Below are positions 1 to 64,000 of a stretch of DNA of 64,000 bases, in pieces. The stretch comes from Acidimicrobiaceae bacterium (GTDB taxonomy: Bacteria > Actinomycetota > Acidimicrobiia > Acidimicrobiales > RAAP-2): the NCBI GenBank assembly GCA_027342785.1, contig DAHWPS010000115.1:7052-71051 (forward strand). The letters are read 5' to 3'. Below the pieces are notes generated by a model. It saw only the letters and a list, made by a program, of their open reading frames with translations, was not told where the DNA came from and made no database searches. Numbering within the stretch: position 1 is the stretch's first letter; every line of letters begins with the position of its first letter. The position numbers and the translations under genes were made by a program.

Positions 1-1
1 C

Positions 2-424
2 ACCGATCCCGACGACGGGCGCAAGAGGCTGGAATTCGAATGGTCGGATCCCCATGTGAACATCATCGGGCATGCCCGTGATGAAGTTCCTGCGATCCCC
101 GAGGGGTTGCGCTGCATGATGCTCTACCGCCACGCGACCCACACCCAGGTGCTCATGCCAATAGACCACCGATGCGTTATCGCAGTCGCGCCGCCCGGCC
201 TCGCTCTCGAATCCGAGGAGGCTGCGTCCCAAATCCGAGCGTTCGTGATCGAACCGCTGGAGTCCTTGGTCTTGCATCGCGGGACCTGGCACTGGGGTCC
301 GTTCCCCACCGACGAGGCGGTGGTCCGTCTCTTCAACGTCCAGGGGTTCGGTTATGCCGAGGACAACGAGATGGTAGACCTGGCTGCCCAGGGGATGGCG
401 GTGGACGTGATCCTGCCGCGCTGA
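2..424 (+). CDS. ureidoglycolate lyase-like cupin protein (5' end outside window)
   Basis: The frame is open from the window edge through the listed GTG at 56. The segment IAVAPPG...LVLHRGTWHWGPFP recalls the AllA/ureidoglycolate lyase fold. The family call is from memory only. Confidence 0.4.
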   Translation, partial: TDPDDGRKRLEFEWSDPHVNIIGHARDEVPAIPEGLRCMMLYRHATHTQVLMPIDHRCVIAVAPPGLALESEEAASQIRAFVIEPLESLVLHRGTWHWGPFPTDEAVVRLFNVQGFGYAEDNEMVDLAAQGMAVDVILPR

Positions 425-539
425 GCGCAGCTGGCAACCAAGATTCCGAAGAATCCGTGCAATCCCTGGAATCCCTGACATGATGCGGCCTGCTGGCGCA
501 GCGGGCCGGGTGGATGAAGAGTGAGAGTGAGGAGGAAAC

Positions 540-1340
540 GTGTCGATTCCCTGGGGGTACGAGGGCAAGCGGGTCATCGTGAGCGGTGGTGGCGGCAGCG
601 GGATGGGTGCGGCCGTTGTCCGGGACCTGGTGGAGCTCGGGGCCGAGATCCACGTGCTGGACCTGAAGGAGCCGACGACACAGGTGGCCGGATACCACCA
701 CGTCGACCTGCGCGACCCAGGTGCCATCGAATCGGCGGTGGCAGCCGTGGGTGGGCGCGTCGACGCCCTCTTCAACTGCGCCGGTCTGCCCGGCCCTCCC
801 CATTCCGGGCTCGACACGATGCTCGTCAACTTTGTCGCCGCAAGGCATCTCACCGAGCGGGTGGTTCCGCATATGGAGGGTGGAGGGGCGGTGGTCACCA
901 TCTCCTCGGCCGGCGGTATCGGCTGGGAGCACATGATGGAGGTGATCGCCGAGCTGCTGGCCTGTGAAGGTCCGGCTGCAGCGCGCCAGTGGCTGGAAGC
1001 TCGGCCGGAATTGGTGGGGGAGGGTTATTTGTTCTCCAAGCAGGTGATCATCGTGTGGACGCTGCATGCTGCGCTGGACCTTGCACCCAAAGGCATACGG
1101 GTCAACTGCACGAGCCCCGGCCCGACCGACACTCCGATGATGCCGTCGTTCGAGCAGTACATGGGCAAAGACTTCATGGACGCGTTCCCCAAGCCTCTTG
1201 GAAGGAACTCCACTCCCGAGGAGCAAGCGCACCTGCTGGTGTTCTTGAACAGTGACGCCGCGTCGTACATCACCGGGGCCAATGTCTACGCAGACGGAGG
1301 TTTCTGGGCCGGTCTCACCACCGGTCGCCTCGGCATCTGA
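540..1340 (+). CDS. short-chain dehydrogenase/reductase (SDR)
   Basis: 266-aa ORF. The GTG start lies 4 nt after GGAGG (531-535). It has the Rossmann loop VSGGGGSGMGAAV and an SDR-sized body. Confidence 0.85.
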   Translation: MSIPWGYEGKRVIVSGGGGSGMGAAVVRDLVELGAEIHVLDLKEPTTQVAGYHHVDLRDPGAIESAVAAVGGRVDALFNCAGLPGPPHSGLDTMLVNFVAARHLTERVVPHMEGGGAVVTISSAGGIGWEHMMEVIAELLACEGPAAARQWLEARPELVGEGYLFSKQVIIVWTLHAALDLAPKGIRVNCTSPGPTDTPMMPSFEQYMGKDFMDAFPKPLGRNSTPEEQAHLLVFLNSDAASYITGANVYADGGFWAGLTTGRLGI

Positions 1341-1388
1341 GTGCAGCGCGAGCAGCGGTAGCCGTCACATCGTCCAACCTGAGAGGAT

Positions 1389-1416
1389 CGCGCCAAGGAC
1401 CGCGCCAAGGACCGCG
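1389..1416. repeat. 12-nt tandem repeat, 2.3 copies (CGCGCCAAGGAC)
   Basis: Read directly. It lies in the convergent SDR/TetR gap. Confidence 0.8.
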
Positions 1417-1449
1417 TGGTCGGAGAGGTCGACCAACTCAGAGAGACCG

Positions 1450-2250
1450 TCAGGCGAAAAGGGCGCGGTGGATCATCGTCGTCAAGGTGTCGAGCGACTT
1501 CTCGTCCACCGGCTGTCCGACGAACTCCCTCAGGTAGTGGAACCGATCGAGCATGGCCAGCACCGCCATCCCGGCGACATCGGCATCGACGCCTTTCGCA
1601 GCCGGTGCCGAGGTGATCCGCTGGGAGAGGGCACCTGAAATGGTGGCAACCGTGAGGCGGACCTGATCTCCCAGCTCGGGGTCGAGTGACGCCAGATCGG
1701 TCCACGCTCGGAGGAGCGGGGCGTAGCGAACCCACAGAGACGAGTACCGGTCGACCCACTGGCGCAGCTCGTCCCAGTCCGTTCCGCCCGCGGGGGGATC
1801 ACCGAGCACCTGGTAGAGCTCGCTCGCCTCGGCTGCGGCTTCGGCCACCAGCGCTCGGAGCAGGTCCTCTTTGTTCGAGAAGTAGAGGTAGAAGGTCCCA
1901 TGGGAGGTCTTCGCGATCTCCACCACGTCGTTCACCCGGGTGGCGTGGTAGCCGCGGCGGTCGAACGCCTCCATGGCCGCGTCGAGCAGCTTGCGCATCG
2001 TTCGCCGTCCCTGGTGGCGAAGGGCCCGTCTGCTCGCGGGTGCGCCGCCTGGGCTGCCTGTGCCGCCGGCACCACCTCTGCCGGCGATCTCCTCGCGTGC
2101 CGGCGACGTCGGACCCACCCGGGGGTCCGAGAGAGGAACGGGCGGGCGTGACGCAGCCTTCGGCTTGGGCTCCGCACCGACTCGGGAGGGGGCCGAACGC
2201 CCCCGACTGCGTGCTTGCCCCATGGAGTGAGGATCGTAGTGGCTGCTCAT
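1450..2250 (-). CDS. TetR family transcriptional regulator
   Basis: RKLLDAAMEAFDRRGYHATRVNDVVEIAKTSHGTFYLYFSNKEDLL is a textbook TetR N-terminal HTH. The start is uncertain: ATG at 2250 or 2223, with the ORF open to 2364. There is a Pro/Gly/Arg-rich N-terminal extension. Confidence 0.8.
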   Translation of the reverse strand: MSSHYDPHSMGQARSRGRSAPSRVGAEPKPKAASRPPVPLSDPRVGPTSPAREEIAGRGGAGGTGSPGGAPASRRALRHQGRRTMRKLLDAAMEAFDRRGYHATRVNDVVEIAKTSHGTFYLYFSNKEDLLRALVAEAAAEASELYQVLGDPPAGGTDWDELRQWVDRYSSLWVRYAPLLRAWTDLASLDPELGDQVRLTVATISGALSQRITSAPAAKGVDADVAGMAVLAMLDRFHYLREFVGQPVDEKSLDTLTTMIHRALFA

Positions 2251-2256
2251 CCACCC

Positions 2257-2270
2257 TGACGGCCGTGTCA
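2257..2270. promoter_or_regulatory. TGACG-GCCG-TGTCA near-palindrome (one mismatch to the core)
   Basis: Read directly. It lies 7 nt upstream of the TetR candidate start at 2250 and about 190 nt upstream of the CoA-transferase gene. It shares the ACCCTGAC left flank with the 36583 copy. Confidence 0.4.
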
Positions 2271-2462
2271 CATTTTCGCCGGCTGCAGGTCGCCCGCGGC
2301 CCGCTTCCTTCTTCTCGCTGCCCGTTTCCCGCGGCCCGCTGCCCACTGCTCGCCATGTGCTCACAACCCGCGCGTACTGCCGTGCACCCGCGCGCTGCGC
2401 TCCGCGGCACTCCTCTCGGGGGGCGGCGCGGGCCGCGGGTACCCTGATCAGGTGAACAGGCG

Positions 2463-4292
2463 ATGGTACCCGGGCCGGAAGACATCACGGTGAGCCGTGC
2501 TCCAGAGGTAGGAGCCACGCTGGAGGCGGCGGTGGATCGCCATGTTCAGCCAGGCGACACCGTCCACGTCATGCTCGGCCACAGCAGGTGGACGGCGGCG
2601 GCCAGGGAGTTGGCCCGCCAGCAGTGGGGACAGGATCCCGGGTTCACGCTCGTGATGACCAGCCTGGGGGCACTGAGCGCACTGTTTTTCGAGGGAAAGA
2701 TGCTCCGGCGAGTGGTCACCGCGTACTCGGGCAACAGCTTTCCGACGTACTCACCCAATCCGATCTTCACTCGGGCCTACCAGTCGGGAGAGGTCTCGGT
2801 GGAGCACTGGTCGATCCTCACGCTGGCCCAGCGACTCGAAGCTGCGGCCCGCGGTTTGCCGGCCGTGGTGACGGGATCGCTCCAGGGATCGTCGATGGAG
2901 TCGAACCCCGCATTCTCCGTCGTCGCTTCACCGTTCACCGGGGACGGAGAGGCGGAAAGAGGCACGGGGGGCGACAGGCACGCAGACGTGAAAGGAGGTG
3001 GGGAAGGCGGAGTAGTCGAGCGTGGCAGCCAAGCGTCCTCGGGCGACGGGATCGGCTTGGTGGCACCGCTGGCTCCCGACGTCGCGCTCCTCCACGCTGC
3101 CGTGGCGGACCGGCACGGGAACCTCGCGCTCTCCGAGCCCCTGCTCGAAGGCGTGTGGGGAGCCTGGGCCGCTCGACGCGGAGTGGTCGCAACCGTCGAG
3201 CGCATCGTAGAGAGCCTGGACGGTTACGGGCACCGGGTGAAGATCCCCGCCCACCGGGTGCTGGCGGTCGTGGAGGCGCCTTTCGGGGCGCACCCCGGCG
3301 GCTGCTACGCCGCCGGGCTCCCGAGCCGGAGCTACGGCGAGGACGTCGAGTTCTGGATCGCTGCCGCCGCCGCAGCCCGCGAGGACTTCGGGAGCTTCGC
3401 GCGCACCTACGCCCTCGATCCCTCGGACCACGACTCGTACTTGAAGGCGATCGGCGGCGAGCGGCTCGGGTGGTTGGAGGGGCGCAGCGATCCAGAGAGC
3501 TGGCACGAAGATGCAGCCAGCCACCCTGTCCAGGCCGAAGAGCCGATCAGCCGCTGGGAGGTGGCGGCCTCTTTTGGGGCCCGAGAGGTGGAGACGACCG
3601 TCGACCGGGTCGGTGCCGACGCGGTCCTCGCCGGCGCCGGCGTGGCCAACCTGGCGGCGTGGGTCGCCGTGGCTCGCGCCCGAGCCCGGGCCGGCAGCTC
3701 GGGGCCAGGCGTCCGCCTGACCGCCGAGCTGGGGCTCTGGGGGTACGAGCCGACGCCGGCCGATCCCTACATCTTCAACCACCGGGTGTTCCCCGGGACC
3801 CCATTCCTCTCCGACGCGTCGACGGTGCTGGGCATGGTGGTCGGGGGACCCGGGACCGTCGTGGTGGGGTGTCTCGGCGCCGCCGAAGTGGACCGGTTCG
3901 GCAACCTCAATTCGACCCAGCTCGGCAGTGGTCGGTTCCTGGTGGGCTCGGGCGGGGCGAACGACGTGGCGAGCCGCTCTGCGGCGTGCGTGGTGGTGAC
4001 CTTGGCAAACCCCGAGCGGCTGCCCGATCGCGCCGCCTACGTGACCTCACCGGGCCATCGAGTCACCAGTGTGGTCACGGATCGGGGGATCCTGCGCCGC
4101 CTCGACGGGATCCTGAGGGTGGCGGCGGTGCCCGCCGGGCCCGGCACGTTGGCCGACAGGGTGAACGAGATGGTCGCGTCGTGCGGTTGGACGCCCGAGG
4201 TCGCCTCCCGGGTGGACGAGCTCGAACCGGTCACCGAGAGAGAAGTGATGGCCCTGCGTGAGTTCGACCGCGAACGGCTGTTCCTCAGTTGA
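2463..4292 (+). CDS. fused CoA-transferase (A-subunit-like and B-subunit-like halves in one chain)
   Basis: 609-aa ORF. The N-terminal half (GDTVHVMLG...SGNSFPTYSPNP...EHWSILTLAQRLEAAARGLPAVVTGS) and the C-terminal half (GAGVANLAAW...GCLGAAEVDRFGNLNST...GSGGANDVAS) resemble glutaconate/3-oxoacid CoA-transferase subunits. A Gly/charged insert lies between the halves. Confidence 0.7.
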   Translation: MVPGPEDITVSRAPEVGATLEAAVDRHVQPGDTVHVMLGHSRWTAAARELARQQWGQDPGFTLVMTSLGALSALFFEGKMLRRVVTAYSGNSFPTYSPNPIFTRAYQSGEVSVEHWSILTLAQRLEAAARGLPAVVTGSLQGSSMESNPAFSVVASPFTGDGEAERGTGGDRHADVKGGGEGGVVERGSQASSGDGIGLVAPLAPDVALLHAAVADRHGNLALSEPLLEGVWGAWAARRGVVATVERIVESLDGYGHRVKIPAHRVLAVVEAPFGAHPGGCYAAGLPSRSYGEDVEFWIAAAAAAREDFGSFARTYALDPSDHDSYLKAIGGERLGWLEGRSDPESWHEDAASHPVQAEEPISRWEVAASFGAREVETTVDRVGADAVLAGAGVANLAAWVAVARARARAGSSGPGVRLTAELGLWGYEPTPADPYIFNHRVFPGTPFLSDASTVLGMVVGGPGTVVVGCLGAAEVDRFGNLNSTQLGSGRFLVGSGGANDVASRSAACVVVTLANPERLPDRAAYVTSPGHRVTSVVTDRGILRRLDGILRVAAVPAGPGTLADRVNEMVASCGWTPEVASRVDELEPVTEREVMALREFDRERLFLS

Positions 4293-4388
4293 GCCGTCGG
4301 ATGCCATGCCGCCTGGAGCAGGGGAAGCACAATCCTGCCGGAGTGGTATGCGGGTCGGGGGGTGAGAGGCTACAGTGACCGCGTTCAC

Positions 4389-4402
4389 TGACGTGGATGT
4401 CA
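4389..4402. promoter_or_regulatory. TGACG-TGGA-TGTCA near-palindrome
   Basis: Read directly. It lies 76 nt upstream of the binding-protein ATG and abuts a second inverted repeat, AGTGA-N6-TCACT, at 4374-4389. Confidence 0.35.
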
Positions 4403-4477
4403 CAGAACTGCGGGTTTTCGAGAGACGTGAGCGCGAGGTCGGCCAGGTGCGGACCCGCCGGACATGAAGGGGGCGGC

Positions 4478-5761
4478 ATGAAGTCCATCATCAGGCGAGG
4501 AGCACTCCCCGTCGCACTGGCCATCTCGATGGCCGTCGTCGCGGCGGCCTGCAGCACAAGCTCGACCAGTTCGGCCAGTTCGGCCAGTTCGGTGCCCGGA
4601 GTGACCGCGACGGCGATCAACGTCGGTGCGGTCTCCACCCTCAGCGGGCCGATCGCCGCCAACTTCGAGGCCATGGTGCCGGGTGTGGAGGCCTACTTCG
4701 ACACCGTGAACGCCCAAGGCGGCGTGGACGGCCGCAAGATCAACATGGCCTACAGCTTGAACACAGGAGGGAACCCGACGGACTTCGGCTCTCTCACCGA
4801 GACGCTCATCAACCAGGACCACGCGTTCGCTGCCGTCGGCATCGCCACTGCTTTCTTCAAGCCGACATACTACGTACAGACCGACACCCCCACCTACGGG
4901 TTCAATGTGACCGGGACATGGACAAAGCACCCCAACCTCTTCGCCTCCGGGGGCTCGGTCCTCTACTACACATCCCTCGGGACCTACGCTGCCTACCTGG
5001 CCAAGCAGACCGGCGCCACCAAGGTGGGACTGCTCGCGTACAACGTTGCCGGCTCGGGTCCGGCCTGCAAGGCGGCCGCCAGCATCTTGCGCCGTGACGG
5101 GGACGACGTCGCGTACACAGACTTGAACGTGGAGTACCCGGGTACGACGTCGGCCTCCGACGTCCAGAGGATGCAGCAGGTCGGCGTGAACTTGATCGTG
5201 AGCTGCATGACAGTGACAGGCAATATCACCATGGCCCGGGCGATCCAGCAGTACGGGATGAAGACCCAGCAGCTCTGGCTCAACGGCAACACACAGTCGG
5301 TGCTGGACAAGTACACGACACTCATGAAGAACGTCTACTTCATCGAGACACACGTGCCCTTCGGCGCGCCGACGAAGTACTACCCGGGGCTGGCGCAGTA
5401 CCTCACTTCGATGGAGAAGTACGAGCCTCAGTACGTCTATGACCAGACCGCCATGTTGGGATGGCAGGCGGCCGTGCTCTTCGTCGACGGTGTGAAAGCC
5501 GTCGGGAGCAATCTCACCCAACAGGCGCTCATCGACGCGACGAACAAGATGACCGACTTCACGGCCAATGGGCTCATCGCACCGGTCGACTGGACGACGG
5601 GGCATACGACAGCCAAGCCCCCCTACTGCAGTGTGTTCATCCAGGTGGAGGGCAAGTCCTTCGTGACTCGCTTTGCCCAGGGCCATCAGGTGTTCGTCTG
5701 CTTCGGGGGCACACTGAAGCCGGTGACCGTGGCGCCGAAGGCGGGGACCCCGGGCGTCTGA
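4478..5761 (+). CDS. ABC transporter substrate-binding lipoprotein (LivK/branched-chain amino acid-type family)
   Basis: ATG at 4478 follows GAAGGGGG. The signal peptide MKSIIRRGALPVALAISMAVVAAAC is lipobox-like and is followed by a Ser-rich linker. The permease and two ATPase genes lie downstream. Confidence 0.8.
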   Translation: MKSIIRRGALPVALAISMAVVAAACSTSSTSSASSASSVPGVTATAINVGAVSTLSGPIAANFEAMVPGVEAYFDTVNAQGGVDGRKINMAYSLNTGGNPTDFGSLTETLINQDHAFAAVGIATAFFKPTYYVQTDTPTYGFNVTGTWTKHPNLFASGGSVLYYTSLGTYAAYLAKQTGATKVGLLAYNVAGSGPACKAAASILRRDGDDVAYTDLNVEYPGTTSASDVQRMQQVGVNLIVSCMTVTGNITMARAIQQYGMKTQQLWLNGNTQSVLDKYTTLMKNVYFIETHVPFGAPTKYYPGLAQYLTSMEKYEPQYVYDQTAMLGWQAAVLFVDGVKAVGSNLTQQALIDATNKMTDFTANGLIAPVDWTTGHTTAKPPYCSVFIQVEGKSFVTRFAQGHQVFVCFGGTLKPVTVAPKAGTPGV

Positions 5762-5819
5762 TGAAGCGCTCGCGGCCGGGCAGTAGGTCCGAGACGCGGC
5801 CCGGAGGAGAGTAGGGGAC

Positions 5820-7922
5820 GTGGCCAACTTTCTGGGGTACGCAGTTCCCGGGATCCCCTACGGCTGCACGTACGCGCTGTTCGCCGTCGGCCTCGTCCTC
5901 ACCTACCAGGCGACGGGGGTGTTCAACTTCGCCTTCGCCGCCCAGGCGTACGTCTCCGCGTACCTCTTCATGTACTTCACCCAGAACGGGGACTTGCCGA
6001 CGTGGGCCGCGTTCATCGTCTCGGTGGTCGTCATCGCTCCGCTGCTCGGTTGGCTGCTCGACTACTTCTTGTTCAGGAGGATCCCCAACACCCAGGTCAT
6101 GGCGAAAGTGGTCACCGGGATCAGTCTCCTGGTCGGGATCCCGAGCCTGCTCACAGTGGCGTTCGGCAGCCAGAACCTCACGGACGCGCCGAGCATCCTG
6201 TTCAGCCCGAACGTCGTGTACTTCCACCTCTTCGGTCTCGAGCAGGTGCCGATCGACGGCATCTTCCTGAGCACGGTCGTGGTGACGGTGGTTGCCTTGG
6301 TGGCCCTCGTGATCCTCATCCGCTTCACCAGCCTCGGTCTCAAGATGCGCGCCGCGGTGGAGAGCCGTCGGCTGGTCCAGCTCGACGGGGTGAACGCCAC
6401 GAAGGTCGTGGGGAGCGCGTGGATGATCGCTGGTCTGTTCGCCGGGTTGGCCGGGGTACTCCTGGCCCCCCAGTTCGCCGTGCTGCAGTCGCAGAACTAC
6501 ATCACCCTCATGGTGACGGCGATCGCTGCGGCCGCATGGGGCGTGTTGCGGTCGATGCCGATCGCAGCGGGGGTCGCCGTGGTCCTCGGGATCGTGGAGC
6601 TCATCGCCCAGGGGTACCTGCCCACCGGAGGCTTTCTCTACGACGCCGTGCTGCCGGTCCTGCCGATGATCGTGCTGGTGGCCGCGCTCTTGCTCATGCC
6701 CGGGATGCGGACAATCGAGCATGCCCGTGACCCGCTGGCGTCAGTCGACCCGCCGACGCCGCCGATATCGTCGACGCTGCGGTCGCCGACCATGGACCGG
6801 ATCATCAAGACCGGCTGGTGGGCCCTTTTGGCGGTGTTCGTCATCTCGATGCTCAGCTGGGTGCCGCGTACCTGGGAGAACGTCTTCAACCAGGGCATTG
6901 CTTTCTCGGTGATCTTCCTGTCCATCACCCTCATCACCGGCATGGGTGGCCAGCTCTCCCTCGCCCAGGCGACCCTGGCCGGGGTCGGGGCGTTCACGGC
7001 CGGTCAACTGGCGCTCCACTTGGGTCTCAACCTCCTGGTGGGTGGCATCGTCGGTGCCGCCGCCGCCGCGGTGGTGGCAGTGCTGCTCGCCCTGCTCTCG
7101 CTCCGTCTGAAAGGTCTTGGCCTGGCCCTCATGACCTTGGCCGCGGGGCTGGTCTTCACCCTGGCGGTCTTCCCGCGCCCGTCGGTCAGCGAGACCACCA
7201 ACGGCATCGCCCTCCAGAGCAAATGGATCGGCCTCGGCATCTTCAATCCCAATGGACGAGCCTTTTTCATCCTGGGAATGATCGTCCTCACCGTGGTCAC
7301 GCTCGGCATCATCCAAGTCCGCAAGGGCACGGTGGGGAGCTACTTGACGGCGCTGCGCGGGAGCGAGACTGCGGCGAGCGGGATCGGCATCAACCCCAGC
7401 CGTCAGCGCGTGATGATCTTCGCGCTCTCCGGCGCCGTCGCCGGGATCGGCGGGACCCTTTACTCCATCCAGCAGACCCACGTGACACCCAACGTCTTCG
7501 GGTACCAGTTCTCGCTCGTGTTCGTGGTGGTGGTGGTGACCACCGGGGTGAGCACCGTGGAAGGCGCCATCCAGGCCGGCATCGGGCTCACGCTGTTCGA
7601 GCAGATCGTGACGTACCTTCCCGGGAGGTTTGGCGGGAACAGTCTGGTGTTCGTCTTCTTCGCGTTCGGAGCGCTCACCTACGCCTCTCACCCCGAAGGG
7701 GTCCTCGAATTCCAGCGGCGCCGCTGGACCGGCCGGTTCGACCGGCTGCTGTTCACGAAGGACGATCTGGGGAACCCGTCAGCCGGCAGCGGAGGTGGTG
7801 TGCCGACCCCGCCGGCCCCGCCGACCGCGGCGACCCTGCCGGGCGTGGCCCCCGGTGTGGTCGCCCCGGCAGCGCCCGGCGCGGGAGCCGAGAACCGGTT
7901 CGAGCTGCCGTACCATGGTTGA
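5820..7922 (+). CDS. fused LivH/LivM-type ABC permease
   Basis: 700-aa polytopic ORF with two consecutive branched-chain-type permease halves and a Pro/Ala-rich tail. Its stop overlaps the next gene's start (ATGGTTGA). Confidence 0.8.
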   Translation: MANFLGYAVPGIPYGCTYALFAVGLVLTYQATGVFNFAFAAQAYVSAYLFMYFTQNGDLPTWAAFIVSVVVIAPLLGWLLDYFLFRRIPNTQVMAKVVTGISLLVGIPSLLTVAFGSQNLTDAPSILFSPNVVYFHLFGLEQVPIDGIFLSTVVVTVVALVALVILIRFTSLGLKMRAAVESRRLVQLDGVNATKVVGSAWMIAGLFAGLAGVLLAPQFAVLQSQNYITLMVTAIAAAAWGVLRSMPIAAGVAVVLGIVELIAQGYLPTGGFLYDAVLPVLPMIVLVAALLLMPGMRTIEHARDPLASVDPPTPPISSTLRSPTMDRIIKTGWWALLAVFVISMLSWVPRTWENVFNQGIAFSVIFLSITLITGMGGQLSLAQATLAGVGAFTAGQLALHLGLNLLVGGIVGAAAAAVVAVLLALLSLRLKGLGLALMTLAAGLVFTLAVFPRPSVSETTNGIALQSKWIGLGIFNPNGRAFFILGMIVLTVVTLGIIQVRKGTVGSYLTALRGSETAASGIGINPSRQRVMIFALSGAVAGIGGTLYSIQQTHVTPNVFGYQFSLVFVVVVVTTGVSTVEGAIQAGIGLTLFEQIVTYLPGRFGGNSLVFVFFAFGALTYASHPEGVLEFQRRRWTGRFDRLLFTKDDLGNPSAGSGGGVPTPPAPPTAATLPGVAPGVVAPAAPGAGAENRFELPYHG

Positions 7923-8781
7923 CCCGCCTGCTTCCTGGTCGGTCCCCCAGACCACGGCCCCCCCCACGCTCGGCCCGTTGTTCGGCCGCAGGACGCAGCC
8001 GGGCCAGCTCTTGGGCGATCCCGGACCGCTGCTCGTCGTCAGAGGCGTCTCCAAGTACTTCGGCGGCGTCCAAGCTGTGCGCAATGTCACGTTCGCCGTC
8101 GACCCCTGCGAGTCCGTGGGGCTTGTCGGCCCGAACGGCGCCGGCAAGACCACCTTGTTCAACTGCGTCTGCGGGCAGCTCCGTCCCGAGGAGGGTTCGA
8201 TCGAGTTCGTCGGGACCGACCTCGGACGCTTGCCCACTTACCGCCGGGCCCGCCTCGGGATCGGCCGGACCTACCAGCGTGTCGAAGTGTTCTCCGACAT
8301 GACGGTCCGCGAGCATGTCCTCGTGGCCGAGCGGGCTCGCAAGGGAGACGGGAGGCTGTGGCGCGACCTGTGCAACCTCGGCTCGCCGAGCGTCGAGGAG
8401 CGGACCAAAGTGGAGATGGTGCTCGAGACGGTTGGTCTGACCGCCGTGGCGGACACCCCGGTCTCGGCGTTGGGGCTGGGCATGTGCCGGCTCGTGGAGC
8501 TGGGACGGGCCCTGGTCGGTGAGCCCAGACTCCTCATGGCCGACGAGCCTTCGTCGGGATTGGACGAGCACGAGACCAGTGACCTCGCCGGTGTGCTGCG
8601 CATGCTCCAGGCCGAGCGAGGGATGGCAGTGCTCCTGGTCGAGCACGACTTGGCCATGGTGAACGAGGTGGTCGACCGGACCATCGTGATGGACCTCGGG
8701 CAAGTCATCGCCGAGGGCACGTTCGACCAGGTGATGTCGGATCCCCACGTCCGCCATGCCTACTTGGGGCGGGCCGGATGA
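7915..8781 (+). CDS. ABC transporter ATP-binding protein (LivG-like)
   Basis: Walker A GPNGAGKTT, signature SSGLDEHE and Walker B LLMADEPS are present. ATG 7915 overlaps the permease stop. The longer listed ORF start (7630) lies inside the permease gene. Confidence 0.85.
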   Translation: MVDPPASWSVPQTTAPPTLGPLFGRRTQPGQLLGDPGPLLVVRGVSKYFGGVQAVRNVTFAVDPCESVGLVGPNGAGKTTLFNCVCGQLRPEEGSIEFVGTDLGRLPTYRRARLGIGRTYQRVEVFSDMTVREHVLVAERARKGDGRLWRDLCNLGSPSVEERTKVEMVLETVGLTAVADTPVSALGLGMCRLVELGRALVGEPRLLMADEPSSGLDEHETSDLAGVLRMLQAERGMAVLLVEHDLAMVNEVVDRTIVMDLGQVIAEGTFDQVMSDPHVRHAYLGRAG

Positions 8782-9524
8782 GTGGGCCTGGCGCTCCCGC
8801 GCTCGAAGTGGACGGGGTCAGCGCCGCCTACGGCCCCTACCGGGCGCTCTTCGACGTCTCGTTCCGCGTGCCGGTCGGCTCGGTGGTCGCGCTCCTCGGT
8901 TCGAACGGCGCCGGCAAGTCGACGGTGGCGCGGGTGGTGTCGGGTCTCCTCCCGTCGACGTCGGGGACGATCCGGCTCGGCGACGAGGACGTGACGGGAT
9001 GGCCGGCGCACCGGGTGGCCCGGGCCGGCATGGCCCACGTCCCCGAAGGCCGCGGCATCTTCGCCAGCCTTTCGGTGGAGGAGAACCTCGTCGTGGCCTT
9101 CCGCCAGCGGGCCGGCCGGCGCCAGGTTGCCAGCGCGCTCGAGCGGGCTTACCAGGCGTTCCCCATCTTGGGAGAGCGGCGCAAGCAGCGGGGGGGCACT
9201 CTCTCGGGCGGCCAGCAGCGCCTCCTCTCGCTGGCGAAGGTGCTCGTGGTCCCTCCTCGGGTGCTGGTGGCCGACGAGCTGTCGCTGGGGCTCGCACCGG
9301 TGGTAGTCGATGCCGTCTACGACGGTCTGCGGTCCATCAACGCAGCGGGGACCGCGATCCTGGTCGTCGAGCAGCAGGTGGACCGAGCGCTTGACTTGGC
9401 GCATGGTGCCGTCGTGCTCGAGCACGGGTCCGTGGCGTTCGTGGGACTGGCGCAGAATGCGCTTGCCGCGGTAGAGCGGGTGCTCGCGATGCGCGGCGAG
9501 CAGGGATCGGTCCACGCGGGCTGA
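8778..9524 (+). CDS. ABC transporter ATP-binding protein (LivF-like)
   Basis: Walker A GSNGAGKST, signature LSGGQQ and Walker B LVADELS are present. An ATGA overlap joins it to the preceding ATPase gene. Confidence 0.85.
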   Translation: MSGPGAPALEVDGVSAAYGPYRALFDVSFRVPVGSVVALLGSNGAGKSTVARVVSGLLPSTSGTIRLGDEDVTGWPAHRVARAGMAHVPEGRGIFASLSVEENLVVAFRQRAGRRQVASALERAYQAFPILGERRKQRGGTLSGGQQRLLSLAKVLVVPPRVLVADELSLGLAPVVVDAVYDGLRSINAAGTAILVVEQQVDRALDLAHGAVVLEHGSVAFVGLAQNALAAVERVLAMRGEQGSVHAG

Positions 9525-9589
9525 GGAGAGCGCCGGCACCTCCGGCGCGCTCGCCGGACGAAGGACGGCGACGGAGTGAAGGGAGCAAG

Positions 9590-10783
9590 ATGAGCAGTGG
9601 AACGCGCGAAGCGGTGATTGTCGACGTCCTGAGGACCACGTTCGGAAAGAGCGGTGGGGCATTGGCCAACTGGCATCCGGTCGACCTCCTGGCACTGGCG
9701 TTGCGCACGCTGGTGGATCGCACCGGGGTCGACGCCGACCGCGTCGACGACGTGATCGGGGGCTGCGTCAGCCAGGTCGGAGAGCAGAGCACCAACGTGG
9801 CTCGCAATGGCTGGGTGGCGGCCGGGCTGCCCCAGCACGTACCGGCCACCACGGTGGACCGTCAGTGCGGTTCGTCCCAGCAAGCCATGCACTTCGGCGC
9901 GGCCGGCGTGGTTGCCGGGCACTACGACCTGGTGGTGGCGTGCGGCGTCGAAGCGATGAGCCGCGTCCCCCTGGCTTCCAATGCGCGCGGCGGCACCGGG
10001 CCGTTCCCACCATCGTTCTTGGAGCACATCGACGGCCGGCTGTGGGCACAGTTCAGGGTGGCCCAGGTCCTGGCCGAGCGCTGGGGGATCACGAGGGAGG
10101 ACATGGACGCGTTCTCCTTGGAGAGCCACCGCCGGGCCGCCGAGGCGTGGGACTCGGGGCACTTTGCCAAAGAGGCCATCCCCGTGCCGATCAAAGCCGA
10201 GGACGGGTCGTACACCGGCGAGATGCTCCAATCCGACGAGGGGATCCGCCGGGGCGGCTCCATGGAGAAGCTGGCAGCGCTGGCCCCGGCGCAGAGCTGG
10301 GAGCCCGACACGGCCCCGGACATCACGGCGGGGAACTCCTCGCAGACCACCGATGGCGCGTCGGCCATGCTCATCGCCGAGCGTTCGGTAGCCGAACGTC
10401 TCGGGTTGCCGATCAGGGCGAGGTTCGCACACTTCGCCGTCGGCGCCGAGGATGCCGCGATCGTTCTGTCGGCACCGGTGCCGGTCACCCATCGGCTGCT
10501 CGAACGATCAGGGATGAAGATCGACGACTTTGACGCCATGGAGTGCAACGAGGCCTTCGCCGTGATCGCGCTCATGTGGCAACGGGCGTTCTCAGCTGAC
10601 CCGAGCAAGCTCAACCCCCACGGCGGAGCGGTGGCCATCGGCCATCCGCTGGGCGCCACCGGCGTCCGCATGGCCGCCACGTTGCTGAACGAGCTGGAAG
10701 CCACCGGCGGCCGCTACGGCTTCCAGACCATGTGCGAGGGAGGCGGCCAGGCGAACGCCACGGTGATCGAGCGTCTCGACTGA
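9590..10783 (+). CDS. acetyl-CoA C-acyltransferase (thiolase)
   Basis: 397 aa. It carries the active-site Cys context VDRQCGSSQQA, the C-terminal NPHGGAVAIGHPLGATG and CEGGGQA. GAAGGGAG lies upstream of the ATG. Confidence 0.9.
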   Translation: MSSGTREAVIVDVLRTTFGKSGGALANWHPVDLLALALRTLVDRTGVDADRVDDVIGGCVSQVGEQSTNVARNGWVAAGLPQHVPATTVDRQCGSSQQAMHFGAAGVVAGHYDLVVACGVEAMSRVPLASNARGGTGPFPPSFLEHIDGRLWAQFRVAQVLAERWGITREDMDAFSLESHRRAAEAWDSGHFAKEAIPVPIKAEDGSYTGEMLQSDEGIRRGGSMEKLAALAPAQSWEPDTAPDITAGNSSQTTDGASAMLIAERSVAERLGLPIRARFAHFAVGAEDAAIVLSAPVPVTHRLLERSGMKIDDFDAMECNEAFAVIALMWQRAFSADPSKLNPHGGAVAIGHPLGATGVRMAATLLNELEATGGRYGFQTMCEGGGQANATVIERLD

Positions 10784-10818
10784 GGACGGTCGGCCGCCGG
10801 GCCGGCCGCGCCGGAGTG

Positions 10819-11328
10819 TCAGGAGGACTCGGCGTCCACTTCGAGCAGTGCGCGGGTGTCCACGTCGTAGACGAAGCCGCGCACCTGGTCACGATGAGGT
10901 ACGAAGGGGTTCGTACGGATCCGCGCCATCGACTGGCGGACATCGGCCACCGGATCGGTGAACGACTCGAGTGCCCACGCCGGCCGCTGGCCGGTCTCGG
11001 CTTCCAGGTCAGCTTTGAACGCGTCGTCGCTCACCTTCTGCATGCCGCAGTCGGTGTGGTGGACGAGGACGACCTCGATCGTGCCCAGCACCCGCTGGGA
11101 CAGCACCAGCGAGCGGATCACGTCGTCAGTGACCACGCCACCGGCGTTGCGCATGACGTGGGCATCACCGATCTGGAGGCCCAGGAGCCCGAAGAGGTCG
11201 ATGCGGCTGTCCATGCACGCGACCACGGCCACAGCGAGCCGGGGCCGAGCCCCGTCGTTCGGCTCGCCACGGTGCGCCTGGGCGTAGCGCCGGGCCGCGT
11301 CGACCAGCTTCTCGGTGACGCCGCTCAC
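10819..11328 (-). CDS. beta-class carbonic anhydrase
   Basis: The zinc-ligand motifs CMDSRID and HTDCGM are spaced as in beta-class carbonic anhydrases. 169 aa. Confidence 0.8.
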   Translation of the reverse strand: MSGVTEKLVDAARRYAQAHRGEPNDGARPRLAVAVVACMDSRIDLFGLLGLQIGDAHVMRNAGGVVTDDVIRSLVLSQRVLGTIEVVLVHHTDCGMQKVSDDAFKADLEAETGQRPAWALESFTDPVADVRQSMARIRTNPFVPHRDQVRGFVYDVDTRALLEVDAESS

Positions 11329-11341
11329 CGACGAACCTCGG

Positions 11342-12511
11342 TCATGGGAGGCACACCTCCGGCAGCGGCCAGCGGTAGAGGCGCGCGGCGTTGTCGTGGG
11401 TGAGCCGGCGCAAGTCCTCGACTGCGAGATGGCTCCAGCATCGTTCGATCACCTCCTGGGTGTCAGGCCACGTCGAATCCCCGTGAGGGTAGTCCACCTC
11501 CACCATCACGTGATCGGCGCCGATCGCGTGGATCGTGTCGATGGTGGACGGGTCGTCCAAGGTACAGAACCAGAAGTTCCGGCGCAGGACTTCGGCCGGC
11601 CGGAGCCCGTCCCCCGTTGGCACGCCGCTTTGGGCCTGCGTCCCGAAGTCGCGGCCATACCCCGATCGGTCCACGATGTTCTCCAGGCGATCGAGGAGCA
11701 TCGCGACCCAACCGATCCCGCCTTCGCTCATGGCGATCCGGATCTCGGGGAAGCGCACCGCGAGCCCGGACCAGAGCCACTCGGCACAGGCGGTCAGCGA
11801 CATCTGGCCGAAGAGGGTGGCGCCGAGCTGGACGAGCGGACCGTCTGCGGGCATGTCGGGCATGCCCGACGACCCGACGTGGAGCGAGATCACCGTTGTC
11901 GTCTCCTGGCACGCCGCGACGTAGGGGTCCCAGTACCCGGAGAAGATGCTCGGGAGCCCTATCCGGTGCGGGCGCTCGGGGAGGGTCACCGAGCGAAAAC
12001 CCCGCTCGGCATTGCGCCGGATCTCGGCGGCCCCGGCCTCGGGATCGGTGAGGAAGGTGATGCCGCAAGGGATGATCCGCTCGGGGTACGGCTGCCACCA
12101 TGTCTCGTAGAGCCAGTCGTTGAACGCCCGGGTCACCGCGAGGCCGAGGACCGGATCGCTCGCCTCGGAATAGACCCGGCCGCAGAACCCGGTGATCTGC
12201 GAGGGGAAGTTCAGCGAAGCCCAAACCCCGTTGAGGTTCATGTCGGCGATCCGCGCGTCGATGTCCCAGCATCCTGGTCGCATGTCCTCGAAGCGCGTCG
12301 GCTCCAGCGTCACGTGCTCGGGGCGACGTCCCGCGACGGCGTTCACCCCGACCTGGGTGAAGCGCTTTCCGTCGAACTCCCAGACCTGATGGCCATTGCG
12401 GGTCTCGACGATCTTGGGTGCCTGATCGGCGAGATCATGGGGGAGGCGGCCCACGAACATGTCGGGGGGCTCGACGAGGTGATCGTCGACCGAGATCACC
12501 GTGTAGCGCAC
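11342..12511 (-). CDS. amidohydrolase (amidohydrolase_2 / metal-dependent hydrolase family)
   Basis: It begins VRYTVISVDDHLVEPPDMF, as does its paralog at 22890-24185. The start is set at GTG 12511 by analogy with that paralog. The upstream part of the listed ORF is Arg/Ala-rich noise. Confidence 0.75.
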   Translation of the reverse strand: MRYTVISVDDHLVEPPDMFVGRLPHDLADQAPKIVETRNGHQVWEFDGKRFTQVGVNAVAGRRPEHVTLEPTRFEDMRPGCWDIDARIADMNLNGVWASLNFPSQITGFCGRVYSEASDPVLGLAVTRAFNDWLYETWWQPYPERIIPCGITFLTDPEAGAAEIRRNAERGFRSVTLPERPHRIGLPSIFSGYWDPYVAACQETTTVISLHVGSSGMPDMPADGPLVQLGATLFGQMSLTACAEWLWSGLAVRFPEIRIAMSEGGIGWVAMLLDRLENIVDRSGYGRDFGTQAQSGVPTGDGLRPAEVLRRNFWFCTLDDPSTIDTIHAIGADHVMVEVDYPHGDSTWPDTQEVIERCWSHLAVEDLRRLTHDNAARLYRWPLPEVCLP

Positions 12512-12750
12512 CTCACGGGGCGCGGGGTCCGGCAGGAGGAGATTGGAGCCGGCTCGGGACCGTGCGCTGGGTGCCACCCTCCGAGTATTCCCGATGGCGC
12601 TGCCCCGCGCACGCCCGCAGCCGCTCGTCGGCTTGCCCGCACCCGCACCCGCTTGCCCGCACCGGTGTGCCCGTTCGAGCTGAGGACGAGCCGTGGAGCG
12701 TCGGGACAAGGTGGGCGTGCCGGCCTCCGGTATTCGGTAAGGTCCGCAAC

Positions 12751-13685
12751 GTGCCGACCCCGTCCACCGACCAACTGCTTCGAAACTCCAAGATCGTGAT
12801 CACCGGCGTCACCGGTCAGGTGGCCGAGCCGGTGGCGATGGCGCTGGCCGGAGGCAACGAGGTGTACGGGGCGGCTCGGTTTTCCGACGCCGCCGCCCGC
12901 GGGCGCCTCGAGGCCGCGGGCGTGCGCTGCGTCCCGGTCGACCTGGCATCAGGGGACGTTTCCGCCCTCCCGGCCGATGCGGACGTGGTGCTGAACTTCG
13001 CCGTGGCGAAGACCGGTGACTGGGGTGTGGACCTCATGGCCAATGCTGGTGGCGTGGCCTGGTTGATGGAGCACCACCGCCAGGCCCGGGCGTTCCTCCA
13101 CTGCTCGTCGGCGGCGGTGTACCGTCCCGCAGGGCACCGCCGATTGGGGGAGACAGCTCCGCTCGGCGACAATCACGGCGTGTGGCCGTTCCTTCGGACC
13201 TACAGCATCTCCAAGATCGCTGCCGAGACCGCCGCCCGGTGGGGAGCGGTTCGATTCGGGGTGCCACCACCATCGCCAGGCTGTCCGTCCCCTACGGGGA
13301 CCGGGGCGGCTGGCCGGCCATCCACCTCGAGATGATGATCAACGGATCGCCCATTCCGGTGCACGTGGACCAGCCCAGCGTGTACCGCCCACTGCACCAC
13401 GACGACATCGTGGGCACCCTTCCCGGTCTGCTCGGCGGGGCGTCCGTGCCCGCCACCGTGGTCAACTGGGGCGGCGACGACGCGGTGAGCATCGGGGAGT
13501 GGTGCGGGTACCTCTCGGAGCTGACCGGGCTACCGGCCACTTTCCAACGTACGTCGGAGACCATCGACAGCGGAGATCTGGACCTGACCCGCATGCACCA
13601 GCTCGCGGGCGAGACGGCGGTGGACTGGCGTGAGGGCTTGCGGTCCATGGTGGCGGCCCGCCACCCTGAGCTGCTGGTGAACTGA
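12751..13685 (+). pseudogene. NAD-dependent epimerase/dehydratase family gene interrupted by a 1-nt frameshift
   Basis: The N-terminal Rossmann KIVITGVTGQVAEPV...YSISK is in the frame of ORF 12418-13335. The continuation TTIARLSVPYGDRGGWP...AARHPELLVN is in the frame of ORF 13182-13685. The frames switch at about 13255-13266, next to a GGGG run. Confidence 0.7.
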
Positions 13686-13696
13686 ACGGTCAGGCG

Positions 13697-14641
13697 GTGA
13701 AGCTCAGTCCCAAGCAGATCGCGGCATCAGCGGCCGGGGCCATCCTGGCAGCGGTGGCGGCGTCGTTGTTCGGAGAGAAGGGCACGATCATCGGGGTGGC
13801 CCTGGGGAGCGCGGTGGCCACGACCGCAACCGCGTTGGTCGCCCAGTCCATCGAGAAGACCCACCACGCGGTGAAGCAGGTGGTGGTCAAGGTGCCAGGG
13901 CGTCCGTCGATCCTTCGAAGTCTTGGCACCACCGAGGCTGCAGGTGAGGTCACCGAAACTGCAGGAGCGGTCAGCGAGGCCGCCGGTGAGGTGGAGATCG
14001 GGACTGACGAGTCCCCCGTGCTCGAAGCGGATGTGGCTGGCGATGCGGCCGCGCAAGGAGTGGCTGGCGATGCGGCCGTCGAAGAGACGGCCGAACGTCG
14101 CCTGGTGGCTCGGAGCCGCGGAAGCGGGCGGAGGCCGGCGTGGCGTCCATCCTCGAGTGGAGACGGACAGGGTCATCCTCAGGAACGGGCACCCGCCATC
14201 TCCGGAGTCCACTTGAACTGGTGGGTGCTCGCCGTGTCCATGCTGGCCGTCTTTGTCGTCGCAGTAGGCGTCATCACTGCTTTCGAGTTGCTCGCCGGGC
14301 GACCTCTGTCGTCAGTTCTCGGATCAAGCCCGGCCACCGGTGGGACTTCGGCAGGCAGCCTCTTTGCCCCTTCGCCAACGACCCTCCCTCCGCTTCCGAC
14401 GACCACCTCCACCACGTCTTCCACGACCACTTCGACCACTTCGACCACGACCGGTGCAGGAACGGCGACCTCAGTTCCCGGATCGACCACCACCACGACC
14501 GGTCCGGGAACGACGACCTCAGTTTCCGGATCGACCACCACGTCGACCTCCACGTCGACCACGACCACGACCACGACTACGAGCACGACCACGACTACGA
14601 CCACGACCACCCCTTCGACGACTTCCACGCCGGGTGGATGA
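13697..14641 (+). CDS. membrane protein with Thr/Ser-rich (mucin-like) C-terminal tail
   Basis: GTG start. It has an N-terminal Gly/Ala-rich hydrophobic segment, an acidic linker containing a duplicated VAGDAA, one clear TM (WWVLAVSMLAVFVVAVGVITAF), and then about 90 aa that are almost pure T/S/P/G. Confidence 0.6.
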   Translation: MKLSPKQIAASAAGAILAAVAASLFGEKGTIIGVALGSAVATTATALVAQSIEKTHHAVKQVVVKVPGRPSILRSLGTTEAAGEVTETAGAVSEAAGEVEIGTDESPVLEADVAGDAAAQGVAGDAAVEETAERRLVARSRGSGRRPAWRPSSSGDGQGHPQERAPAISGVHLNWWVLAVSMLAVFVVAVGVITAFELLAGRPLSSVLGSSPATGGTSAGSLFAPSPTTLPPLPTTTSTTSSTTTSTTSTTTGAGTATSVPGSTTTTTGPGTTTSVSGSTTTSTSTSTTTTTTTTSTTTTTTTTTPSTTSTPGG

Positions 14642-14715
14642 GGGCGGAAATGCGCAGAGCCCAGCGTTCGCGAAAGCAAGCCCCTCACAGTCGACGGGAC
14701 CAGGCGGTGCTTCTC

Positions 14716-14904
14716 TCATTCGACAGCCGCGGCCACCTCGGGCTGTCGATTGGCGTGCACGTCCTGAGGCAATGGGACGATGCGCGACGTGCCGTTCTGC
14801 GCTCCGGAGACGAGAGCGACGATCGTTGTTCTGGCGCGTCGTTCGTTGCGGTCACTGGCTGGGTAGGAGTCCAATATTGCCAACTTCCGCGTCCGAACTG
14901 TCAC
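14716..14904 (-). CDS. candidate small ORF (62 aa) translationally coupled to HepT
   Basis: Its GTG start overlaps the HepT TGA stop (GTGA). No recognisable domain. This rests on weak ORF evidence only. Confidence 0.2.
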   Translation of the reverse strand: MTVRTRKLAILDSYPASDRNERRARTTIVALVSGAQNGTSRIVPLPQDVHANRQPEVAAAVE

Positions 14905-15236
14905 GTGGGTTCGACACGTTGCAGGAGACGGCGGGTCGCCGCTTCCAACACGGGGAGGTCTTCTTCCACAGTCGCAGCGAGGATAGCGTGAGAGGAGTCG
15001 AAGTAGCGGTGGGCAAGCCGGTCGCGCATTCCTGCCATCTGGGTCCAGGGCAGGTCCGCCTCGGTCGCGAGCAGGTCAGCGGGTAGGGCCTTGATGGCCT
15101 CGCCGATCTCGATGAGGCGAACGCGTACAGCATCGAAAACGAGCCCATCATGGAGATCACCACGCTGCAGGTGAATGGCGATCGTGTCGATGGCAACCAG
15201 GATGTCTTCCAGGCGTTGATAGTCGCGTCGGCTCAC
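14901..15236 (-). CDS. hepT: HepT-like (DUF86) toxin of a type VII toxin-antitoxin pair
   Basis: The R-x4-H-x-Y motif is present as RDRLAHRY. About 111 aa. The GTG start overlaps the TGA stop of the upstream nucleotidyltransferase gene (GTGA). Confidence 0.8.
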   Translation of the reverse strand: MSRRDYQRLEDILVAIDTIAIHLQRGDLHDGLVFDAVRVRLIEIGEAIKALPADLLATEADLPWTQMAGMRDRLAHRYFDSSHAILAATVEEDLPVLEAATRRLLQRVEPT

Positions 15237-15742
15237 AGAGCGACGGCCTCGGCGAGCACATCTCCGACGAGACTTACTTTGAGGTCCCCGGAGGGAACCA
15301 GATCGACGGGGGCGTTCAGCAGGGCTTCGAGTCGGGCTTGGCAACGGGCCAAACCGAGGAGACCGACCTTGGCGGGGACGTCAACGAGCAGGTCGATATC
15401 GCTGCCGGGCTTGTCGTCTCCACGTGCGGCGCTACCGAAAAGGCGTGGGTTGGTCAACCCGTGACTTTCAAGGAGCGCCACAATCTCCCGACGGTGCTCT
15501 CTGACCCTTCGGGCGAGCGGACCGTCGATGCTTTGGACATCGAGCGCAGAGCAGACACGGACCTCGAGGTCGGAGCCGGTTGCCTCGATGAGACGGGCGA
15601 GGGTGGGCAACGAGGGCTGCCGAGCGCCGGACTCATAGGCGCTGATGACGCTTTGCGTCAGGCCAGCCCGGCGAGCCAACTCCGCTTGGGACAGACCAAC
15701 TCGCCGTCGAGCCGTGCGGAGAAGCATACCGGCGGCCTCCAT
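15233..15742 (-). CDS. mntA: MntA-like nucleotidyltransferase antitoxin with N-terminal XRE-type HTH
   Basis: The HTH is VGLSQAELARRAGLTQSVISAYESGARQPS. It is followed by the minimal nucleotidyltransferase motif GSAARGDDKPGSDIDLLVD. The start is ATG 15742 (TTG 15748 is also possible). Confidence 0.8.
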   Translation of the reverse strand: MEAAGMLLRTARRRVGLSQAELARRAGLTQSVISAYESGARQPSLPTLARLIEATGSDLEVRVCSALDVQSIDGPLARRVREHRREIVALLESHGLTNPRLFGSAARGDDKPGSDIDLLVDVPAKVGLLGLARCQARLEALLNAPVDLVPSGDLKVSLVGDVLAEAVAL

Positions 15743-15749
15743 GACCAAA

Positions 15750-15755
15750 ACTATA
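15750..15755 (-). promoter_or_regulatory. candidate -10 box TATAGT for a leaderless mntA-hepT transcript
   Basis: On the minus strand, TATAGT is followed by 7 nt and then ATG (15742). There is no Shine-Dalgarno sequence. The spacing fits actinobacterial leaderless mRNAs. Confidence 0.35.
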
Positions 15756-16266
15756 GCGGATCGTCGATATTCCTGCCACGTTTGCTCCAGCCGGCACCAC
15801 GATCCGCCGACTCCTCTCGACCACCCGAGGTGTCCTTCTGCGCTGCGGCTCCGGCAGTGAGGGTCGTCGTTGTGGTACGCCGTTCTGTAGCACCACGCCC
15901 GAAGGTCGCCGGTTCGGTCATGGGGTCAAGTCCAGACGAGTGGTGCAAGACGACCACCGCACCAATCGTGTTGATTGGCCAACTGGCTACGTCGAGTTCG
16001 GCAGTCGTCACCTCCTCGCCTCCAGCGACTTCGCCGGCGATCAGGTGCATGCGGGCCTTGGTGAGGGAATCGGTGGACATGTAGCGCCGGGCGACCCTGC
16101 CGCGGCAGCAGGGGCGGCAATTGCCGACGCAGACGCAGACATTGCCACCATCACCGCCGAGACCGCCACGCACATCCACGGCAGCCAGCCCGCGGTTCCA
16201 CGAGATCGGCGCATCACTCCCCCCTTTAGCAAGCGACCGGCTGGTCGTCTTGCCTTGCGCCCTCAC
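15751..16266 (-). CDS. hypothetical protein (uncertain coding)
   Basis: The ORF ends 8 nt before the mntA ATG. Third-position GC is high in part of it (the Cys-rich stretch CVCVGNCRPCC) and mediocre elsewhere. Competing ORFs exist on both strands. No recognisable domain. Confidence 0.25.
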   Translation of the reverse strand: MRAQGKTTSRSLAKGGSDAPISWNRGLAAVDVRGGLGGDGGNVCVCVGNCRPCCRGRVARRYMSTDSLTKARMHLIAGEVAGGEEVTTAELDVASWPINTIGAVVVLHHSSGLDPMTEPATFGRGATERRTTTTTLTAGAAAQKDTSGGREESADRGAGWSKRGRNIDDPL

Positions 16267-16569
16267 CTTGCGGCACCGTCGAGCCAGGGCATGTGGAACT
16301 TCAGACTTTTATCGGTGCCCCCCACCTGACCTCAGTCTAGGGCAGAAGTGCGCCTGTCGCCCGATCCGTGCCCACGCCACTCGGCTCGCGAACTGCCGGT
16401 TCGTTTCGCACCCTTCTTTCGTGAGCACGGCCTTCTCGGCTGCACCGGGCGCCGCACAAGTCCGGAGCCGCCGCCACATGCCAGCGTGAGGATCGCACGG
16501 CGCCGCAGCGGACGGGGTGGACGGCGCCCGTGGGGAGGAGTGGCGCTGGTCGTACCGGTTTTGGTGTCC

Positions 16570-17403
16570 TCACCAACCCTTGAATTCAGCAGGGCGGCGC
16601 TCGACGAAGCTGGTGATCCCTTCCCGGGAGTCTTCGGTGTGGGTGATCAGCTCTTGGGCCATGGCTTCGTCGGCCAGTGCGGTGGACCGGTCTACGTCCA
16701 GGGCGCGGTTGGTGAGCCACTTGGCCACGCCGATGGCCTTGGTCGGCCCTTTGGCCAGCCGGCCCGCCAGCTCTTCGAGCACGGTCCGCAGCTCGCTGCG
16801 CGGCACCACGCGGTTCACCAAACCCATCCGCAGGGCGTCGGCCGCCGGCACGTCGTCCCCGAAGAAGAAGAGCTCTTTGGCTCGCTGGATCCCCACCAGC
16901 CGGGCCAGGAGCCAGGCCCCCCCGGCATCGGGGGCGATACCTCGGCGGATGAACACCTCGATGAACTTGGACTCTTCGGCGGCCACGACCATGTCGCAGG
17001 CGAGTGCCAAGTGCATGCCGCCACCCGCTGCCGTCCCGTTGACTCCGGCGATCACCGGCTTCTCGCAGTCGAGCACCGCGGACACCAGGCGCTGCCAGCC
17101 GAGGCGAATGGTCCGGGCTCCGTCCCCCATCGCGTTGTCGGGGGCGCCTTCGGGCCGCGGCCGCGCCGCCGCTCGTCCGCCGCGAAGGTCGGCTCCGGTG
17201 CAGAACGCCTTCTCCCCGGCTGCGGTGATGACCACGACGCGCACCGCGAGGTCGGCCGAGGCCTCGTCGAGCCACGACGAGATCTGGTCCCGCATGGCCG
17301 CCGTCATCGCGTTCCCTGCGTCCGGACGGTTCAGCACGATCCATGCCACGCCATCGTCGATCGTACGCACGACGTCCTGGCCGGTGTCGTTTGGCTCGCT
17401 CAT
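16570..17403 (-). CDS. enoyl-CoA hydratase/isomerase (crotonase)
   Basis: It begins MSEPNDTGQDVVRTIDDGVAWIVLNRPDAGNAM and has the oxyanion-hole context FCTGADL and GGGMHLALACD. AAAGGAAC lies 8 nt upstream of ATG 17403. Confidence 0.9.
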   Translation of the reverse strand: MSEPNDTGQDVVRTIDDGVAWIVLNRPDAGNAMTAAMRDQISSWLDEASADLAVRVVVITAAGEKAFCTGADLRGGRAAARPRPEGAPDNAMGDGARTIRLGWQRLVSAVLDCEKPVIAGVNGTAAGGGMHLALACDMVVAAEESKFIEVFIRRGIAPDAGGAWLLARLVGIQRAKELFFFGDDVPAADALRMGLVNRVVPRSELRTVLEELAGRLAKGPTKAIGVAKWLTNRALDVDRSTALADEAMAQELITHTEDSREGITSFVERRPAEFKGW

Positions 17404-17430
17404 TCCCCATGTTCCTTTCTGAATCGCTGA

Positions 17431-17510
17431 ATCCGCCCACCGCTCAACCCGCCTACCGCTCAACCCGCCCACCGCTCGACCCGTCCACCGCCCGATCCGC
17501 CCACCGAGCT
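17431..17510. repeat. 16-nt tandem repeat, about 5 copies (ACCCGCCCACCGCTCA-like)
   Basis: The copies are at 17431, 17447, 17463, 17479 and 17495, with 1-3 substitutions each. The array is intergenic, between the synthetase stop and the crotonase start. Confidence 0.9.
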
Positions 17511-17546
17511 GCCCGCGTCCGAGGTGCGGGATCGGAAGCGCCGACG

Positions 17547-19748
17547 TTACGCGGTCACGACCAGAGCGTCGGCGGCCACCGCCTTCGACGGTCCGGCCAG
17601 CAAGGGGTTCACATCCATCTCGGCGATGTCGCCGGAGAAGTCCATGGCCAGGTGCTGGATGGCCATGATGGCGTCGACCAGCGCGCCACGGTCGGCAGCG
17701 GGCTGTCCTCGCACCCCCCTGAGCAATGCCGCCCCTTGCAGCTCATCGAGCATCCGGGCAGCTTCGGCCGCCGGGAACGGGGGCACTCGGAAGGTCACGT
17801 CCCGGAGCACTTCGACAAATACCCCTCCCAGACCGAACATGACCACCGGTCCGAAGAGCTCGTCGTGCGCCAGCCCGAGCACCGTCTCGATACCTCGCGC
17901 CTGCTCGGCGACGAGGACGCCGTCGATCGCCGCGTCGGGCGCGGCAGCACCGGCTCGATCGAGCAGGGCCCTGTACGTGCGCCGGACCTCGGCTCCGGTG
18001 CGGACGCCGACTTCCACCAAGCCGAGGTCGGACTTGTGGGGGATGTCTGCCGAGGCCACCTTCATGACCACCGGGAACCCGGCCCGCTCCGCCGCTTTGA
18101 CCGCCTCGGCCGCGCTGGTCACCACCCGCTCTCGTGGGGTGGCGATCCCGTACGCCTTGAGGAGCGCTTTGGACTCCTGCTCGGACAACGTGCTCCCGCC
18201 GGGCCGCCGGCGCCCTCGGGGTGCGACGATACGCTGCGCGGCCGTCGAGGACTTGGTGCGGGTACGGACCGGGTGGGCGAACGGCGAGCGGTAGCCGTCC
18301 ACGAATCGATGGTGCTCGAAGTAGGCACTGGCGGCCATCACGGCATTGGTGAACGTGCGGAACGTCGGTACCGCGCTCTTGAGGAGGTTCTCCCTGTAGG
18401 CGGCCTCGTCCCCGGTGGGGGAGCCCCAGACGACCAGCATCGGCTTGTCGGTGCGAGCTGCGGCGGCGACCAGGTCAGCCGTCAGCTTGTCGGCCATGGA
18501 GGCCAGCGCACCGGTGATCGGGCACAAGATGAGATCCACGTTCGGGTCGGCGATGATCGCGTCGATGATCTTGGGTCCTCGCCAGTCGCGCACGGGTGGA
18601 CCCCCGTTGTCGACCGGGTTGGAAACCCTCAGGTAGGGCGGGATCCACTCGTGGAGCTGGCGCTGAGTCTCGGCCGTGAGCTTCGGGAGCTCGAGCCCCG
18701 CTGCCGCTACGAGATCGGCCATGTGCGCACCGGTCCCCCCCGAGATCGAGTAGACGCAGACCCGACCGGCACGTCCGCGCCGGAGCCTGCGCAACCCTTC
18801 GGGTGAGGGAGGCTTGGTCCGCGCCAGCGTGGCCGCCACTTCCAAGAGCTGGTCCAAGCCGTCGACCCGGGTCACACCGTACTGGCGGAACGCGGCGGAG
18901 ACGACGGCATCGGACCCGGTGAGGTGCCCGGTGTGGGCTTTGGCCATGCTCGTGCCCTCTGCCGTCCGCCCGACCTTCACGGCCACGATTGGCACGCGGT
19001 GCTGTGCCGCCTGGTCGGCAGCGAGCTGGAGCGTCCGGCCGTTCTTGAAGCCCTCGACATAGCAGGCTACAGCGCCGGTCTCTCGGAGCTTGGAGAAGTA
19101 CCCGACGAAGTCGGCGATCTCGAGGTCGGCCTCGTTGCCTACCGGGGCCCAGTGCGAGAGGCGGATGCCGATCTCCTGGCCCTGGAAGACCGGTCGTCCC
19201 TGGTGCCCGCTCTGGGTGACCAGGGCGATGGCCTTGCCCGGCAAGTCGTCACGGAACTGCTCGAACGCGTTGAGGTTGGTGTTGGGCCCGAGGACGTGAA
19301 GGCCGCTCCCGGCGATGAGGGATTCGAGCTCAGCCTGCATCGCCTCGCCTTCGGCTCCGACCTCGGAGAACCCTGCAGCGAAGACGATGGCGAACTTGGC
19401 CCGGGCAGCGATCGCATCCTTGATGATGGGCAGCGGGTCGCCGACCAAGATGGCCACCACGTCGACGCGGCGGCCCACGTCGGCGATCGTGGCCGCGCAC
19501 GGTCGTCCCGCGACCACGGGCCGGTTCGGGTTCACGTAGGAGATGTCGGCCCCGCGGGACTCGGCCCACGCCGTGATCTTCACGGTCAGCGCCGTGTTCG
19601 GCTTGGCGTTGGAGTCCGAGGCGCCGACCACGCACACCGACTTCGGTCGGAAGAACGTGTCGAGGTCCAGCGGTCGCAAGGTCGTGGGCAGACCCATCAC
19701 GTCGACGGGCTCGTCCCGGCTCGTCTTGGTCTTGGCACTGGTCGGCAC
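17547..19748 (-). CDS. ADP-forming acyl/acetyl-CoA synthetase, fused alpha-beta (CoA-binding, ligase-CoA and ATP-grasp domains)
   Basis: 733 aa. The N-terminal CoA-binding segment is FRPKSVCVVGASDS. The central part is succinyl-CoA-ligase-like. The C-terminal ATP-grasp region is LSEQESKALLKAYGIATP...PVVMKVAS. Confidence 0.8.
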   Translation of the reverse strand: MPTSAKTKTSRDEPVDVMGLPTTLRPLDLDTFFRPKSVCVVGASDSNAKPNTALTVKITAWAESRGADISYVNPNRPVVAGRPCAATIADVGRRVDVVAILVGDPLPIIKDAIAARAKFAIVFAAGFSEVGAEGEAMQAELESLIAGSGLHVLGPNTNLNAFEQFRDDLPGKAIALVTQSGHQGRPVFQGQEIGIRLSHWAPVGNEADLEIADFVGYFSKLRETGAVACYVEGFKNGRTLQLAADQAAQHRVPIVAVKVGRTAEGTSMAKAHTGHLTGSDAVVSAAFRQYGVTRVDGLDQLLEVAATLARTKPPSPEGLRRLRRGRAGRVCVYSISGGTGAHMADLVAAAGLELPKLTAETQRQLHEWIPPYLRVSNPVDNGGPPVRDWRGPKIIDAIIADPNVDLILCPITGALASMADKLTADLVAAAARTDKPMLVVWGSPTGDEAAYRENLLKSAVPTFRTFTNAVMAASAYFEHHRFVDGYRSPFAHPVRTRTKSSTAAQRIVAPRGRRRPGGSTLSEQESKALLKAYGIATPRERVVTSAAEAVKAAERAGFPVVMKVASADIPHKSDLGLVEVGVRTGAEVRRTYRALLDRAGAAAPDAAIDGVLVAEQARGIETVLGLAHDELFGPVVMFGLGGVFVEVLRDVTFRVPPFPAAEAARMLDELQGAALLRGVRGQPAADRGALVDAIMAIQHLAMDFSGDIAEMDVNPLLAGPSKAVAADALVVTA

Positions 19749-19853
19749 TGTTCCTCCCGCTTGTCACGCGAACGCTCTCGACCGGTCGCCCGCTCGTCGC
19801 AACCCCTTCTCGGAGGTCGAATTGTGGGCCGCTCCGGCGGCCGTTACCGTATC

Positions 19854-19867
19854 TGACATCAGTGTCA
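19854..19867. promoter_or_regulatory. TGACA-TCAG-TGTCA palindrome
   Basis: Read directly. It lies 23 nt upstream of the SDR ATG (19890) and 106 nt upstream of the divergent ADP-forming synthetase start. Confidence 0.55.
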
Positions 19868-19889
19868 GTGTCGATCCCGAGGGGGGCGA

Positions 19890-20813
19890 ATGGGCGTACT
19901 CGAAGGCAAGGTGGCGATCGTGACCGGGGCCGGGCACGGCATCGGGAGGGGTGAAGCCCTCGAGCTGGCCTCCCAAGGGGCGAAAGTCGTGGTGAACGAC
20001 GTCGGGGGCACCGAGTCCGGGGAAGGCGCCGACCGGCGTCCGGCCGACGAGGTGGTCGAGATCATCACGCGGGCCGGCGGGCAGGCGGTGGCCAACTACG
20101 ACGACGTGGCGGACTGGGAAGGGGCCGAGCGCTTGGTGGCTCAGGCGTACGACGCGTTCGGCGGCCACGATGTCCTCGTCAACAATGCCGGCATCATCCG
20201 CGACCGGATGATCGTCTCGATGACCGAGGCGGACTTCGACGCCGTGGTGCGAGTGCACCTGAAAGGAACGTTCGTCACCACCCATCACGCATGTGTCCGC
20301 TGGCGCCAGCGCACCAAGGACGGCGAGCAGGTCCGGGCCGCCATCGTGAACACGGTGTCGTCGGCCGGCCTCCAGGGGAACGTCGGGCAGGCCAACTACG
20401 GCGCGGCCAAGGCCGGGATCGCCGCGCTCACGGTGATCACGAGCTTGGAGGGCTCGCGCTACGGGGTCAGGGCCAACGCGATCGCACCCGGGGGAGTCAC
20501 CCGCTTGACCGGCGGAGTGCTCAAAGACGTCGAGATCAAAGAACCCGACGCGTACAGCGAGTACAGCCGTCTGAACCCCCAGAATTCGGCGCCGATGGTG
20601 GCGTGGCTGGCCTCGGACCAGGCGCTCCACGTCACCGGACAGGTGTTCCGGGCGGTCGGGGCGAACATCGCCCACTACGAGCCGTGGCGATTGGGGGCGG
20701 CCGTCGACAATCCCAAGGGTGAGGAGAAGTGGGACCCGGCGTCCATCGGGCCAGAGGTGAACGCCCACGTCTTCCACTCCCGGCATCCCGGGCTCAAGAT
20801 GGGGGGCGGCTGA
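19890..20813 (+). CDS. SDR family oxidoreductase (3-oxoacyl/3-hydroxyacyl-CoA dehydrogenase-like)
   Basis: It has GKVAIVTGAGHGIGRG, NNAGI, and the catalytic YGAAK (Y-x3-K). 307 aa. Confidence 0.85.
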   Translation: MGVLEGKVAIVTGAGHGIGRGEALELASQGAKVVVNDVGGTESGEGADRRPADEVVEIITRAGGQAVANYDDVADWEGAERLVAQAYDAFGGHDVLVNNAGIIRDRMIVSMTEADFDAVVRVHLKGTFVTTHHACVRWRQRTKDGEQVRAAIVNTVSSAGLQGNVGQANYGAAKAGIAALTVITSLEGSRYGVRANAIAPGGVTRLTGGVLKDVEIKEPDAYSEYSRLNPQNSAPMVAWLASDQALHVTGQVFRAVGANIAHYEPWRLGAAVDNPKGEEKWDPASIGPEVNAHVFHSRHPGLKMGGG

Positions 20814-20814
20814 G

Positions 20815-21963
20815 ATGGCGGCTCGGCGAGTCGCGATCGTCGGCGCGTCGACGTCGGACTGCGGGCGGGTCGACGACAAGACGGCGTTCCAGCTCAATTA
20901 CCAGGGGACGACCCGAGCGCTGGCTGACGCAGGCATCGACCGCTCCGAGGTCGACGGCTTCATGTCCCACAACACCGGGGCGTTGCCCCCGATCGAGCTG
21001 GCCGAGTATCTCGGGATCCGTCCGAACTGGGCGGACTCCACCGGGCACGGCGGGAGCATCTGGGAGTTCATGGTCGAGCATGCGGCCGCGGCGATCGCCC
21101 AGGGTCTGGCCGAAGTGGTGGTCCTCACCTACGGCTCCACCCAGCGTGCCGATCTCAAGAAGAAGCTCCGGATGGCCAACTTGAGCTTCGGAACCCGCGG
21201 GCCGGCGCAGTTCGCCGCGCCGTTCGGTCACCCGGTCGGCTCCCACTACGCCATGGCGGCGCGCCGGCACATGCACGAGTTCGGCACGACGATGGCCCAA
21301 CTGGCCGAAGTCGCAGTGTCAGCCCGCTACAACGCCGGGCTGAACCCCGACGCCTACTACCGCGAACCGCTCACGGTCGACGACGTGCTCGCCGAGCCGC
21401 CCATCTGGGACCCGCTCACCAAGTCCCACTGCTGCATCCGATCCGATGGCGGGGGGGCGGTGGTGCTCACGAGCGAGGAGCGCGCCCGGGACTGTGCGAA
21501 AGCTCCGGTGTGGGTTCTCGGGACGGGGGAGGCCATCTCCCACGTGACGATGAGCGAGTGGAAGGACTACACCGAGTCGCCGTGCGTGCGGTCGGGCAAG
21601 CTCGCCTTCGAGCGCGCCGGCGTGACGCCGGACGACATCGACACGTGCCAGGTGTACGACGCCTTCACGCCGATGGTGCTGCTGACCTTGGAGGGGCTGG
21701 GCTTCTGCGGCAAAGGGGAGGGAGGCGCCTTCGTCGAGGACGGGAAGCTCCGCGTGGGCGGCGCGCTGCCCACGAACACCGACGGTGGAGGCCTGTCGTC
21801 CTGCCAGCCGGGGATGAGGGGGATCTTCTTGCTCATCGAAGCCGTGCGCCAGCTCCGAGGCGAGTGTGGCGATCGCCAGGTGCCCGACGCCCGGCTGGCC
21901 TGCGTCAACGGCACGAGCGGGTGGTTCTCGGCCACCGGCACGGTCATCCTCGGCCGCGACTGA
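20815..21963 (+). CDS. thiolase-like lipid-transfer protein (Ltp/SCP-x type)
   Basis: It begins MAARRVAIVGASTSDCGR and has C-terminal NTDGGGLS and a thiolase-fold length of 382 aa. The start lies 1 nt after the SDR stop. Confidence 0.8.
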   Translation: MAARRVAIVGASTSDCGRVDDKTAFQLNYQGTTRALADAGIDRSEVDGFMSHNTGALPPIELAEYLGIRPNWADSTGHGGSIWEFMVEHAAAAIAQGLAEVVVLTYGSTQRADLKKKLRMANLSFGTRGPAQFAAPFGHPVGSHYAMAARRHMHEFGTTMAQLAEVAVSARYNAGLNPDAYYREPLTVDDVLAEPPIWDPLTKSHCCIRSDGGGAVVLTSEERARDCAKAPVWVLGTGEAISHVTMSEWKDYTESPCVRSGKLAFERAGVTPDDIDTCQVYDAFTPMVLLTLEGLGFCGKGEGGAFVEDGKLRVGGALPTNTDGGGLSSCQPGMRGIFLLIEAVRQLRGECGDRQVPDARLACVNGTSGWFSATGTVILGRD

Positions 21964-22075
21964 GCCTCTGATCTTCTGGTCCGCCGGCTGAGTGGCCGGT
22001 CCGCTGGGTCGCCCCGCCACTCGATGGCTGGGCCAGCGCCCCCAGTCTGTACGTCTCGGAGGTCCTCGCTGGGAG

Positions 22076-22885
22076 TCAGCGGTTGCGCCACACCGGCGGG
22101 CGCTTCTCGGCGAACGCCGCCGGACCCTCCTTCGCATCGTCGCTGGAGAACACCTCTTTGGAGATCGCCGACTCGATCCGGTAGGCCTCTCGCATGTCGG
22201 TGGCCAGCCCGCGCAGGACCGACTCCTTGGTCTTGCGGACGGCGAACGGCCCGTTCGCGGTGATGCGCTTCGCGTAGTCCTCGGCTCGCTCCATGAGGAG
22301 CTCGGAGGTGGTGACCTCGTTCAAGAGCCCCATTGCCAGGGCTCGAGACGCCGGGATCCGGTCGGCGCACAAGAGCAGCTCCATGGCTGCAGGGAAAGGA
22401 ACCTGACGGGGAAGCCGGACGGTGGTACCACCCCCGGCGAAGAGCCCTCGCTTGGGCTCCATCACCCCGAACGTGGCCTCTTCCGAGGCAATGCGCAGGT
22501 CGCAGCCGCCCAGCATCTCCATCCCACCGGCCACGCACGTGCCGTTCACTGCGGCGATGATCGGCTTGTACAGCTCGACGTTCCGCAGCACTGCTTTGAT
22601 GCCGTCGTCGAGACGGTAGCCGCCGACGTCGGGGGTCTCTCCCGCGGCGATCTGCTTTTGGAGTGCCGTGATCTGGGGGATGTAGGTCTTGAGGTCGGCG
22701 CCCACACAGAAGTCCTCGCCGACGCCCGTAACGATGGCCACCCAGGCGTCGTCTTCGCCGCCGAAGCGCTCCCAGGCCGTCCGGAGCTGGAAGAAGTGCT
22801 CCATGTCCAAGGAGTTGCGCGCCTCGGGGCGGTCGATGGTGATCCGGACGACGTGGTCGTCCCCGCGCTCGTAGTGCACCGGCAT
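22076..22885 (-). CDS. enoyl-CoA hydratase/isomerase (crotonase)
   Basis: It has VVRITIDRPEARNSLD, FCVGADL and NGTCVAGGMEML. 269 aa. Confidence 0.9.
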   Translation of the reverse strand: MPVHYERGDDHVVRITIDRPEARNSLDMEHFFQLRTAWERFGGEDDAWVAIVTGVGEDFCVGADLKTYIPQITALQKQIAAGETPDVGGYRLDDGIKAVLRNVELYKPIIAAVNGTCVAGGMEMLGGCDLRIASEEATFGVMEPKRGLFAGGGTTVRLPRQVPFPAAMELLLCADRIPASRALAMGLLNEVTTSELLMERAEDYAKRITANGPFAVRKTKESVLRGLATDMREAYRIESAISKEVFSSDDAKEGPAAFAEKRPPVWRNR

Positions 22886-22889
22886 CGGA

Positions 22890-24185
22890 TCAGCCTGTCG
22901 ATCCGGTACCGAGCTTGCGAGCGACCGTTGCCAGGCTCACGATGCCCCCCTCGGTCTCGGTCCGACCGTGCGCCCTCGACACCGGGCGAGTGTCCACGTC
23001 GGCTGCCTCGGCCCGCAGGGATCCCACGGTGCAGCGCTCGCGGGGGCGGACGGAGAACGGGTCGTAGCGGAAGTGCCGCATGGCGTTGAGGTGGGTGATC
23101 TTGTCGATCTCCTCATCGGGCACGTCGGCGAGGTACTTCATCGCGGCTTCGGGCGACTGAGGCCACGTCGAGTCGGAGTGGGGGTAGTCGCACTCCCAGG
23201 TGATGTTGTCCACGTTGAGGTAGTCGCGGTTGGCGATCCCGAACGCGTCGTCGATGAAACAGGTGATGATCCGCTCTTTGAAGACCTGGCTCGGGAGCAT
23301 GTCGCCGAAGTCCTGCCCGGTCCAGGCATGGTGGTGCTGGTACACGTAGTCGATCCGCTCGAGGGCATAGGGGATCCACCCGATCCCGCCTTCGGAGAGG
23401 GCGAACCGGAGGTCTGGGTAGCGCCGGAGGACCGGTGACCACAGCAGGTCGGCCGCGGCTTGGACCATGTTCATGGGCTGGAGGCTGATCATGACGTCGA
23501 TTGGCGCCTCGACCGAGGTCATCACGAGCTGGGACGACGAGCCGAGGTGCATGCACACCACCGTGCCTTCGTCCGAGCAGGCGGTCCAGAAGGGGTCCCA
23601 ATGGGAGTTGTGCAGGGAAGGCCATCCCAGCTTCTCGGGGTTCTCCGAGAACGTGACCGCGTGGCAGCCCGCGGCCGCCACGCGCCGGACCTCGGCCGCC
23701 GCCAGCTCCGGGTCCCAGATGGCCGGGATCGAGAGCGGGATGAATCGACCGGGCTCTGCCCCGCACCAACCCTCGATGTGCCAGTCGTTGTAGGCCCGGA
23801 CCATCGCGAGCGCCTCTGTCTTGTCCTCCCGGCGGGCGAAGAGCTGCCCGCAGAACTGGGGGAAGGAGGGGAAGCACATCGAGCCGAGCACGCCGTTTGC
23901 GCTCATGTCGCGGACCCGCTCGTGCACGTCGAAGCACCCGCGGCGCATGTCTGTGAGCGAGGTGGGCTCGATGCCGTACTCCTCGGGTGGCCTGCCGACC
24001 ACGGCGTTCAGCCCCACGTTGGGGATCTCGTTCCCGTCGTAGTGCCAGAAGTCGGTCCCGTCGTCTCTGCGGACGAGCTTTGGCGCTTGATCCTGGTACT
24101 TGGCCGGCAGGCGGCCGTCGAACATGTCAGGGGGCTCGATGACGTGATCGTCCACGCTCACCAAGATCATGTCTTCCGTGCGCAT
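22890..24185 (-). CDS. amidohydrolase (amidohydrolase_2 family), paralog of 11342-12511
   Basis: It begins MRTEDMILVSVDDHVIEPPDMFDGRLPAKYQDQAPK. AAAGGAG precedes ATG 24185 (GTG 24188 is an alternative). Confidence 0.8.
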   Translation of the reverse strand: MRTEDMILVSVDDHVIEPPDMFDGRLPAKYQDQAPKLVRRDDGTDFWHYDGNEIPNVGLNAVVGRPPEEYGIEPTSLTDMRRGCFDVHERVRDMSANGVLGSMCFPSFPQFCGQLFARREDKTEALAMVRAYNDWHIEGWCGAEPGRFIPLSIPAIWDPELAAAEVRRVAAAGCHAVTFSENPEKLGWPSLHNSHWDPFWTACSDEGTVVCMHLGSSSQLVMTSVEAPIDVMISLQPMNMVQAAADLLWSPVLRRYPDLRFALSEGGIGWIPYALERIDYVYQHHHAWTGQDFGDMLPSQVFKERIITCFIDDAFGIANRDYLNVDNITWECDYPHSDSTWPQSPEAAMKYLADVPDEEIDKITHLNAMRHFRYDPFSVRPRERCTVGSLRAEAADVDTRPVSRAHGRTETEGGIVSLATVARKLGTGSTG

Positions 24186-24231
24186 CACCGCTCCTTTCGC
24201 CGCTCACACCGGTGCTCCGGGCGACCGGATA

Positions 24232-24245
24232 TGACGCCGGTGTCA
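24232..24245. promoter_or_regulatory. TGACG-CCGG-TGTCA near-palindrome
   Basis: Read directly. It lies about 47 nt upstream of the amidohydrolase start (minus strand) and shares the right flank TGTCACAT with the 2257 copy. Confidence 0.35.
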
Positions 24246-24275
24246 CATACTGTAGGCGGCGCCGAGCGGGTCGCG

Positions 24276-24339
24276 CCCGTGCCCGACGCGACGGTGCCCG
24301 GTGTTCCCGTGCCCAGTGCGACGGTGCCCGGTCCGAGTT
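24276..24339. repeat. about 30-nt direct repeat, 2 copies (CCCGTGCCCGACGCGACGGTGCCCGGT...)
   Basis: Read directly. It lies in the intergenic region upstream of the amidohydrolase gene. Confidence 0.8.
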
Positions 24340-24367
24340 CCCGGTGGACGGCCGTCGTCCCGGTGCT

Positions 24368-24736
24368 TCAGATAACCGGTCCCGGCGCACCCTCGGGCGG
24401 GGATTTGACCGGCCCGGTGTGAGCGGCGACGGCGGCTTGGAACGCCGCGGGGTCTTCCGGCGTGACGAACGGCCGGACCATTGCACCCAGGTCGAAGACG
24501 AACGCCACCGACTTGCGTGGGCGCCCGGGATCGAAGCTGGCCCAGTACCTCGGGTTGGAGGTACCCCAGATCCTCTCCTTGCCCCGGAGGGAGGACATCT
24601 CGACTCGTACGACACCTTTGACCGAGGAGTAGCGGATGCGCTTGGTGCCCCACGGGAAGTAGTAGCCCCGCACCTCGATGCCCTCGGCGGTGCACGTGAT
24701 CCACTTGTCCTCGTACTCCGCTCCCGTTCGGGCCAT
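24368..24736 (-). CDS. small conserved hypothetical protein (PH-domain-like)
   Basis: Only the last 122 codons of the long listed ORF look coding: MARTGAEYEDKWITCTAEGIEVRGYYFPWG.... The upstream part is antisense to the LLM oxidoreductase gene. Confidence 0.55.
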   Translation of the reverse strand: MARTGAEYEDKWITCTAEGIEVRGYYFPWGTKRIRYSSVKGVVRVEMSSLRGKERIWGTSNPRYWASFDPGRPRKSVAFVFDLGAMVRPFVTPEDPAAFQAAVAAHTGPVKSPPEGAPGPVI

Positions 24737-24883
24737 GCCGCGCGCTCCCTTCTCGGGACCGGACCTCGGTTCGCCGGTTTCCCTGATCCTAGAAGCACTG
24801 GTGGCGCGCAGTCCTGGAGAGCTCGAAGGCCGATCGACGGATCGGACGGGCCGACCGCTACGATCGGCACGGTGGCAGTGGAG

Positions 24884-25930
24884 ATGAGCTGGTTCGCAGC
24901 GCTCTGCGACGACGACTACGAGCTCCTCGGCGTGCCCGACCCCGCGCTCCGGTCGAGCTATGAGCACTGCGCGGCCATCGTCCACCAGGCCCAGTCGTCG
25001 GGGTTCGACAACATCCTGCTCCCGTCGGGGTACACGCTCGGGATCGACACGCTGGCGTTTGCCGCGGCCGTGGCCCCCACCCTCGATCGGATTCGCCTCC
25101 TCGTGGCTGTTCGATGCGGCGAGGAGTGGCCACCCAAGCTGGCCCGCCAGCTCGCCACCTTGGATCGGCTGCTCGGGGGGAGGCTCACGATCAACGCGAT
25201 CTCGAGCGACCTGCCCGGGCAGGCAGTCGACTCGGCACCGCGCTATGCCCGGAGCGGCGAGGTGCTCCAGATCGTCCGGGACCTGCTGGACGGCAAGCAT
25301 GTCGACCATCATGGTTCGTGGTACGACGTCGAGGTCGACCCGCCGCGGCTGAGCACCGTGTCGGGACGCTGCCCTCCGGTCTATTTCGGCGGCCTGTCGG
25401 AGCCGGCCCGAGAGCTGGCAGCCGCCGCAGCCGACGTCTACCTCATGTGGCCGGATACCGAAGACGTGGTGGCATCGGTGGTCGCCGATCTCCGCCGCCG
25501 GGCAGCCGCGCTCGGCCGCACCCTGCGCTTCGGCTATCGGGTGCACGTCGTGGTCCGCCGCACCGAGTCCGAGGCGCGAGAGGCGGCCCGCCATCTCGTC
25601 TCGATGCTCGACGACGATACCGGTGCAGCGATCCGGAACCGTTCACTCGACGCCGCATCGGCGGGCGTGGGTCGCCAGGGGGAGCTTCGGGCGGCAGCCG
25701 ATGACGAAGGCTACGTCGAGGAGCACCTGTGGACCGGGATCGGCAGGGGTCGGTCAGGCTGCGGTGCCGCGCTCGTCGGCGATCCCGAGCAGGTGGCCGC
25801 AAAGCTCTCCCGCTATGCCGAACTGGGCATGGATGCGTTCATCCTGTCGGGCTACCCCCACATCGACGAGTGCCGCCGCTTCGGCGAGCTGGTGCTCCCC
25901 CTCATCGACCACGCGCCACTCACCGTGTGA
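24884..25930 (+). CDS. LLM-class (luciferase-like) flavin-dependent oxidoreductase, SsuD-like
   Basis: From ATG 24884 it reads MSWFAALCDDDYELLG...GFDNILLPSGY...YLMWPD...LSGYPHIDE, typical of the luciferase-like monooxygenase TIM barrel. Confidence 0.75.
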   Translation: MSWFAALCDDDYELLGVPDPALRSSYEHCAAIVHQAQSSGFDNILLPSGYTLGIDTLAFAAAVAPTLDRIRLLVAVRCGEEWPPKLARQLATLDRLLGGRLTINAISSDLPGQAVDSAPRYARSGEVLQIVRDLLDGKHVDHHGSWYDVEVDPPRLSTVSGRCPPVYFGGLSEPARELAAAAADVYLMWPDTEDVVASVVADLRRRAAALGRTLRFGYRVHVVVRRTESEAREAARHLVSMLDDDTGAAIRNRSLDAASAGVGRQGELRAAADDEGYVEEHLWTGIGRGRSGCGAALVGDPEQVAAKLSRYAELGMDAFILSGYPHIDECRRFGELVLPLIDHAPLTV

Positions 25931-25949
25931 CCGGACCGATGACCGTGCG

Positions 25950-27044
25950 TCAGCCTGCGAGGACTTCGGACATCTCGACCGCCCTGTGCTCGGCGATGGA
26001 TTGCTGCGCCGCCGCGCCGACGGCCACGCTCAGCAGGCCGTCGGCAAGGCTCACTTGTGCCGGCGTACCGCTGCGTATGGCGCTGAGGAAGTCCAGGTGC
26101 TCCAGATAGCTCGAGCCGTGGTGGAACCCCTCGTGCTGGATCCGGTCGTCGGTCGGCACCTCTTCGGTGACGCCCCATGGCCCGCGGGCCCGCTGACCGG
26201 TCCGCACGATGCCGGACGGGACGAAGGCCTCCACCTTCCCGAGGTCGCCCACGACGCTCAGCTCTTCCTGGTTCCTGCTTGCCTCGGCGAACATGCACAG
26301 GTCGAGCGACGCGCGGGCGCTCCCCTCGTACTCGACGATCACCATGGCGTTGTCGATGATGTCAGGCATCTCGCCTGTGTATCGCTCGTCGAGATGGTTC
26401 ACGTCCTGGGCGCCTGAGGCCATCACCCGGACCGGGTCACGTCCGATCACCAGGTTCATGAGGTCGAAGAAGTGGCAGCACTTCTCCACCAACGTCCCGC
26501 CCGTGTTGCGGTTGAAGCGGTTCCAGTTCCCGACTTTGGGCAGGAACGGGTAACGGTGCTCCCGGATGGCCATCATCCGGAGGTCGCCCACCACACCGTC
26601 TCTCACCCGGTCGATCAGCGCGGCGACCGGAGGGATGTACCTGTACTCGAGCCCGACCCAGGCGACACCCCCGAAGTCTTCGGCGGCGGCGACCACTTTC
26701 TCGCAGTCGGCCACCGTCGTGCACAGCGGCTTCTCCACCAGCACGTGGATGCCGGCAGCCAAGACGTCGAGGAGGACGGCGGCGTGGGTCATGTTCGGGC
26801 TGGCCACCACCACGGCGTCGCAGAGCCCCGACGCCAGGAGCTCACGGTGGTCGGAGAACATCTCAGGCACCGGCCGGCCGGCCATCTCCGCTGTCGAGCG
26901 CGCCGACTGGCGCGAGCCTTCGTCGGGGTCGGCCATCGCCGTCACCTCGACACCGTCGACGGCGCCGAGGTTCCGGAAGTGCTCCAGGCCCATCATGCCG
27001 GTGCCGATGATGCCGTAGCGGATGACGCCTGTGGGAGAGGACAT
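25950..27044 (-). CDS. Gfo/Idh/MocA family oxidoreductase
   Basis: From ATG 27044 it reads MSSPTGVIRYGIIGTGMMGLEH...VLVEKPL. This is the N-terminal Rossmann fold plus the EKP motif. Confidence 0.85.
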   Translation of the reverse strand: MSSPTGVIRYGIIGTGMMGLEHFRNLGAVDGVEVTAMADPDEGSRQSARSTAEMAGRPVPEMFSDHRELLASGLCDAVVVASPNMTHAAVLLDVLAAGIHVLVEKPLCTTVADCEKVVAAAEDFGGVAWVGLEYRYIPPVAALIDRVRDGVVGDLRMMAIREHRYPFLPKVGNWNRFNRNTGGTLVEKCCHFFDLMNLVIGRDPVRVMASGAQDVNHLDERYTGEMPDIIDNAMVIVEYEGSARASLDLCMFAEASRNQEELSVVGDLGKVEAFVPSGIVRTGQRARGPWGVTEEVPTDDRIQHEGFHHGSSYLEHLDFLSAIRSGTPAQVSLADGLLSVAVGAAAQQSIAEHRAVEMSEVLAG

Positions 27045-27190
27045 GGAGCGAGCGTAGTAGTGCGGTGGGTCAATATAGGGACATGAGCCACGTCGACGCG
27101 CCCGGCTCGTCGGCGCGCCAACCCCCCCGAGCAGGCGGTCGACCCCGAGTCGGTAACCGTTCGGACCAGGGTGGCGGCCGGCCAGCCGAT

Positions 27191-28426
27191 GTGGTGGCTG
27201 CAGCCCCTGCATCCCCTACCCAGCGATCGTCGCTGTTGATGTCGCGCTTCAACCCCAGCCGCGAGTTCATGAGCTGGATCTACCAGTTGAACGGGCGTCT
27301 CGACGCGTCCGCCCTCGCCCTCGCCCTCGACGACGTCGTCGCTCGGCACGAAATGCTCCGCGTGCGCTTCCTCGACCGCGGGCAGGGTCCCGAGCAGATC
27401 GTCACGCCGTTCCATCCCGGCGTGCTCGGGGTGGTCCGGCTCGACGACCGGCCGAAGCTCGAAGCGCTCACGACCGCGGTCCGAGCAGTCGAGATCGAGT
27501 ACCAGGACCTCTCACCGTGGGACGACGCGCGCCTCCAGGCCACCCTCTACGTCGTGGCCCCGAAGACCCACGTGCTGTCGGTCTGGGTGGCCGAGGCGGC
27601 GGTGGACGGGGACTCGGGCACGCTGGTCGCGGCCGAGATCTCGCGTGCCTACGCCGCCCATGCGGGACGGCCGGCCCCCGAGCTACCCGTGCCCGACGAG
27701 ACGAGCTACCTGCAATACGTCCTGGACTACCCGGTGACTTTTGCGGCCTTCGAGCGAGCTCGCCAATTCTGGGCAGGCGAGCTGCCGGCCAGAGCTGCTG
27801 CAGGGGAGTGGCCGACGGCGACTGGCGATCGCAGCATCACTCGGTTTTTCAACGTGCCCGGAGCGACATGGGATAGGCTTGTCAGGGCAACTCCAGCCCT
27901 GGCGACGATGCCGTACGTCGTGGTGCTCTCGTGGCTGGAGATCGCGCTGTGCGCGGTGGCCGGCGCCGAGGACTTCGTGGTGACGTCGGCGATGTCGAGC
28001 CGCCGCTTGCCGGTGACCAGGAAGATGATCGGAAATTTCGTCGGGCCGGTCCGACTGCGTGCCGAAGTCCACCCTGGTGAAAAGCTGGAGGACGTCTCAC
28101 CGAGGGTGATGGCTGCCCTTCGGGCCGCGATGACCCACGGCGTGGTGCCCGCCCCGCTCGCGGAGGCCGAGTCCGTCGGCCTCGACCGGTACGTGCCGCC
28201 TCCGCCGACGATCGGGTTCTACCTATTCGCCGAACGAGAAGGTCTCGATCTCGCCGGCGTGCGCCAGCGGCGGTTCCGGGTCCACACGGGCAACCGGGAC
28301 ATCCTCCGGGTGAATTGCACTCCGGACGGCGAAGGCGGGAGGAACTTCTTCTTCCTCTCGGCGTCAGCGTCTCCCGAGCTCCTCGACGCCCTCGTAGGGG
28401 AGCTCCGCTCGCAGATGGGCGTGTGA
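27191..28426 (+). CDS. stand-alone condensation-domain-like protein with degenerate active-site motif
   Basis: The C1/C2-like motifs SREFMSWIYQLNG and VVARHEMLRVRF are present. VAEAAVDGDSG occupies the position of the HHxxxDG motif. The start is uncertain (27065, 27191 or 27194). Confidence 0.55.
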   Translation: MVAAAPASPTQRSSLLMSRFNPSREFMSWIYQLNGRLDASALALALDDVVARHEMLRVRFLDRGQGPEQIVTPFHPGVLGVVRLDDRPKLEALTTAVRAVEIEYQDLSPWDDARLQATLYVVAPKTHVLSVWVAEAAVDGDSGTLVAAEISRAYAAHAGRPAPELPVPDETSYLQYVLDYPVTFAAFERARQFWAGELPARAAAGEWPTATGDRSITRFFNVPGATWDRLVRATPALATMPYVVVLSWLEIALCAVAGAEDFVVTSAMSSRRLPVTRKMIGNFVGPVRLRAEVHPGEKLEDVSPRVMAALRAAMTHGVVPAPLAEAESVGLDRYVPPPPTIGFYLFAEREGLDLAGVRQRRFRVHTGNRDILRVNCTPDGEGGRNFFFLSASASPELLDALVGELRSQMGV

Positions 28427-28501
28427 TCCGGCCTGCAGAGCCTCTCGACCACCCGCGCGACATCGAGCTCGTAACCTGCCCGGGGCGTTGCCGGGACGAG
28501 C

Positions 28502-31078
28502 TCAAGCGCGATCGGACGTCAGCCGGCATTCGATCGATCCAGGTCGGCTCGCCTGGATGACCACGGTGGTCTCGGCGGGCTCTGGCCCCGGGGTGACGAT
28601 CGCCACCGATCCACCTGTCACCGCGATCGACCCCGCCGGTGTGGTCGCAAGTGCGCCGGCGATCGCTCCACGCACGACCAGCTCGACCAGACCGGGCTGG
28701 GTGACGTGAAGAAGGAGCGTGATCGTCCCTCGCCCGTCGTCGAGGTGGCGGCCGATCAGTTCTGCCGTCGCTTGTACGAGGGTCCCGGCGGCACCGAGCG
28801 AGACCTCGACGGGCAGGAGCCGAGCTCCTCGACCCGGCATGGAGATGGAGTCCAGCAGCGCCGGGAGGGTCCGGTGCCCGAGTGCGCTCTGGCTGCGGCC
28901 ATCTCGGCTGCCGTTGGGCTCGCCGGTGCTACCGCTGCCGCTGCGCTCGCCAGCTCCGACGGGGGCGCCGGCAGGTGACGGACAAGGTCTGGTGTAGGTG
29001 GCGCGCGTGGCGGCCGGAGCGTCGACCGGGTTGACGACACAGACCAGCCCACCCGAAGGGCCGGCCATCTCGAACGCCGCGATCTGCGGGTCTGAGGAGG
29101 ACACTGCGCAGGAGGTACCGTCCCATTCGACGATGCGCCGGCACAGCGCCGCAGCTCCGGGTCCTCCATCGGGGTCGTAGCCCAAGCGGAACCCGATGAA
29201 GGTGATCCGGCCTTGCCCGAAGGGCTGAGTGCAGGCGCACGGACGCCCGTCCTCGGCAGAGAACGCCAGTGCTTCGCTGCCAGCTGGAAGGTCGAAGGAG
29301 GTGGCTCGCCCGATGCCGACGATCGTCCGACCGAGCTCGTCACGCACGAGAGCGGTTCCTGACATCCCCCCGGCAAATCCGGCGAACGCAGGCAGCTTGC
29401 CGCCTGGGAAGACAGCTCGAGCGAGCACGTCACAGGGTGCCATCGTGTCGTCACGCGTGGGCAGTGCCGGAAGGAGCACCAAGTGGCCGCCGCCGGCGGC
29501 GTAGTCGACGAGCCGCTGCTGCACCGGGGCAGCCAAGAAGTCCAGGCAACCAACCCAGCATTGGTGTGCTGCTTCGAGTGGGCTCGCCCTGTCGGCGATG
29601 TCGACGAGGTTCCAGCTGATGCTCGAGGTGGCGAGGAGGCTCTGCAGCCCGGCTGACGACGAGAGCCCCATCTCACCTTGGGGGAGCAGGGTCTGGAGCC
29701 CCCACGCGTCGAGGGCCAGAGCAGCTCCCCCCATCGAGGCCGCGTCATAGTCCAGGTGCACCCCGATCGAGACGTCGATGAGCGGGCGCATCTCGTGGAT
29801 CTCCGGCTCCATGGTTCGCATCACGCGGACGATCTTGGCAACGGTGTCGAAGTGAGGGCGGCGTTTGCCCTCGACGGAGATCGGAGCACAGATGTCGTAC
29901 TCCGACCCCGTCTCGTTCTCGAAGCCAGGAGGGTTCTTTCCTCCGACCATCATGTAGAAATTCATCCCGCGCACGCCTCGGATCGCAGTCAGGGCGTAGA
30001 GAAGCTCCATGGCACCAGGTGGGAGATAGCTGGCGTTTGACGACTGGATCTCCATGGCGACCGGTGGACCGTGATCGACGCCGCGCCACAGGTGGTACGC
30101 CTCGTGAGTGGAGATGACCGCCGCGATCTTTTCCTCGGCACCTGCGTACGACCCCATGAGTGAGAGGTAGCACTCGTCGGTCAAGTGGAGGTCGAGGTTC
30201 ATGCGATCTGCGAAAGAGGAGAACTTCTTGGCCTGGAGAGAGCTCAGATAGGGGTACAGCATCATGAGGCGGCCCACCATCCCCGCCCCTCTTGCCGTCT
30301 CGTAGCAGATGGCGACGTACCGGTTGATCTGGTCCAGCTTGAAGTCCAGCCAGTCCAGGTACCGGGCCAGCTCCCGCCCGTCGGACATGGGCTGGCGTGG
30401 GGGTTCGATGTCCTCGGGCCGGGACCATTCCGGGCGATCGTGGGCCGATGCCACTGCACTCATGGACCCGTGGCGTTCCAGGAGGAATTTCGCCCAGGGC
30501 GAGCCGCCTGCGACCGGGCTCACGAGAAGGGGGTGGTAGTCCAAGCTGAAAGGGTCACCCAGGCTCTGCCAGTACGAAGGCTCGTCATCGAGCTGGACGG
30601 CGCTGATGAAACCGCCGTGCTCGCACAAGCGATCGACGATTGCCTCGCAAGCAGTCCGGAGCCATGCCTGAGAGGTTTCGACGAACCTCGGATGGGCATA
30701 GGTGATGAGCGGGTAACCGCCCCCGTCGCTGACCGAGCCGCTGGCGTCGAGGGCTCGAATCGCCGGTTCCGAGTCGAGCAGCCAGTCCGGGATCCCTCCG
30801 TTGCGCCACTCGGCAGTGATGAACGGTCCGGGACGGTAGATGCACTGCAGACCGGCGCTGGCGATGGCGTCGAGCGCCCCGAGGAGATCCCTTTCGGGGA
30901 TGGTACGCCCCGTCAAGTCCAGCGTCGCCGGGTCAGGCTGGTGCCAATTCCACGGCACGTAGATGCAAGCGGTGTCCAATCCCGCGTCGGCCATCTGCGC
31001 CAGACGGTCGGCCCAGGCTGTGCGGGGGACCCGGAAGTAGTGGAACTCACCCGAGAACAGGCATGGCTCTTCGCTCAA
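28502..31078 (-). CDS. glycoside hydrolase family 35-like beta-galactosidase
   Basis: The N-terminus is SGEFHYFRVPRTAWADRL...VPWNWHQP...YRPGPFITAEWRNGGIPDWL, characteristic of GH35. 858 aa with extra C-terminal beta-rich domains. Confidence 0.75.
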   Translation of the reverse strand: MSEEPCLFSGEFHYFRVPRTAWADRLAQMADAGLDTACIYVPWNWHQPDPATLDLTGRTIPERDLLGALDAIASAGLQCIYRPGPFITAEWRNGGIPDWLLDSEPAIRALDASGSVSDGGGYPLITYAHPRFVETSQAWLRTACEAIVDRLCEHGGFISAVQLDDEPSYWQSLGDPFSLDYHPLLVSPVAGGSPWAKFLLERHGSMSAVASAHDRPEWSRPEDIEPPRQPMSDGRELARYLDWLDFKLDQINRYVAICYETARGAGMVGRLMMLYPYLSSLQAKKFSSFADRMNLDLHLTDECYLSLMGSYAGAEEKIAAVISTHEAYHLWRGVDHGPPVAMEIQSSNASYLPPGAMELLYALTAIRGVRGMNFYMMVGGKNPPGFENETGSEYDICAPISVEGKRRPHFDTVAKIVRVMRTMEPEIHEMRPLIDVSIGVHLDYDAASMGGAALALDAWGLQTLLPQGEMGLSSSAGLQSLLATSSISWNLVDIADRASPLEAAHQCWVGCLDFLAAPVQQRLVDYAAGGGHLVLLPALPTRDDTMAPCDVLARAVFPGGKLPAFAGFAGGMSGTALVRDELGRTIVGIGRATSFDLPAGSEALAFSAEDGRPCACTQPFGQGRITFIGFRLGYDPDGGPGAAALCRRIVEWDGTSCAVSSSDPQIAAFEMAGPSGGLVCVVNPVDAPAATRATYTRPCPSPAGAPVGAGERSGSGSTGEPNGSRDGRSQSALGHRTLPALLDSISMPGRGARLLPVEVSLGAAGTLVQATAELIGRHLDDGRGTITLLLHVTQPGLVELVVRGAIAGALATTPAGSIAVTGGSVAIVTPGPEPAETTVVIQASRPGSIECRLTSDRA

Positions 31079-31191
31079 CGCGCCGTCGCCTCTCTGCTGC
31101 GCACCGCCTCGGCCAGTCCGATGTGCATCAGGTCAAGCTAATCGATGGCCCGTCCTCCAAGCATGCCGAGGTCGGCCGTGTGGTTGCGTGG

Positions 31192-32094
31192 TTATGCGTC
31201 GCGTCGCACGAGCAGCCAACCGCCGAGGACGAGGACGACGACGGCGTACCCGCAGAGAATGGCAAAGCCGACCCACGGGCCGAACGTTGGCGCCTGAGCG
31301 GCTCGTAGGCCCACGTGGACCGTCATCATCCTTACCCCGATGACAGCGGGGAGGTACTTGGCGACCGCGTCGCTGATCGACGACGGGAGCGCCTCGACGA
31401 CGAGCGGAAGGATGAAGAGCACGCCAACGAACGTGCTGATCGCCCCGGCAGTGTGCCGGACGATCGTCGCGATGCCGAGGGCCAGCAGTCCGAGCACCGC
31501 AAGGTAGAGACCGCCTCCGGCGACTGCTCGCAGTACTCCGGCCTGGCTGAGGACGGCGTGTGGGGCGGATCCAGCGAGGATTGCCTGACCGATGAAGAAG
31601 GCGGCGAACGCAAGGACCTCGCTCACGACCAGTGCGACGACCGCGTACACCGCAGTCTTGGCGAGGAGCACGAGGAGCCGGTTGGGGACGGCTGCCAAGG
31701 TGGCGCGGATCGTGCCACTGCCGTACTCGGCGGTCATCACAAGGATGCCGAGGACGCCGATGGCCAGTTGACCGAGGAGAAGGCCGGTCAGACTGAGGCT
31801 CGTCGGGTCGAACGTCAGGTGCTGGAGCAAGGTCTCGTGCGACCAGCGGTCCGCTTCGGTCGCGGTGGCCAGGATGCCGATGCCGATCACGAGGATCGCG
31901 GTGACCACCAGGCTCCAGGTGGTGGATCTCACGCTCCGGAGCTTCGTCCACTCCGACTTGAGGACGCCCGAGAGGCGGTAGTGGCCCGGACGCTCTCCGT
32001 GCGCGGACGGAGTTGGATCTGAGCCGCTGCTTGCTTCGCCAACCCGTGGCTGGAGCTCATCGCCACCGGATCTCGAGTTCTCAGTGATGCTCAT
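31192..32094 (-). CDS. ABC-2 type transporter permease
   Basis: From ATG 32094, which forms an ATGA overlap with the ATPase stop. After a hydrophilic leader it has about 6 TM segments starting LKSEWTKLRSVRSTTWSLVVTAILVIG. Confidence 0.75.
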   Translation of the reverse strand: MSITENSRSGGDELQPRVGEASSGSDPTPSAHGERPGHYRLSGVLKSEWTKLRSVRSTTWSLVVTAILVIGIGILATATEADRWSHETLLQHLTFDPTSLSLTGLLLGQLAIGVLGILVMTAEYGSGTIRATLAAVPNRLLVLLAKTAVYAVVALVVSEVLAFAAFFIGQAILAGSAPHAVLSQAGVLRAVAGGGLYLAVLGLLALGIATIVRHTAGAISTFVGVLFILPLVVEALPSSISDAVAKYLPAVIGVRMMTVHVGLRAAQAPTFGPWVGFAILCGYAVVVLVLGGWLLVRRDA

Positions 32095-33065
32095 GGTCCC
32101 GTGAGCTCCAGCGGAGCCGTAGGATCGTGGTCGGGTCGGTCGTTGCGAGGAGCGGCTTCCATCCCCATCCCGTGGAACTCCACGCTTGTCCCCGTCAGCT
32201 CCATGAACACTTCTTCGAGGGATGCGCTGCGAGGCGTGAGCTCGTGCAAGACGATGCCCCCGGCGGCGGCGAGCTCTCCGATGACGTCGGCCGGCAGCCC
32301 GGTGACCCGAAGCGCGCCGTCCGCGTCGGTCACGGCCTGACCCCCGGCATCGTGGATCCTCTGGACCAGTTCGCCGGTGTTCGGCGTCCGCACCAGCACG
32401 TTGTGGTTGGAGCCGCGCGAGGTGAGATCGGTGATCGGCATATCGGCGATCAGGCGACCTCGCCCGATGACGACGAGGTGGTCGGCCGTGAGTGCCATCT
32501 CGCTCATGAGGTGGCTTGACACGAGGACCGTTCGGCCCTCGGCAGCGAGATGCCGGAGAAGGTTGCGCACCCACCGGATCCCCTCGGGGTCGAGGCCATT
32601 GACCGGTTCGTCGAACAGCAGCACACCGGGGTCACCGAGCAGAGCGGCGGCGATCCCCAAACGCTGGCCCATGCCGAGCGAGTACGTACCGGCCCGCTTG
32701 CGGCCAACGGTGGCGAGGCCGACAAGATCGATGACCTCGTCGATCCGCCGGCGGGGAATGTCATTGGTCTGAGCCAGGGAAAGGAGGTGGTTGAAGGCGC
32801 TCCGGCCGGGGTGGATGGCTTTCGCCTCGAGCAGCGCGCCGACCTCTCGGAGGGGCCAGGCCAGCTCGCGGTACGGCCGACCTCGGATCGTTGCCCAACC
32901 GGCGTCCGGGTTGTCGAGCCCCATGATCATCCGCATGGTGGTCGACTTGCCCGAGCCGTTCGGGCCGAGAAACCCGGTCACCTTGCCGGCGACGACCTCG
33001 AACGTCAAGTGGTCGACGGCCAGGGTCGGACCGTATCGCTTGACGAGACCGTTCAGCTCGATCAT
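32091..33065 (-). CDS. ABC transporter ATP-binding protein (ABC-2/DrrA-like exporter)
   Basis: Walker A GPNGSGKST, signature YSLGMGQRL and Walker B LLFDEPVNGLD are present. 324 aa with a C-terminal regulatory extension. Confidence 0.9.
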   Translation of the reverse strand: MIELNGLVKRYGPTLAVDHLTFEVVAGKVTGFLGPNGSGKSTTMRMIMGLDNPDAGWATIRGRPYRELAWPLREVGALLEAKAIHPGRSAFNHLLSLAQTNDIPRRRIDEVIDLVGLATVGRKRAGTYSLGMGQRLGIAAALLGDPGVLLFDEPVNGLDPEGIRWVRNLLRHLAAEGRTVLVSSHLMSEMALTADHLVVIGRGRLIADMPITDLTSRGSNHNVLVRTPNTGELVQRIHDAGGQAVTDADGALRVTGLPADVIGELAAAGGIVLHELTPRSASLEEVFMELTGTSVEFHGMGMEAAPRNDRPDHDPTAPLELTGP

Positions 33066-33298
33066 CGACCGCCCCTGCTCCTCGTTGTAGTGCCGCCCCT
33101 GCTCCGAGGCGTTCCCGGCCCCTCAGACGCGCCCTGGTGCGGCATGCGTCAGGTGGCTCTGCGGCGGACCGATCGGCGGAACGCTGCGTGTTTCAGCTTG
33201 CACCAGACCGTACCGCCTCGGCGAGATCGGACGGGCGCGTGAACCTGAGACCTTGGCAAGGACCGTGCAGGCGCGTACTCCCGAGCAGTAGAAAGGGC

Positions 33299-33612
33299 TC
33301 ACCGAGGGTTTGAGCGATCAATGGTGTAGTTCCGGTCGCCATGGAAGTCAGGCCGGTAACAACGGGCGAGATGGAGCTCCATACCTTGTGCTCGATTCGA
33401 TTGCACGTCGACGTACCGGGTGGGTAGTGGCAGGCCGTGATGTCGAGGCTGGTCTTTTTCGCGAGCTTGGCAAGCTCGAACTTCCACAGGTGCACGTGAT
33501 GGCCGTTCGATCCACGCCACCATGTGGTCGGTGATGGCGAAGCTCTCGCACACGAGCTCCGTGGCGAGCTTCGGGGTAGACTTCGACGTCCAGCACAGCA
33601 GCGACATCGGAT
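33299..33612 (-). mobile_element. degraded ISAzo13-family transposase remnant (internally deleted, frameshifted)
   Basis: Two minus-strand frames carry pieces that I recall from ISAzo13-type transposases: LLCWTSKSTPKLATEL, then HLWKFELAKLAKKTSLDITACHYPPGTSTCNRIEHKVWSSIS, then FHGDRNYTI. The catalytic middle part is missing and local GC is lower. Confidence 0.6.
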
Positions 33613-33631
33613 GTCCCCGAGCCCCGGGGTT

Positions 33632-33689
33632 CACCGGCTCGCACCGGCTCGCACCTGCTCGTACCGGCTCGCACCGGCTCGCACCGGCA
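33632..33689. repeat. 10-nt tandem repeat, about 5.8 copies (CACCGGCTCG)
   Basis: Read directly. It lies between the IS remnant and the stop of the thiolase-like gene. Confidence 0.9.
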
Positions 33690-33693
33690 CAGA

Positions 33694-35316
33694 TCAGGCC
33701 TGGGCGTGGTTCACTCCCTCGCGTACCACCAAGTGGACAGTCTGTCCGATGAGCTCCTCGCGCTCGGCTGCTGCCAGCATGCCCGGATCGTCCGCTCGGG
33801 CGTAGCAACGCGTCCCGTCGGCCAGGTTGCACACCAGCGGTGCCCAGGTCGCTGAGCCCTCCCGGTCATGGAGGACCGTGTAGGCCGCAACCGCGGCTGG
33901 CCCGTCTGCTTCTACGGTGATCGTGACCCGGCCTTCGGGATCGGTTGCCGGCTCCAGAACGCCGGCAGGCCCGGGCTCGAGGGCCGGTGTCCGGTCGCGC
34001 TCACGGTCCAGGTCTTGTGCCATGGCCCGGGGATCGGGAGGCGAGAGTCGTCCTGGCTGAGTGGACCACAATCCGTACGCGTGCTTGGTCATGTGCATCC
34101 CGACGCCGCTCACCAATCCGAACGCTCCCGCATCCGAGCGCAACCGCTCGGCCATCGCTGCGATCGAATGGGTCATGTAGTTGCTTCCCGGCCCGCCGTG
34201 GTACGGAAGTCCTCCAGTCACCGTCAACGGCCGCGCACCGTCCGTCACCATGTCGAGGTCGAGACCGAGGGCGTCGGCACCGAACGCCACGGAGCTCGGA
34301 AAGCACGAATAGAGGTCGAAGTGCGTGACATCTTCGGTGCGAATGCCGGCTCCCGCGAGGGCCGCCCTCGCAGCGACGGCCATCGCCGGGGAACGCCAGA
34401 GATCCCTGTGCTCTGCGACGTAGTCCGGGTCCCGGGCATTCCCCCAGCCGCGAAGGTAGACCCGTTGCTCAGGGGGCACCCCGAGCTCGTCGGCGCACTC
34501 GTGGCTGGCGAGCAGCAAGGCGGCAGCCATGTCCACGTCCATGATCGCCATCATGAGCTTCGTATAGGGGTACGCGACCATGCGGTTCGCAGCAGTCGGG
34601 GTGCTGAGCTCTTCTGCGTCACGACGGATCGGAAACCAGGCGTGCGTCGGATCGGCTGCGGCTGCGACGGTCATAGGTGCCATGAGGCGACCCAGCCAGG
34701 CCTGATGATCGTCCAGCGCTCGCCCCAAGTGGGCACGCCGGGCGCTGTCGAACAAGGAGAACGTGAGGTAAGCCTCGAAGATCGAGTGCGCCATCTCGGC
34801 CGGATGAAAGGGGATGTCGAAAGGAAACGGACGGCGCTCGGGCGCTTTGTGGGACCAGTCGGGCCGCCGACCCTCTTTGCGGATCTGGCGGACGGTGGCC
34901 AGTGCCTCGCCTCCGACCACGAGCACGAGGTCCAGCTCGCCGGCGAGGATGTCTGCAGCGGCTTCGGAGAGAAGCGTCTGGGGGATCGAACCACCGATTC
35001 CCGAGTAGTGGCCGCGCGCTCGAGTCGCGCCGATACGGGTGGCAAGTCTGCCGGCGGGGTCGTCGTAGTCCCAGGACTGGCAGTACACCACGTCGATGAG
35101 GTCGATCCTCTCGCGGACGCGGCCGTCGGAGCCGGTCCCGGCGTCCGCAGCCGCCGCCCGGGCAACGAGATCCCACATCTCCAAGGGTTCGGGTGCCTCT
35201 TGGCTCACACCGGGTCCGCCACCGGGTCCGCCACCGGGTCCGGCCCGCCACGTCTGCCGGCCTACGCCGATCAGGCAGGGGGCGCGGGGGTCGACGATCT
35301 GGCTCACCGTGGCCAT
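33694..35316 (-). CDS. thiolase-like protein with C-terminal OB-fold-like extension
   Basis: ATG 35316 lies 5 nt after the upstream ACAD stop. 540 aa. It has a thiolase-fold core (YCQSWDY...VGMHMTKHAY) and a tail (RVTITVEADGPAAVAAYTVLHDREG...GQTVHLVV) reminiscent of DUF35 OB folds. Confidence 0.65.
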   Translation of the reverse strand: MATVSQIVDPRAPCLIGVGRQTWRAGPGGGPGGGPGVSQEAPEPLEMWDLVARAAAADAGTGSDGRVRERIDLIDVVYCQSWDYDDPAGRLATRIGATRARGHYSGIGGSIPQTLLSEAAADILAGELDLVLVVGGEALATVRQIRKEGRRPDWSHKAPERRPFPFDIPFHPAEMAHSIFEAYLTFSLFDSARRAHLGRALDDHQAWLGRLMAPMTVAAAADPTHAWFPIRRDAEELSTPTAANRMVAYPYTKLMMAIMDVDMAAALLLASHECADELGVPPEQRVYLRGWGNARDPDYVAEHRDLWRSPAMAVAARAALAGAGIRTEDVTHFDLYSCFPSSVAFGADALGLDLDMVTDGARPLTVTGGLPYHGGPGSNYMTHSIAAMAERLRSDAGAFGLVSGVGMHMTKHAYGLWSTQPGRLSPPDPRAMAQDLDRERDRTPALEPGPAGVLEPATDPEGRVTITVEADGPAAVAAYTVLHDREGSATWAPLVCNLADGTRCYARADDPGMLAAAEREELIGQTVHLVVREGVNHAQA

Positions 35317-35321
35317 CCCGC

Positions 35322-36554
35322 TCAGGAGGTACGGGACTGGCCGGGGAGCTTGATGGCCCGATCGGCGATGATGTTCTTCTGTACCTCGGTCGAGCCACCG
35401 CCGATCGTGCTGTAGCGCTGAAAGGCGTACAGGCGCGTCCACTTGCCTCGGTCGACCGAGTCGGGGCCTCCTCGAGCCAGGACCCCGGCTGGCCCGAGCA
35501 GATCGACTGCCAGCTCAGCCAGCTCTTGCGCCAGTGAAGACCACTGGAGCTTGGCGAACTGGACTTCGGGCCACGGGCGTTCTCCCTTGATGATCCGGCT
35601 GAGTGCCCGCAGTGAGAGGAGACGCGCCAACTCGATCTCGGTCCAGGCCCGAGCAAGACGATCGGCGATGACCGGGTCAGCGAGCGCGTCGGGGTTCGTC
35701 GATCGGGCTGCTTCGACCATTGCCCGTAGGTCAGCTCCGAGGATGGAGATCTGACCTGCGATGCCGACGCGCTCGAAACCGAGAGTGCCCATGGCGACCA
35801 TCCAGCCTTCGCCTTCACCACCCAAGCGGCACTCGACCGGTATGCGGGCGTTGGTGAAGTACACCTCGTTGAACATCTCTTCGCCGGCCATGTCCCGGAT
35901 GGGGCGGCATTCGATCCCCGGCGTCTCCATGTCGATGATGAACGCGGTGATCCCTTCGTGCTTTGCGCCGCGCTCGATGGCCGTCGGGTCGGTGCGGAGC
36001 AGGAAAAGCCCCCACTTGGCCAAGTGGGCGGTCGAGATCCAGATCTTCTGACCGTTCACGACGTAGTGGTCGCCGTCTCGGATCGCCATCGTCCGCAGGT
36101 TTGCCAAGTCATTGCCGGCGTCGGGCTCGGAAAATCCCTGGCACCAGTGCTCTCGGGCTTCAAGAATGCTCGGGAGCCACCGGGCTTTCTGCTCGTCGGT
36201 ACCCCAGGTGATGATCATCGGCCCGATCTGCCAGATGCCGTTGGTGTTGAACATCCCCGGAGTGCGGTATTCGGCCATCACCTCCGAGGAGATGATGCGC
36301 TGCATTGCAGTGGCGGCGCGGCCTCCGTGCTCGACCGGCCAGTGGATGGCGGCCCAACGCCCCGAGTGCAGCTCACGCTGCCACGCGGCGCGGCGCCGCT
36401 GTGACGCCTCCCCCGAGAGCTTGCCGCCTTCGTCTCCGGCATCGCCCGAGGCGCCTGCTGTCTCCTTCTCCAAGAATGGGGGCAGGTGCTCGTCCAACCA
36501 GGCGCGCAACTCGTCGCGAAAGGCTTCGTCCTCTGGTGACAGCGCAAAGTCCAC
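35322..36554 (-). CDS. acyl-CoA dehydrogenase (alpha-type)
   Basis: It has WCQGFSEPDAGNDLANLRT...NGQKIWISTAH...GGGSTEVQKNIIA. The start is taken at the GTG of VDFALSPEDE (36554); GTG 36563 is an alternative. Confidence 0.85.
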   Translation of the reverse strand: MDFALSPEDEAFRDELRAWLDEHLPPFLEKETAGASGDAGDEGGKLSGEASQRRRAAWQRELHSGRWAAIHWPVEHGGRAATAMQRIISSEVMAEYRTPGMFNTNGIWQIGPMIITWGTDEQKARWLPSILEAREHWCQGFSEPDAGNDLANLRTMAIRDGDHYVVNGQKIWISTAHLAKWGLFLLRTDPTAIERGAKHEGITAFIIDMETPGIECRPIRDMAGEEMFNEVYFTNARIPVECRLGGEGEGWMVAMGTLGFERVGIAGQISILGADLRAMVEAARSTNPDALADPVIADRLARAWTEIELARLLSLRALSRIIKGERPWPEVQFAKLQWSSLAQELAELAVDLLGPAGVLARGGPDSVDRGKWTRLYAFQRYSTIGGGSTEVQKNIIADRAIKLPGQSRTS

Positions 36555-36582
36555 GGCGGCCACGGTAGCCCAAATGTCGTGT

Positions 36583-36604
36583 ACCCTGACACTGCTGTCA
36601 GGGT
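36583..36604. promoter_or_regulatory. perfect 9-4-9 palindrome ACCCTGACA-CTGC-TGTCAGGGT (core TGACA-N4-TGTCA)
   Basis: Read directly from the sequence. It lies about 30 nt upstream of the minus-strand ACAD start, in the 250-nt divergent ACAD/ACAD intergenic region. Confidence 0.6.
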
Positions 36605-36807
36605 CATCGGACGAGCATGGCCGGGGAGCGCCGCGAGGTGCGTGACCGACGACAGGGCGCAACAGGGTGCAACAGGGTGCTCGCCCAGACGGTGGGGAGA
36701 GCGCTCATTCGGAGTCAGTCGGATTCCGAGCGAACGGCGTGCCGGCGCTGATCGTTGGTCGCCGACCGAGATCGGGCGCGAGACGGGGACAGGAGAGACG
36801 AGAGAAA

Positions 36808-37917
36808 GTGGACTTCACCTACGACGCCGAGCAGCTCGCCCTGCGAGATGTGGCACGCCAGGCCCTCGATCGGGCGGTGGACGCCGACACCCTGGGCGCT
36901 CTCGCCGACGATCCCCAAGGGATCACCGGGGAGCTGTGGCACACGATCGTCGAGCTGGGATGGACCGGCCTGCTGGTGCCTGCCGAGCACGGCGGGGCCG
37001 GTGCCGGCCTTCTCGAGACGGGGATCGTGCTCGAGCAGATGGGCCGGGTACCGCTTCCCGGGCCGTTCTTCTCGTCGGCGGTCTTGGCGACGCTCGCGGC
37101 ACGAGCCCTTGGGGCCGACGAGCTGCTCGGTTCGCTGGCTGCGGGAGTTCAGCGCGGCACCGTGGCGCTCCATGAGCTCGGACATGGTGATCCGCTGGCG
37201 ACGGTCCGGAGCCGGGCCCGTCGCAAGGGTGCCGGCTGGGTGGTGAGCGGTACCAAGCCGCTGGTGCTCGATGGCCACACGGCGGACTGGATGATCGTCG
37301 TGGCCCGGAGCGAGGAGGGCCTGCGTTCGTTCGCGGTGGACCTTCCGGGCGACGTCGACGTCCAGCCGGTACCGACGCTTGACCCGACCCGCAAGGCGGC
37401 GCGAGTGGTGCTCGACGACGTACGCGCCGTGCCTCTCGGGCCACCTGGGCATCAGGGTCCGCTCTGGCGCACCGTCCTCGACGATGCCTCGATCGGGTTG
37501 GCGTCGGAGCTGGTGGGCGTCGCCGATCGGGCTCTCGAAGAGGCGACCGAGTACACGAAGGAACGGGTCGTGTTCGACCGTCCGGTGGCGGCCAACCAGG
37601 TGGTGCGGCACCGCTTGGTGGATATGTTCCACGCGCTGGAGATGGCCCGGGCCGGCGCGCAGTACGCCGCATGGATGGCCGACTCTGGAGCACCGCCCAC
37701 CGATCGGGAGCGCACTGCCGCCATGGCCGCCGGCTATGCAGCCGAGACGGCGGTCAAGCTCACCGGGGACAACATTCAGTTGCACGGAGGCGTGGGCTTC
37801 ACGTGGGCCAACGTTGCCCATTTCCTGTTCAAGCGTGCCAAGCAAAATGACGTACTGATCGGGGGGTCGGGCTCGCAACGGCTCCGTCTGGCGCAGATGA
37901 TCGTGTCTCCGGTCTGA
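36808..37917 (+). CDS. acyl-CoA dehydrogenase family protein (beta-type partner-like)
   Basis: GTG 36808 follows AGGAGAG. It reads VDFTYDAEQLALRDVARQ...LDPTRKAARVVLDDV...VVFDRPVAANQVVRHRLVDM...HGGVGFTWANVAHF. Confidence 0.8.
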   Translation: MDFTYDAEQLALRDVARQALDRAVDADTLGALADDPQGITGELWHTIVELGWTGLLVPAEHGGAGAGLLETGIVLEQMGRVPLPGPFFSSAVLATLAARALGADELLGSLAAGVQRGTVALHELGHGDPLATVRSRARRKGAGWVVSGTKPLVLDGHTADWMIVVARSEEGLRSFAVDLPGDVDVQPVPTLDPTRKAARVVLDDVRAVPLGPPGHQGPLWRTVLDDASIGLASELVGVADRALEEATEYTKERVVFDRPVAANQVVRHRLVDMFHALEMARAGAQYAAWMADSGAPPTDRERTAAMAAGYAAETAVKLTGDNIQLHGGVGFTWANVAHFLFKRAKQNDVLIGGSGSQRLRLAQMIVSPV

Positions 37918-37942
37918 ACGCACTGCGACTTGGATGGAGATT

Positions 37943-37990
37943 GCAGGCGTGATGGCAGGAGTGATCGCAGGCGTGATGGCAGGAGAGAGG
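37943..37990. repeat. 12-nt tandem repeat, 4 copies (GCAGGCGTGATG / GCAGGAGTGATC alternating)
   Basis: Read directly. It lies between the ACAD stop (37917) and the ligase ATG (38005). Confidence 0.85.
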
Positions 37991-38004
37991 GTGGCGACGA
38001 GACG

Positions 38005-39630
38005 ATGAGATCGAGCGATTGGGCGCTGTCCCCGGTGCCGAGCGACCTCGCTCGCCGCTACCGGTCCGAGGGAGCGTGGGACGAGCGGACCCTCGGGCAG
38101 TTCCTGACGGATGCCCTGGAGTCCTCGGCCGGCCGACGGTTCCGCATCTGGTCGGCGGCCAATCCTTACGAGGGAACCGTGGACGACGTGACCCAGATGG
38201 CTCGGCGCCTGGCCGGCGGGCTCCGCCGGCTCGGCATCGGGCCCGGCGACGTGGTGGCGTTCCAGCTCCCGAACTGGGTGGAAGCTGCGGCGACCTTCTA
38301 CGGGTGCGCGATGCTGGGCGTCGTCCTCGTGCCGATCGTCCACTTCTACGGACCGAAGGAAGTGCGGTTCATCTTGCGCCAGTCAAGTGCTCGGGCGCTC
38401 ATCCAAGTCGCACGATTCGGCCAGCGTGACTACCTCGCCGACCTCGCACCGATCCGCCAGGACCTGCCGGGGCTCGAGCACGTGATCGTGGTGGGAGGGG
38501 AGGCGCCGGTCGGCGACCACCGTTTCGCGGATGTTGCCGCTGGGCCTCCCATCGAATCGCCGGAAGCCGGTGACCCTGATGGAGCAGCCCTGGTGGGCTA
38601 CACCTCGGGCACGACTGCCGACCCCAAAGGCGTCATCCACACGCACCGGTCGATCGGCTTCGAGGTGCGCCAGCTCGGTGCTCACCAGGACGAGCGGCAG
38701 CGCGCGACCCTCACCGGCGCGCCTGTCGGCCACGCCATCGGCATGCTGGCCGGGTTGCTGGTACCGCTGGCAGTGGGATGGCCCATCTACCTGATCGACG
38801 GCTGGGATCCCCAGACCGTGCTCGACGCCATGATCGAAGAGGACATCGGGGCCGGCAACGGCTCGACCTACTTCTTCACCAGTCTTCTCGATGCCCCGGG
38901 CTTCGGACCCGAGCACTTGGCTCGCATGCCGATGATCTCGCTTGGAGGCTCCCCGATCCCCGATGCCGTGGCCGAACGCGCCGACCAGTTGGGTATCTCT
39001 CTCACCCGAGCCTACGGGTGCACGGAGCACCCGTCGGTGACCGGGAGCCGCCATGCCGATCCGGTTGCCCAACGGATCCATACCGATGGCCGTCCGCTGG
39101 CCCATGTCGAGGTGCGCACCGTCGACGAAGACGGGCGCGACGTGGCAGTCGGGCAGCCCGGCGAGATCCTCACCCGAGGCCCCGATCGTTTCGCCGGCTA
39201 CACCGATCCGGAGCTGACGGCGGTCGCTGTCGACAAGGACGGATGGTTCCGGACCGGGGACGTCGGGATCATCGACCAAGAGGGATGCCTCACGCTCACC
39301 GACCGGGTGAAGGACATCATCATCCGAGGTGGTGAAAATGTGAGCGCTGCCGAAGTCGAGCAGATCCTAGCCCACATGGACGGCGTGGCCGAGGTGGCAG
39401 TCGTCGCCGCGCCCGACGAGCGGCTCGGCGAGCACGGGTGCGCGTTCTTCCGGATGCAGGCCGATGCCCGCCCCCCGGCGCTCGAAGACATCCGCTCACA
39501 TCTCCAAGAGGCCGGGCTGGCCCGGCAGAAGTGGCCCGAGGAGCTTCGGGTGGTCGACGAGCTGCCCCGGACGCCGTCGGGCAAGGTCCAGAAGTTCGTC
39601 CTGAGGGATCGTCTCCGGGCCGGCGGATGA
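38005..39630 (+). CDS. AMP-binding acyl-CoA synthetase/ligase
   Basis: The AMP-binding motifs are LVGYTSGTTADPKGV, YGCTEH, TGD and GKVQK. ATG 38005 is preferred. The TTG 37930 extension would consist only of the 12-nt repeat. Confidence 0.85.
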   Translation: MRSSDWALSPVPSDLARRYRSEGAWDERTLGQFLTDALESSAGRRFRIWSAANPYEGTVDDVTQMARRLAGGLRRLGIGPGDVVAFQLPNWVEAAATFYGCAMLGVVLVPIVHFYGPKEVRFILRQSSARALIQVARFGQRDYLADLAPIRQDLPGLEHVIVVGGEAPVGDHRFADVAAGPPIESPEAGDPDGAALVGYTSGTTADPKGVIHTHRSIGFEVRQLGAHQDERQRATLTGAPVGHAIGMLAGLLVPLAVGWPIYLIDGWDPQTVLDAMIEEDIGAGNGSTYFFTSLLDAPGFGPEHLARMPMISLGGSPIPDAVAERADQLGISLTRAYGCTEHPSVTGSRHADPVAQRIHTDGRPLAHVEVRTVDEDGRDVAVGQPGEILTRGPDRFAGYTDPELTAVAVDKDGWFRTGDVGIIDQEGCLTLTDRVKDIIIRGGENVSAAEVEQILAHMDGVAEVAVVAAPDERLGEHGCAFFRMQADARPPALEDIRSHLQEAGLARQKWPEELRVVDELPRTPSGKVQKFVLRDRLRAGG

Positions 39631-39664
39631 CCGAGTCGCCCGCTCGGGATCGCGGCCAGGCGGC

Positions 39665-40639
39665 GTGATGGCGCGGCTGGCGACCGAAGAGGAGGTGGCC
39701 GCGTGGCGCCGTGAAGGGTGGGTGCTCCTCGAGGGTCTGGTGGGGACCGACGAGATCGATGCTGCCACCGAAGACCTTTGGGAGATCTTTCCGAGCGCCG
39801 AGGAGTACCACGCGGACCCCGACGGCGTGACCGAACGATGGAAGGGCCGACCGGCGGAGCCCCGAGCCGGGTTCGTCTGGCCCGAGGAGGGTCCGGGTTT
39901 CCGGCCCGAGCAGCAGCGATGGGTGAAGACCTTCCCGTTCCCTGGTGCGGGGAGGCTCAACCGCCTATGCGTCCATGCTTCAGTTGTCGACTTCGCCGAA
40001 CGTGCGCTCGGCACGCCCGACATTCGCCTCTATCAGGCGCAGGCGAGCGCCAAGTACTCCGGGCTCACGAACTACGAGCAGCCGATGCACACCGACCGCA
40101 ATCACTCGTGGCTCCCCGCCGTGTCTCGCGCACCGTGGTGGAACGTCCAGGGTTTCCTGTACCTCTCGGACGTCACCGACGACGACAACCCCACGCGCCT
40201 TGTCCGCCTTTCCGACTCGGCCGGCGCGACCGGCAGCTCGCCGGTGGCGGCCCGTTATGGGGTGCTGCTCCCGGGAATGGAGCCCGATCTCTACCGTCTC
40301 GAGCATCGTGCCCCCGGCGTGCGTGGTTCGTACCTCGCGTACCGCGCCGATGTCTTCCATCGCGGGGCTCCCTTCGAGTCGTCGGGGACGGCCAGGTTCT
40401 TGCTGGCGCTGGCGTTCAAGGGTGCCGACCAGGACTGGATCGGGTACGACACCCAGCAATCGGTCTCCACCTCCGACGAGTGGACCGCGTTTGTCGAGGG
40501 CTCGAGCGTGAGAGACCTGGAGCTTTTCGGCTTCCCGCCCCCCGGCCACCCGATCTGGTCCGAGGAGTTGCTCGACGCGACTGCGGAACGCTATCCGGGT
40601 CTCGACCTCGGCCCCTGGCGGGCTGCCCAAAGGACCTGA
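39665..40639 (+). CDS. phytanoyl-CoA dioxygenase (PhyH) family Fe(II)/2-oxoglutarate oxygenase-like protein
   Basis: It has the N-terminal EEVAAWRREGWVLLEGLV, an H-x-D-type segment PMHTDRN, and a later FHRGAPF. The family call is from memory. Confidence 0.55.
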   Translation: MMARLATEEEVAAWRREGWVLLEGLVGTDEIDAATEDLWEIFPSAEEYHADPDGVTERWKGRPAEPRAGFVWPEEGPGFRPEQQRWVKTFPFPGAGRLNRLCVHASVVDFAERALGTPDIRLYQAQASAKYSGLTNYEQPMHTDRNHSWLPAVSRAPWWNVQGFLYLSDVTDDDNPTRLVRLSDSAGATGSSPVAARYGVLLPGMEPDLYRLEHRAPGVRGSYLAYRADVFHRGAPFESSGTARFLLALAFKGADQDWIGYDTQQSVSTSDEWTAFVEGSSVRDLELFGFPPPGHPIWSEELLDATAERYPGLDLGPWRAAQRT

Positions 40640-40643
40640 GGGG

Positions 40644-40727
40644 CTGGTCCCCCGAGCACCTGGGTTCCCCGAGCACCTGGGTCCCCTGAGCACCTGGGTC
40701 CCCCGAGCACCTGGGTCCCCCGAGCTC
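40644..40727. repeat. 17-18-nt tandem repeat, about 5 copies (CTGGGTCCCCCGAGCAC)
   Basis: Read directly. It fills the convergent gap between the PhyH-like and dedA genes, and the last copy contains the dedA stop codon. Confidence 0.9.
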
Positions 40728-41547
40728 AGTCGGCCGGTTCGGTCTCCGGGCGGACCGGTGGCCGCACCTTCACGTGGCTGTGCTCGTGCGGGCGGAGGGG
40801 CTCTCGGGTCACGTCCGTGAGCGCGTCGGCGGTCGCACTCCCCACAGGCTGGAACCCCGAACCGACATTCCCGTCGGCCCGCTCGCCACCGGCCGCGCCC
40901 GGCGCATGGCGGCCTCGCTGTCCTGACGGGGCACGACCGCTGTTCTCGGCTCGGATGACACTCACCCGGTGGAGGATGACACCGACCACGCCCAAGACGA
41001 CGAGTGCGGCCACCACGTAGCCGGCATCGCTAAAGGCCTTGATCACGTGGTCCCAACCGCTTCCGAGGGCATAGCCGATGCTGCAGATGGCGGCGTCATA
41101 GATCGCGACCCCGAGGAGCGTGAAGGCGAGAAAGGTGCCGAACGCCATCTCCCCGATACCGGCGGCCAAAGAGACGAAGGAGCGCAGGAGCGGGATGAGC
41201 CGGCCGACGAAGACGAATGGATCGCCTCGGCGCTCGAACCACGCCTCGGCCCGGTCCAAGTCGCGGTGGGTGAGCAGGATGAAGCGACCGAGACGGTCGA
41301 TGAGGGGCCGCCCCCCGAACCGGCCGATCGAGTACCCGGCGACCGACCCCGCGGTGTCCCCGGCGATCGCGACGAGTATCACGATCCCGAGCTGGAGATG
41401 GGGGTCGCCGTGGGCGGTCAGCTCCCCACTGGCCAGCGCGCCGGCGTAGCCCATGGCCGGCTCCGAGCCGACCGGGATCCCGAGCGCCGAGGTGAAGTTG
41501 AACGCGAACAGCGCCAGGTAGCCCCAGTGGGAGAGAAAATGTTCCAT
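40726..41547 (-). CDS. DedA/SNARE-associated family membrane protein with extended C-terminus
   Basis: It begins MEHFLSHWGYLALFAFNFTSALGIPVGSEP and has the GR(F/L)IPLLRSF motif, followed by about 70 aa of hydrophilic tail. Confidence 0.8.
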   Translation of the reverse strand: MEHFLSHWGYLALFAFNFTSALGIPVGSEPAMGYAGALASGELTAHGDPHLQLGIVILVAIAGDTAGSVAGYSIGRFGGRPLIDRLGRFILLTHRDLDRAEAWFERRGDPFVFVGRLIPLLRSFVSLAAGIGEMAFGTFLAFTLLGVAIYDAAICSIGYALGSGWDHVIKAFSDAGYVVAALVVLGVVGVILHRVSVIRAENSGRAPSGQRGRHAPGAAGGERADGNVGSGFQPVGSATADALTDVTREPLRPHEHSHVKVRPPVRPETEPAD

Positions 41548-41591
41548 GGAAGCCCCCTTTCTAGCCGCCCCGCCGCTCCATCCTGCGACAA

Positions 41592-41918
41592 TTGGCCACA
41601 GCCTCTCCTCAGGCGGCGACCGGCCCTACACTCCGGGGCGTGCTGCGAGTCCGTACCGAGTCCGGATCGGTCTACGACGTCGACTGCGACGGGAAGCAGA
41701 TCCGGCGCGTCCACGGTCGCCACGGCCCTGCCGACACCCAGCCCCAGGACGGGATCTGGCGCCGGTTCATCGCCATCGACGGCCCCGTGCTCGGCAAGGC
41801 GATGGTCGTCTACTGGGCTACCGAGGTCGCAGGCGCCACCGAGACGAGCCTCGGGTTCCGCACGACGGCGGTGCGCGAGGTCCAAGAGGTTGGCCGCGCC
41901 CGCGACTCGGACCTCTGA
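41592..41918 (+). CDS. hypothetical small protein
   Basis: Third-position GC is strong from about codon 17 on, so GTG 41640 is a possible true start. No recognisable domain. It is divergent from dedA. Confidence 0.45.
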   Translation: MATASPQAATGPTLRGVLRVRTESGSVYDVDCDGKQIRRVHGRHGPADTQPQDGIWRRFIAIDGPVLGKAMVVYWATEVAGATETSLGFRTTAVREVQEVGRARDSDL

Positions 41919-41961
41919 TCGGCGTGCCTCCATCAGCGCGGCTCGGGCCGATGGAGCCCGT

Positions 41962-43323
41962 TCAAGAGTCGACGATCCGGGTCGCTTTGTAGCCGGCCCG
42001 GGGGATGGTGTCGCGATCGAGGAGCTCGGCGTCCACGACCACGCCGAGCGCCGCCTTGACGTCGGCAGCGAGGCGCTCGGCAGCCCGGCGTCGCAGGTCT
42101 GCATCCTCCGATGCCACTTCTACGCGCACTTTGAGCGGGGTGTCGCTGCCGTCGGGCTGGACCACCTGGTACTCGAGTGAAGGGCGGCTCAGCTCTTCGA
42201 TGCCGCGCAGCACCGACTCGAGCTCGTTGAGCTGGAACCGGGTGCCCTGACAGGTGAGCAGATCCTTGAACCTCCCGCCCCACAGGCCGCGGATGGAGGT
42301 CTCCCCGCACGGGCACGGCTCGCGCAGGATGGCACAGGCCTCCTCGAGGTCGTAGCGCAGCAGGCCGTTGTCCCGATCCAGGGTGGTCACGGTGAGGTTG
42401 CCCCACTCGCCGTCGGGGACTTCGCGCCCGGTGGCCGGGTCGACGGCCTGGACCACGGCCCAGTCCTCGTGAATGTGGGCGCCCGGCGACTGCCCGCACG
42501 GGCCGCCGACGTATGCGTAGCACTCGGCTCCCGCCGTCATGAGAGGCATGCCGCCACGACCCATCCCGAAGCCCGGTGGCGCTTTGAGGCCCGTGAGGCC
42601 TGCGTCTTCGAGAGGGATGCCCAACTTGTTGGCGACCTCGAGGAAGCGCCCGGTGGCGAAGCCCATGAAAGGGATGTCCGGGGTCACCCGCGTCCAGAAG
42701 CGGACGGCCTGCTCGGCCAGCTCGTCGGTGTCGGGCGGCGGCACCCACAGGCTCAGCAGCCCGAGGTACTCGTAGGTTCCCTGGAGCATCTGTCCGCCTC
42801 CGTAGAGGTAGGCCGGATGCGCGTGGGTCACGATCATCCCGGGGCGGTAGCCCATCCGCCACCAGTTGCGGGCGCCTGACTCGTACTCGACCCAGAGGTC
42901 CTTGCGGGTCCAGATCGTGATGGTCGGCTGCCCGGTGGTCCCGGTCGACGTCCCGAGACGCACGCCGTCTCGGGGATCGGTGAAGCGGTACGTACCCCAC
43001 GGCGGTGCAGCGGCCTCCGAGTCCCGGAGGTCCTGCTTCACAGTGAGGGGGATCCTCCAGAGATCGTCGACGCCGCTCACGTCCTCGGGACTGTGAACGC
43101 CGGCTGCGGCGAGCTTGTCCTTGAACAGGGGCACCGGCGTCTCGATGACCCGGGTGACGAGATCCCTCACTCGCTGGTCTTGGAGATGGCGCCGCCGTTC
43201 CGGGTCCATCGCCTGCTTGTCGGGGTCCCAGAGCGCCTGGCCCGGATCGCGGGGGATCGGTCCGAGCATGCCGGGGGCGAACGGGGGAGTCGAGACCGAG
43301 TCGGGACCTGACATGGCTGTCAT
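41962..43323 (-). CDS. phenylacetate-CoA ligase (PaaK)-like / F390-synthetase family adenylating enzyme
   Basis: 453 aa with a PaaK-like layout: GTSTGTTGQPT P-loop-like motif and C-terminal ...GYKATRIVD. Two in-frame ATGs (43323 and 43314) sit inside a palindrome. Confidence 0.7.
   Translation of the reverse strand: MTAMSGPDSVSTPPFAPGMLGPIPRDPGQALWDPDKQAMDPERRRHLQDQRVRDLVTRVIETPVPLFKDKLAAAGVHSPEDVSGVDDLWRIPLTVKQDLRDSEAAAPPWGTYRFTDPRDGVRLGTSTGTTGQPTITIWTRKDLWVEYESGARNWWRMGYRPGMIVTHAHPAYLYGGGQMLQGTYEYLGLLSLWVPPPDTDELAEQAVRFWTRVTPDIPFMGFATGRFLEVANKLGIPLEDAGLTGLKAPPGFGMGRGGMPLMTAGAECYAYVGGPCGQSPGAHIHEDWAVVQAVDPATGREVPDGEWGNLTVTTLDRDNGLLRYDLEEACAILREPCPCGETSIRGLWGGRFKDLLTCQGTRFQLNELESVLRGIEELSRPSLEYQVVQPDGSDTPLKVRVEVASEDADLRRRAAERLAADVKAALGVVVDAELLDRDTIPRAGYKATRIVDS
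43309..43322. promoter_or_regulatory. TGACA-TGGC-TGTCA palindrome overlapping a start codon
   Basis: Read directly. It covers codons 1-5 (ATGACAGCCATGTCA) of the PaaK-like ligase gene, 16 nt after the SRPBCC stop. Confidence 0.5.
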
Positions 43324-43339
43324 GTTGGCACAGCCGGGC

Positions 43340-43813
43340 TCATGCCGGCGCAGCCGGAGCCGAAAGCACCTCGTTCATGCGGTCCAGCTCGGCTCGGATC
43401 TGACGCCTCCCACCCTCCACGACGCCCTCGGCCACCTCCGGGGCGATCCCTGCGGGCAGCTCCAGCCAGAGTGCGAGGCTCGCCCGGCACCGTACGGGGC
43501 TGAGAGCCTCCACCTGGAAGGCCTCCCGGGCTCTCAGCGCCCCGTCCATGGTCGCGACCACCTCGCGGTCCTCGACGACCGAGCTGACGGCGAGCTCGAC
43601 GGGGTGAGGCCCGTGGGAGGTCGCCAGGACGAACCGGTAGCACGCCCCAGCACCCAGCTCGCCACCGATCCCCGAGCCAGAACGGATGCGGTTCACCTCG
43701 CTCACGTCGGGGTTGTACTCGGGAAGCCTGGTGAAATCGAGGCGCAACGCCCAGACGTCCGGTGCCGGCGCGGCAATCTCTACGGTCTCCTCGGCGTCGG
43801 GCTTCGTCATCAC
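43340..43813 (-). CDS. SRPBCC (polyketide cyclase/START-like) family protein
   Basis: 157 aa. The segment VEIAAPAPDVWALRLDFTRLPEYNPDV is typical of the SRPBCC/cyclase-dehydrase fold. Confidence 0.7.
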   Translation of the reverse strand: MMTKPDAEETVEIAAPAPDVWALRLDFTRLPEYNPDVSEVNRIRSGSGIGGELGAGACYRFVLATSHGPHPVELAVSSVVEDREVVATMDGALRAREAFQVEALSPVRCRASLALWLELPAGIAPEVAEGVVEGGRRQIRAELDRMNEVLSAPAAPA

Positions 43814-43853
43814 CCTTGCTTACCCTTCCACCCCCGGACCCGGCAACACGTCG

Positions 43854-45440
43854 GTGCTACCTTCGCGCATCGTGGGCACGACAGCCGGCGGAGCAGCGGC
43901 GGAGCAAGGCGTCACGTCCCACGCCCACCGGCAGCCGGAGCACGCGGCGCTCGTGGTGGGAGAGCGGATGCGCACCTACGGTGAGCTCGACGACCGGGCG
44001 CGGCGCTTGGCCGCGGTCCTTGCCGAGATGGGCGCCGGGCCCGGCCGCCCGGTGGCGGCAGTCCTGCGCAACGGGTTCGAGCCTTTCGAAGTGGCGATCG
44101 CGGCGGCCATGGCTGGTGCGCCGTACCTCCCGGTCAACTGGCACCTCAAAGCCTCGGAGCTCAGCTTTCTCCTCGCCGACGCAGGGGTGGGCGCCGTGGT
44201 GGGGAACGGCGATCTCGCCGACGTGATCGGCGAGGCCGTGCAGCGAGCCGGGATCGGCTCCCCCCCGCTTCTCACCGACGAGCCGCCCGGCGGTCCGCAG
44301 TCCTCGGGTGGTCGGCCACGGTCACTTGGCGGCTACGAGGATCGGATCGCTCGCTCTCCTGCCGACCCGTCGCTCGACAGCGGTCCGGGGCCCGAGCTCG
44401 TCTTCTACACCTCGGGGACCACCGCCCGCCCCAAGGGCGTCGTGCACGGCGGGCTCGGGGACCTCGCCGCCCGCCGGGCAGGGATGCAAGGCCAGGCGGC
44501 CTTGTGGGGCTGGACCTCGGACGACGTCTACGTGATGTCGGGGCCCGCCTACCACGCAGCGCATGCCGGGTGGGCCCTCACCGCTCTGTACGTCGGTGCG
44601 ACGACGGTCCTTCTCGATCGGTTCGACGCGCGGGAGTTCCTCGGGGCCGTGCACCGATACGGGGGGACCCGCTCGTTCATGGTGCCGGCGCACTTCATCC
44701 GGTTGCTGGAGGTCCCCGAGGAGGAGCGCCGTGCAGCGGAGGTCTCCACGCTGCGCCTGATCGTCCACGGCGGCGCACCGTGCCCGGTCGCGGTCAAGTA
44801 CCGCATGATGGAGGCGTTCCCCCGCACCGAGATCCACGAGCTCTACGGCGCGAGCGAGGGGGGTGCCACCAGGATCTCCCCGCACGAGTGGAAGGAGCAC
44901 CCCGGCAGCGTCGGTCGTCCGTGGCCCGGTGTCGAGATCCGAGTGCTGTCCGAGGCCGGCGAGCCGCTGCCGGCCGGGACCGACGGGATCATCTGGATCA
45001 AGCCCCCCGGCGCCCAGCGTTTCACCTACCGCAATGATCCTGACGCAACGGCGCAGGCGTGGCGTGACGAGGCGTTCACGGTCGGGGACATCGGGCACCT
45101 GGACGCCGACGGCTACCTCACCATCACCGACCGGGCGTCGGACATGGTGCTGTGGGGCGGGGTCAACGTCGCACCTCGCGAGATCGAAGAGGTCCTCTAC
45201 CGCCACCCGGCAGTCGTCGACTGCGCCGTCTTCGGTGTGCCCCACGAGCGAGACGGCGAGCAGTTGGTGGCAGTCGTCGAGGCACGCTCCGCGGTGTCGG
45301 TCGACGAGCTGGCCGGCCACGTCCGAGCGCACCTCGCCGACTACAAGGTGCCGAGGGAGTGGAAGCTGGTCGACGAGCTGCCGAGGGATCCCAACGGCAA
45401 GGTCGTGAAGCGCCTGCTGCGACAGGACTACCTGGCCTGA
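43854..45440 (+). CDS. AMP-binding acyl-CoA synthetase (FadD-like)
   Basis: It has VFYTSGTTARPKGV, YGASEGG, VGDIG and NGKVVKR. The start is GTG 43854 or 43872. The earlier listed start overlaps the divergent SRPBCC gene. Confidence 0.85.
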   Translation: MLPSRIVGTTAGGAAAEQGVTSHAHRQPEHAALVVGERMRTYGELDDRARRLAAVLAEMGAGPGRPVAAVLRNGFEPFEVAIAAAMAGAPYLPVNWHLKASELSFLLADAGVGAVVGNGDLADVIGEAVQRAGIGSPPLLTDEPPGGPQSSGGRPRSLGGYEDRIARSPADPSLDSGPGPELVFYTSGTTARPKGVVHGGLGDLAARRAGMQGQAALWGWTSDDVYVMSGPAYHAAHAGWALTALYVGATTVLLDRFDAREFLGAVHRYGGTRSFMVPAHFIRLLEVPEEERRAAEVSTLRLIVHGGAPCPVAVKYRMMEAFPRTEIHELYGASEGGATRISPHEWKEHPGSVGRPWPGVEIRVLSEAGEPLPAGTDGIIWIKPPGAQRFTYRNDPDATAQAWRDEAFTVGDIGHLDADGYLTITDRASDMVLWGGVNVAPREIEEVLYRHPAVVDCAVFGVPHERDGEQLVAVVEARSAVSVDELAGHVRAHLADYKVPREWKLVDELPRDPNGKVVKRLLRQDYLA

Positions 45441-46108
45441 TCGGAGCCCGAGCGAGCAGCATCGCCTGGATCCGATGAGGAGCTGGCGGCCCGGGAGCGA
45501 AGCAGCGCCGCCGCCTCCTCGGCCCGCCGCCGGAACGCCCCCGCCGGGTCGTCGCCGTCGTCGAGCACGCCCGCGACGTGCTCGAAGAACAGCCCGACGA
45601 CCATCGCTCGCAGCATCCGGGCGACTGCGGCGGGCCCCGTCTCCTCGCAGACTTGGGGATCGCACTCGGCCAGCCATCGTTCGAGCGATGCCTGGGTGGC
45701 GGCGAAGAGCTCGGCGCCGACAGCGAAGGCGGTCTCGTCACCGCGGAGCACTTCGCCGAGCATGAGGCGGATGAAGTCCTCCACCTCGAGCATCGAGCGC
45801 AGGATGTCGTCGAGCAGCTCGGACAGAGCATCGGCTGGATCGCGGGTGAGCGCAGCCGGGCTCGGCGCTGCCAGTCCGGCGATGAACCCGCGATCTTCGA
45901 GAACTGCGACCAGCAGGTCCCGCTTGGACGGGAAGTAGTGGTACAGCGACGCCACGTTGAGGTTGGCAGCTGCCGCCAGGTCGCGCATGCTCGTCCCGTC
46001 CACCCCGCGCTGGGACATGAGCGCCAGGGCCGTGTCGAGAATGTGCTGGCGCTGGGTCGTGCCGACCGTCGTCAGATTGCCGACCGGCGAGGGGGGTTGC
46101 GGGGTCAC
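45428..46108 (-). CDS. TetR family transcriptional regulator
   Basis: The HTH is RQHILDTALALMSQRGVDGTSMRDLAAAANLNVASLYHYFPSKRDLL. The start is taken at GTG 46108. It is divergent from the P450 gene. Confidence 0.85.
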   Translation of the reverse strand: MTPQPPSPVGNLTTVGTTQRQHILDTALALMSQRGVDGTSMRDLAAAANLNVASLYHYFPSKRDLLVAVLEDRGFIAGLAAPSPAALTRDPADALSELLDDILRSMLEVEDFIRLMLGEVLRGDETAFAVGAELFAATQASLERWLAECDPQVCEETGPAAVARMLRAMVVGLFFEHVAGVLDDGDDPAGAFRRRAEEAAALLRSRAASSSSDPGDAARSGSDQAR

Positions 46109-46176
46109 CGGGTCATTCTCGGCCGGGAGCAGGGCCCCCGTCGAACCGAGCGCCGTACCGCCCCCGTGCCGAGCGT

Positions 46177-46190
46177 CAAACGAACGTTTG
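46177..46190. promoter_or_regulatory. CAAAC-GAAC-GTTTG palindrome in the TetR/P450 divergent region
   Basis: Read directly. It lies between the TetR start (46108) and the P450 start (46250). Confidence 0.5.
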
Positions 46191-46208
46191 CTGTAGGGTG
46201 TGCCAGGT

Positions 46209-46223
46209 TGCACGCAGCGTGCA
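46209..46223. promoter_or_regulatory. TGCACG-CAG-CGTGCA palindrome
   Basis: Read directly. It lies 27 nt upstream of the P450 GTG. Confidence 0.3.
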
Positions 46224-46249
46224 GCCTGGGAGGGACAGGAGGTGGCATC

Positions 46250-47506
46250 GTGACCACGACCCAAGACGCCGGCACGCCCCAGGACACCGGTACGATCGCA
46301 CCGTTCGATCCCTACGAGCTCCAGGACACGGTGGCCGGCGACGTACGCGACCCGTTCCCGATCATGGCCGAGCTCCTGGCCGAGAGCCCGGTCCACGTCG
46401 GCCCCATCGACCTCGGCGCCGGCGCCAGCGAGACCTTCGGTCCGATCGAACCAGTCACGGTGCTCGGGTTCGACGAGTGTGTCCAGGTGCTACGCGACAA
46501 CGAGACGTTCTCCTCGCAGATCTACGAGGGGGTCATCGGGATGGTGATGGGTCGGACCATCCTCCAGATGGACGAACCAGAGCACCGGATGCAGCGAGCG
46601 CTGGTCTCGCCGGCGTTCCGCTCGAAGATGCTGGAGAAATGGGAGGACGGTCTGGTCAGGGCGGTCGTCAACGAGCTCATCGACAACTTTGCCGATCGGG
46701 GCCACGCCGACCTCGTGAAAGAGCTCACCTTCAACTTCCCGGTCCAGGTGATCGCCCAGATCCTCGGCCTGCCCCGCCGCGACTACCCGAAGTTCCAGCG
46801 CTGGGCAGTGGAGATCACCAGCGTCTCGGCCAACTGGGAGCGCGGCGTGGCCGCGTCGGAGGGCTTGCGGGACTACTTCGCCGACGTGCTGGCCAAGCGC
46901 AGGGCGGTTCCCGAGGACGACCTCATCACCGAGCTCGTACACGTCGAGGTCGACGGCCAGCGGCTGACCGACGAGGAGATCTACTCCTTCCTTCGCCTGC
47001 TCCTCCCGGCCGGCGTGGAGACGACCTACCGATCCTCTGGAAGCCTGCTCTACGGGCTGCTCACCCATCCCGACCAGCTCGACGCCGTCCGAGCGGACCG
47101 CTCGCTCATCCCCCAGGCGTTCGAAGAGTCGATCCGCTGGGAGCCGCCGGTCACGGTCATCCTCCGCCGTGCGACCAAGGACACCGAGATCGCGGGCGTC
47201 CCGGTTCCCGAGGGAGCCGACGTGGCGTTGCTCCTCGGCGCAGCGAACCACGACGCCCGCAAGTACGACAACCCCGACGAGTTCGACATGTTCCGCGAAG
47301 TGCGCCAGCACGTTGGCTTCGGCTTCGGGGTCCACGTCTGCCTCGGCATGCACTTGGCCCGCATGGAGACCCGGGTAGCGGTCAACACCCTCTTGGACCG
47401 CTGTCCTAATCTCCGGTTGGCACCCGAACCGGGGCAGGATTTGCACATCCGAGGACTGGCCTTCCGATCGCCGTTCGCGCTTCCGGTCGCATTCGGAGCC
47501 GGCTGA
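46250..47506 (+). CDS. cytochrome P450
   Basis: GTG 46250 lies 7 nt after AGGAGG. The I-helix is LLLPAGVETT, the EXXR motif is EESIRW, and the heme loop is FGFGVHVCLG. Confidence 0.9.
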   Translation: MTTTQDAGTPQDTGTIAPFDPYELQDTVAGDVRDPFPIMAELLAESPVHVGPIDLGAGASETFGPIEPVTVLGFDECVQVLRDNETFSSQIYEGVIGMVMGRTILQMDEPEHRMQRALVSPAFRSKMLEKWEDGLVRAVVNELIDNFADRGHADLVKELTFNFPVQVIAQILGLPRRDYPKFQRWAVEITSVSANWERGVAASEGLRDYFADVLAKRRAVPEDDLITELVHVEVDGQRLTDEEIYSFLRLLLPAGVETTYRSSGSLLYGLLTHPDQLDAVRADRSLIPQAFEESIRWEPPVTVILRRATKDTEIAGVPVPEGADVALLLGAANHDARKYDNPDEFDMFREVRQHVGFGFGVHVCLGMHLARMETRVAVNTLLDRCPNLRLAPEPGQDLHIRGLAFRSPFALPVAFGAG

Positions 47507-47566
47507 GGCCACCGGCAACGGTGGGAGAGGGGCGAGGATCCGGTTGCTCATGAGCACCTCTGCGGC

Positions 47567-48715
47567 GTGGTGAGAGACGCAGCGGCGATCGTCGGGATCG
47601 GCCAGACGGCGTTCGGCAAGCAGCTCAGTGAGCCCGAGCCCGAGCTGGCGGCGACGGCCGTCCTCGCGGCGCTGCGCGATGCCGGGATCGAACCGAGCGA
47701 CGTCGACGGGCTGTGCTCGTTCACCTCGGAGACGACCGAGGAGGTCGCGCTGGCAAAGACGATCGGGGCCGGGGACATCACTTTCTTCTCCCAGGTCGGC
47801 TATGGCGGCGGCGCCGGGTGCGCCACGGTCGGCCATGCGGCGATGGCGGTCGCCACCAAGCAAGCAGACGTCGTGGTGGCGTGGCGCTCGCGCAAGCGCG
47901 GCGCTCGCGGCAGCAGGCCCTGGGCGGCTGCCCCGGCGCGCCTGCCGATCCCCGGGCAGTGGACCCGGCCGTTCGGCTTGCTCCGACCGGTCGACGAGGT
48001 GGCGATGCTGACTCGCCGCTACATGCACGAGTACGGCGCGACGCGGCGCGCCCTGGGTGAGGTGGCGACTGCGGTGCGCAGCCATGCGGAGAGGAACCCG
48101 CTCGCGCTCATGAGCGGCAAGCCGATGACCATGGACGACTACATGAATGCCAGATGGATCTCCGAGCCCCTCTGCCTGTTCGACAACTGCCTCGAGACCG
48201 ACGGCGCGCTTGCGGTCGTGGTCGTCGGCGCCAACCGGGCGGCCGACTGCCCCCACCCGCCGGCGTACATCCACGCGTTCGCCCAAGGGCTCCCCCGCCA
48301 GCACGAGTCGATGGTGAACTACTTCTGCGAGGACCCGCTGACCGGCCCGGCTTGGGCGTGTGCCGCCAAGCTGTGGGCCCGCTCCGAGCTGGGCCCCGAG
48401 GACATCGACGTAGCCCAGATCTACGACGCATTCACGCCCCTCATCCTGCTCTCCCTGGAAGGCTACGGCTTCTGCGGGCGCGGCGAGGCGCCGGACTTCG
48501 TCGCCGACGGAGGACTTCGCTGGGACGGAGGGCGGCTCCCGGTGAACACCTCAGGTGGCGGTTTGTCCGAGGCCTACGTCCACGGCTACAACCTCATCAC
48601 CGAAGGAGTGCGGCAGATCCGCGGAACGTCCACGAGCCAGGTGCCCGACGCCCGTGCGTGCCTGGTCACCTCGGGTGAAGGGGTGCCGACCAGTGCGCTC
48701 GTCCTCCGGGGCTGA
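47567..48715 (+). CDS. thiolase-like lipid-transfer protein (Ltp/SCP-x type)
   Basis: It begins VRDAAAIVGIGQTAFGK and has NTSGGGLSEAYVHGYN near the C-terminus. 382 aa. Confidence 0.8.
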   Translation: MVRDAAAIVGIGQTAFGKQLSEPEPELAATAVLAALRDAGIEPSDVDGLCSFTSETTEEVALAKTIGAGDITFFSQVGYGGGAGCATVGHAAMAVATKQADVVVAWRSRKRGARGSRPWAAAPARLPIPGQWTRPFGLLRPVDEVAMLTRRYMHEYGATRRALGEVATAVRSHAERNPLALMSGKPMTMDDYMNARWISEPLCLFDNCLETDGALAVVVVGANRAADCPHPPAYIHAFAQGLPRQHESMVNYFCEDPLTGPAWACAAKLWARSELGPEDIDVAQIYDAFTPLILLSLEGYGFCGRGEAPDFVADGGLRWDGGRLPVNTSGGGLSEAYVHGYNLITEGVRQIRGTSTSQVPDARACLVTSGEGVPTSALVLRG

Positions 48716-48774
48716 TGGCGCACGGCGAGACGGCCAGGTGTGATGAGCACGCGAAGAGCAGAGGAGGCGAACCA

Positions 48775-49002
48775 GTGGCGCACGGCATAGAGATCCGTGT
48801 CGACAAGGAGGTGTGCATGGGCTCGGGGAACTGCGTGTTCTGGGCGTCGTCGAGCTTCGACCTCGACGACGACGGACGGTCCTGCGTGCTCGACCCCGAG
48901 GCGACCGACGAGGAGCGCCTTCTCGTGGTGGCCGGCGGGTGTCCAGTGGGGGCAATCTCGCTTTGGCGCAACGGTCGCCGGATCGACACCGGAGCACCCT
49001 GA
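48775..49002 (+). CDS. small ferredoxin (single-cluster, actinobacterial P450-partner type)
   Basis: It has CMGSGNC...CP cluster ligands. GTG 48775 lies 6 nt after GGAGG (48764-48768). ATG 48715 is an alternative longer start. Confidence 0.8.
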   Translation: MAHGIEIRVDKEVCMGSGNCVFWASSSFDLDDDGRSCVLDPEATDEERLLVVAGGCPVGAISLWRNGRRIDTGAP

Positions 49003-49004
49003 CC

Positions 49005-51278
49005 ATGCCGATCGGGGTGAGCAACGAGCATGAAGACCTCCGCCGTGCCGTCCGGCGGTGGGCCGAGGTGTACTGCCCGCCTTCGGTGCCCCGCGCGTGC
49101 CTGACGCTGCCGGGCGAAGCACCCGTCGGCGACCTTGTCGGGGGTGCCGGTGAGGATCATGTCGTACCACCGACTCCCTGGGACGAGCTGCGTGCGCAGG
49201 GGTGGCTCGGCCTCCACGTGGCAGAGGAGTACGGGGGACAGGGGTTCGGCCTGCCCGAACTGGTGGTGGTGCTCGAGGAGCTGGGTCGGGCGCTGCTGCC
49301 TGGCCCGCTGCTGCCGACCGTCGTGACGTCGGCCGCGCTGGAGCTGGCCGGCAGCGACGAGGCCCGGGCCGAGCTGTTGCCGGGCATCGCGGCAGGAGAC
49401 ACTCCTGCAGCGGTCTTCTTGGGGAGTGCAGTGCTGCGCCACGACCAAGACGGCTCGTCCGGCGGCCTCGAGGTGTCCGGGGAGCTTCACCCGGTGTTGG
49501 GCGGGCCGACAGCTCGATGGCTGCTGGCCCCGCTCGGCGACAAGCGGTGGTGCGTTCTGGATGTGCACGGGCCGGGAGTCGTGGTGACGCCGGTCCTTGC
49601 GCTCGACCAGACCCGTCCTCTCGCCCGGGTGCACGTCGACGCCGCGCGGGTCCCCGCGCACCGGGTGCTCGGGACGCTGGACTCAGCAACGGTCCGAGAG
49701 CTCGCAGTCGTGATGGCAGCCGCCGAGTCGGCCGGTGGCGCCCGCTGGTGCGTGGACACGGCATCGCAGTACGCGACCCAGCGTGTCCAGTTTGGCCGTC
49801 CTATCGGGCAGTTCCAGGCGGTAAAGCACCGATTGGCCGACATGCTGGTCACCGTCGAGCAGGCCGACGCCGTGGTGTGGGACGCCGCTGCCGCCTGGGG
49901 TCCCGAGCTCGTCGGGGTGGACCCCGGGGCCCAAGAGCATCGGCCACGTCGGCTGGCGGCGGCCGTGGCCGGCTCCGTGGTGCCCGACGGCTTCGCTGAG
50001 TGCGCGAAAGGGTGCGTGCAGATCCTGGGCGGCATCGGGTTCACGTGGGAGCACGACGCGCACCTGTACCTCCGCCGGGCCATGGCCACTCGCCAGCTTC
50101 TCGGCGAACCGGCCCGGTGGCGGGAGCAAGTGGCCGCCGAAGCGCTCAACGGCGTGCGCCGGCCGCTCGTCGCCGAGCTCCCGGACGAAGCCGAAGGCGT
50201 CCGAGAGGAGATGGCAGCCCTGGTCGCTGAAGCCGCAGCGCTCAGCGGAGACGAGCAGCGGCGCTTCCTGGTCGACAGCGGGTTGCTGGCGCCCCACTGG
50301 CCCAAGCCGTGGGGGCGGGACGCGTCGCCGCTCGAGCAGCTCGTGATCGACGAGGAGCTGACTGCGGCCGGGATCCACCGGCCCGGGCTCGCGGTCGGGG
50401 CCTGGGCCCTGCCGACGCTCATCGCCCACGGCACTGCGGCGCAACAGGAGCGATGGGTGCGCCCCACGATGCTCGGCGAGATCACCTGGTGTCAGTTGTT
50501 CAGCGAGCCGGGAGCGGGGTCGGACCTGGCCGGTCTCTCCACTCGGGCCGAGCGCGTCGAGGGCGGGTGGCGCCTCACCGGCCAGAAGGTCTGGACCTCG
50601 ATGGCCCAGGTGGCCGACTGGGGCATCTGCCTGGCCCGCACCGACCCGGAGGCGCCCAAGCATGCCGGGATCACGTACTTCCTCGTGGACATGAAGAGCG
50701 ACGGTGTCGACGTACGACCGCTCCGCGAGCTCACCGGGGACGCGATGTTCAACGAGGTGTTCCTCACCGACGTTTTCGTTCCCGACGACTGCGTGGTCGG
50801 GGCGCCGGGCGAGGGGTGGGCGATCGGCCGGACCACGCTCACCAACGAGCGCGTCTCCCTGTCATCGGGAGCGACCTTCGGCATCGGGGTGGAGTCGGTG
50901 CTGCGCCGTCTGGGCGAGCTGGGCGCCACAGCCCCTCCGGCCGCGACGGTGGACGTGGGGGGCCTCCTGGCCGAAGCGCAGTCGATCCAGCTCCTCGGCC
51001 AGCGCACCACCTTGCGATCGCTGTCGGGGCTCGAGCCCGGCGCCGGGTCGAGCGTCCGCAAGCTCCTTGGCGCCGAGCACGAGCAGCGGGTCCAGGAGAT
51101 GGGCCTGGCGTTCCAGGGGGCCGAGGGCGCCACGATGGAAGGCCGCGCCGAGCGATGGGGCCGTGGCTTTCTCGTCACCCGATGCCTCACCATTGCCGGA
51201 GGGACGAGCGAAGTCCAGCGCAACGTGCTGGCCGAGCGCATCCTGGGTCAGCCTCGCGATCCTGAGCCAGGCGCATGA
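49005..51278 (+). CDS. fused double acyl-CoA dehydrogenase (beta-type half followed by alpha-type half)
   Basis: 757 aa starting from ATG 49005, 2 nt after the ferredoxin stop. The N-half has LDQTRPLARVHVDAARV and VQFGRPIGQFQAVKHRLADM, like the beta-type genes. The C-half has WCQLFSEPGAGSDLAGLSTRA and GQKVWTSMAQ, like the alpha-type genes. Confidence 0.8.
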   Translation: MPIGVSNEHEDLRRAVRRWAEVYCPPSVPRACLTLPGEAPVGDLVGGAGEDHVVPPTPWDELRAQGWLGLHVAEEYGGQGFGLPELVVVLEELGRALLPGPLLPTVVTSAALELAGSDEARAELLPGIAAGDTPAAVFLGSAVLRHDQDGSSGGLEVSGELHPVLGGPTARWLLAPLGDKRWCVLDVHGPGVVVTPVLALDQTRPLARVHVDAARVPAHRVLGTLDSATVRELAVVMAAAESAGGARWCVDTASQYATQRVQFGRPIGQFQAVKHRLADMLVTVEQADAVVWDAAAAWGPELVGVDPGAQEHRPRRLAAAVAGSVVPDGFAECAKGCVQILGGIGFTWEHDAHLYLRRAMATRQLLGEPARWREQVAAEALNGVRRPLVAELPDEAEGVREEMAALVAEAAALSGDEQRRFLVDSGLLAPHWPKPWGRDASPLEQLVIDEELTAAGIHRPGLAVGAWALPTLIAHGTAAQQERWVRPTMLGEITWCQLFSEPGAGSDLAGLSTRAERVEGGWRLTGQKVWTSMAQVADWGICLARTDPEAPKHAGITYFLVDMKSDGVDVRPLRELTGDAMFNEVFLTDVFVPDDCVVGAPGEGWAIGRTTLTNERVSLSSGATFGIGVESVLRRLGELGATAPPAATVDVGGLLAEAQSIQLLGQRTTLRSLSGLEPGAGSSVRKLLGAEHEQRVQEMGLAFQGAEGATMEGRAERWGRGFLVTRCLTIAGGTSEVQRNVLAERILGQPRDPEPGA

Positions 51279-51387
51279 GCACGACAGAACCGCCGTCGGC
51301 GGCGAGGACTTGCCCCGCGGAACGCGGAGGCTCTCGTGCAGCGGCCGGGAGTGGCCACAGGCCGCGGCACAGGCAGGGACAGACGGT

Positions 51388-51906
51388 ATGGTGCCCGACG
51401 TGACGCCCGGGCAACGCGGCCGACGCGACGGCGATCCCGACACCACCCAGGCGGCCGCCGCGGCCGGCCTCCCGAGCGGCGGGGACGACCCGGCCGACGT
51501 TGGCGCGAGGACAGGCGGGGCAGCGGACCCCGATGTCTGGCCCTTTCCCTCGGAGCGCTACCTCCACGAGTGGGCGCCCGCCGTCCAGCAGGCGCAGAAC
51601 GCGTGGATGTCGGCCATCGACTCGCTGCGGGCGCCGGACCGCAAGACCCACGAGCTGATTCGGATGGTGTGCACGGTGATCTTGCGCCAGGCCGGGGGGA
51701 TCGAGCGCCACGCCATGCTGGCAGCCGAGGTCGGAGCCACCTGGGACGAGATCGCCGGATCGATCCTGCTCACCGAGCCGGCATTCGGGATCCTCCTTGC
51801 GGTCGAAGCGCTCCCGGCGGCCCGGCGGGGATTCAAGCGAGGCGCCGCACTGGCACGCACCGACGACACAGCCGAGGGCGCCGGCGGCTCAGTCCGCCCG
51901 ACCTGA
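51388..51906 (+). CDS. carboxymuconolactone decarboxylase (CMD/AhpD-like) family protein
   Basis: The core KTHELIRMVCTVILRQAGGIERHAMLAAEVGATWDEIAG resembles the CMD fold. The start is uncertain; ATG 51388 was chosen. Confidence 0.6.
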   Translation: MVPDVTPGQRGRRDGDPDTTQAAAAAGLPSGGDDPADVGARTGGAADPDVWPFPSERYLHEWAPAVQQAQNAWMSAIDSLRAPDRKTHELIRMVCTVILRQAGGIERHAMLAAEVGATWDEIAGSILLTEPAFGILLAVEALPAARRGFKRGAALARTDDTAEGAGGSVRPT

Positions 51907-51917
51907 CAGACGTGTCA
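51904..51917. promoter_or_regulatory. TGACA-GACG-TGTCA palindrome
   Basis: Read directly. Its first TGA is the CMD stop codon, and the site ends 11 nt before the ACAD ATG at 51928. Confidence 0.5.
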
Positions 51918-51927
51918 TAGTTTCCCC

Positions 51928-53184
51928 ATGCGTCTCGCGCCCGACGAGCACCTCAGCGAATTCCGCCGCGAGTTCGAGCACTGGCTCGATCGGCACATGC
52001 CTTCTCCTGACGTGATGACCGAGGCCCGTCGCTCCTCGGCCCACCTCCCGGACTGGGCACGGGCCTGGCAGCGCGACCTGTTCGAGAACGGTTGGCTGGT
52101 GCCGGGTTGGCCACCGGAGCTGGGAGGCCGCAACGCCACTCCCGAAGAGCAGATGACGTACTTCGAAGTGGTGGCCGAGCGGCAGGTCCCGCGTGCGCTG
52201 AACCCGCAGGGACTGTCGATCTGCGCCGCATCGATCATCGATTTCGGCACCGAAGAGCAACGGGAGCGGTTCGCCATCCCGACCTTGCGCGGCGAGGTCA
52301 CGTGGTGTGTGGGCATGAGCGAGCCTGACGCGGGGAGCGACTTGGCGTCGCTGTCGACCAGGGCCGAGCGCCGTGGCGATCGATTCGTGGTGAACGGGCA
52401 GAAGGTCTGGACGTCAGGTGCCCACGAGGCAGACCTGTGCATGTGCTACGTCCGCACGGATCCCGACGCCCCGAAGCACCGCGGCATCAGCATCCTCATC
52501 GTGGACATGCGCACCCCGGGGATCGAGTGCCGCCCGCTGCCCGAGCTCACCGATCCCCGCCACGCAGATTTCAACGAAGTGTTCTTCACCGACGTCGAAG
52601 TCCCCGCGGAGAACCTGGTCGGCGAGCTGCATGGCGGGTGGGCGCTGGCCCAGGGCTCGCTCCGCCACGAGCGGGCGATGCTGTGGATCATGAACGTGGC
52701 CACGTTCGACCGGGCGGTCGAAGGACTGCTCCGCATGGCAGGACGTGACGGAGGAGACGGACGCCTTGTGGGGGAGGACCCGCGGTTCGCCGACGCGCTG
52801 GCCGAGCTCGCCATGGATGCCCGGGCGATGCGGTGCCTGGGCTATCGCGGGTTCGCCAAGGCCCGCCGCGGCGAGATGCCTCCCGAGCACGTGATCCTGA
52901 AGCTGTTCACGAGCGAGGCCGAGCGGCGAGCCACGCTCCTGGGCTTCGAAGCGCTCGGCGCCGGTGGTCTGGACTTGGACGGGCCGGGCCCGAACCGGCG
53001 TACCGACTTCGACTTGGATCGCTACGGCCCGGCGCCGGTGGACGTGGCGCTCACCGCGCCGTTCGCCGACGGTCCCTGGGCCGCGCAGTACCTCCGGTCG
53101 TTCGCCGGGACCATCGCCGGGGGGACCTCGGAGATCCAGCGCAACATCATCGCCGAGCGGGTACTGGGAATGCCGAGGTCGTGA
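51928..53184 (+). CDS. acyl-CoA dehydrogenase (alpha-type)
   Basis: It has WCVGMSEPDAGSDLASLSTRA, NGQKVWTSGAH and IAGGTSEIQRNIIAERVLG. 418 aa. Confidence 0.9.
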   Translation: MRLAPDEHLSEFRREFEHWLDRHMPSPDVMTEARRSSAHLPDWARAWQRDLFENGWLVPGWPPELGGRNATPEEQMTYFEVVAERQVPRALNPQGLSICAASIIDFGTEEQRERFAIPTLRGEVTWCVGMSEPDAGSDLASLSTRAERRGDRFVVNGQKVWTSGAHEADLCMCYVRTDPDAPKHRGISILIVDMRTPGIECRPLPELTDPRHADFNEVFFTDVEVPAENLVGELHGGWALAQGSLRHERAMLWIMNVATFDRAVEGLLRMAGRDGGDGRLVGEDPRFADALAELAMDARAMRCLGYRGFAKARRGEMPPEHVILKLFTSEAERRATLLGFEALGAGGLDLDGPGPNRRTDFDLDRYGPAPVDVALTAPFADGPWAAQYLRSFAGTIAGGTSEIQRNIIAERVLGMPRS

Positions 53185-53281
53185 GCAGCGCTCGCCCGCG
53201 ACTGCCGGGTGGAGCCAGGTGCCGGTACCGGCCGGGACGAAGCGTGCCCTGCGGGGTGATCGAGAGGAAGGGAGAGCCACG

Positions 53282-54796
53282 ATGACGATGACCGTGCTAG
53301 GGGAGAGGGACCGGCTCGGGGTGAAGCCTGGGCGCCTGTACGTCGACGGCGCGTGGTGCGACGCGTCCGACGGAGGGACGTGGGAGCAGGTGAACCCCGC
53401 GACCAACGAGGTGGTCACCACGTTCGCCGTCGGCTCGGCCGACGACGTGGACCGCGCGGTGCGCGCAGCCCGCCGAGCGTTCGACGAGGGTCCGTGGCCC
53501 CGGATGCATGCCAAGGACCGCAAGGCCATTCTCCAGCGTCTGGTCTCCCTCATCGCCGACCACGGTGACGAGCTGAACCGGCTGCAGACCCTGGAGAACG
53601 GGATGCCTGTCTCGTTCAGCTCGATGGCCGTCGTCTCCAGCGCCATGGCGGCGGCGATATTCGACCACCATGCCGGCTGGATCGACAAGATCTGCGGCGA
53701 GACGTTCCCGACGTACGAGCCGTCGCCCACCGGGGCCGACGTCCAAGTCATGACGTTCCGAGAGCCGGTGGGTGTGGTGGCGGCCGTCATCCCCTGGAAC
53801 GCCCCGATGATGCTCTTCGCCCAGAAAGTCGCCCCCGCGCTCGCCACCGGGTGCACCGTGGTCCTCAAGCCTTCGGAGTACGCCGCGCTGACTTCGCTGC
53901 GCCTGACTGAGCTCGTCGAGGAGGCCGGCGTGCCCGCAGGGGTGTTCAACCTCGTGCCCGGCCCCGGAGACCCGACCGGTGAGGCCCTCATCACCCACCC
54001 CGGGGTGGACAAGGTCACTTTCACCGGGAGCCGGGCTGTGGGCGCCAGGATCCTCGCGGCCAGCGGGGACGGGATCAAGCGGGTGACGCTCGAGCTGGGT
54101 GGCAAGAGCCCCAGCATCGTGTTCGACGATGCCGCCAGCGTGGAAGGCGCGGCCATGGTGGCCATGGGGATGGTGTCGATGGGGGTGTCCGGGCAAGGCT
54201 GCGTCTGCCAGACCAGGTCGCTCGTCCAGCGTTCGGTGTACGACGCCTTCATCGAGGCGGCAGCCGGGCTGACCGGCATGGTTGCGTTCGGCGATCCTTT
54301 CGATCCGTCCACCACGTCGGGAGCCATCATCAACCAGCGCCAGCTCGAGCGGGTGCTCGGGTTCATCGAGCGGGCGCCATCAGAGGGTGCCCGGCTGGTC
54401 TGCGGGGGCGACCGCCCGGGAGGTGACCTCGCGCAGGGGAATTTCGTCAACCCGACCCTTTTCGCCGACGTCGACAACACCATGTCGGTGGCCCGGGACG
54501 AAGTGTTCGGCCCGGTCCTGGTGGCCATGCCCTTCGAGGACGAGGCGGACGCGATCCGCATCGCCAACGACACCCAGTACGGGTTGGGAGCCGGGGTCTA
54601 CACGACCAACATCGCCCGGGCGTTCCGAGTGGCCAGGGCAGTCCGTGCCGGCACGGTGGGGGTGAACGAGTACACCTTGATGCCGAATGCTCCCTTCGGC
54701 GGGTACAAGACCTCCGGCCTTGGCCGGGAAGGGGGCTGGGGTTCCATCGAGGCGTTCACCGAGACCAAGTCGGTCATCGTGGGGCTGGACGGCTAG
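53282..54796 (+). CDS. NAD(P)-dependent aldehyde dehydrogenase
   Basis: ATG 53282 follows GGAAGGGAG. It has the catalytic-region motifs ELGGKSP and GQGCVCQTR plus PFGGYKTSGLGRE. Confidence 0.9.
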   Translation: MTMTVLGERDRLGVKPGRLYVDGAWCDASDGGTWEQVNPATNEVVTTFAVGSADDVDRAVRAARRAFDEGPWPRMHAKDRKAILQRLVSLIADHGDELNRLQTLENGMPVSFSSMAVVSSAMAAAIFDHHAGWIDKICGETFPTYEPSPTGADVQVMTFREPVGVVAAVIPWNAPMMLFAQKVAPALATGCTVVLKPSEYAALTSLRLTELVEEAGVPAGVFNLVPGPGDPTGEALITHPGVDKVTFTGSRAVGARILAASGDGIKRVTLELGGKSPSIVFDDAASVEGAAMVAMGMVSMGVSGQGCVCQTRSLVQRSVYDAFIEAAAGLTGMVAFGDPFDPSTTSGAIINQRQLERVLGFIERAPSEGARLVCGGDRPGGDLAQGNFVNPTLFADVDNTMSVARDEVFGPVLVAMPFEDEADAIRIANDTQYGLGAGVYTTNIARAFRVARAVRAGTVGVNEYTLMPNAPFGGYKTSGLGREGGWGSIEAFTETKSVIVGLDG

Positions 54797-54808
54797 CAGG
54801 CCCTGGCA

Positions 54809-56368
54809 ATGCTGTCCCAGACCGTCACCGAGGCGGCGCAGAGGTTCGGCAGCCGCCCGGCTCTGGTGGCCGAGGAGGGGTGGTCGCTCGGGTTCGACGA
54901 TCTGGCCCGGCTCTCCGACGAGGTTGCCGCCGGTCTCGCCGAGCGCGGGGTGCACCAGGGCGACGTGGTCGCCCTGGTGCTGCCGGCATCGCCTGAGCAT
55001 TTCGTCGTCTATGCGGCTGTCGCGAAGTTGGGCGGGATCACCGCTGCGGTGAACCCCAGGCTTTCCCCGGTCGAGCAGCGCAAGGTCCTCGCGTCGCTCT
55101 TTCCACGTTGGATCGTGTCGACGCCCGCCCTCGCCGAGACCTTTGGCGCGACCCTCGACACCGGCCGAGTGGTGCTGGTCGAACCGGCGACGTCGGCCAC
55201 CTCCATGCTCGAAGAGGTCCGAGCCTGCGGTGGCGTGCCGCCGCTTGCCGACGAGCCGGATCGTCCTGTCGTGATCGTATGCACGTCAGGCACGACCGGG
55301 ACCCCAAAAGGGGCCGTCTTCGCCAGCCGCCAGCTCGAGTTCATCACCGAGACCGACGTCGGTCCAGCCTGGGGAGGCGGCGGACCGGTACTGGCCGGTC
55401 CCGCGCTCGCGCACTTGGGACCCATGACCAAATGGGCCGGCAACCTCCGGCGAGGCGCCACCTTGTACGTGAGCGGATCATGGACGGCGGCCGGCGCCCT
55501 CCGGCAGATGGCCGAGCTGGGGGTCACCGTGCTCGGTGGCGTGCCCACCCAGCTCGCCCTCATGCTGCGCGAGCCGGACCTTGGCCGTTACGACCTGTCG
55601 CGGCTGCGAGCGATCGTGATCGGTGGTGGTCCGGCCCCACCGGCGCTGGTGCGCGAGGCTCGCCAGCAGTTCAATGTCCCGCTCGCCGTGCGTTTCTCGT
55701 GCACCGAGGCCGGGATCGGCACCGGGACGGCGTTCGACGATCCGCTTGAGGACGCCGAGCTCAGCGTGGGGCGTCCGCAGCCGGGAGTGTCCCTGCGGAT
55801 CGTCGACGCGCACGGCGATCCCCTTCCTCCCGGCGAGGTCGGCGAAGTGGTGCTCTCGTCGCCGGCCGTGATGAGCGGGTACTGGCGTGCCCCCGAGGCC
55901 ACTGCGGCTGCCCTCGTGGACGACGGTGTTCGCACCGGTGACCTCGGTTGGGTGGACGAGCGCGGCAGGCTGCGCCTGGCCGGGCGGGCCACCGAGCGCA
56001 TCGTGCGGGGCGGCAACAACATCCACCCGATCGAAGTCGAAGCGGTATTGAGCGATCACCCCGACGTGGCGGCGGCGGCACTCGTGGGTCGGGCCGACCC
56101 GGTGATGGGAGAGGTCGGTGTGGCGGTCGTGGTGCCTCGCTCGGGCTGTCCTGCACCCACATTGGACCGGCTTCGGTCGTTCGCCGCCGAGCGCCTGGCG
56201 CGCTACAAGCTGCCTGACGACCTGCTCGTCGTCGACCGGCTCCCGCTCACGGCGATGGACAAGGTGGATCGCCGGGCGCTCGAGGACATGGTGGCCTCGC
56301 CGTCGTCGACATCCGGACCGGGTCCGGAAGGGGGGCCTGGCGCGGGAGCAGAGCCCGATGCCGAGTGA
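54809..56368 (+). CDS. AMP-binding acyl-CoA synthetase (FadD-like)
   Basis: It has IVCTSGTTGTPKGA, TGDLG and MDKVDRR. 519 aa. Confidence 0.85.
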   Translation: MLSQTVTEAAQRFGSRPALVAEEGWSLGFDDLARLSDEVAAGLAERGVHQGDVVALVLPASPEHFVVYAAVAKLGGITAAVNPRLSPVEQRKVLASLFPRWIVSTPALAETFGATLDTGRVVLVEPATSATSMLEEVRACGGVPPLADEPDRPVVIVCTSGTTGTPKGAVFASRQLEFITETDVGPAWGGGGPVLAGPALAHLGPMTKWAGNLRRGATLYVSGSWTAAGALRQMAELGVTVLGGVPTQLALMLREPDLGRYDLSRLRAIVIGGGPAPPALVREARQQFNVPLAVRFSCTEAGIGTGTAFDDPLEDAELSVGRPQPGVSLRIVDAHGDPLPPGEVGEVVLSSPAVMSGYWRAPEATAAALVDDGVRTGDLGWVDERGRLRLAGRATERIVRGGNNIHPIEVEAVLSDHPDVAAAALVGRADPVMGEVGVAVVVPRSGCPAPTLDRLRSFAAERLARYKLPDDLLVVDRLPLTAMDKVDRRALEDMVASPSSTSGPGPEGGPGAGAEPDAE

Positions 56369-56392
56369 GCGCGGCTGTTGTCCCTGCTTGTG

Positions 56393-56408
56393 AAACATTT
56401 CTCAATGT
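56393..56408. promoter_or_regulatory. AACATT-TCTC-AATGTT inverted repeat inside an AT-rich island
   Basis: Read directly. It sits in an unusually AT-rich stretch of about 60 nt between the FadD-like stop and the DUF35 gene. Confidence 0.35.
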
Positions 56409-56516
56409 TCTTGTATTGCATTTGCAGGTTGTTCGGGGTAAAACCTGGGCAGCGAGGACGCCGCCTCGTCCGGTTCGGAGGGCGGCGGGTCGGCGGGCGC
56501 ACCGCCGGGCCGTGAG

Positions 56517-57020
56517 ATGGGGGCCGGAGGGGGCACGACCCGGCGGTGGAGTCCGCACAGCGAGCCAGCGGTCGCGACTCGGGGTGCCGCGGGCGGCGCT
56601 ACATTTCCTGCGGTGGACGACTCGTCGGCGGTGCACGCAGGGCTCTATTCGTCCGGGCCGCCTGTCCGGCTGCTCGGCAGCTCGTGTGATGCATGCGGGA
56701 TGCGTTCGTTCCCGAGAGTGGCGCGATGCGGGTACTGCGGGACGCCCGGGAGCAGACCGGTGGACCTGGAGCCCGGCGGGCGGCTCTGGGCGTGGACGGC
56801 GGTGACCACCGCGCCACCCGGCTACCGAGGCGAGGTGCCGTTCGGTTTCGGGGTCGTCGAGCTGGACGGCGGTCCCCGGGTGATCGGACGGCTGACCGAG
56901 CCCGACCCTTCGAGGCTGGAAGCCGGCCAGTCGATGCGAGTCGTCGTCGTGCCGCTCCACGCCGACGACGAGGGGCGTCGCGTCACGACCTATGCGTTCG
57001 CTCCGAGCGAAGCCCGATGA
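56517..57020 (+). CDS. DUF35 (Zn-ribbon plus OB-fold) protein, thiolase partner type
   Basis: It has a rubredoxin-like CDACG...CGYCG followed by an OB segment WAWTAVTT...FGFGVVELDGGPRVIGRL. An ATGA overlap joins it to the next thiolase-like gene. The N-terminal boundary is uncertain. Confidence 0.75.
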   Translation: MGAGGGTTRRWSPHSEPAVATRGAAGGATFPAVDDSSAVHAGLYSSGPPVRLLGSSCDACGMRSFPRVARCGYCGTPGSRPVDLEPGGRLWAWTAVTTAPPGYRGEVPFGFGVVELDGGPRVIGRLTEPDPSRLEAGQSMRVVVVPLHADDEGRRVTTYAFAPSEAR

Positions 57021-58168
57021 CCGACGTCGTCGTGGCCGGCGTCGGGCTGCACCGTTTCGGGAGGTTCCCCGCGATCAGCCTCACCGACATGGGCGAGGTG
57101 GCCGTCGCCGACGCGCTCGCGGATGCCGACGTCACGCCGTCGGACTTCCAGGCGGCGTTCTGCGGGACCGCCTACGGCGGCGTGGCAACGGGTCACCGGG
57201 TGCTGGGCCGGCTCGCCATGACCGGCATGCCGATCGTCGACGTCGAGGCCGGGTGCGCCAGCGGTGCTGCCGCGCTCATGCTGGCGGCGGCAGCCATCCG
57301 GGCCGGGCAGTACACCACGGTCCTCGTGCTCGGCCTGGAGAAGATGCCCAAGGGCATGATCCGCTCCTCGTTCTTCGAGCCGTGGCAGGAAGAGGCCGGG
57401 CTCGCCGCTACCCCCGCGTACTTTGCCCTGCGGGCTCAACGGCTCATGGTGACGTCTGGCGTCACGAAGGACCACTTGGCGCGTGTCGTCGTGAAGAACC
57501 GCCGGCACGGTGCAAGCAATCCCGACGCGATGTACCAGGCCGAAGTCGACGCGTCGTCGGTCCTGGCGTCACGGGTCGTGTGCGAGCCACTCCATCTGTG
57601 GATGCTCTGCTCGCCCAACGAGGGGGCTGCAGCCGTGGTGCTCACCGCCGGGGACCGAAGCTCCGGTCCCCGTGCCCGGGCCGGCCAGGTCCGGCTGGCG
57701 TCGGCCGTCCTGCGCTCCCACCTCCCCGGCCCGGTGCTGAGCGAGTCCACCCCGATGTCGGGAACCACCGACGACACGGTCCCCTCGGCCAGCGCGCTCG
57801 CCGCCGCGGCGGCCTACGAGGAGGCGGGCATCGGTCCCGACGACCTCGACGTGGTCGAGTGCCAGGACACCGACGCCGCCCGGGAGCTCCTCTCCTACGA
57901 AGAGCTCGGACTGTGCCCGCCCGGCGGGGCTGCCGAGCTGATCGAGTCAGGTGCGACCGAGCTCGGCGGGCGGCTTCCGGTCAACCCGAGCGGGGGGCTG
58001 CTGTCCAAAGGTGAGCCGCTCGGAGCATCGGCCGTGGGCCAGGTCGTCGAGCTGGTTCGCCAGCTCCGGGGCGAGGCCGGGCCACGTCAGTGCGCAGGCG
58101 CCGCCGTGGCCTTGGCCCATACGGTGGGTCGAGGGGCGAACGCCGGGGTGACCATCCTCACTCGCTGA
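57017..58168 (+). CDS. thiolase-like lipid-transfer protein (Ltp/SCP-x type)
   Basis: It begins MTDVVVAGVGLHRFGRF and has VEAGCASGAAAL and NPSGGLLSKGEPLGASA. 383 aa. Confidence 0.85.
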   Translation: MTDVVVAGVGLHRFGRFPAISLTDMGEVAVADALADADVTPSDFQAAFCGTAYGGVATGHRVLGRLAMTGMPIVDVEAGCASGAAALMLAAAAIRAGQYTTVLVLGLEKMPKGMIRSSFFEPWQEEAGLAATPAYFALRAQRLMVTSGVTKDHLARVVVKNRRHGASNPDAMYQAEVDASSVLASRVVCEPLHLWMLCSPNEGAAAVVLTAGDRSSGPRARAGQVRLASAVLRSHLPGPVLSESTPMSGTTDDTVPSASALAAAAAYEEAGIGPDDLDVVECQDTDAARELLSYEELGLCPPGGAAELIESGATELGGRLPVNPSGGLLSKGEPLGASAVGQVVELVRQLRGEAGPRQCAGAAVALAHTVGRGANAGVTILTR

Positions 58169-58892
58169 GCATGCCCGAGATGTCGTCGTGGACGGCGCGG
58201 GTGAGCGAGGCGACCGCGGCACGAGTGTCCATGCCCAGGCGAGCCAGGCGCCGCAAGGTCCCGGGACGCCGTGCTGCCATCCGAGCGGCCGCCAGCGGGT
58301 CGATCCGACCGTCGGCGCGCAGCAGGGTGATCATGGTGGCGTCGAGGATGCCGTCGGCGACACGGTCGCTCATGGAGCGGTAGACGGACCATGGGATGCC
58401 CTTTCGGTCGCACACCGCGGCGACCGCTGCGGTCTCCATGTCGACGGCCGAGATGCCCGAGGCACCCAAGGCGGCGGCCGTGTCGGACCCGGTGACGAGA
58501 GCGTCGCAGGTGAGGAGCGTCCCGCGCGGTGCGGTCGCGCTTGGCTGTGGCTGGTACAGCCGACCGGACGCCTGGTCGACGACGGCTCGGGGCACGAGGA
58601 GATCGGCGACCCCGAGGGCGGGGTCGACGGCGCCCGACACACCTGCGACGATCACCCGGCGAGCTGCCTCTGCTCCCAGGATCCTCGAGGTCGACCGTTC
58701 GGCCCTCTCGGGACCGATCCCGATGGTGGCCACGACAACCCGCTCGCCTTTTACCGACCCGGTCCAGCTCCGGTGCCCGTCCGAGGTCGACGGCGCCAGC
58801 CCCAGGGCGCGGACGAGGGGGCGCACCTCGGTCGCCATGGCGGCCAGCACGATGACGGCTGGGGTGGCCGATGTCCCTGCCGCGCTGCTCAC
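58158..58892 (-). CDS. PNP/UDP-type nucleosidase/phosphorylase family protein (MTA/SAH-nucleosidase-like)
   Basis: From GTG 58892, which forms a GTGA overlap with the CoA-transferase stop. It has VIVLAAMATEVRPL, ATIGIGPERA and SAVDMETAAVAAV, followed by a helical C-terminal extension. Confidence 0.65.
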   Translation of the reverse strand: MSSAAGTSATPAVIVLAAMATEVRPLVRALGLAPSTSDGHRSWTGSVKGERVVVATIGIGPERAERSTSRILGAEAARRVIVAGVSGAVDPALGVADLLVPRAVVDQASGRLYQPQPSATAPRGTLLTCDALVTGSDTAAALGASGISAVDMETAAVAAVCDRKGIPWSVYRSMSDRVADGILDATMITLLRADGRIDPLAAARMAARRPGTLRRLARLGMDTRAAVASLTRAVHDDISGMLSE

Positions 58893-60127
58893 ACGATCCC
58901 CCGCTCGACGAGTGACGACAGCTCGCCAGGGGTGAGCCCGCAGAGCCCGCACCAGATCTCTTCGTTGTGCTGGCCGAGCGTCGGCGCACCCGATGGCGGG
59001 ACCGGTGCGAGACCTGTGTAGCGGGGGAAGGGCGCCTGCTGGCGGATGGGGCCGGCGACCGGGTCTTCGACCGTGACCAAGTCGCCTCGCTGCGCGACGT
59101 GCGGGTCGGCGAAGATGTCGGCCGCGGTGTAGGCCGTCGCCACCGGGACGTCGTGGGCGATGCAGCGGCGCTCGATCTCCGCTGCCGTGAGGCCGGACGT
59201 CCACCGGGCAACCAGGTCGTTGATCTCGTCTCCGTGCTCGGCGCGTGCGGCCAAGCTGGAGAAGCGGAGGTCGTCGACGAGGTCGGGACGCTCCATCGCC
59301 TCGCACAGGCGGGCGAAGTTCGCGTCGGAACCGGCCACGATGCACACGTACGAGCCGTCCGACGAGGGGTAGTTGTCCAGGGGCGCCGAGTGCCCGAGGC
59401 GGTTCCCCTCTCGCCGGCGGACCGTACCGAGCCGGTCGTAGCCGGCCAACGTCCACTCGAGGATCCTGAGCACCGCGCCGTACAGCGAGGCGTCGACGAC
59501 TCGCCCGCCGGTCTCGCTGCGGCCGGCAGCCGAGTCCCGCTCGTAGAGGGCGGCGACCGCAGCCAGCGCGGCAAAGACGCCGGTGAGGTAGTCCGACACC
59601 GTCACCCCGGGTCGCACCGGCGGTCGGTCGGGCTCACCGGTGAGGTGCAGTAGCCCGCCATAGGCAATACCCATACGGTCGAGACCGGGCCGAAAGGCGT
59701 TCGGGCCCGACTGCCCGAACACGCTGATGCGGATGTAGACCAGAGATGGGTCCAGGTCGTCGGGACCCAAGTGCCAGCGTTCCATCGTCATGGGCCGGAA
59801 GTTCTCGCAGACGACGTCGGCACGAGCGGTGAGCCGCCGGAAGAGATCCTGGCCTTCTGGCGTGCGGAGGTCGCACGTCACCCCCAGCCGACCCCGGCCT
59901 TCGACAGCCCACGGCAGGGAGTAGCCCGGGCCCTCGTCGTCAGTCGGGAGGAAGGGTCCCATGGTCCGCATGAAGTCCCCGCCACCGGGCATCTCGACCT
60001 TGATCACATCGGCACCGAGCTCGCCGAGCAGCCCCGCGCAGAACGGCGCCGAGATCCTGGTCCCGGCGTCGATCACCCGGATGCCCGACAGCGGCGCAGC
60101 GCGCTCAGGCACTGCCGGGAGGGACAT
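58889..60127 (-). CDS. CaiB/BaiF family (class III) CoA-transferase
   Basis: It has LSGIRVIDAGTRISAPFCAGLLGELGADVIKVE and a family-III length of 412 aa. Confidence 0.85.
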   Translation of the reverse strand: MSLPAVPERAAPLSGIRVIDAGTRISAPFCAGLLGELGADVIKVEMPGGGDFMRTMGPFLPTDDEGPGYSLPWAVEGRGRLGVTCDLRTPEGQDLFRRLTARADVVCENFRPMTMERWHLGPDDLDPSLVYIRISVFGQSGPNAFRPGLDRMGIAYGGLLHLTGEPDRPPVRPGVTVSDYLTGVFAALAAVAALYERDSAAGRSETGGRVVDASLYGAVLRILEWTLAGYDRLGTVRRREGNRLGHSAPLDNYPSSDGSYVCIVAGSDANFARLCEAMERPDLVDDLRFSSLAARAEHGDEINDLVARWTSGLTAAEIERRCIAHDVPVATAYTAADIFADPHVAQRGDLVTVEDPVAGPIRQQAPFPRYTGLAPVPPSGAPTLGQHNEEIWCGLCGLTPGELSSLVERGIV

Positions 60128-60968
60128 CGCCGCGGTCCCGGTCGGCCAGCACCTCTCTCATCGAGGTCGTCCGGCGGCGCGCCTCGAGCGCGCCGAGCGC
60201 CGTCGAAGTGTTGTGCATCCAATGGTGGGCCATGAAGTGGTACTTCCACGAGTCCGACTGTCCCATGAGGTCGGCGGTGTAGTTGAGGGAGTCTTTCACC
60301 ACCTGGGCGGTGACCGGCGGGACCAGCGCGATCCTCTCGGCCAGCTCCATCGCCCGGTCGTCGAGCTCACCGGCCGGGACGACCCGGTTCACGAGGCCCA
60401 GCCTCCAGGCTTCCTGGGCGTCGATGATGTCGCCGGTGAGGAGGAACTCCTTGGCCTTGCGGATCCCCAGCTCCCAAGGCTCCACGAGCAGCTCGACCCC
60501 GGCACCGGTCATCTTGAGCACCGGGTTGGAGAACTTCGCGTCGTCGGCGGCGACAATGAGGTCGCACATACAGGCCAGCATGAGACCGGCGGCCACGCAG
60601 CTCCCCTTGACGGCGGCGATGGTGGGCTTGCGGAAGTCGCGGATGCGCCGGCACCGATCGAAGTACATGATCTTCTCGTGCTCGAACTTTCCCTCGGGCG
60701 TCTCCCTCAGCTTGGTCCACCGGTCGCCTTCTTCGTGGCCGACCAGCGCTTTCAAGTCGTGGCCCGACGAGAAGTGCTTGCCGGAGCCGGTCAGGATGAC
60801 CACCCGCACCGTGTCGTCGACGTCGGCTCGGTCCAAGCACGCGTCGATGCCGTCGATGAGTGCCGAATCCTGAGCGTTGGCCACATGAGGACGGTTCATC
60901 GTCACGATGGCCACTGCGCCGTCGACCCGGTAGAGGACCGGGTCGGTGTCGTGTTCCTGGTCGCCCAT
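60105..60968 (-). CDS. enoyl-CoA hydratase/isomerase (crotonase)
   Basis: It has GAVAIVTMNRPHVANAQD, FSSGHDLK and KGSCVAAGLMLACMCD. Its 3' end overlaps the CoA-transferase start by 23 nt. Confidence 0.85.
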   Translation of the reverse strand: MGDQEHDTDPVLYRVDGAVAIVTMNRPHVANAQDSALIDGIDACLDRADVDDTVRVVILTGSGKHFSSGHDLKALVGHEEGDRWTKLRETPEGKFEHEKIMYFDRCRRIRDFRKPTIAAVKGSCVAAGLMLACMCDLIVAADDAKFSNPVLKMTGAGVELLVEPWELGIRKAKEFLLTGDIIDAQEAWRLGLVNRVVPAGELDDRAMELAERIALVPPVTAQVVKDSLNYTADLMGQSDSWKYHFMAHHWMHNTSTALGALEARRRTTSMREVLADRDRGDVPPGSA

Positions 60969-61007
60969 GGGCAGTCTCCCTCCCTCTGCGATCGCGGGCC
61001 GGACGCG

Positions 61008-62186
61008 CTAGCTCCGGGGCAGGCCCAGCACCCGGTCGCCCACCAGCGTGCGGTGGATCTCGTTCGTGCCGGCGAAGATCGACGCCGCTTGGTAGTAGAG
61101 CCAGCTCCGCTGCCACGCACCGTCTCCCGGGTTGTCGCCGGCCCCCTGCCACAGTGGTGCCACCGGGCCGAGGATCTCCATCGCCCGGCGGTGCAGGCGC
61201 TGGGACATCTCGCTCCAGTAGAGCTTGAGCGCACTTCCCTCCGGTCCGGGCTCCTCGCCTTTGGACAGCCGGGTGAGGGATCGCCAGTTGAGGATCTGGA
61301 ACAGCCGCACCTCGGTGTAGGACTCGGCCAGCGCCTGACGGCTCCGCCAGTCGTCGAAGGCTCCCTGCCGGTCGGCCAGGCGGAGGAGCTCGTCGACGAG
61401 CTGGGTGTGGATGACCAATTGGCGCGGGTTCACCCCCCGCTCGTGCGCCAGGGTGGAACCGGCCACGCTCCAGCCGCGCCCGGGCTCACCCAGCACGCGA
61501 TCTGCGGGGACGAACACGTCGGTGAAGAACACCTCGTTGAACTCGGCCTCGCCGGTGAGCTGGACGAGAGGCCGGACCTCCACGCCGTCGGCGTGCATGT
61601 CGACCACCAGCGCCGTGATCCCCTGCTGGGGGCGGGGCGTACCGGGTTCGGTCCGGGCCAGGCACAGGCCCCAGTCCGCAAACTGCGCGTACGACGTCCA
61701 GACCTTGCGCCCGTTGAGCACGTACCCGCCGTCCACCGGTTCACCTCGCGTGGTGAGCGACGCCAGGTCGCTCCCCGCGTCCGGCTCGCTGAAGAGCTGG
61801 CACCAGAGCTCGCCGGCCGACAGGATGCTCGGCAGCCACTGCCGGCGCTGCGCTGTCGTGCCGTGGGCGAGCAGGGTCGGGCCGACCAGGTTGATGCCGA
61901 TGCGTCCGACCAGCTCCGGCGCTCTCGCACGGGCCAGCTCCTCGGTCACGATGTAGTTCTCGACCGGTCCGAGCCCGCGCCCGCCCACTTCGACCGGCCA
62001 CGTGACACCGACCCATCCGGCTTCCGCCAGCGAGCGCTGCCAGCTCCGGCCAAACGCGACGGCTTCGGACAAGTCGTCGAACCGGGGCGGCAGGCCCACC
62101 CCGTACTCCCAGGGGAGATTGTGCTCGAGCCAGGACCGGATCTCTCGGCGAAGCGCCTCTTGGGCGGGGGTCGTTCGCAGGTCCAT
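61008..62186 (-). CDS. acyl-CoA dehydrogenase (alpha-type)
   Basis: From ATG 62186 it reads MDLRTTPAQEALRREIRSWL...WCQLFSEPDAGSDLASLTTRG...NGRKVWTSYAQ...FAGTNEIHRTLVG. Confidence 0.85.
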   Translation of the reverse strand: MDLRTTPAQEALRREIRSWLEHNLPWEYGVGLPPRFDDLSEAVAFGRSWQRSLAEAGWVGVTWPVEVGGRGLGPVENYIVTEELARARAPELVGRIGINLVGPTLLAHGTTAQRRQWLPSILSAGELWCQLFSEPDAGSDLASLTTRGEPVDGGYVLNGRKVWTSYAQFADWGLCLARTEPGTPRPQQGITALVVDMHADGVEVRPLVQLTGEAEFNEVFFTDVFVPADRVLGEPGRGWSVAGSTLAHERGVNPRQLVIHTQLVDELLRLADRQGAFDDWRSRQALAESYTEVRLFQILNWRSLTRLSKGEEPGPEGSALKLYWSEMSQRLHRRAMEILGPVAPLWQGAGDNPGDGAWQRSWLYYQAASIFAGTNEIHRTLVGDRVLGLPRS

Positions 62187-62221
62187 TGGGTTCACAGCAT
62201 GACACAGCCGCTGCTGGGACG

Positions 62222-62235
62222 TGACACGGATGTCA
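62222..62235. promoter_or_regulatory. TGACA-CGGA-TGTCA palindrome
   Basis: Read directly. It lies in the short divergent region between the ACAD starts at 62186 (minus) and about 62260 (plus). Confidence 0.55.
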
Positions 62236-62259
62236 GCTTGGAACCTAGACTCACCCGCC

Positions 62260-63495
62260 GTGGACTTCGACCTGTCCGACGAGCAGGTGGCATTGCGTGA
62301 CGCCGCGGCCGCGCTCTTGGACCACCCCCGGTGGTTCGAGCGGCTGCGAGAACGCGTCGGCCCGGGCACCGTGGTCGGCGGGTCCTCCGCGTCTCCGCCG
62401 GGTCCGAGGGGTTCGACTGGTTCGAGCGACAGCGGGCTGGCCTCGGGGTACGACGGCGAGTTGTGGTCGGCGATGGTCGACCAAGGATGGCCCGGGGTGG
62501 AGCGGCCCGAGAGCGAGGGTGGTCTCGCGCTGGGGATGGTGGAGGGCGCGGTGCTCTGCCAGCAGATCGGCCGCCGGGTCGCAGCGGTCCCGTTCTTGGC
62601 ATCGGCGCTCGCCCTCGATGCGCTGGTGCACGCGCAGTGTGAGGACGCCGCCGCCCAGCAGTCCGTGGACGAGTGGGTGGGGGGGCTCACGTCGGGCGAC
62701 GCGGTGGGTTGCGTCGCCTGGTCCGCCCAGCCCGATGCCCTCGTCGTCTCATCGCATGGCGGGCGCCCGCACCTTTCCGGCCGACCCGCCCCGGTGCTCT
62801 ACGCGCCATCGGCCTCCGTGGCGATCGTGGTTGCCGCAGACGGTCTGTACGCGGTCGACCTCGAAACTGCTGGACGGCCGCAGCCCGTGGCAGCCATGGA
62901 CCGGACGCGCGAGCTCGGATGGCTGGTGCTCGACGAGACGCCTTCGATCCGGTTGGGAGGTCCGCAGGCGCAGGCACGCCTCACCGACCGGGCGGCCACC
63001 GGGGCGGCAGCCGAAATGCTCGGGGGAGCCGAGAGGGTGCTGGAGATGTCCGTCGAGTACGCGAAGGACCGTGTGCAGTTCGGGCGACCCATCGGAAGCT
63101 TCCAGGCCGTGAAGCACCGCCTGGCCGACGCGCTCGTGGACGTCGAGGGCATGCGATCGATCGTCTTCTACGCAGCGTGGTGCGTGGCCACCGGCGACGC
63201 CGACGCATCGCTCGCCGCGTCGATGGCGAAATCCTGGTGCTCCGACGCGTCGCGGCGCGTGGCGTCCTCAGGGCTCCAGGTGCACGGAGGGATCGGCTTC
63301 ACCTGGGAGCACGACCTGCACCTGTACCTGAAGCGGTCGCAGCTCGACCAGTGCAGTTTCGGTGACGCCGGCTGGCATCGGGACCGGGTGGCGGGGATCC
63401 TGCGCACCCGGATCGGCAACCACGGGTCGACCACGACCAGCGGCGACGACGCTGCGGCGGCCGGCCCGGTGCCGTCGGGAGGTGCGGCGGGCTAG
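62260..63495 (+). CDS. acyl-CoA dehydrogenase family protein (beta-type partner-like)
   Basis: It reads VDFDLSDEQVALRDAAAALL...MDRTRELGWLVLDE...VQFGRPIGSFQAVKHRLADA...HGGIGFTWEHDLHLY. The start is uncertain: GTG 62260, ATG 62230 or GTG 62221. Confidence 0.8.
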   Translation: MDFDLSDEQVALRDAAAALLDHPRWFERLRERVGPGTVVGGSSASPPGPRGSTGSSDSGLASGYDGELWSAMVDQGWPGVERPESEGGLALGMVEGAVLCQQIGRRVAAVPFLASALALDALVHAQCEDAAAQQSVDEWVGGLTSGDAVGCVAWSAQPDALVVSSHGGRPHLSGRPAPVLYAPSASVAIVVAADGLYAVDLETAGRPQPVAAMDRTRELGWLVLDETPSIRLGGPQAQARLTDRAATGAAAEMLGGAERVLEMSVEYAKDRVQFGRPIGSFQAVKHRLADALVDVEGMRSIVFYAAWCVATGDADASLAASMAKSWCSDASRRVASSGLQVHGGIGFTWEHDLHLYLKRSQLDQCSFGDAGWHRDRVAGILRTRIGNHGSTTTSGDDAAAAGPVPSGGAAG

Positions 63496-64000
63496 AGCTT
63501 GGGGACCGGCCAGTTGCCGATGCGCAGGAGCTGGTAGGTGCCGCCCCCGCTCTCAGAGCCTTCGGGCGTGGTCACCACCTCGCGCTCGACGACTTTCACC
63601 ACGTAGCCTGACTTCACGGTCACCGTGTAGCGGATCGACCCGGACACCTGGCGGGCCTCGGCCGCTGTGATCAGCGACGAGATCGGCTCCGAGCCCACGA
63701 AGGTCGGCCCGTTCGAGACGAACCCGCTGACTTTGAGGAGCGCGCTGATCGGGCTGAGCGACTCGAGCGCCCGGGCGCCGCTGATGTGGGCGACTTCGTC
63801 GGGCGCACCGGCCGGTCCTCCCCGCAAGAGGGTCTCGGTGGCCTGGCTTGGCGCCTGGAACTGGACGCCGACGACCTCGGACTTCGACGCCGAGGTGTAC
63901 ACCGCTTTCAAGCTGGGTGCCGCCAACGTCTCGCCGGCGGCGTTGTGGAGGGCCAGGTCGGCAGCCGGCGGTGCCTGGCGCAGCCCGAGCACGGCGGCTC
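63492..64000 (-). CDS. hypothetical protein (5' end outside window)
   Basis: The minus-strand frame is open to the window edge with good third-position GC. It is beta-rich with no motif I recognise. Its 3' end overlaps the convergent ACAD stop by 4 nt. Confidence 0.45.
   Translation of the reverse strand, partial: AAVLGLRQAPPAADLALHNAAGETLAAPSLKAVYTSASKSEVVGVQFQAPSQATETLLRGGPAGAPDEVAHISGARALESLSPISALLKVSGFVSNGPTFVGSEPISSLITAAEARQVSGSIRYTVTVKSGYVVKVVEREVVTTPEGSESGGGTYQLLRIGNWPVPKL

Follow-up and report, generated by a model that had tools for sequence, protein, structure and literature searches.

TetR-family proteins are usually ligand-released repressors. KstR and KstR2 of Mycobacterium and Rhodococcus are TetR-family repressors of steroid and lipid catabolism, with the operators TnnAACnnGTTnnA (KstR) and AnCAAGnnCTTGnT (KstR2), and the TetR-type FadR proteins form a set of acyl-CoA-released repressors of beta-oxidation genes. 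RutR of Escherichia coli, whose box is TTGACCAnnTGGTCAA, controls pyrimidine use. Acidimicrobiales abound in soils and peat and have almost no cultured members; to our knowledge, nothing is known about the regulation of carbon use in this lineage.

The FadR protein of Sulfolobus acidocaldarius (6el2) is a TetR repressor of a 30-kb, 23-gene lipase/beta-oxidation cluster and acts via four semi-palindromic sites, one of which lies at its own gene (PMC6449355). SbtR of Thermus thermophilus, another TetR-family protein, binds TGACYRNNYRGTCA with nanomolar affinity (PMC4948773). SimR of Streptomyces antibioticus is a TetR-family protein whose flexible N-terminal extension contacts the minor groove (PMC3241653).

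Here we analyzed a recurrent palindrome in the window, by which we mean the whole 64-kb stretch of Acidimicrobiales DNA under study. A preliminary description of this DNA had listed five copies of TGACA-N4-TGTCA (19854, 36587, 43309, 51904 and 62222) and three copies of TGACG-N4-TGTCA (2257, 4389 and 24232), and all eight were found where it had placed them. The palindromes (listed without strand) and the TetR-family gene discussed together with them are as follows:

1450..2223, minus strand: TetR-family regulator, 257 aa (PF00440, E 3.1e-16; score 59 bits, cut-off 24)
2257..2270: site 1, TGACGGCCGTGTCA, in the divergent intergenic region between the TetR and CoA-transferase genes
4389..4402: site 2, TGACGTGGATGTCA, 75 nt upstream of the ATG (4478) of a Liv-type solute-binding protein gene
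19854..19867: site 3, TGACATCAGTGTCA, between the genes for an ADP-forming acyl-CoA synthetase (GTG 19748, minus strand) and an SDR (ATG 19890, plus strand)
24232..24245: site 4, TGACGCCGGTGTCA, 46 nt upstream of the ATG (24185, minus strand) of an amidohydrolase_2 gene
36583..36604 (core 36587-36600): site 5, ACCCTGACACTGCTGTCAGGGT, in the divergent region between a large-subunit and a small-subunit ACAD gene
43309..43322: site 6, TGACATGGCTGTCA, at the junction of an SRPBCC gene (stop 43340) and a PaaK-like ligase gene, overlapping the PaaK-like ATG 43323
51904..51917: site 7, TGACAGACGTGTCA, abutting a -10-like TAGTTT (51918-51923), 10 nt before the ATG (51928) of a large-subunit ACAD gene
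62222..62235: site 8, TGACACGGATGTCA, between divergent ACAD genes (ATG 62186, minus strand; GTG 62260, plus strand)

The pattern TGACANNNNTGTCA (TGACA-N4-TGTCA) accounts for five of these matches, where dinucleotide-preserving shuffles predict 0.01, and none of 100 shuffles contained five or more copies. The relaxed pattern TGACRNNNNYGTCA, which adds the sites at 2257, 4389 and 24232, gives 8 matches in the window against 0.35 expected from shuffles. The earlier estimate of 0.01-0.02 chance occurrences per 64 kb, made under an assumed G+C of roughly two-thirds, proved correct because the measured G+C of the window is 0.66-0.71. An A to G change at position 5 is the sole variation among the eight sites, and permitting one mismatch to the perfect pattern recovered no site in the window beyond these eight; with two mismatches to the 10-base pattern there were 16 matches (8 extra) against 16.06 expected in the window, which is the chance level. 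The looser TGAC-N6-GTCA has 9 window matches (0.99 expected), the ninth of which (63609) falls within an ORF and is probably a chance match. The only extra intergenic match to the 8-base TGAC...GTCA core at one mismatch, at 58493, lies between convergent gene ends. The form of the core in the window is TGACR-N4-TGTCA, the general core is TGAC-N6-GTCA, and the wider consensus reads aaCCTGACR-N4-YGTCAGGtt, with ccgg at its centre (aaCCTGACR-ccgg-YGTCAGGtt). The longest copy, site 5, had been read correctly as a 9-4-9 palindrome, ACCCTGACA-CTGC-TGTCAGGGT, at 36583-36604.

To place the sites relative to genes, a crude stop-to-stop ORF mask was initially available; because this mask over-calls coding sequence (two of the eight window sites were flagged as deep coding where ORFs run too far upstream), start codons in the window were set by hand from conserved N-termini and homolog alignments. 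With these refined starts, 12.9% of the window is intergenic, and seven of the eight sites fall within that share. The remaining one, at 43309, extends over the start of the PaaK-like gene and overlaps its first five codons. None of the eight is more than 105 nt from a start codon. The repeated palindrome is confirmed as genuine, is well above chance and avoids coding sequence.

Pfam scans of the approximately 50 ORFs describe the window as a dense acyl-CoA-catabolic cluster. It encodes SDRs, a family-I CoA-transferase, a Liv-type ABC importer, thiolases, SCP-x/Ltp-like thiolases, enoyl-CoA hydratases, an ADP-forming acyl-CoA synthetase, two amidohydrolase_2 proteins, four AMP-ligases (one PaaK-like), a P450, an aldehyde dehydrogenase, a family-III CoA-transferase and seven ACADs; a Pfam-poor stretch at 13-16 kb holds an HTH_3-nucleotidyltransferase gene. 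For six of the seven ACADs the best NCBIfam models are large-subunit PimC-like or small-subunit PimD/IpdE2-like, all below curated cut-offs, and one of these six is a fusion of the large- and small-subunit types. The seventh (61008-62186), which stood outside the NCBIfam comparison, received its large-subunit label from homologs on other contigs. The neighbours of the motif had been said to include three ACADs; three sites do flank ACAD genes, but the genes number five, arranged as large/small-subunit pairs. The ACAD gene at site 7 (ATG 51928) is the first of an ACAD-ALDH-ligase-thiolase gene row. Genes for steroid ring degradation (Rieske oxygenase, KstD-type, Hsa-type) were absent from the approximately 50 window ORFs by Pfam.

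Promoter hexamers were predicted by consensus match, and each placement below is relative to such a putative -10. Between site 1 and the TetR ATG (2223) stands a -10-like TACGAT (2233-2238, minus strand), 18 nt from the site and 9 nt from the ATG; the site itself is 33 nt upstream of this ATG and 193 nt upstream of the CoA-transferase ATG (2463). Site 5 is followed after 19 nt by a -10-like TACCGT (36562-36567, minus strand) and, 7 nt further on, by the GTG (36554) of the large-subunit ACAD gene, with the divergent small-subunit ACAD gene starting at 36805, approximately 205 nt from the site. Site 8 is 10 nt upstream of a -10-like TAGACT (62246-62251), itself 8 nt before GTG 62260. Three sites lie downstream of a -10-like hexamer: site 2 by 12 nt (TACAGT, 4371-4376), site 3 by 3 nt on the plus strand (TACCGT, 19845-19850, with a minus-strand TACGGT overlapping the same spot), and site 4 by 3 nt (TACAGT, 24249-24254, minus strand).

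This proximity to -10-like hexamers, together with the resemblance of TGACA to the -35 hexamer TTGACA, would also suit palindromes that are themselves promoter elements, for example a -35-like TTGACA in promoters set back to back or a sequence recognised by an alternative sigma factor. The distances argue otherwise. In the direction of the gene, TGACA is separated from the -10 by approximately 28 nt at sites 1 and 5, by 19 nt at site 8 and by approximately 9 nt at site 7, where 16-18 nt would be needed, and sites 2, 3 (plus direction) and 4 are downstream of the -10; moreover, a strict dyad with a fixed centre of 4-6 nt is typical of a dimeric binding protein. Because the spacing between site and -10 is inconsistent, the -35 reading was rejected, and we regard a promoter element of either kind as very unlikely.

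The TetR-family gene nearest to site 1 had been placed at 1450-2250; its actual bounds are 1450-2223, and the start at ATG 2223 (MGQARS) is kept in alignments of homologs. A predicted TetR_N HTH domain follows a disordered N-terminal tail of approximately 70 aa that is rich in K/R/A/P, and is followed by a helical ligand domain. The HTH, RKLLDAAM.AFD.RGYHATRVNDVVEIAKTSHGTFYLYF, is nearly invariant across orthologs and the helical domain is conserved; the tail is not. The protein is 100% identical to one from an Actinomycetota (Acidimicrobiales-like) MAG, on a contig of 71,745 bp (GCA_021791615.1, JAJYWG010000254.1). Homologs number 2497 at E ≤ 1e-10 and are nearly all metagenomic, the named ones being Acidimicrobiales MAGs. 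Against NCBIfam equivalogs (KstR, RutR, MftR, FasR, AcrR and Bacillus FadR) the window protein scored far below every cut-off, and among PDB sequences its best matches were B. subtilis FadR/YsiA (1vi0 and 3whb; E 1e-9, identity approximately 20%). An AlphaFold model with helices at 72-265 (mean pLDDT 67.7; core 75-94, tail below 50) predicts an all-helical C-terminal ligand/dimerisation domain. Among its structural neighbours are EthR, FasR (which binds acyl-CoA) and the FadR proteins from Bacillus, Thermus and Sulfolobus; as fold matches these are generic, the top PDB entries all being TetR-family proteins (E ~1e-4, TM ~0.65, target-normalised).

The conservation of the motif beside this gene was assessed by scanning one genome per GTDB species, which gave TetR relatives in 383 species, from which 80 loci were fetched. 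Of these 80 species-level orthologous loci, 79 have TGAC-N6-GTCA directly upstream of the TetR gene, for the most part as AACC-TGACCACCGTGTCA-GGTTAG. Together with site 1, these 79 loci place a putative palindromic operator in the TetR gene's own, divergent promoter region. The adjoining non-coding block is so conserved that tblastn matches of the TetR protein run beyond the start codon into it. Over proteins that are 54-76% identical, HTH and operator core are both nearly invariant. In the 80 loci, 193 TGAC-N6-GTCA sites were counted in 1.53 Mb (approximately 14 expected), and just 23-30% of sites in related loci are deep within ORFs, which make up 70-78% of bases. Sites recur at two more conserved positions, the first separating a ureidoglycolate-lyase-like gene from a cupin plus 2-hydroxyacid-dehydrogenase pair (kept in approximately 65 of 80 loci, and degenerate in this genome, beyond the left end of the window) and the second preceding a Zn-dependent alcohol dehydrogenase gene.

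Target genes were followed on independent contigs: the site 5 large-subunit ACAD, used as a query against metagenomes, yielded 80 contigs at 63-89% identity, 76 of them with enough upstream sequence. A strict site was present at most 150 nt upstream in 27 of these 76 orthologous loci, with the geometry seen at site 5; other loci carry one-mismatch variants (for example TGACACGGATGTTA), and many orthologs at 77-82% identity are without a site. A search for the TetR gene over the 80 ACAD-anchored contigs returned one distant copy (L156, 59% identity), with no strict site beside it. Genes flanking every site on these contigs were then matched to the window proteome. The site was found upstream of thiolase orthologs on 11 contigs, divergent from an ETF gene, and upstream of P450 orthologs on 5 contigs. 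At site 4, it stands before amidohydrolase orthologs of 64-87% identity on 10 metagenome contigs, with an identical copy in L078; at site 8, between orthologous ACAD pairs on 3 contigs (L121, L147 and L156); at site 3, upstream of orthologs of the ADP-forming synthetase on 2 contigs (L140 and L146) and of an SDR homolog (L100). The one PaaK-like ligase ortholog with a site (L099, 80% identical) has the same conserved N-terminus and, as at site 6, a site overlapping the start codon. The site 2 junction retains its site in the closer relatives L001 (3765) and L078 (7835). The preliminary description had named conservation in orthologous intergenic regions as a point on which its reading could fail, and the motif is kept at orthologs of both the TetR gene and the target genes.

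The orthologs also define the predicted promoter arrangement. In 59 of 75 ACAD orthologs the start codon is preceded at 6-9 nt by a TANNNT hexamer, a distance that indicates leaderless transcripts, and many promoters at the sites look leaderless by this sequence criterion. The spacing of site to -10 in the ACAD orthologs falls into two classes; at 18-22 nt the site would cover the -35 region, and at -8 to +4 nt it would abut or overlap the -10. The window sites agree with this geometry, sites 1 and 5 being 18-19 nt from the -10 and site 7 abutting it. In 256 of 536 oriented contexts, a TANNNT hexamer ends on the first T of TGAC. On the divergent CoA-transferase/Liv side of the TetR-upstream site, approximately 76 of the 79 loci have such a flank, TAACC|T, a -10-like hexamer sharing the first T of the site, and on the other side 28-29 nt separate the site from the -10-like TAC(C/G)A(T/C) of the ortholog TetR gene itself, whose ATG follows after another 9 nt (the window spacing from site to -10 is 18 nt).

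A further alternative is the RNA hairpin that the preliminary description had mentioned; near transcript 5' ends, such a hairpin could be, for example, an attenuator, a processing site or a stability element. In favour of this, site 5 can form a 9-bp stem of -13.8 kcal/mol (z = -4.0), and sites 2 and 4 are probably within 5' leaders. The stems of the other seven sites reach only -3.0 to -6.1 kcal/mol (z +0.5 to -1.7), no better than shuffles, and several sites are upstream of the -10 of putatively leaderless genes and would not be transcribed. Among 259 distinct sites, positions 5 and 10 form Watson-Crick pairs in 16% and wobble pairs in 14%; because these positions seldom pair and TGAC/GTCA never varies, there are no compensatory changes. 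Rfam found no match in the window. With no stable stem common to all copies, a structured RNA element was rejected, and the hairpin alternative fell with it; we consider it extremely improbable.

We consider it likely that the eight palindromes are operators of one transcription factor, with a dimer of the TetR-family protein (1450-2223) as the most likely candidate, serving an acyl-CoA-catabolic regulon. The shared-operator reading proposed earlier gains support from the motif at 79 of 80 TetR orthologs, from its presence at target-gene orthologs and from its overlap with -10-like hexamers. The TetR protein is the most likely predicted binder on grounds of co-localisation and conservation; binder, repression, promoter positions and ligand are each what we infer from these patterns.

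A true operator might instead be bound by a different factor encoded elsewhere, a TetR paralog or a protein of another family, with the local TetR gene as one member of the regulon. The TetR-upstream site is equally upstream of the divergent CoA-transferase operon, and its conservation would also arise if that operon were controlled by another factor; in most orthologs the TetR-upstream site overlaps the -10 of the divergent operon, not that of the TetR gene. In L098 and L099, moreover, a second, unrelated TetR gene beside the P450 gene, with a different recognition helix, shares its intergenic region with the site. Nevertheless, the site is tied to the TetR gene of the window in 79 of 80 genomes, and both HTH and operator core are nearly invariant across orthologs of 54-76% identity. 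Pfam found no other classical regulator in the window besides the HTH_3-nucleotidyltransferase gene, none was found on the rest of the 71.7-kb contig, and the 14-bp TGAC...GTCA palindrome is a documented operator frame of the TetR family (PMC4948773). Taken together, a different factor appears unlikely.

With the TetR protein as the binder, it would control its own gene and the divergent CoA-transferase/Liv-importer/thiolase row, as well as eight to nine further acyl-CoA-catabolic transcription units (about ten operons in all), whose products would include heteromeric ACADs, enoyl-CoA hydratases, thiolase-like proteins, CoA ligases, an SDR, an amidohydrolase and the ADP-forming synthetase. Control of the TetR gene itself is less certain than control of the neighbouring operon, because the ortholog site overlaps the -10 of the divergent operon and is 28 nt from that of the TetR gene. 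A bound dimer would occlude RNA polymerase or its start site; since the operators are on or beside -10-like TANNNT hexamers and many promoters are apparently leaderless, a bound repressor would be expected to block the polymerase. At sites 1, 3, 5 and 8, a single operator may serve both divergent directions. Release would come from a pathway intermediate, most plausibly an acyl-CoA in view of the target genes and the FadR/FasR-like structural neighbours. Because model confidence is moderate and the fold matches are generic, the model points to an acyl-CoA ligand weakly, and this is probably the weakest step of the argument.

A broader version, which we offer tentatively, would make the system a lineage-wide master switch of lipid/acyl-CoA catabolism in which one 14-bp operator gates two divergent promoters. 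In this unusually compact layout, TAACC-TGAC...GTCA-GGTTA, the operator would be nested between two -10 hexamers that face outward and each have one base in common with it; the divergent promoters, overlapping and often leaderless, would then both be under the control of one dimer. Additional non-specific contacts with DNA may come from the long, histone-like K/A/P-rich tail.

The candidate regulon is testable as it stands, with one regulator gene, an operator of 14-22 bp, about ten operons on the contig and predicted targets across hundreds of MAG species. The conserved targets include heteromeric ACADs, amidohydrolases, a thiolase/ETF pair, a P450, CoA ligases and a Liv-type importer. The motif could serve to mark out lipid-catabolic gene sets in MAGs, to find co-regulated genes of unknown function and to guide the search for inducing substrates.

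The motif string was searched in a literature library in six notations, which returned only papers on plant WHIRLY, GraSR and Cop, and no bacterial lipid regulon. Mce3R was considered as a known match and ruled out because it binds a non-palindromic sequence (PMC11667970). RutR was compared by NCBIfam models, with scores (TIGR03613, 28 bits against a cut-off of 368; NF011584, 22 bits against 230) that exclude membership, and its regulon is unrelated; its box has the same operator frame, however, and the ortholog site TGACCACCGTGTCA has the TGACCA half-site in common with it. SbtR was compared by its operator, which has the same 14-bp frame and the same outer TGAC...GTCA tetranucleotides as the window motif; position 5 is a pyrimidine for SbtR and a purine at the window sites. 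SimR is a TetR repressor that likewise has an extra flexible, basic N-terminal extension before the HTH, whereas the tail of the window protein is much longer (approximately 70 aa) and K/A/P/R-rich, and SimR controls an efflux pump.

The TetR-type FadR examples compared were B. subtilis YsiA/FadR (1vi0, 3whb), B. halodurans FadR (PMC5397183) and those of Thermus (3ang) and Sulfolobus (6el2). These give the best PDB sequence matches (E 1e-9) and are among the structural neighbours of the window protein, but identity is approximately 20%, the operator sequence differs, and the window protein has its long basic N-terminal tail; the Bacillus FadR equivalog (NF053878) scored 42.7 bits against a cut-off of 200, with only the HTH stretch matching. 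In layout, the closest described analogue appears to be Sulfolobus FadR (PMC6449355).

With KstR and KstR2, the window has in common a TetR repressor, here a putative one, inside a large actinobacterial cluster of ACAD, hydratase, thiolase-like, CoA ligase and P450 genes, one short palindrome recurring in many promoters of the cluster and often between divergent genes, and heteromeric ACADs as in steroid clusters (best NCBIfam models PimC, PimD and IpdE2, below cut-off). The differences are as clear. The preliminary description had set the motif apart from the KstR box, and this is borne out, the window operator being TGAC-N6-GTCA rather than TnnAACnnGTTnnA or AnCAAGnnCTTGnT; the window protein scored 24.2 bits against the cut-off of 280 for the NCBIfam KstR model (NF033703); the window has no steroid ring-opening genes; and the lineage is Acidimicrobiales, not Mycobacteriales. 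Membership in the KstR/KstR2 regulons was rejected on the operator, the equivalog score and the absence from the window of steroid ring-degradation genes (kshA, kstD, hsaA-D). What we describe is a probable switch of a known kind, previously undescribed for uncultured soil Acidimicrobiales, and no new regulatory principle. Judged from its sequences, the system would work like KstR and the TetR-type FadR proteins and yet belong to neither family, as the likely Acidimicrobiales counterpart of both.

At several genes in the window, the start codon lacks a Shine-Dalgarno sequence and has a TANNNT hexamer just 4-9 nt ahead of it, an arrangement which, judged from the sequence, suggests that these genes are transcribed as leaderless mRNAs. 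The same proximity of TANNNT to the start was found in 59 of 75 ACAD orthologs. The stretches in the window that run from hexamer to start are as follows:
36552-36567, TANNNT to start
62246-62262, TANNNT to start
51918-51930, TANNNT to start
2221-2238, TANNNT to start

Three tandem 10-nt units of the form CRACAGGGYG (cgacagggcg caacagggtg caacagggtg) occupy positions 36650-36679. This array is intergenic, with the divergent ACAD genes on either side, and lies about 50 nt from site 5 (the palindrome at 36583-36604, with a TGAC-N6-GTCA core); it may serve as a second binding site or belong to the small-subunit ACAD gene's 5' leader. In the TetR-ortholog loci L002-L080, another block, CCCTGGTCC-N6-7-CTCATTTT, is conserved on the side of the TetR-proximal site that faces the CoA-transferase gene, at a distance of 20-45 nt; it would fall inside a putative 5' leader of about 170 nt of the CoA-transferase/Liv operon. 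No obvious copy of the block is seen in the window.

Beyond the left end of the window, the same contig (L161) holds a further intergenic region of interest for the palindrome:
L161 12360-12395, region between the ureidoglycolate-lyase-like and cupin genes, sequence CTAGTCTGGACGACGAGCAGTCTAG
Both -10-like hexamers are retained here, but this genome has only a degenerate form of the TGAC-N6-GTCA core, which is found at this position in about 65 of the 80 loci with orthologs. On two metagenome contigs with ACAD orthologs, a second, unrelated TetR gene is divergent from a P450 ortholog (L098, near 2414; L099, near 2910). A TGAC-N6-GTCA site sits between the two genes, and the encoded protein (205-264 aa) has a different recognition helix; the arrangement could reflect a regulatory cascade, or the protein could be another reader of the same box.

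Two stretches without sites, 13000-16300 and 25900-33100, break up the row of acyl-CoA genes and may be insertions. Pfam matches in the first were absent except for those of a single HTH_3-nucleotidyltransferase gene (15233-15748). Among the products of the second are a GFO/IDH/MocA oxidoreductase, a condensation-domain protein, a GH35/42 glycosidase and an ABC-2 exporter. Immediately upstream of site 4 (24232-24245) lies a small ORF:
24368-24720, minus strand, small ORF, MARTGAEYEDKWITCTAEGIEVRGYYFPWGTK...
It had no Pfam match, and the longer ORF at 24368-25594 looks spurious save for this C-terminal part.

The proposed repressor itself carries a long, basic extension:
2014-2223, minus strand, TetR N-terminal tail of about 70 aa, rich in K, R, A and P
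The tail is predicted to be disordered in the structure model (pLDDT below 50); in the homolog alignment it is found in all orthologs, and its sequence is not conserved. This basic tail recalls the minor-groove-binding N-terminal extension described for SimR (PMC3241653).
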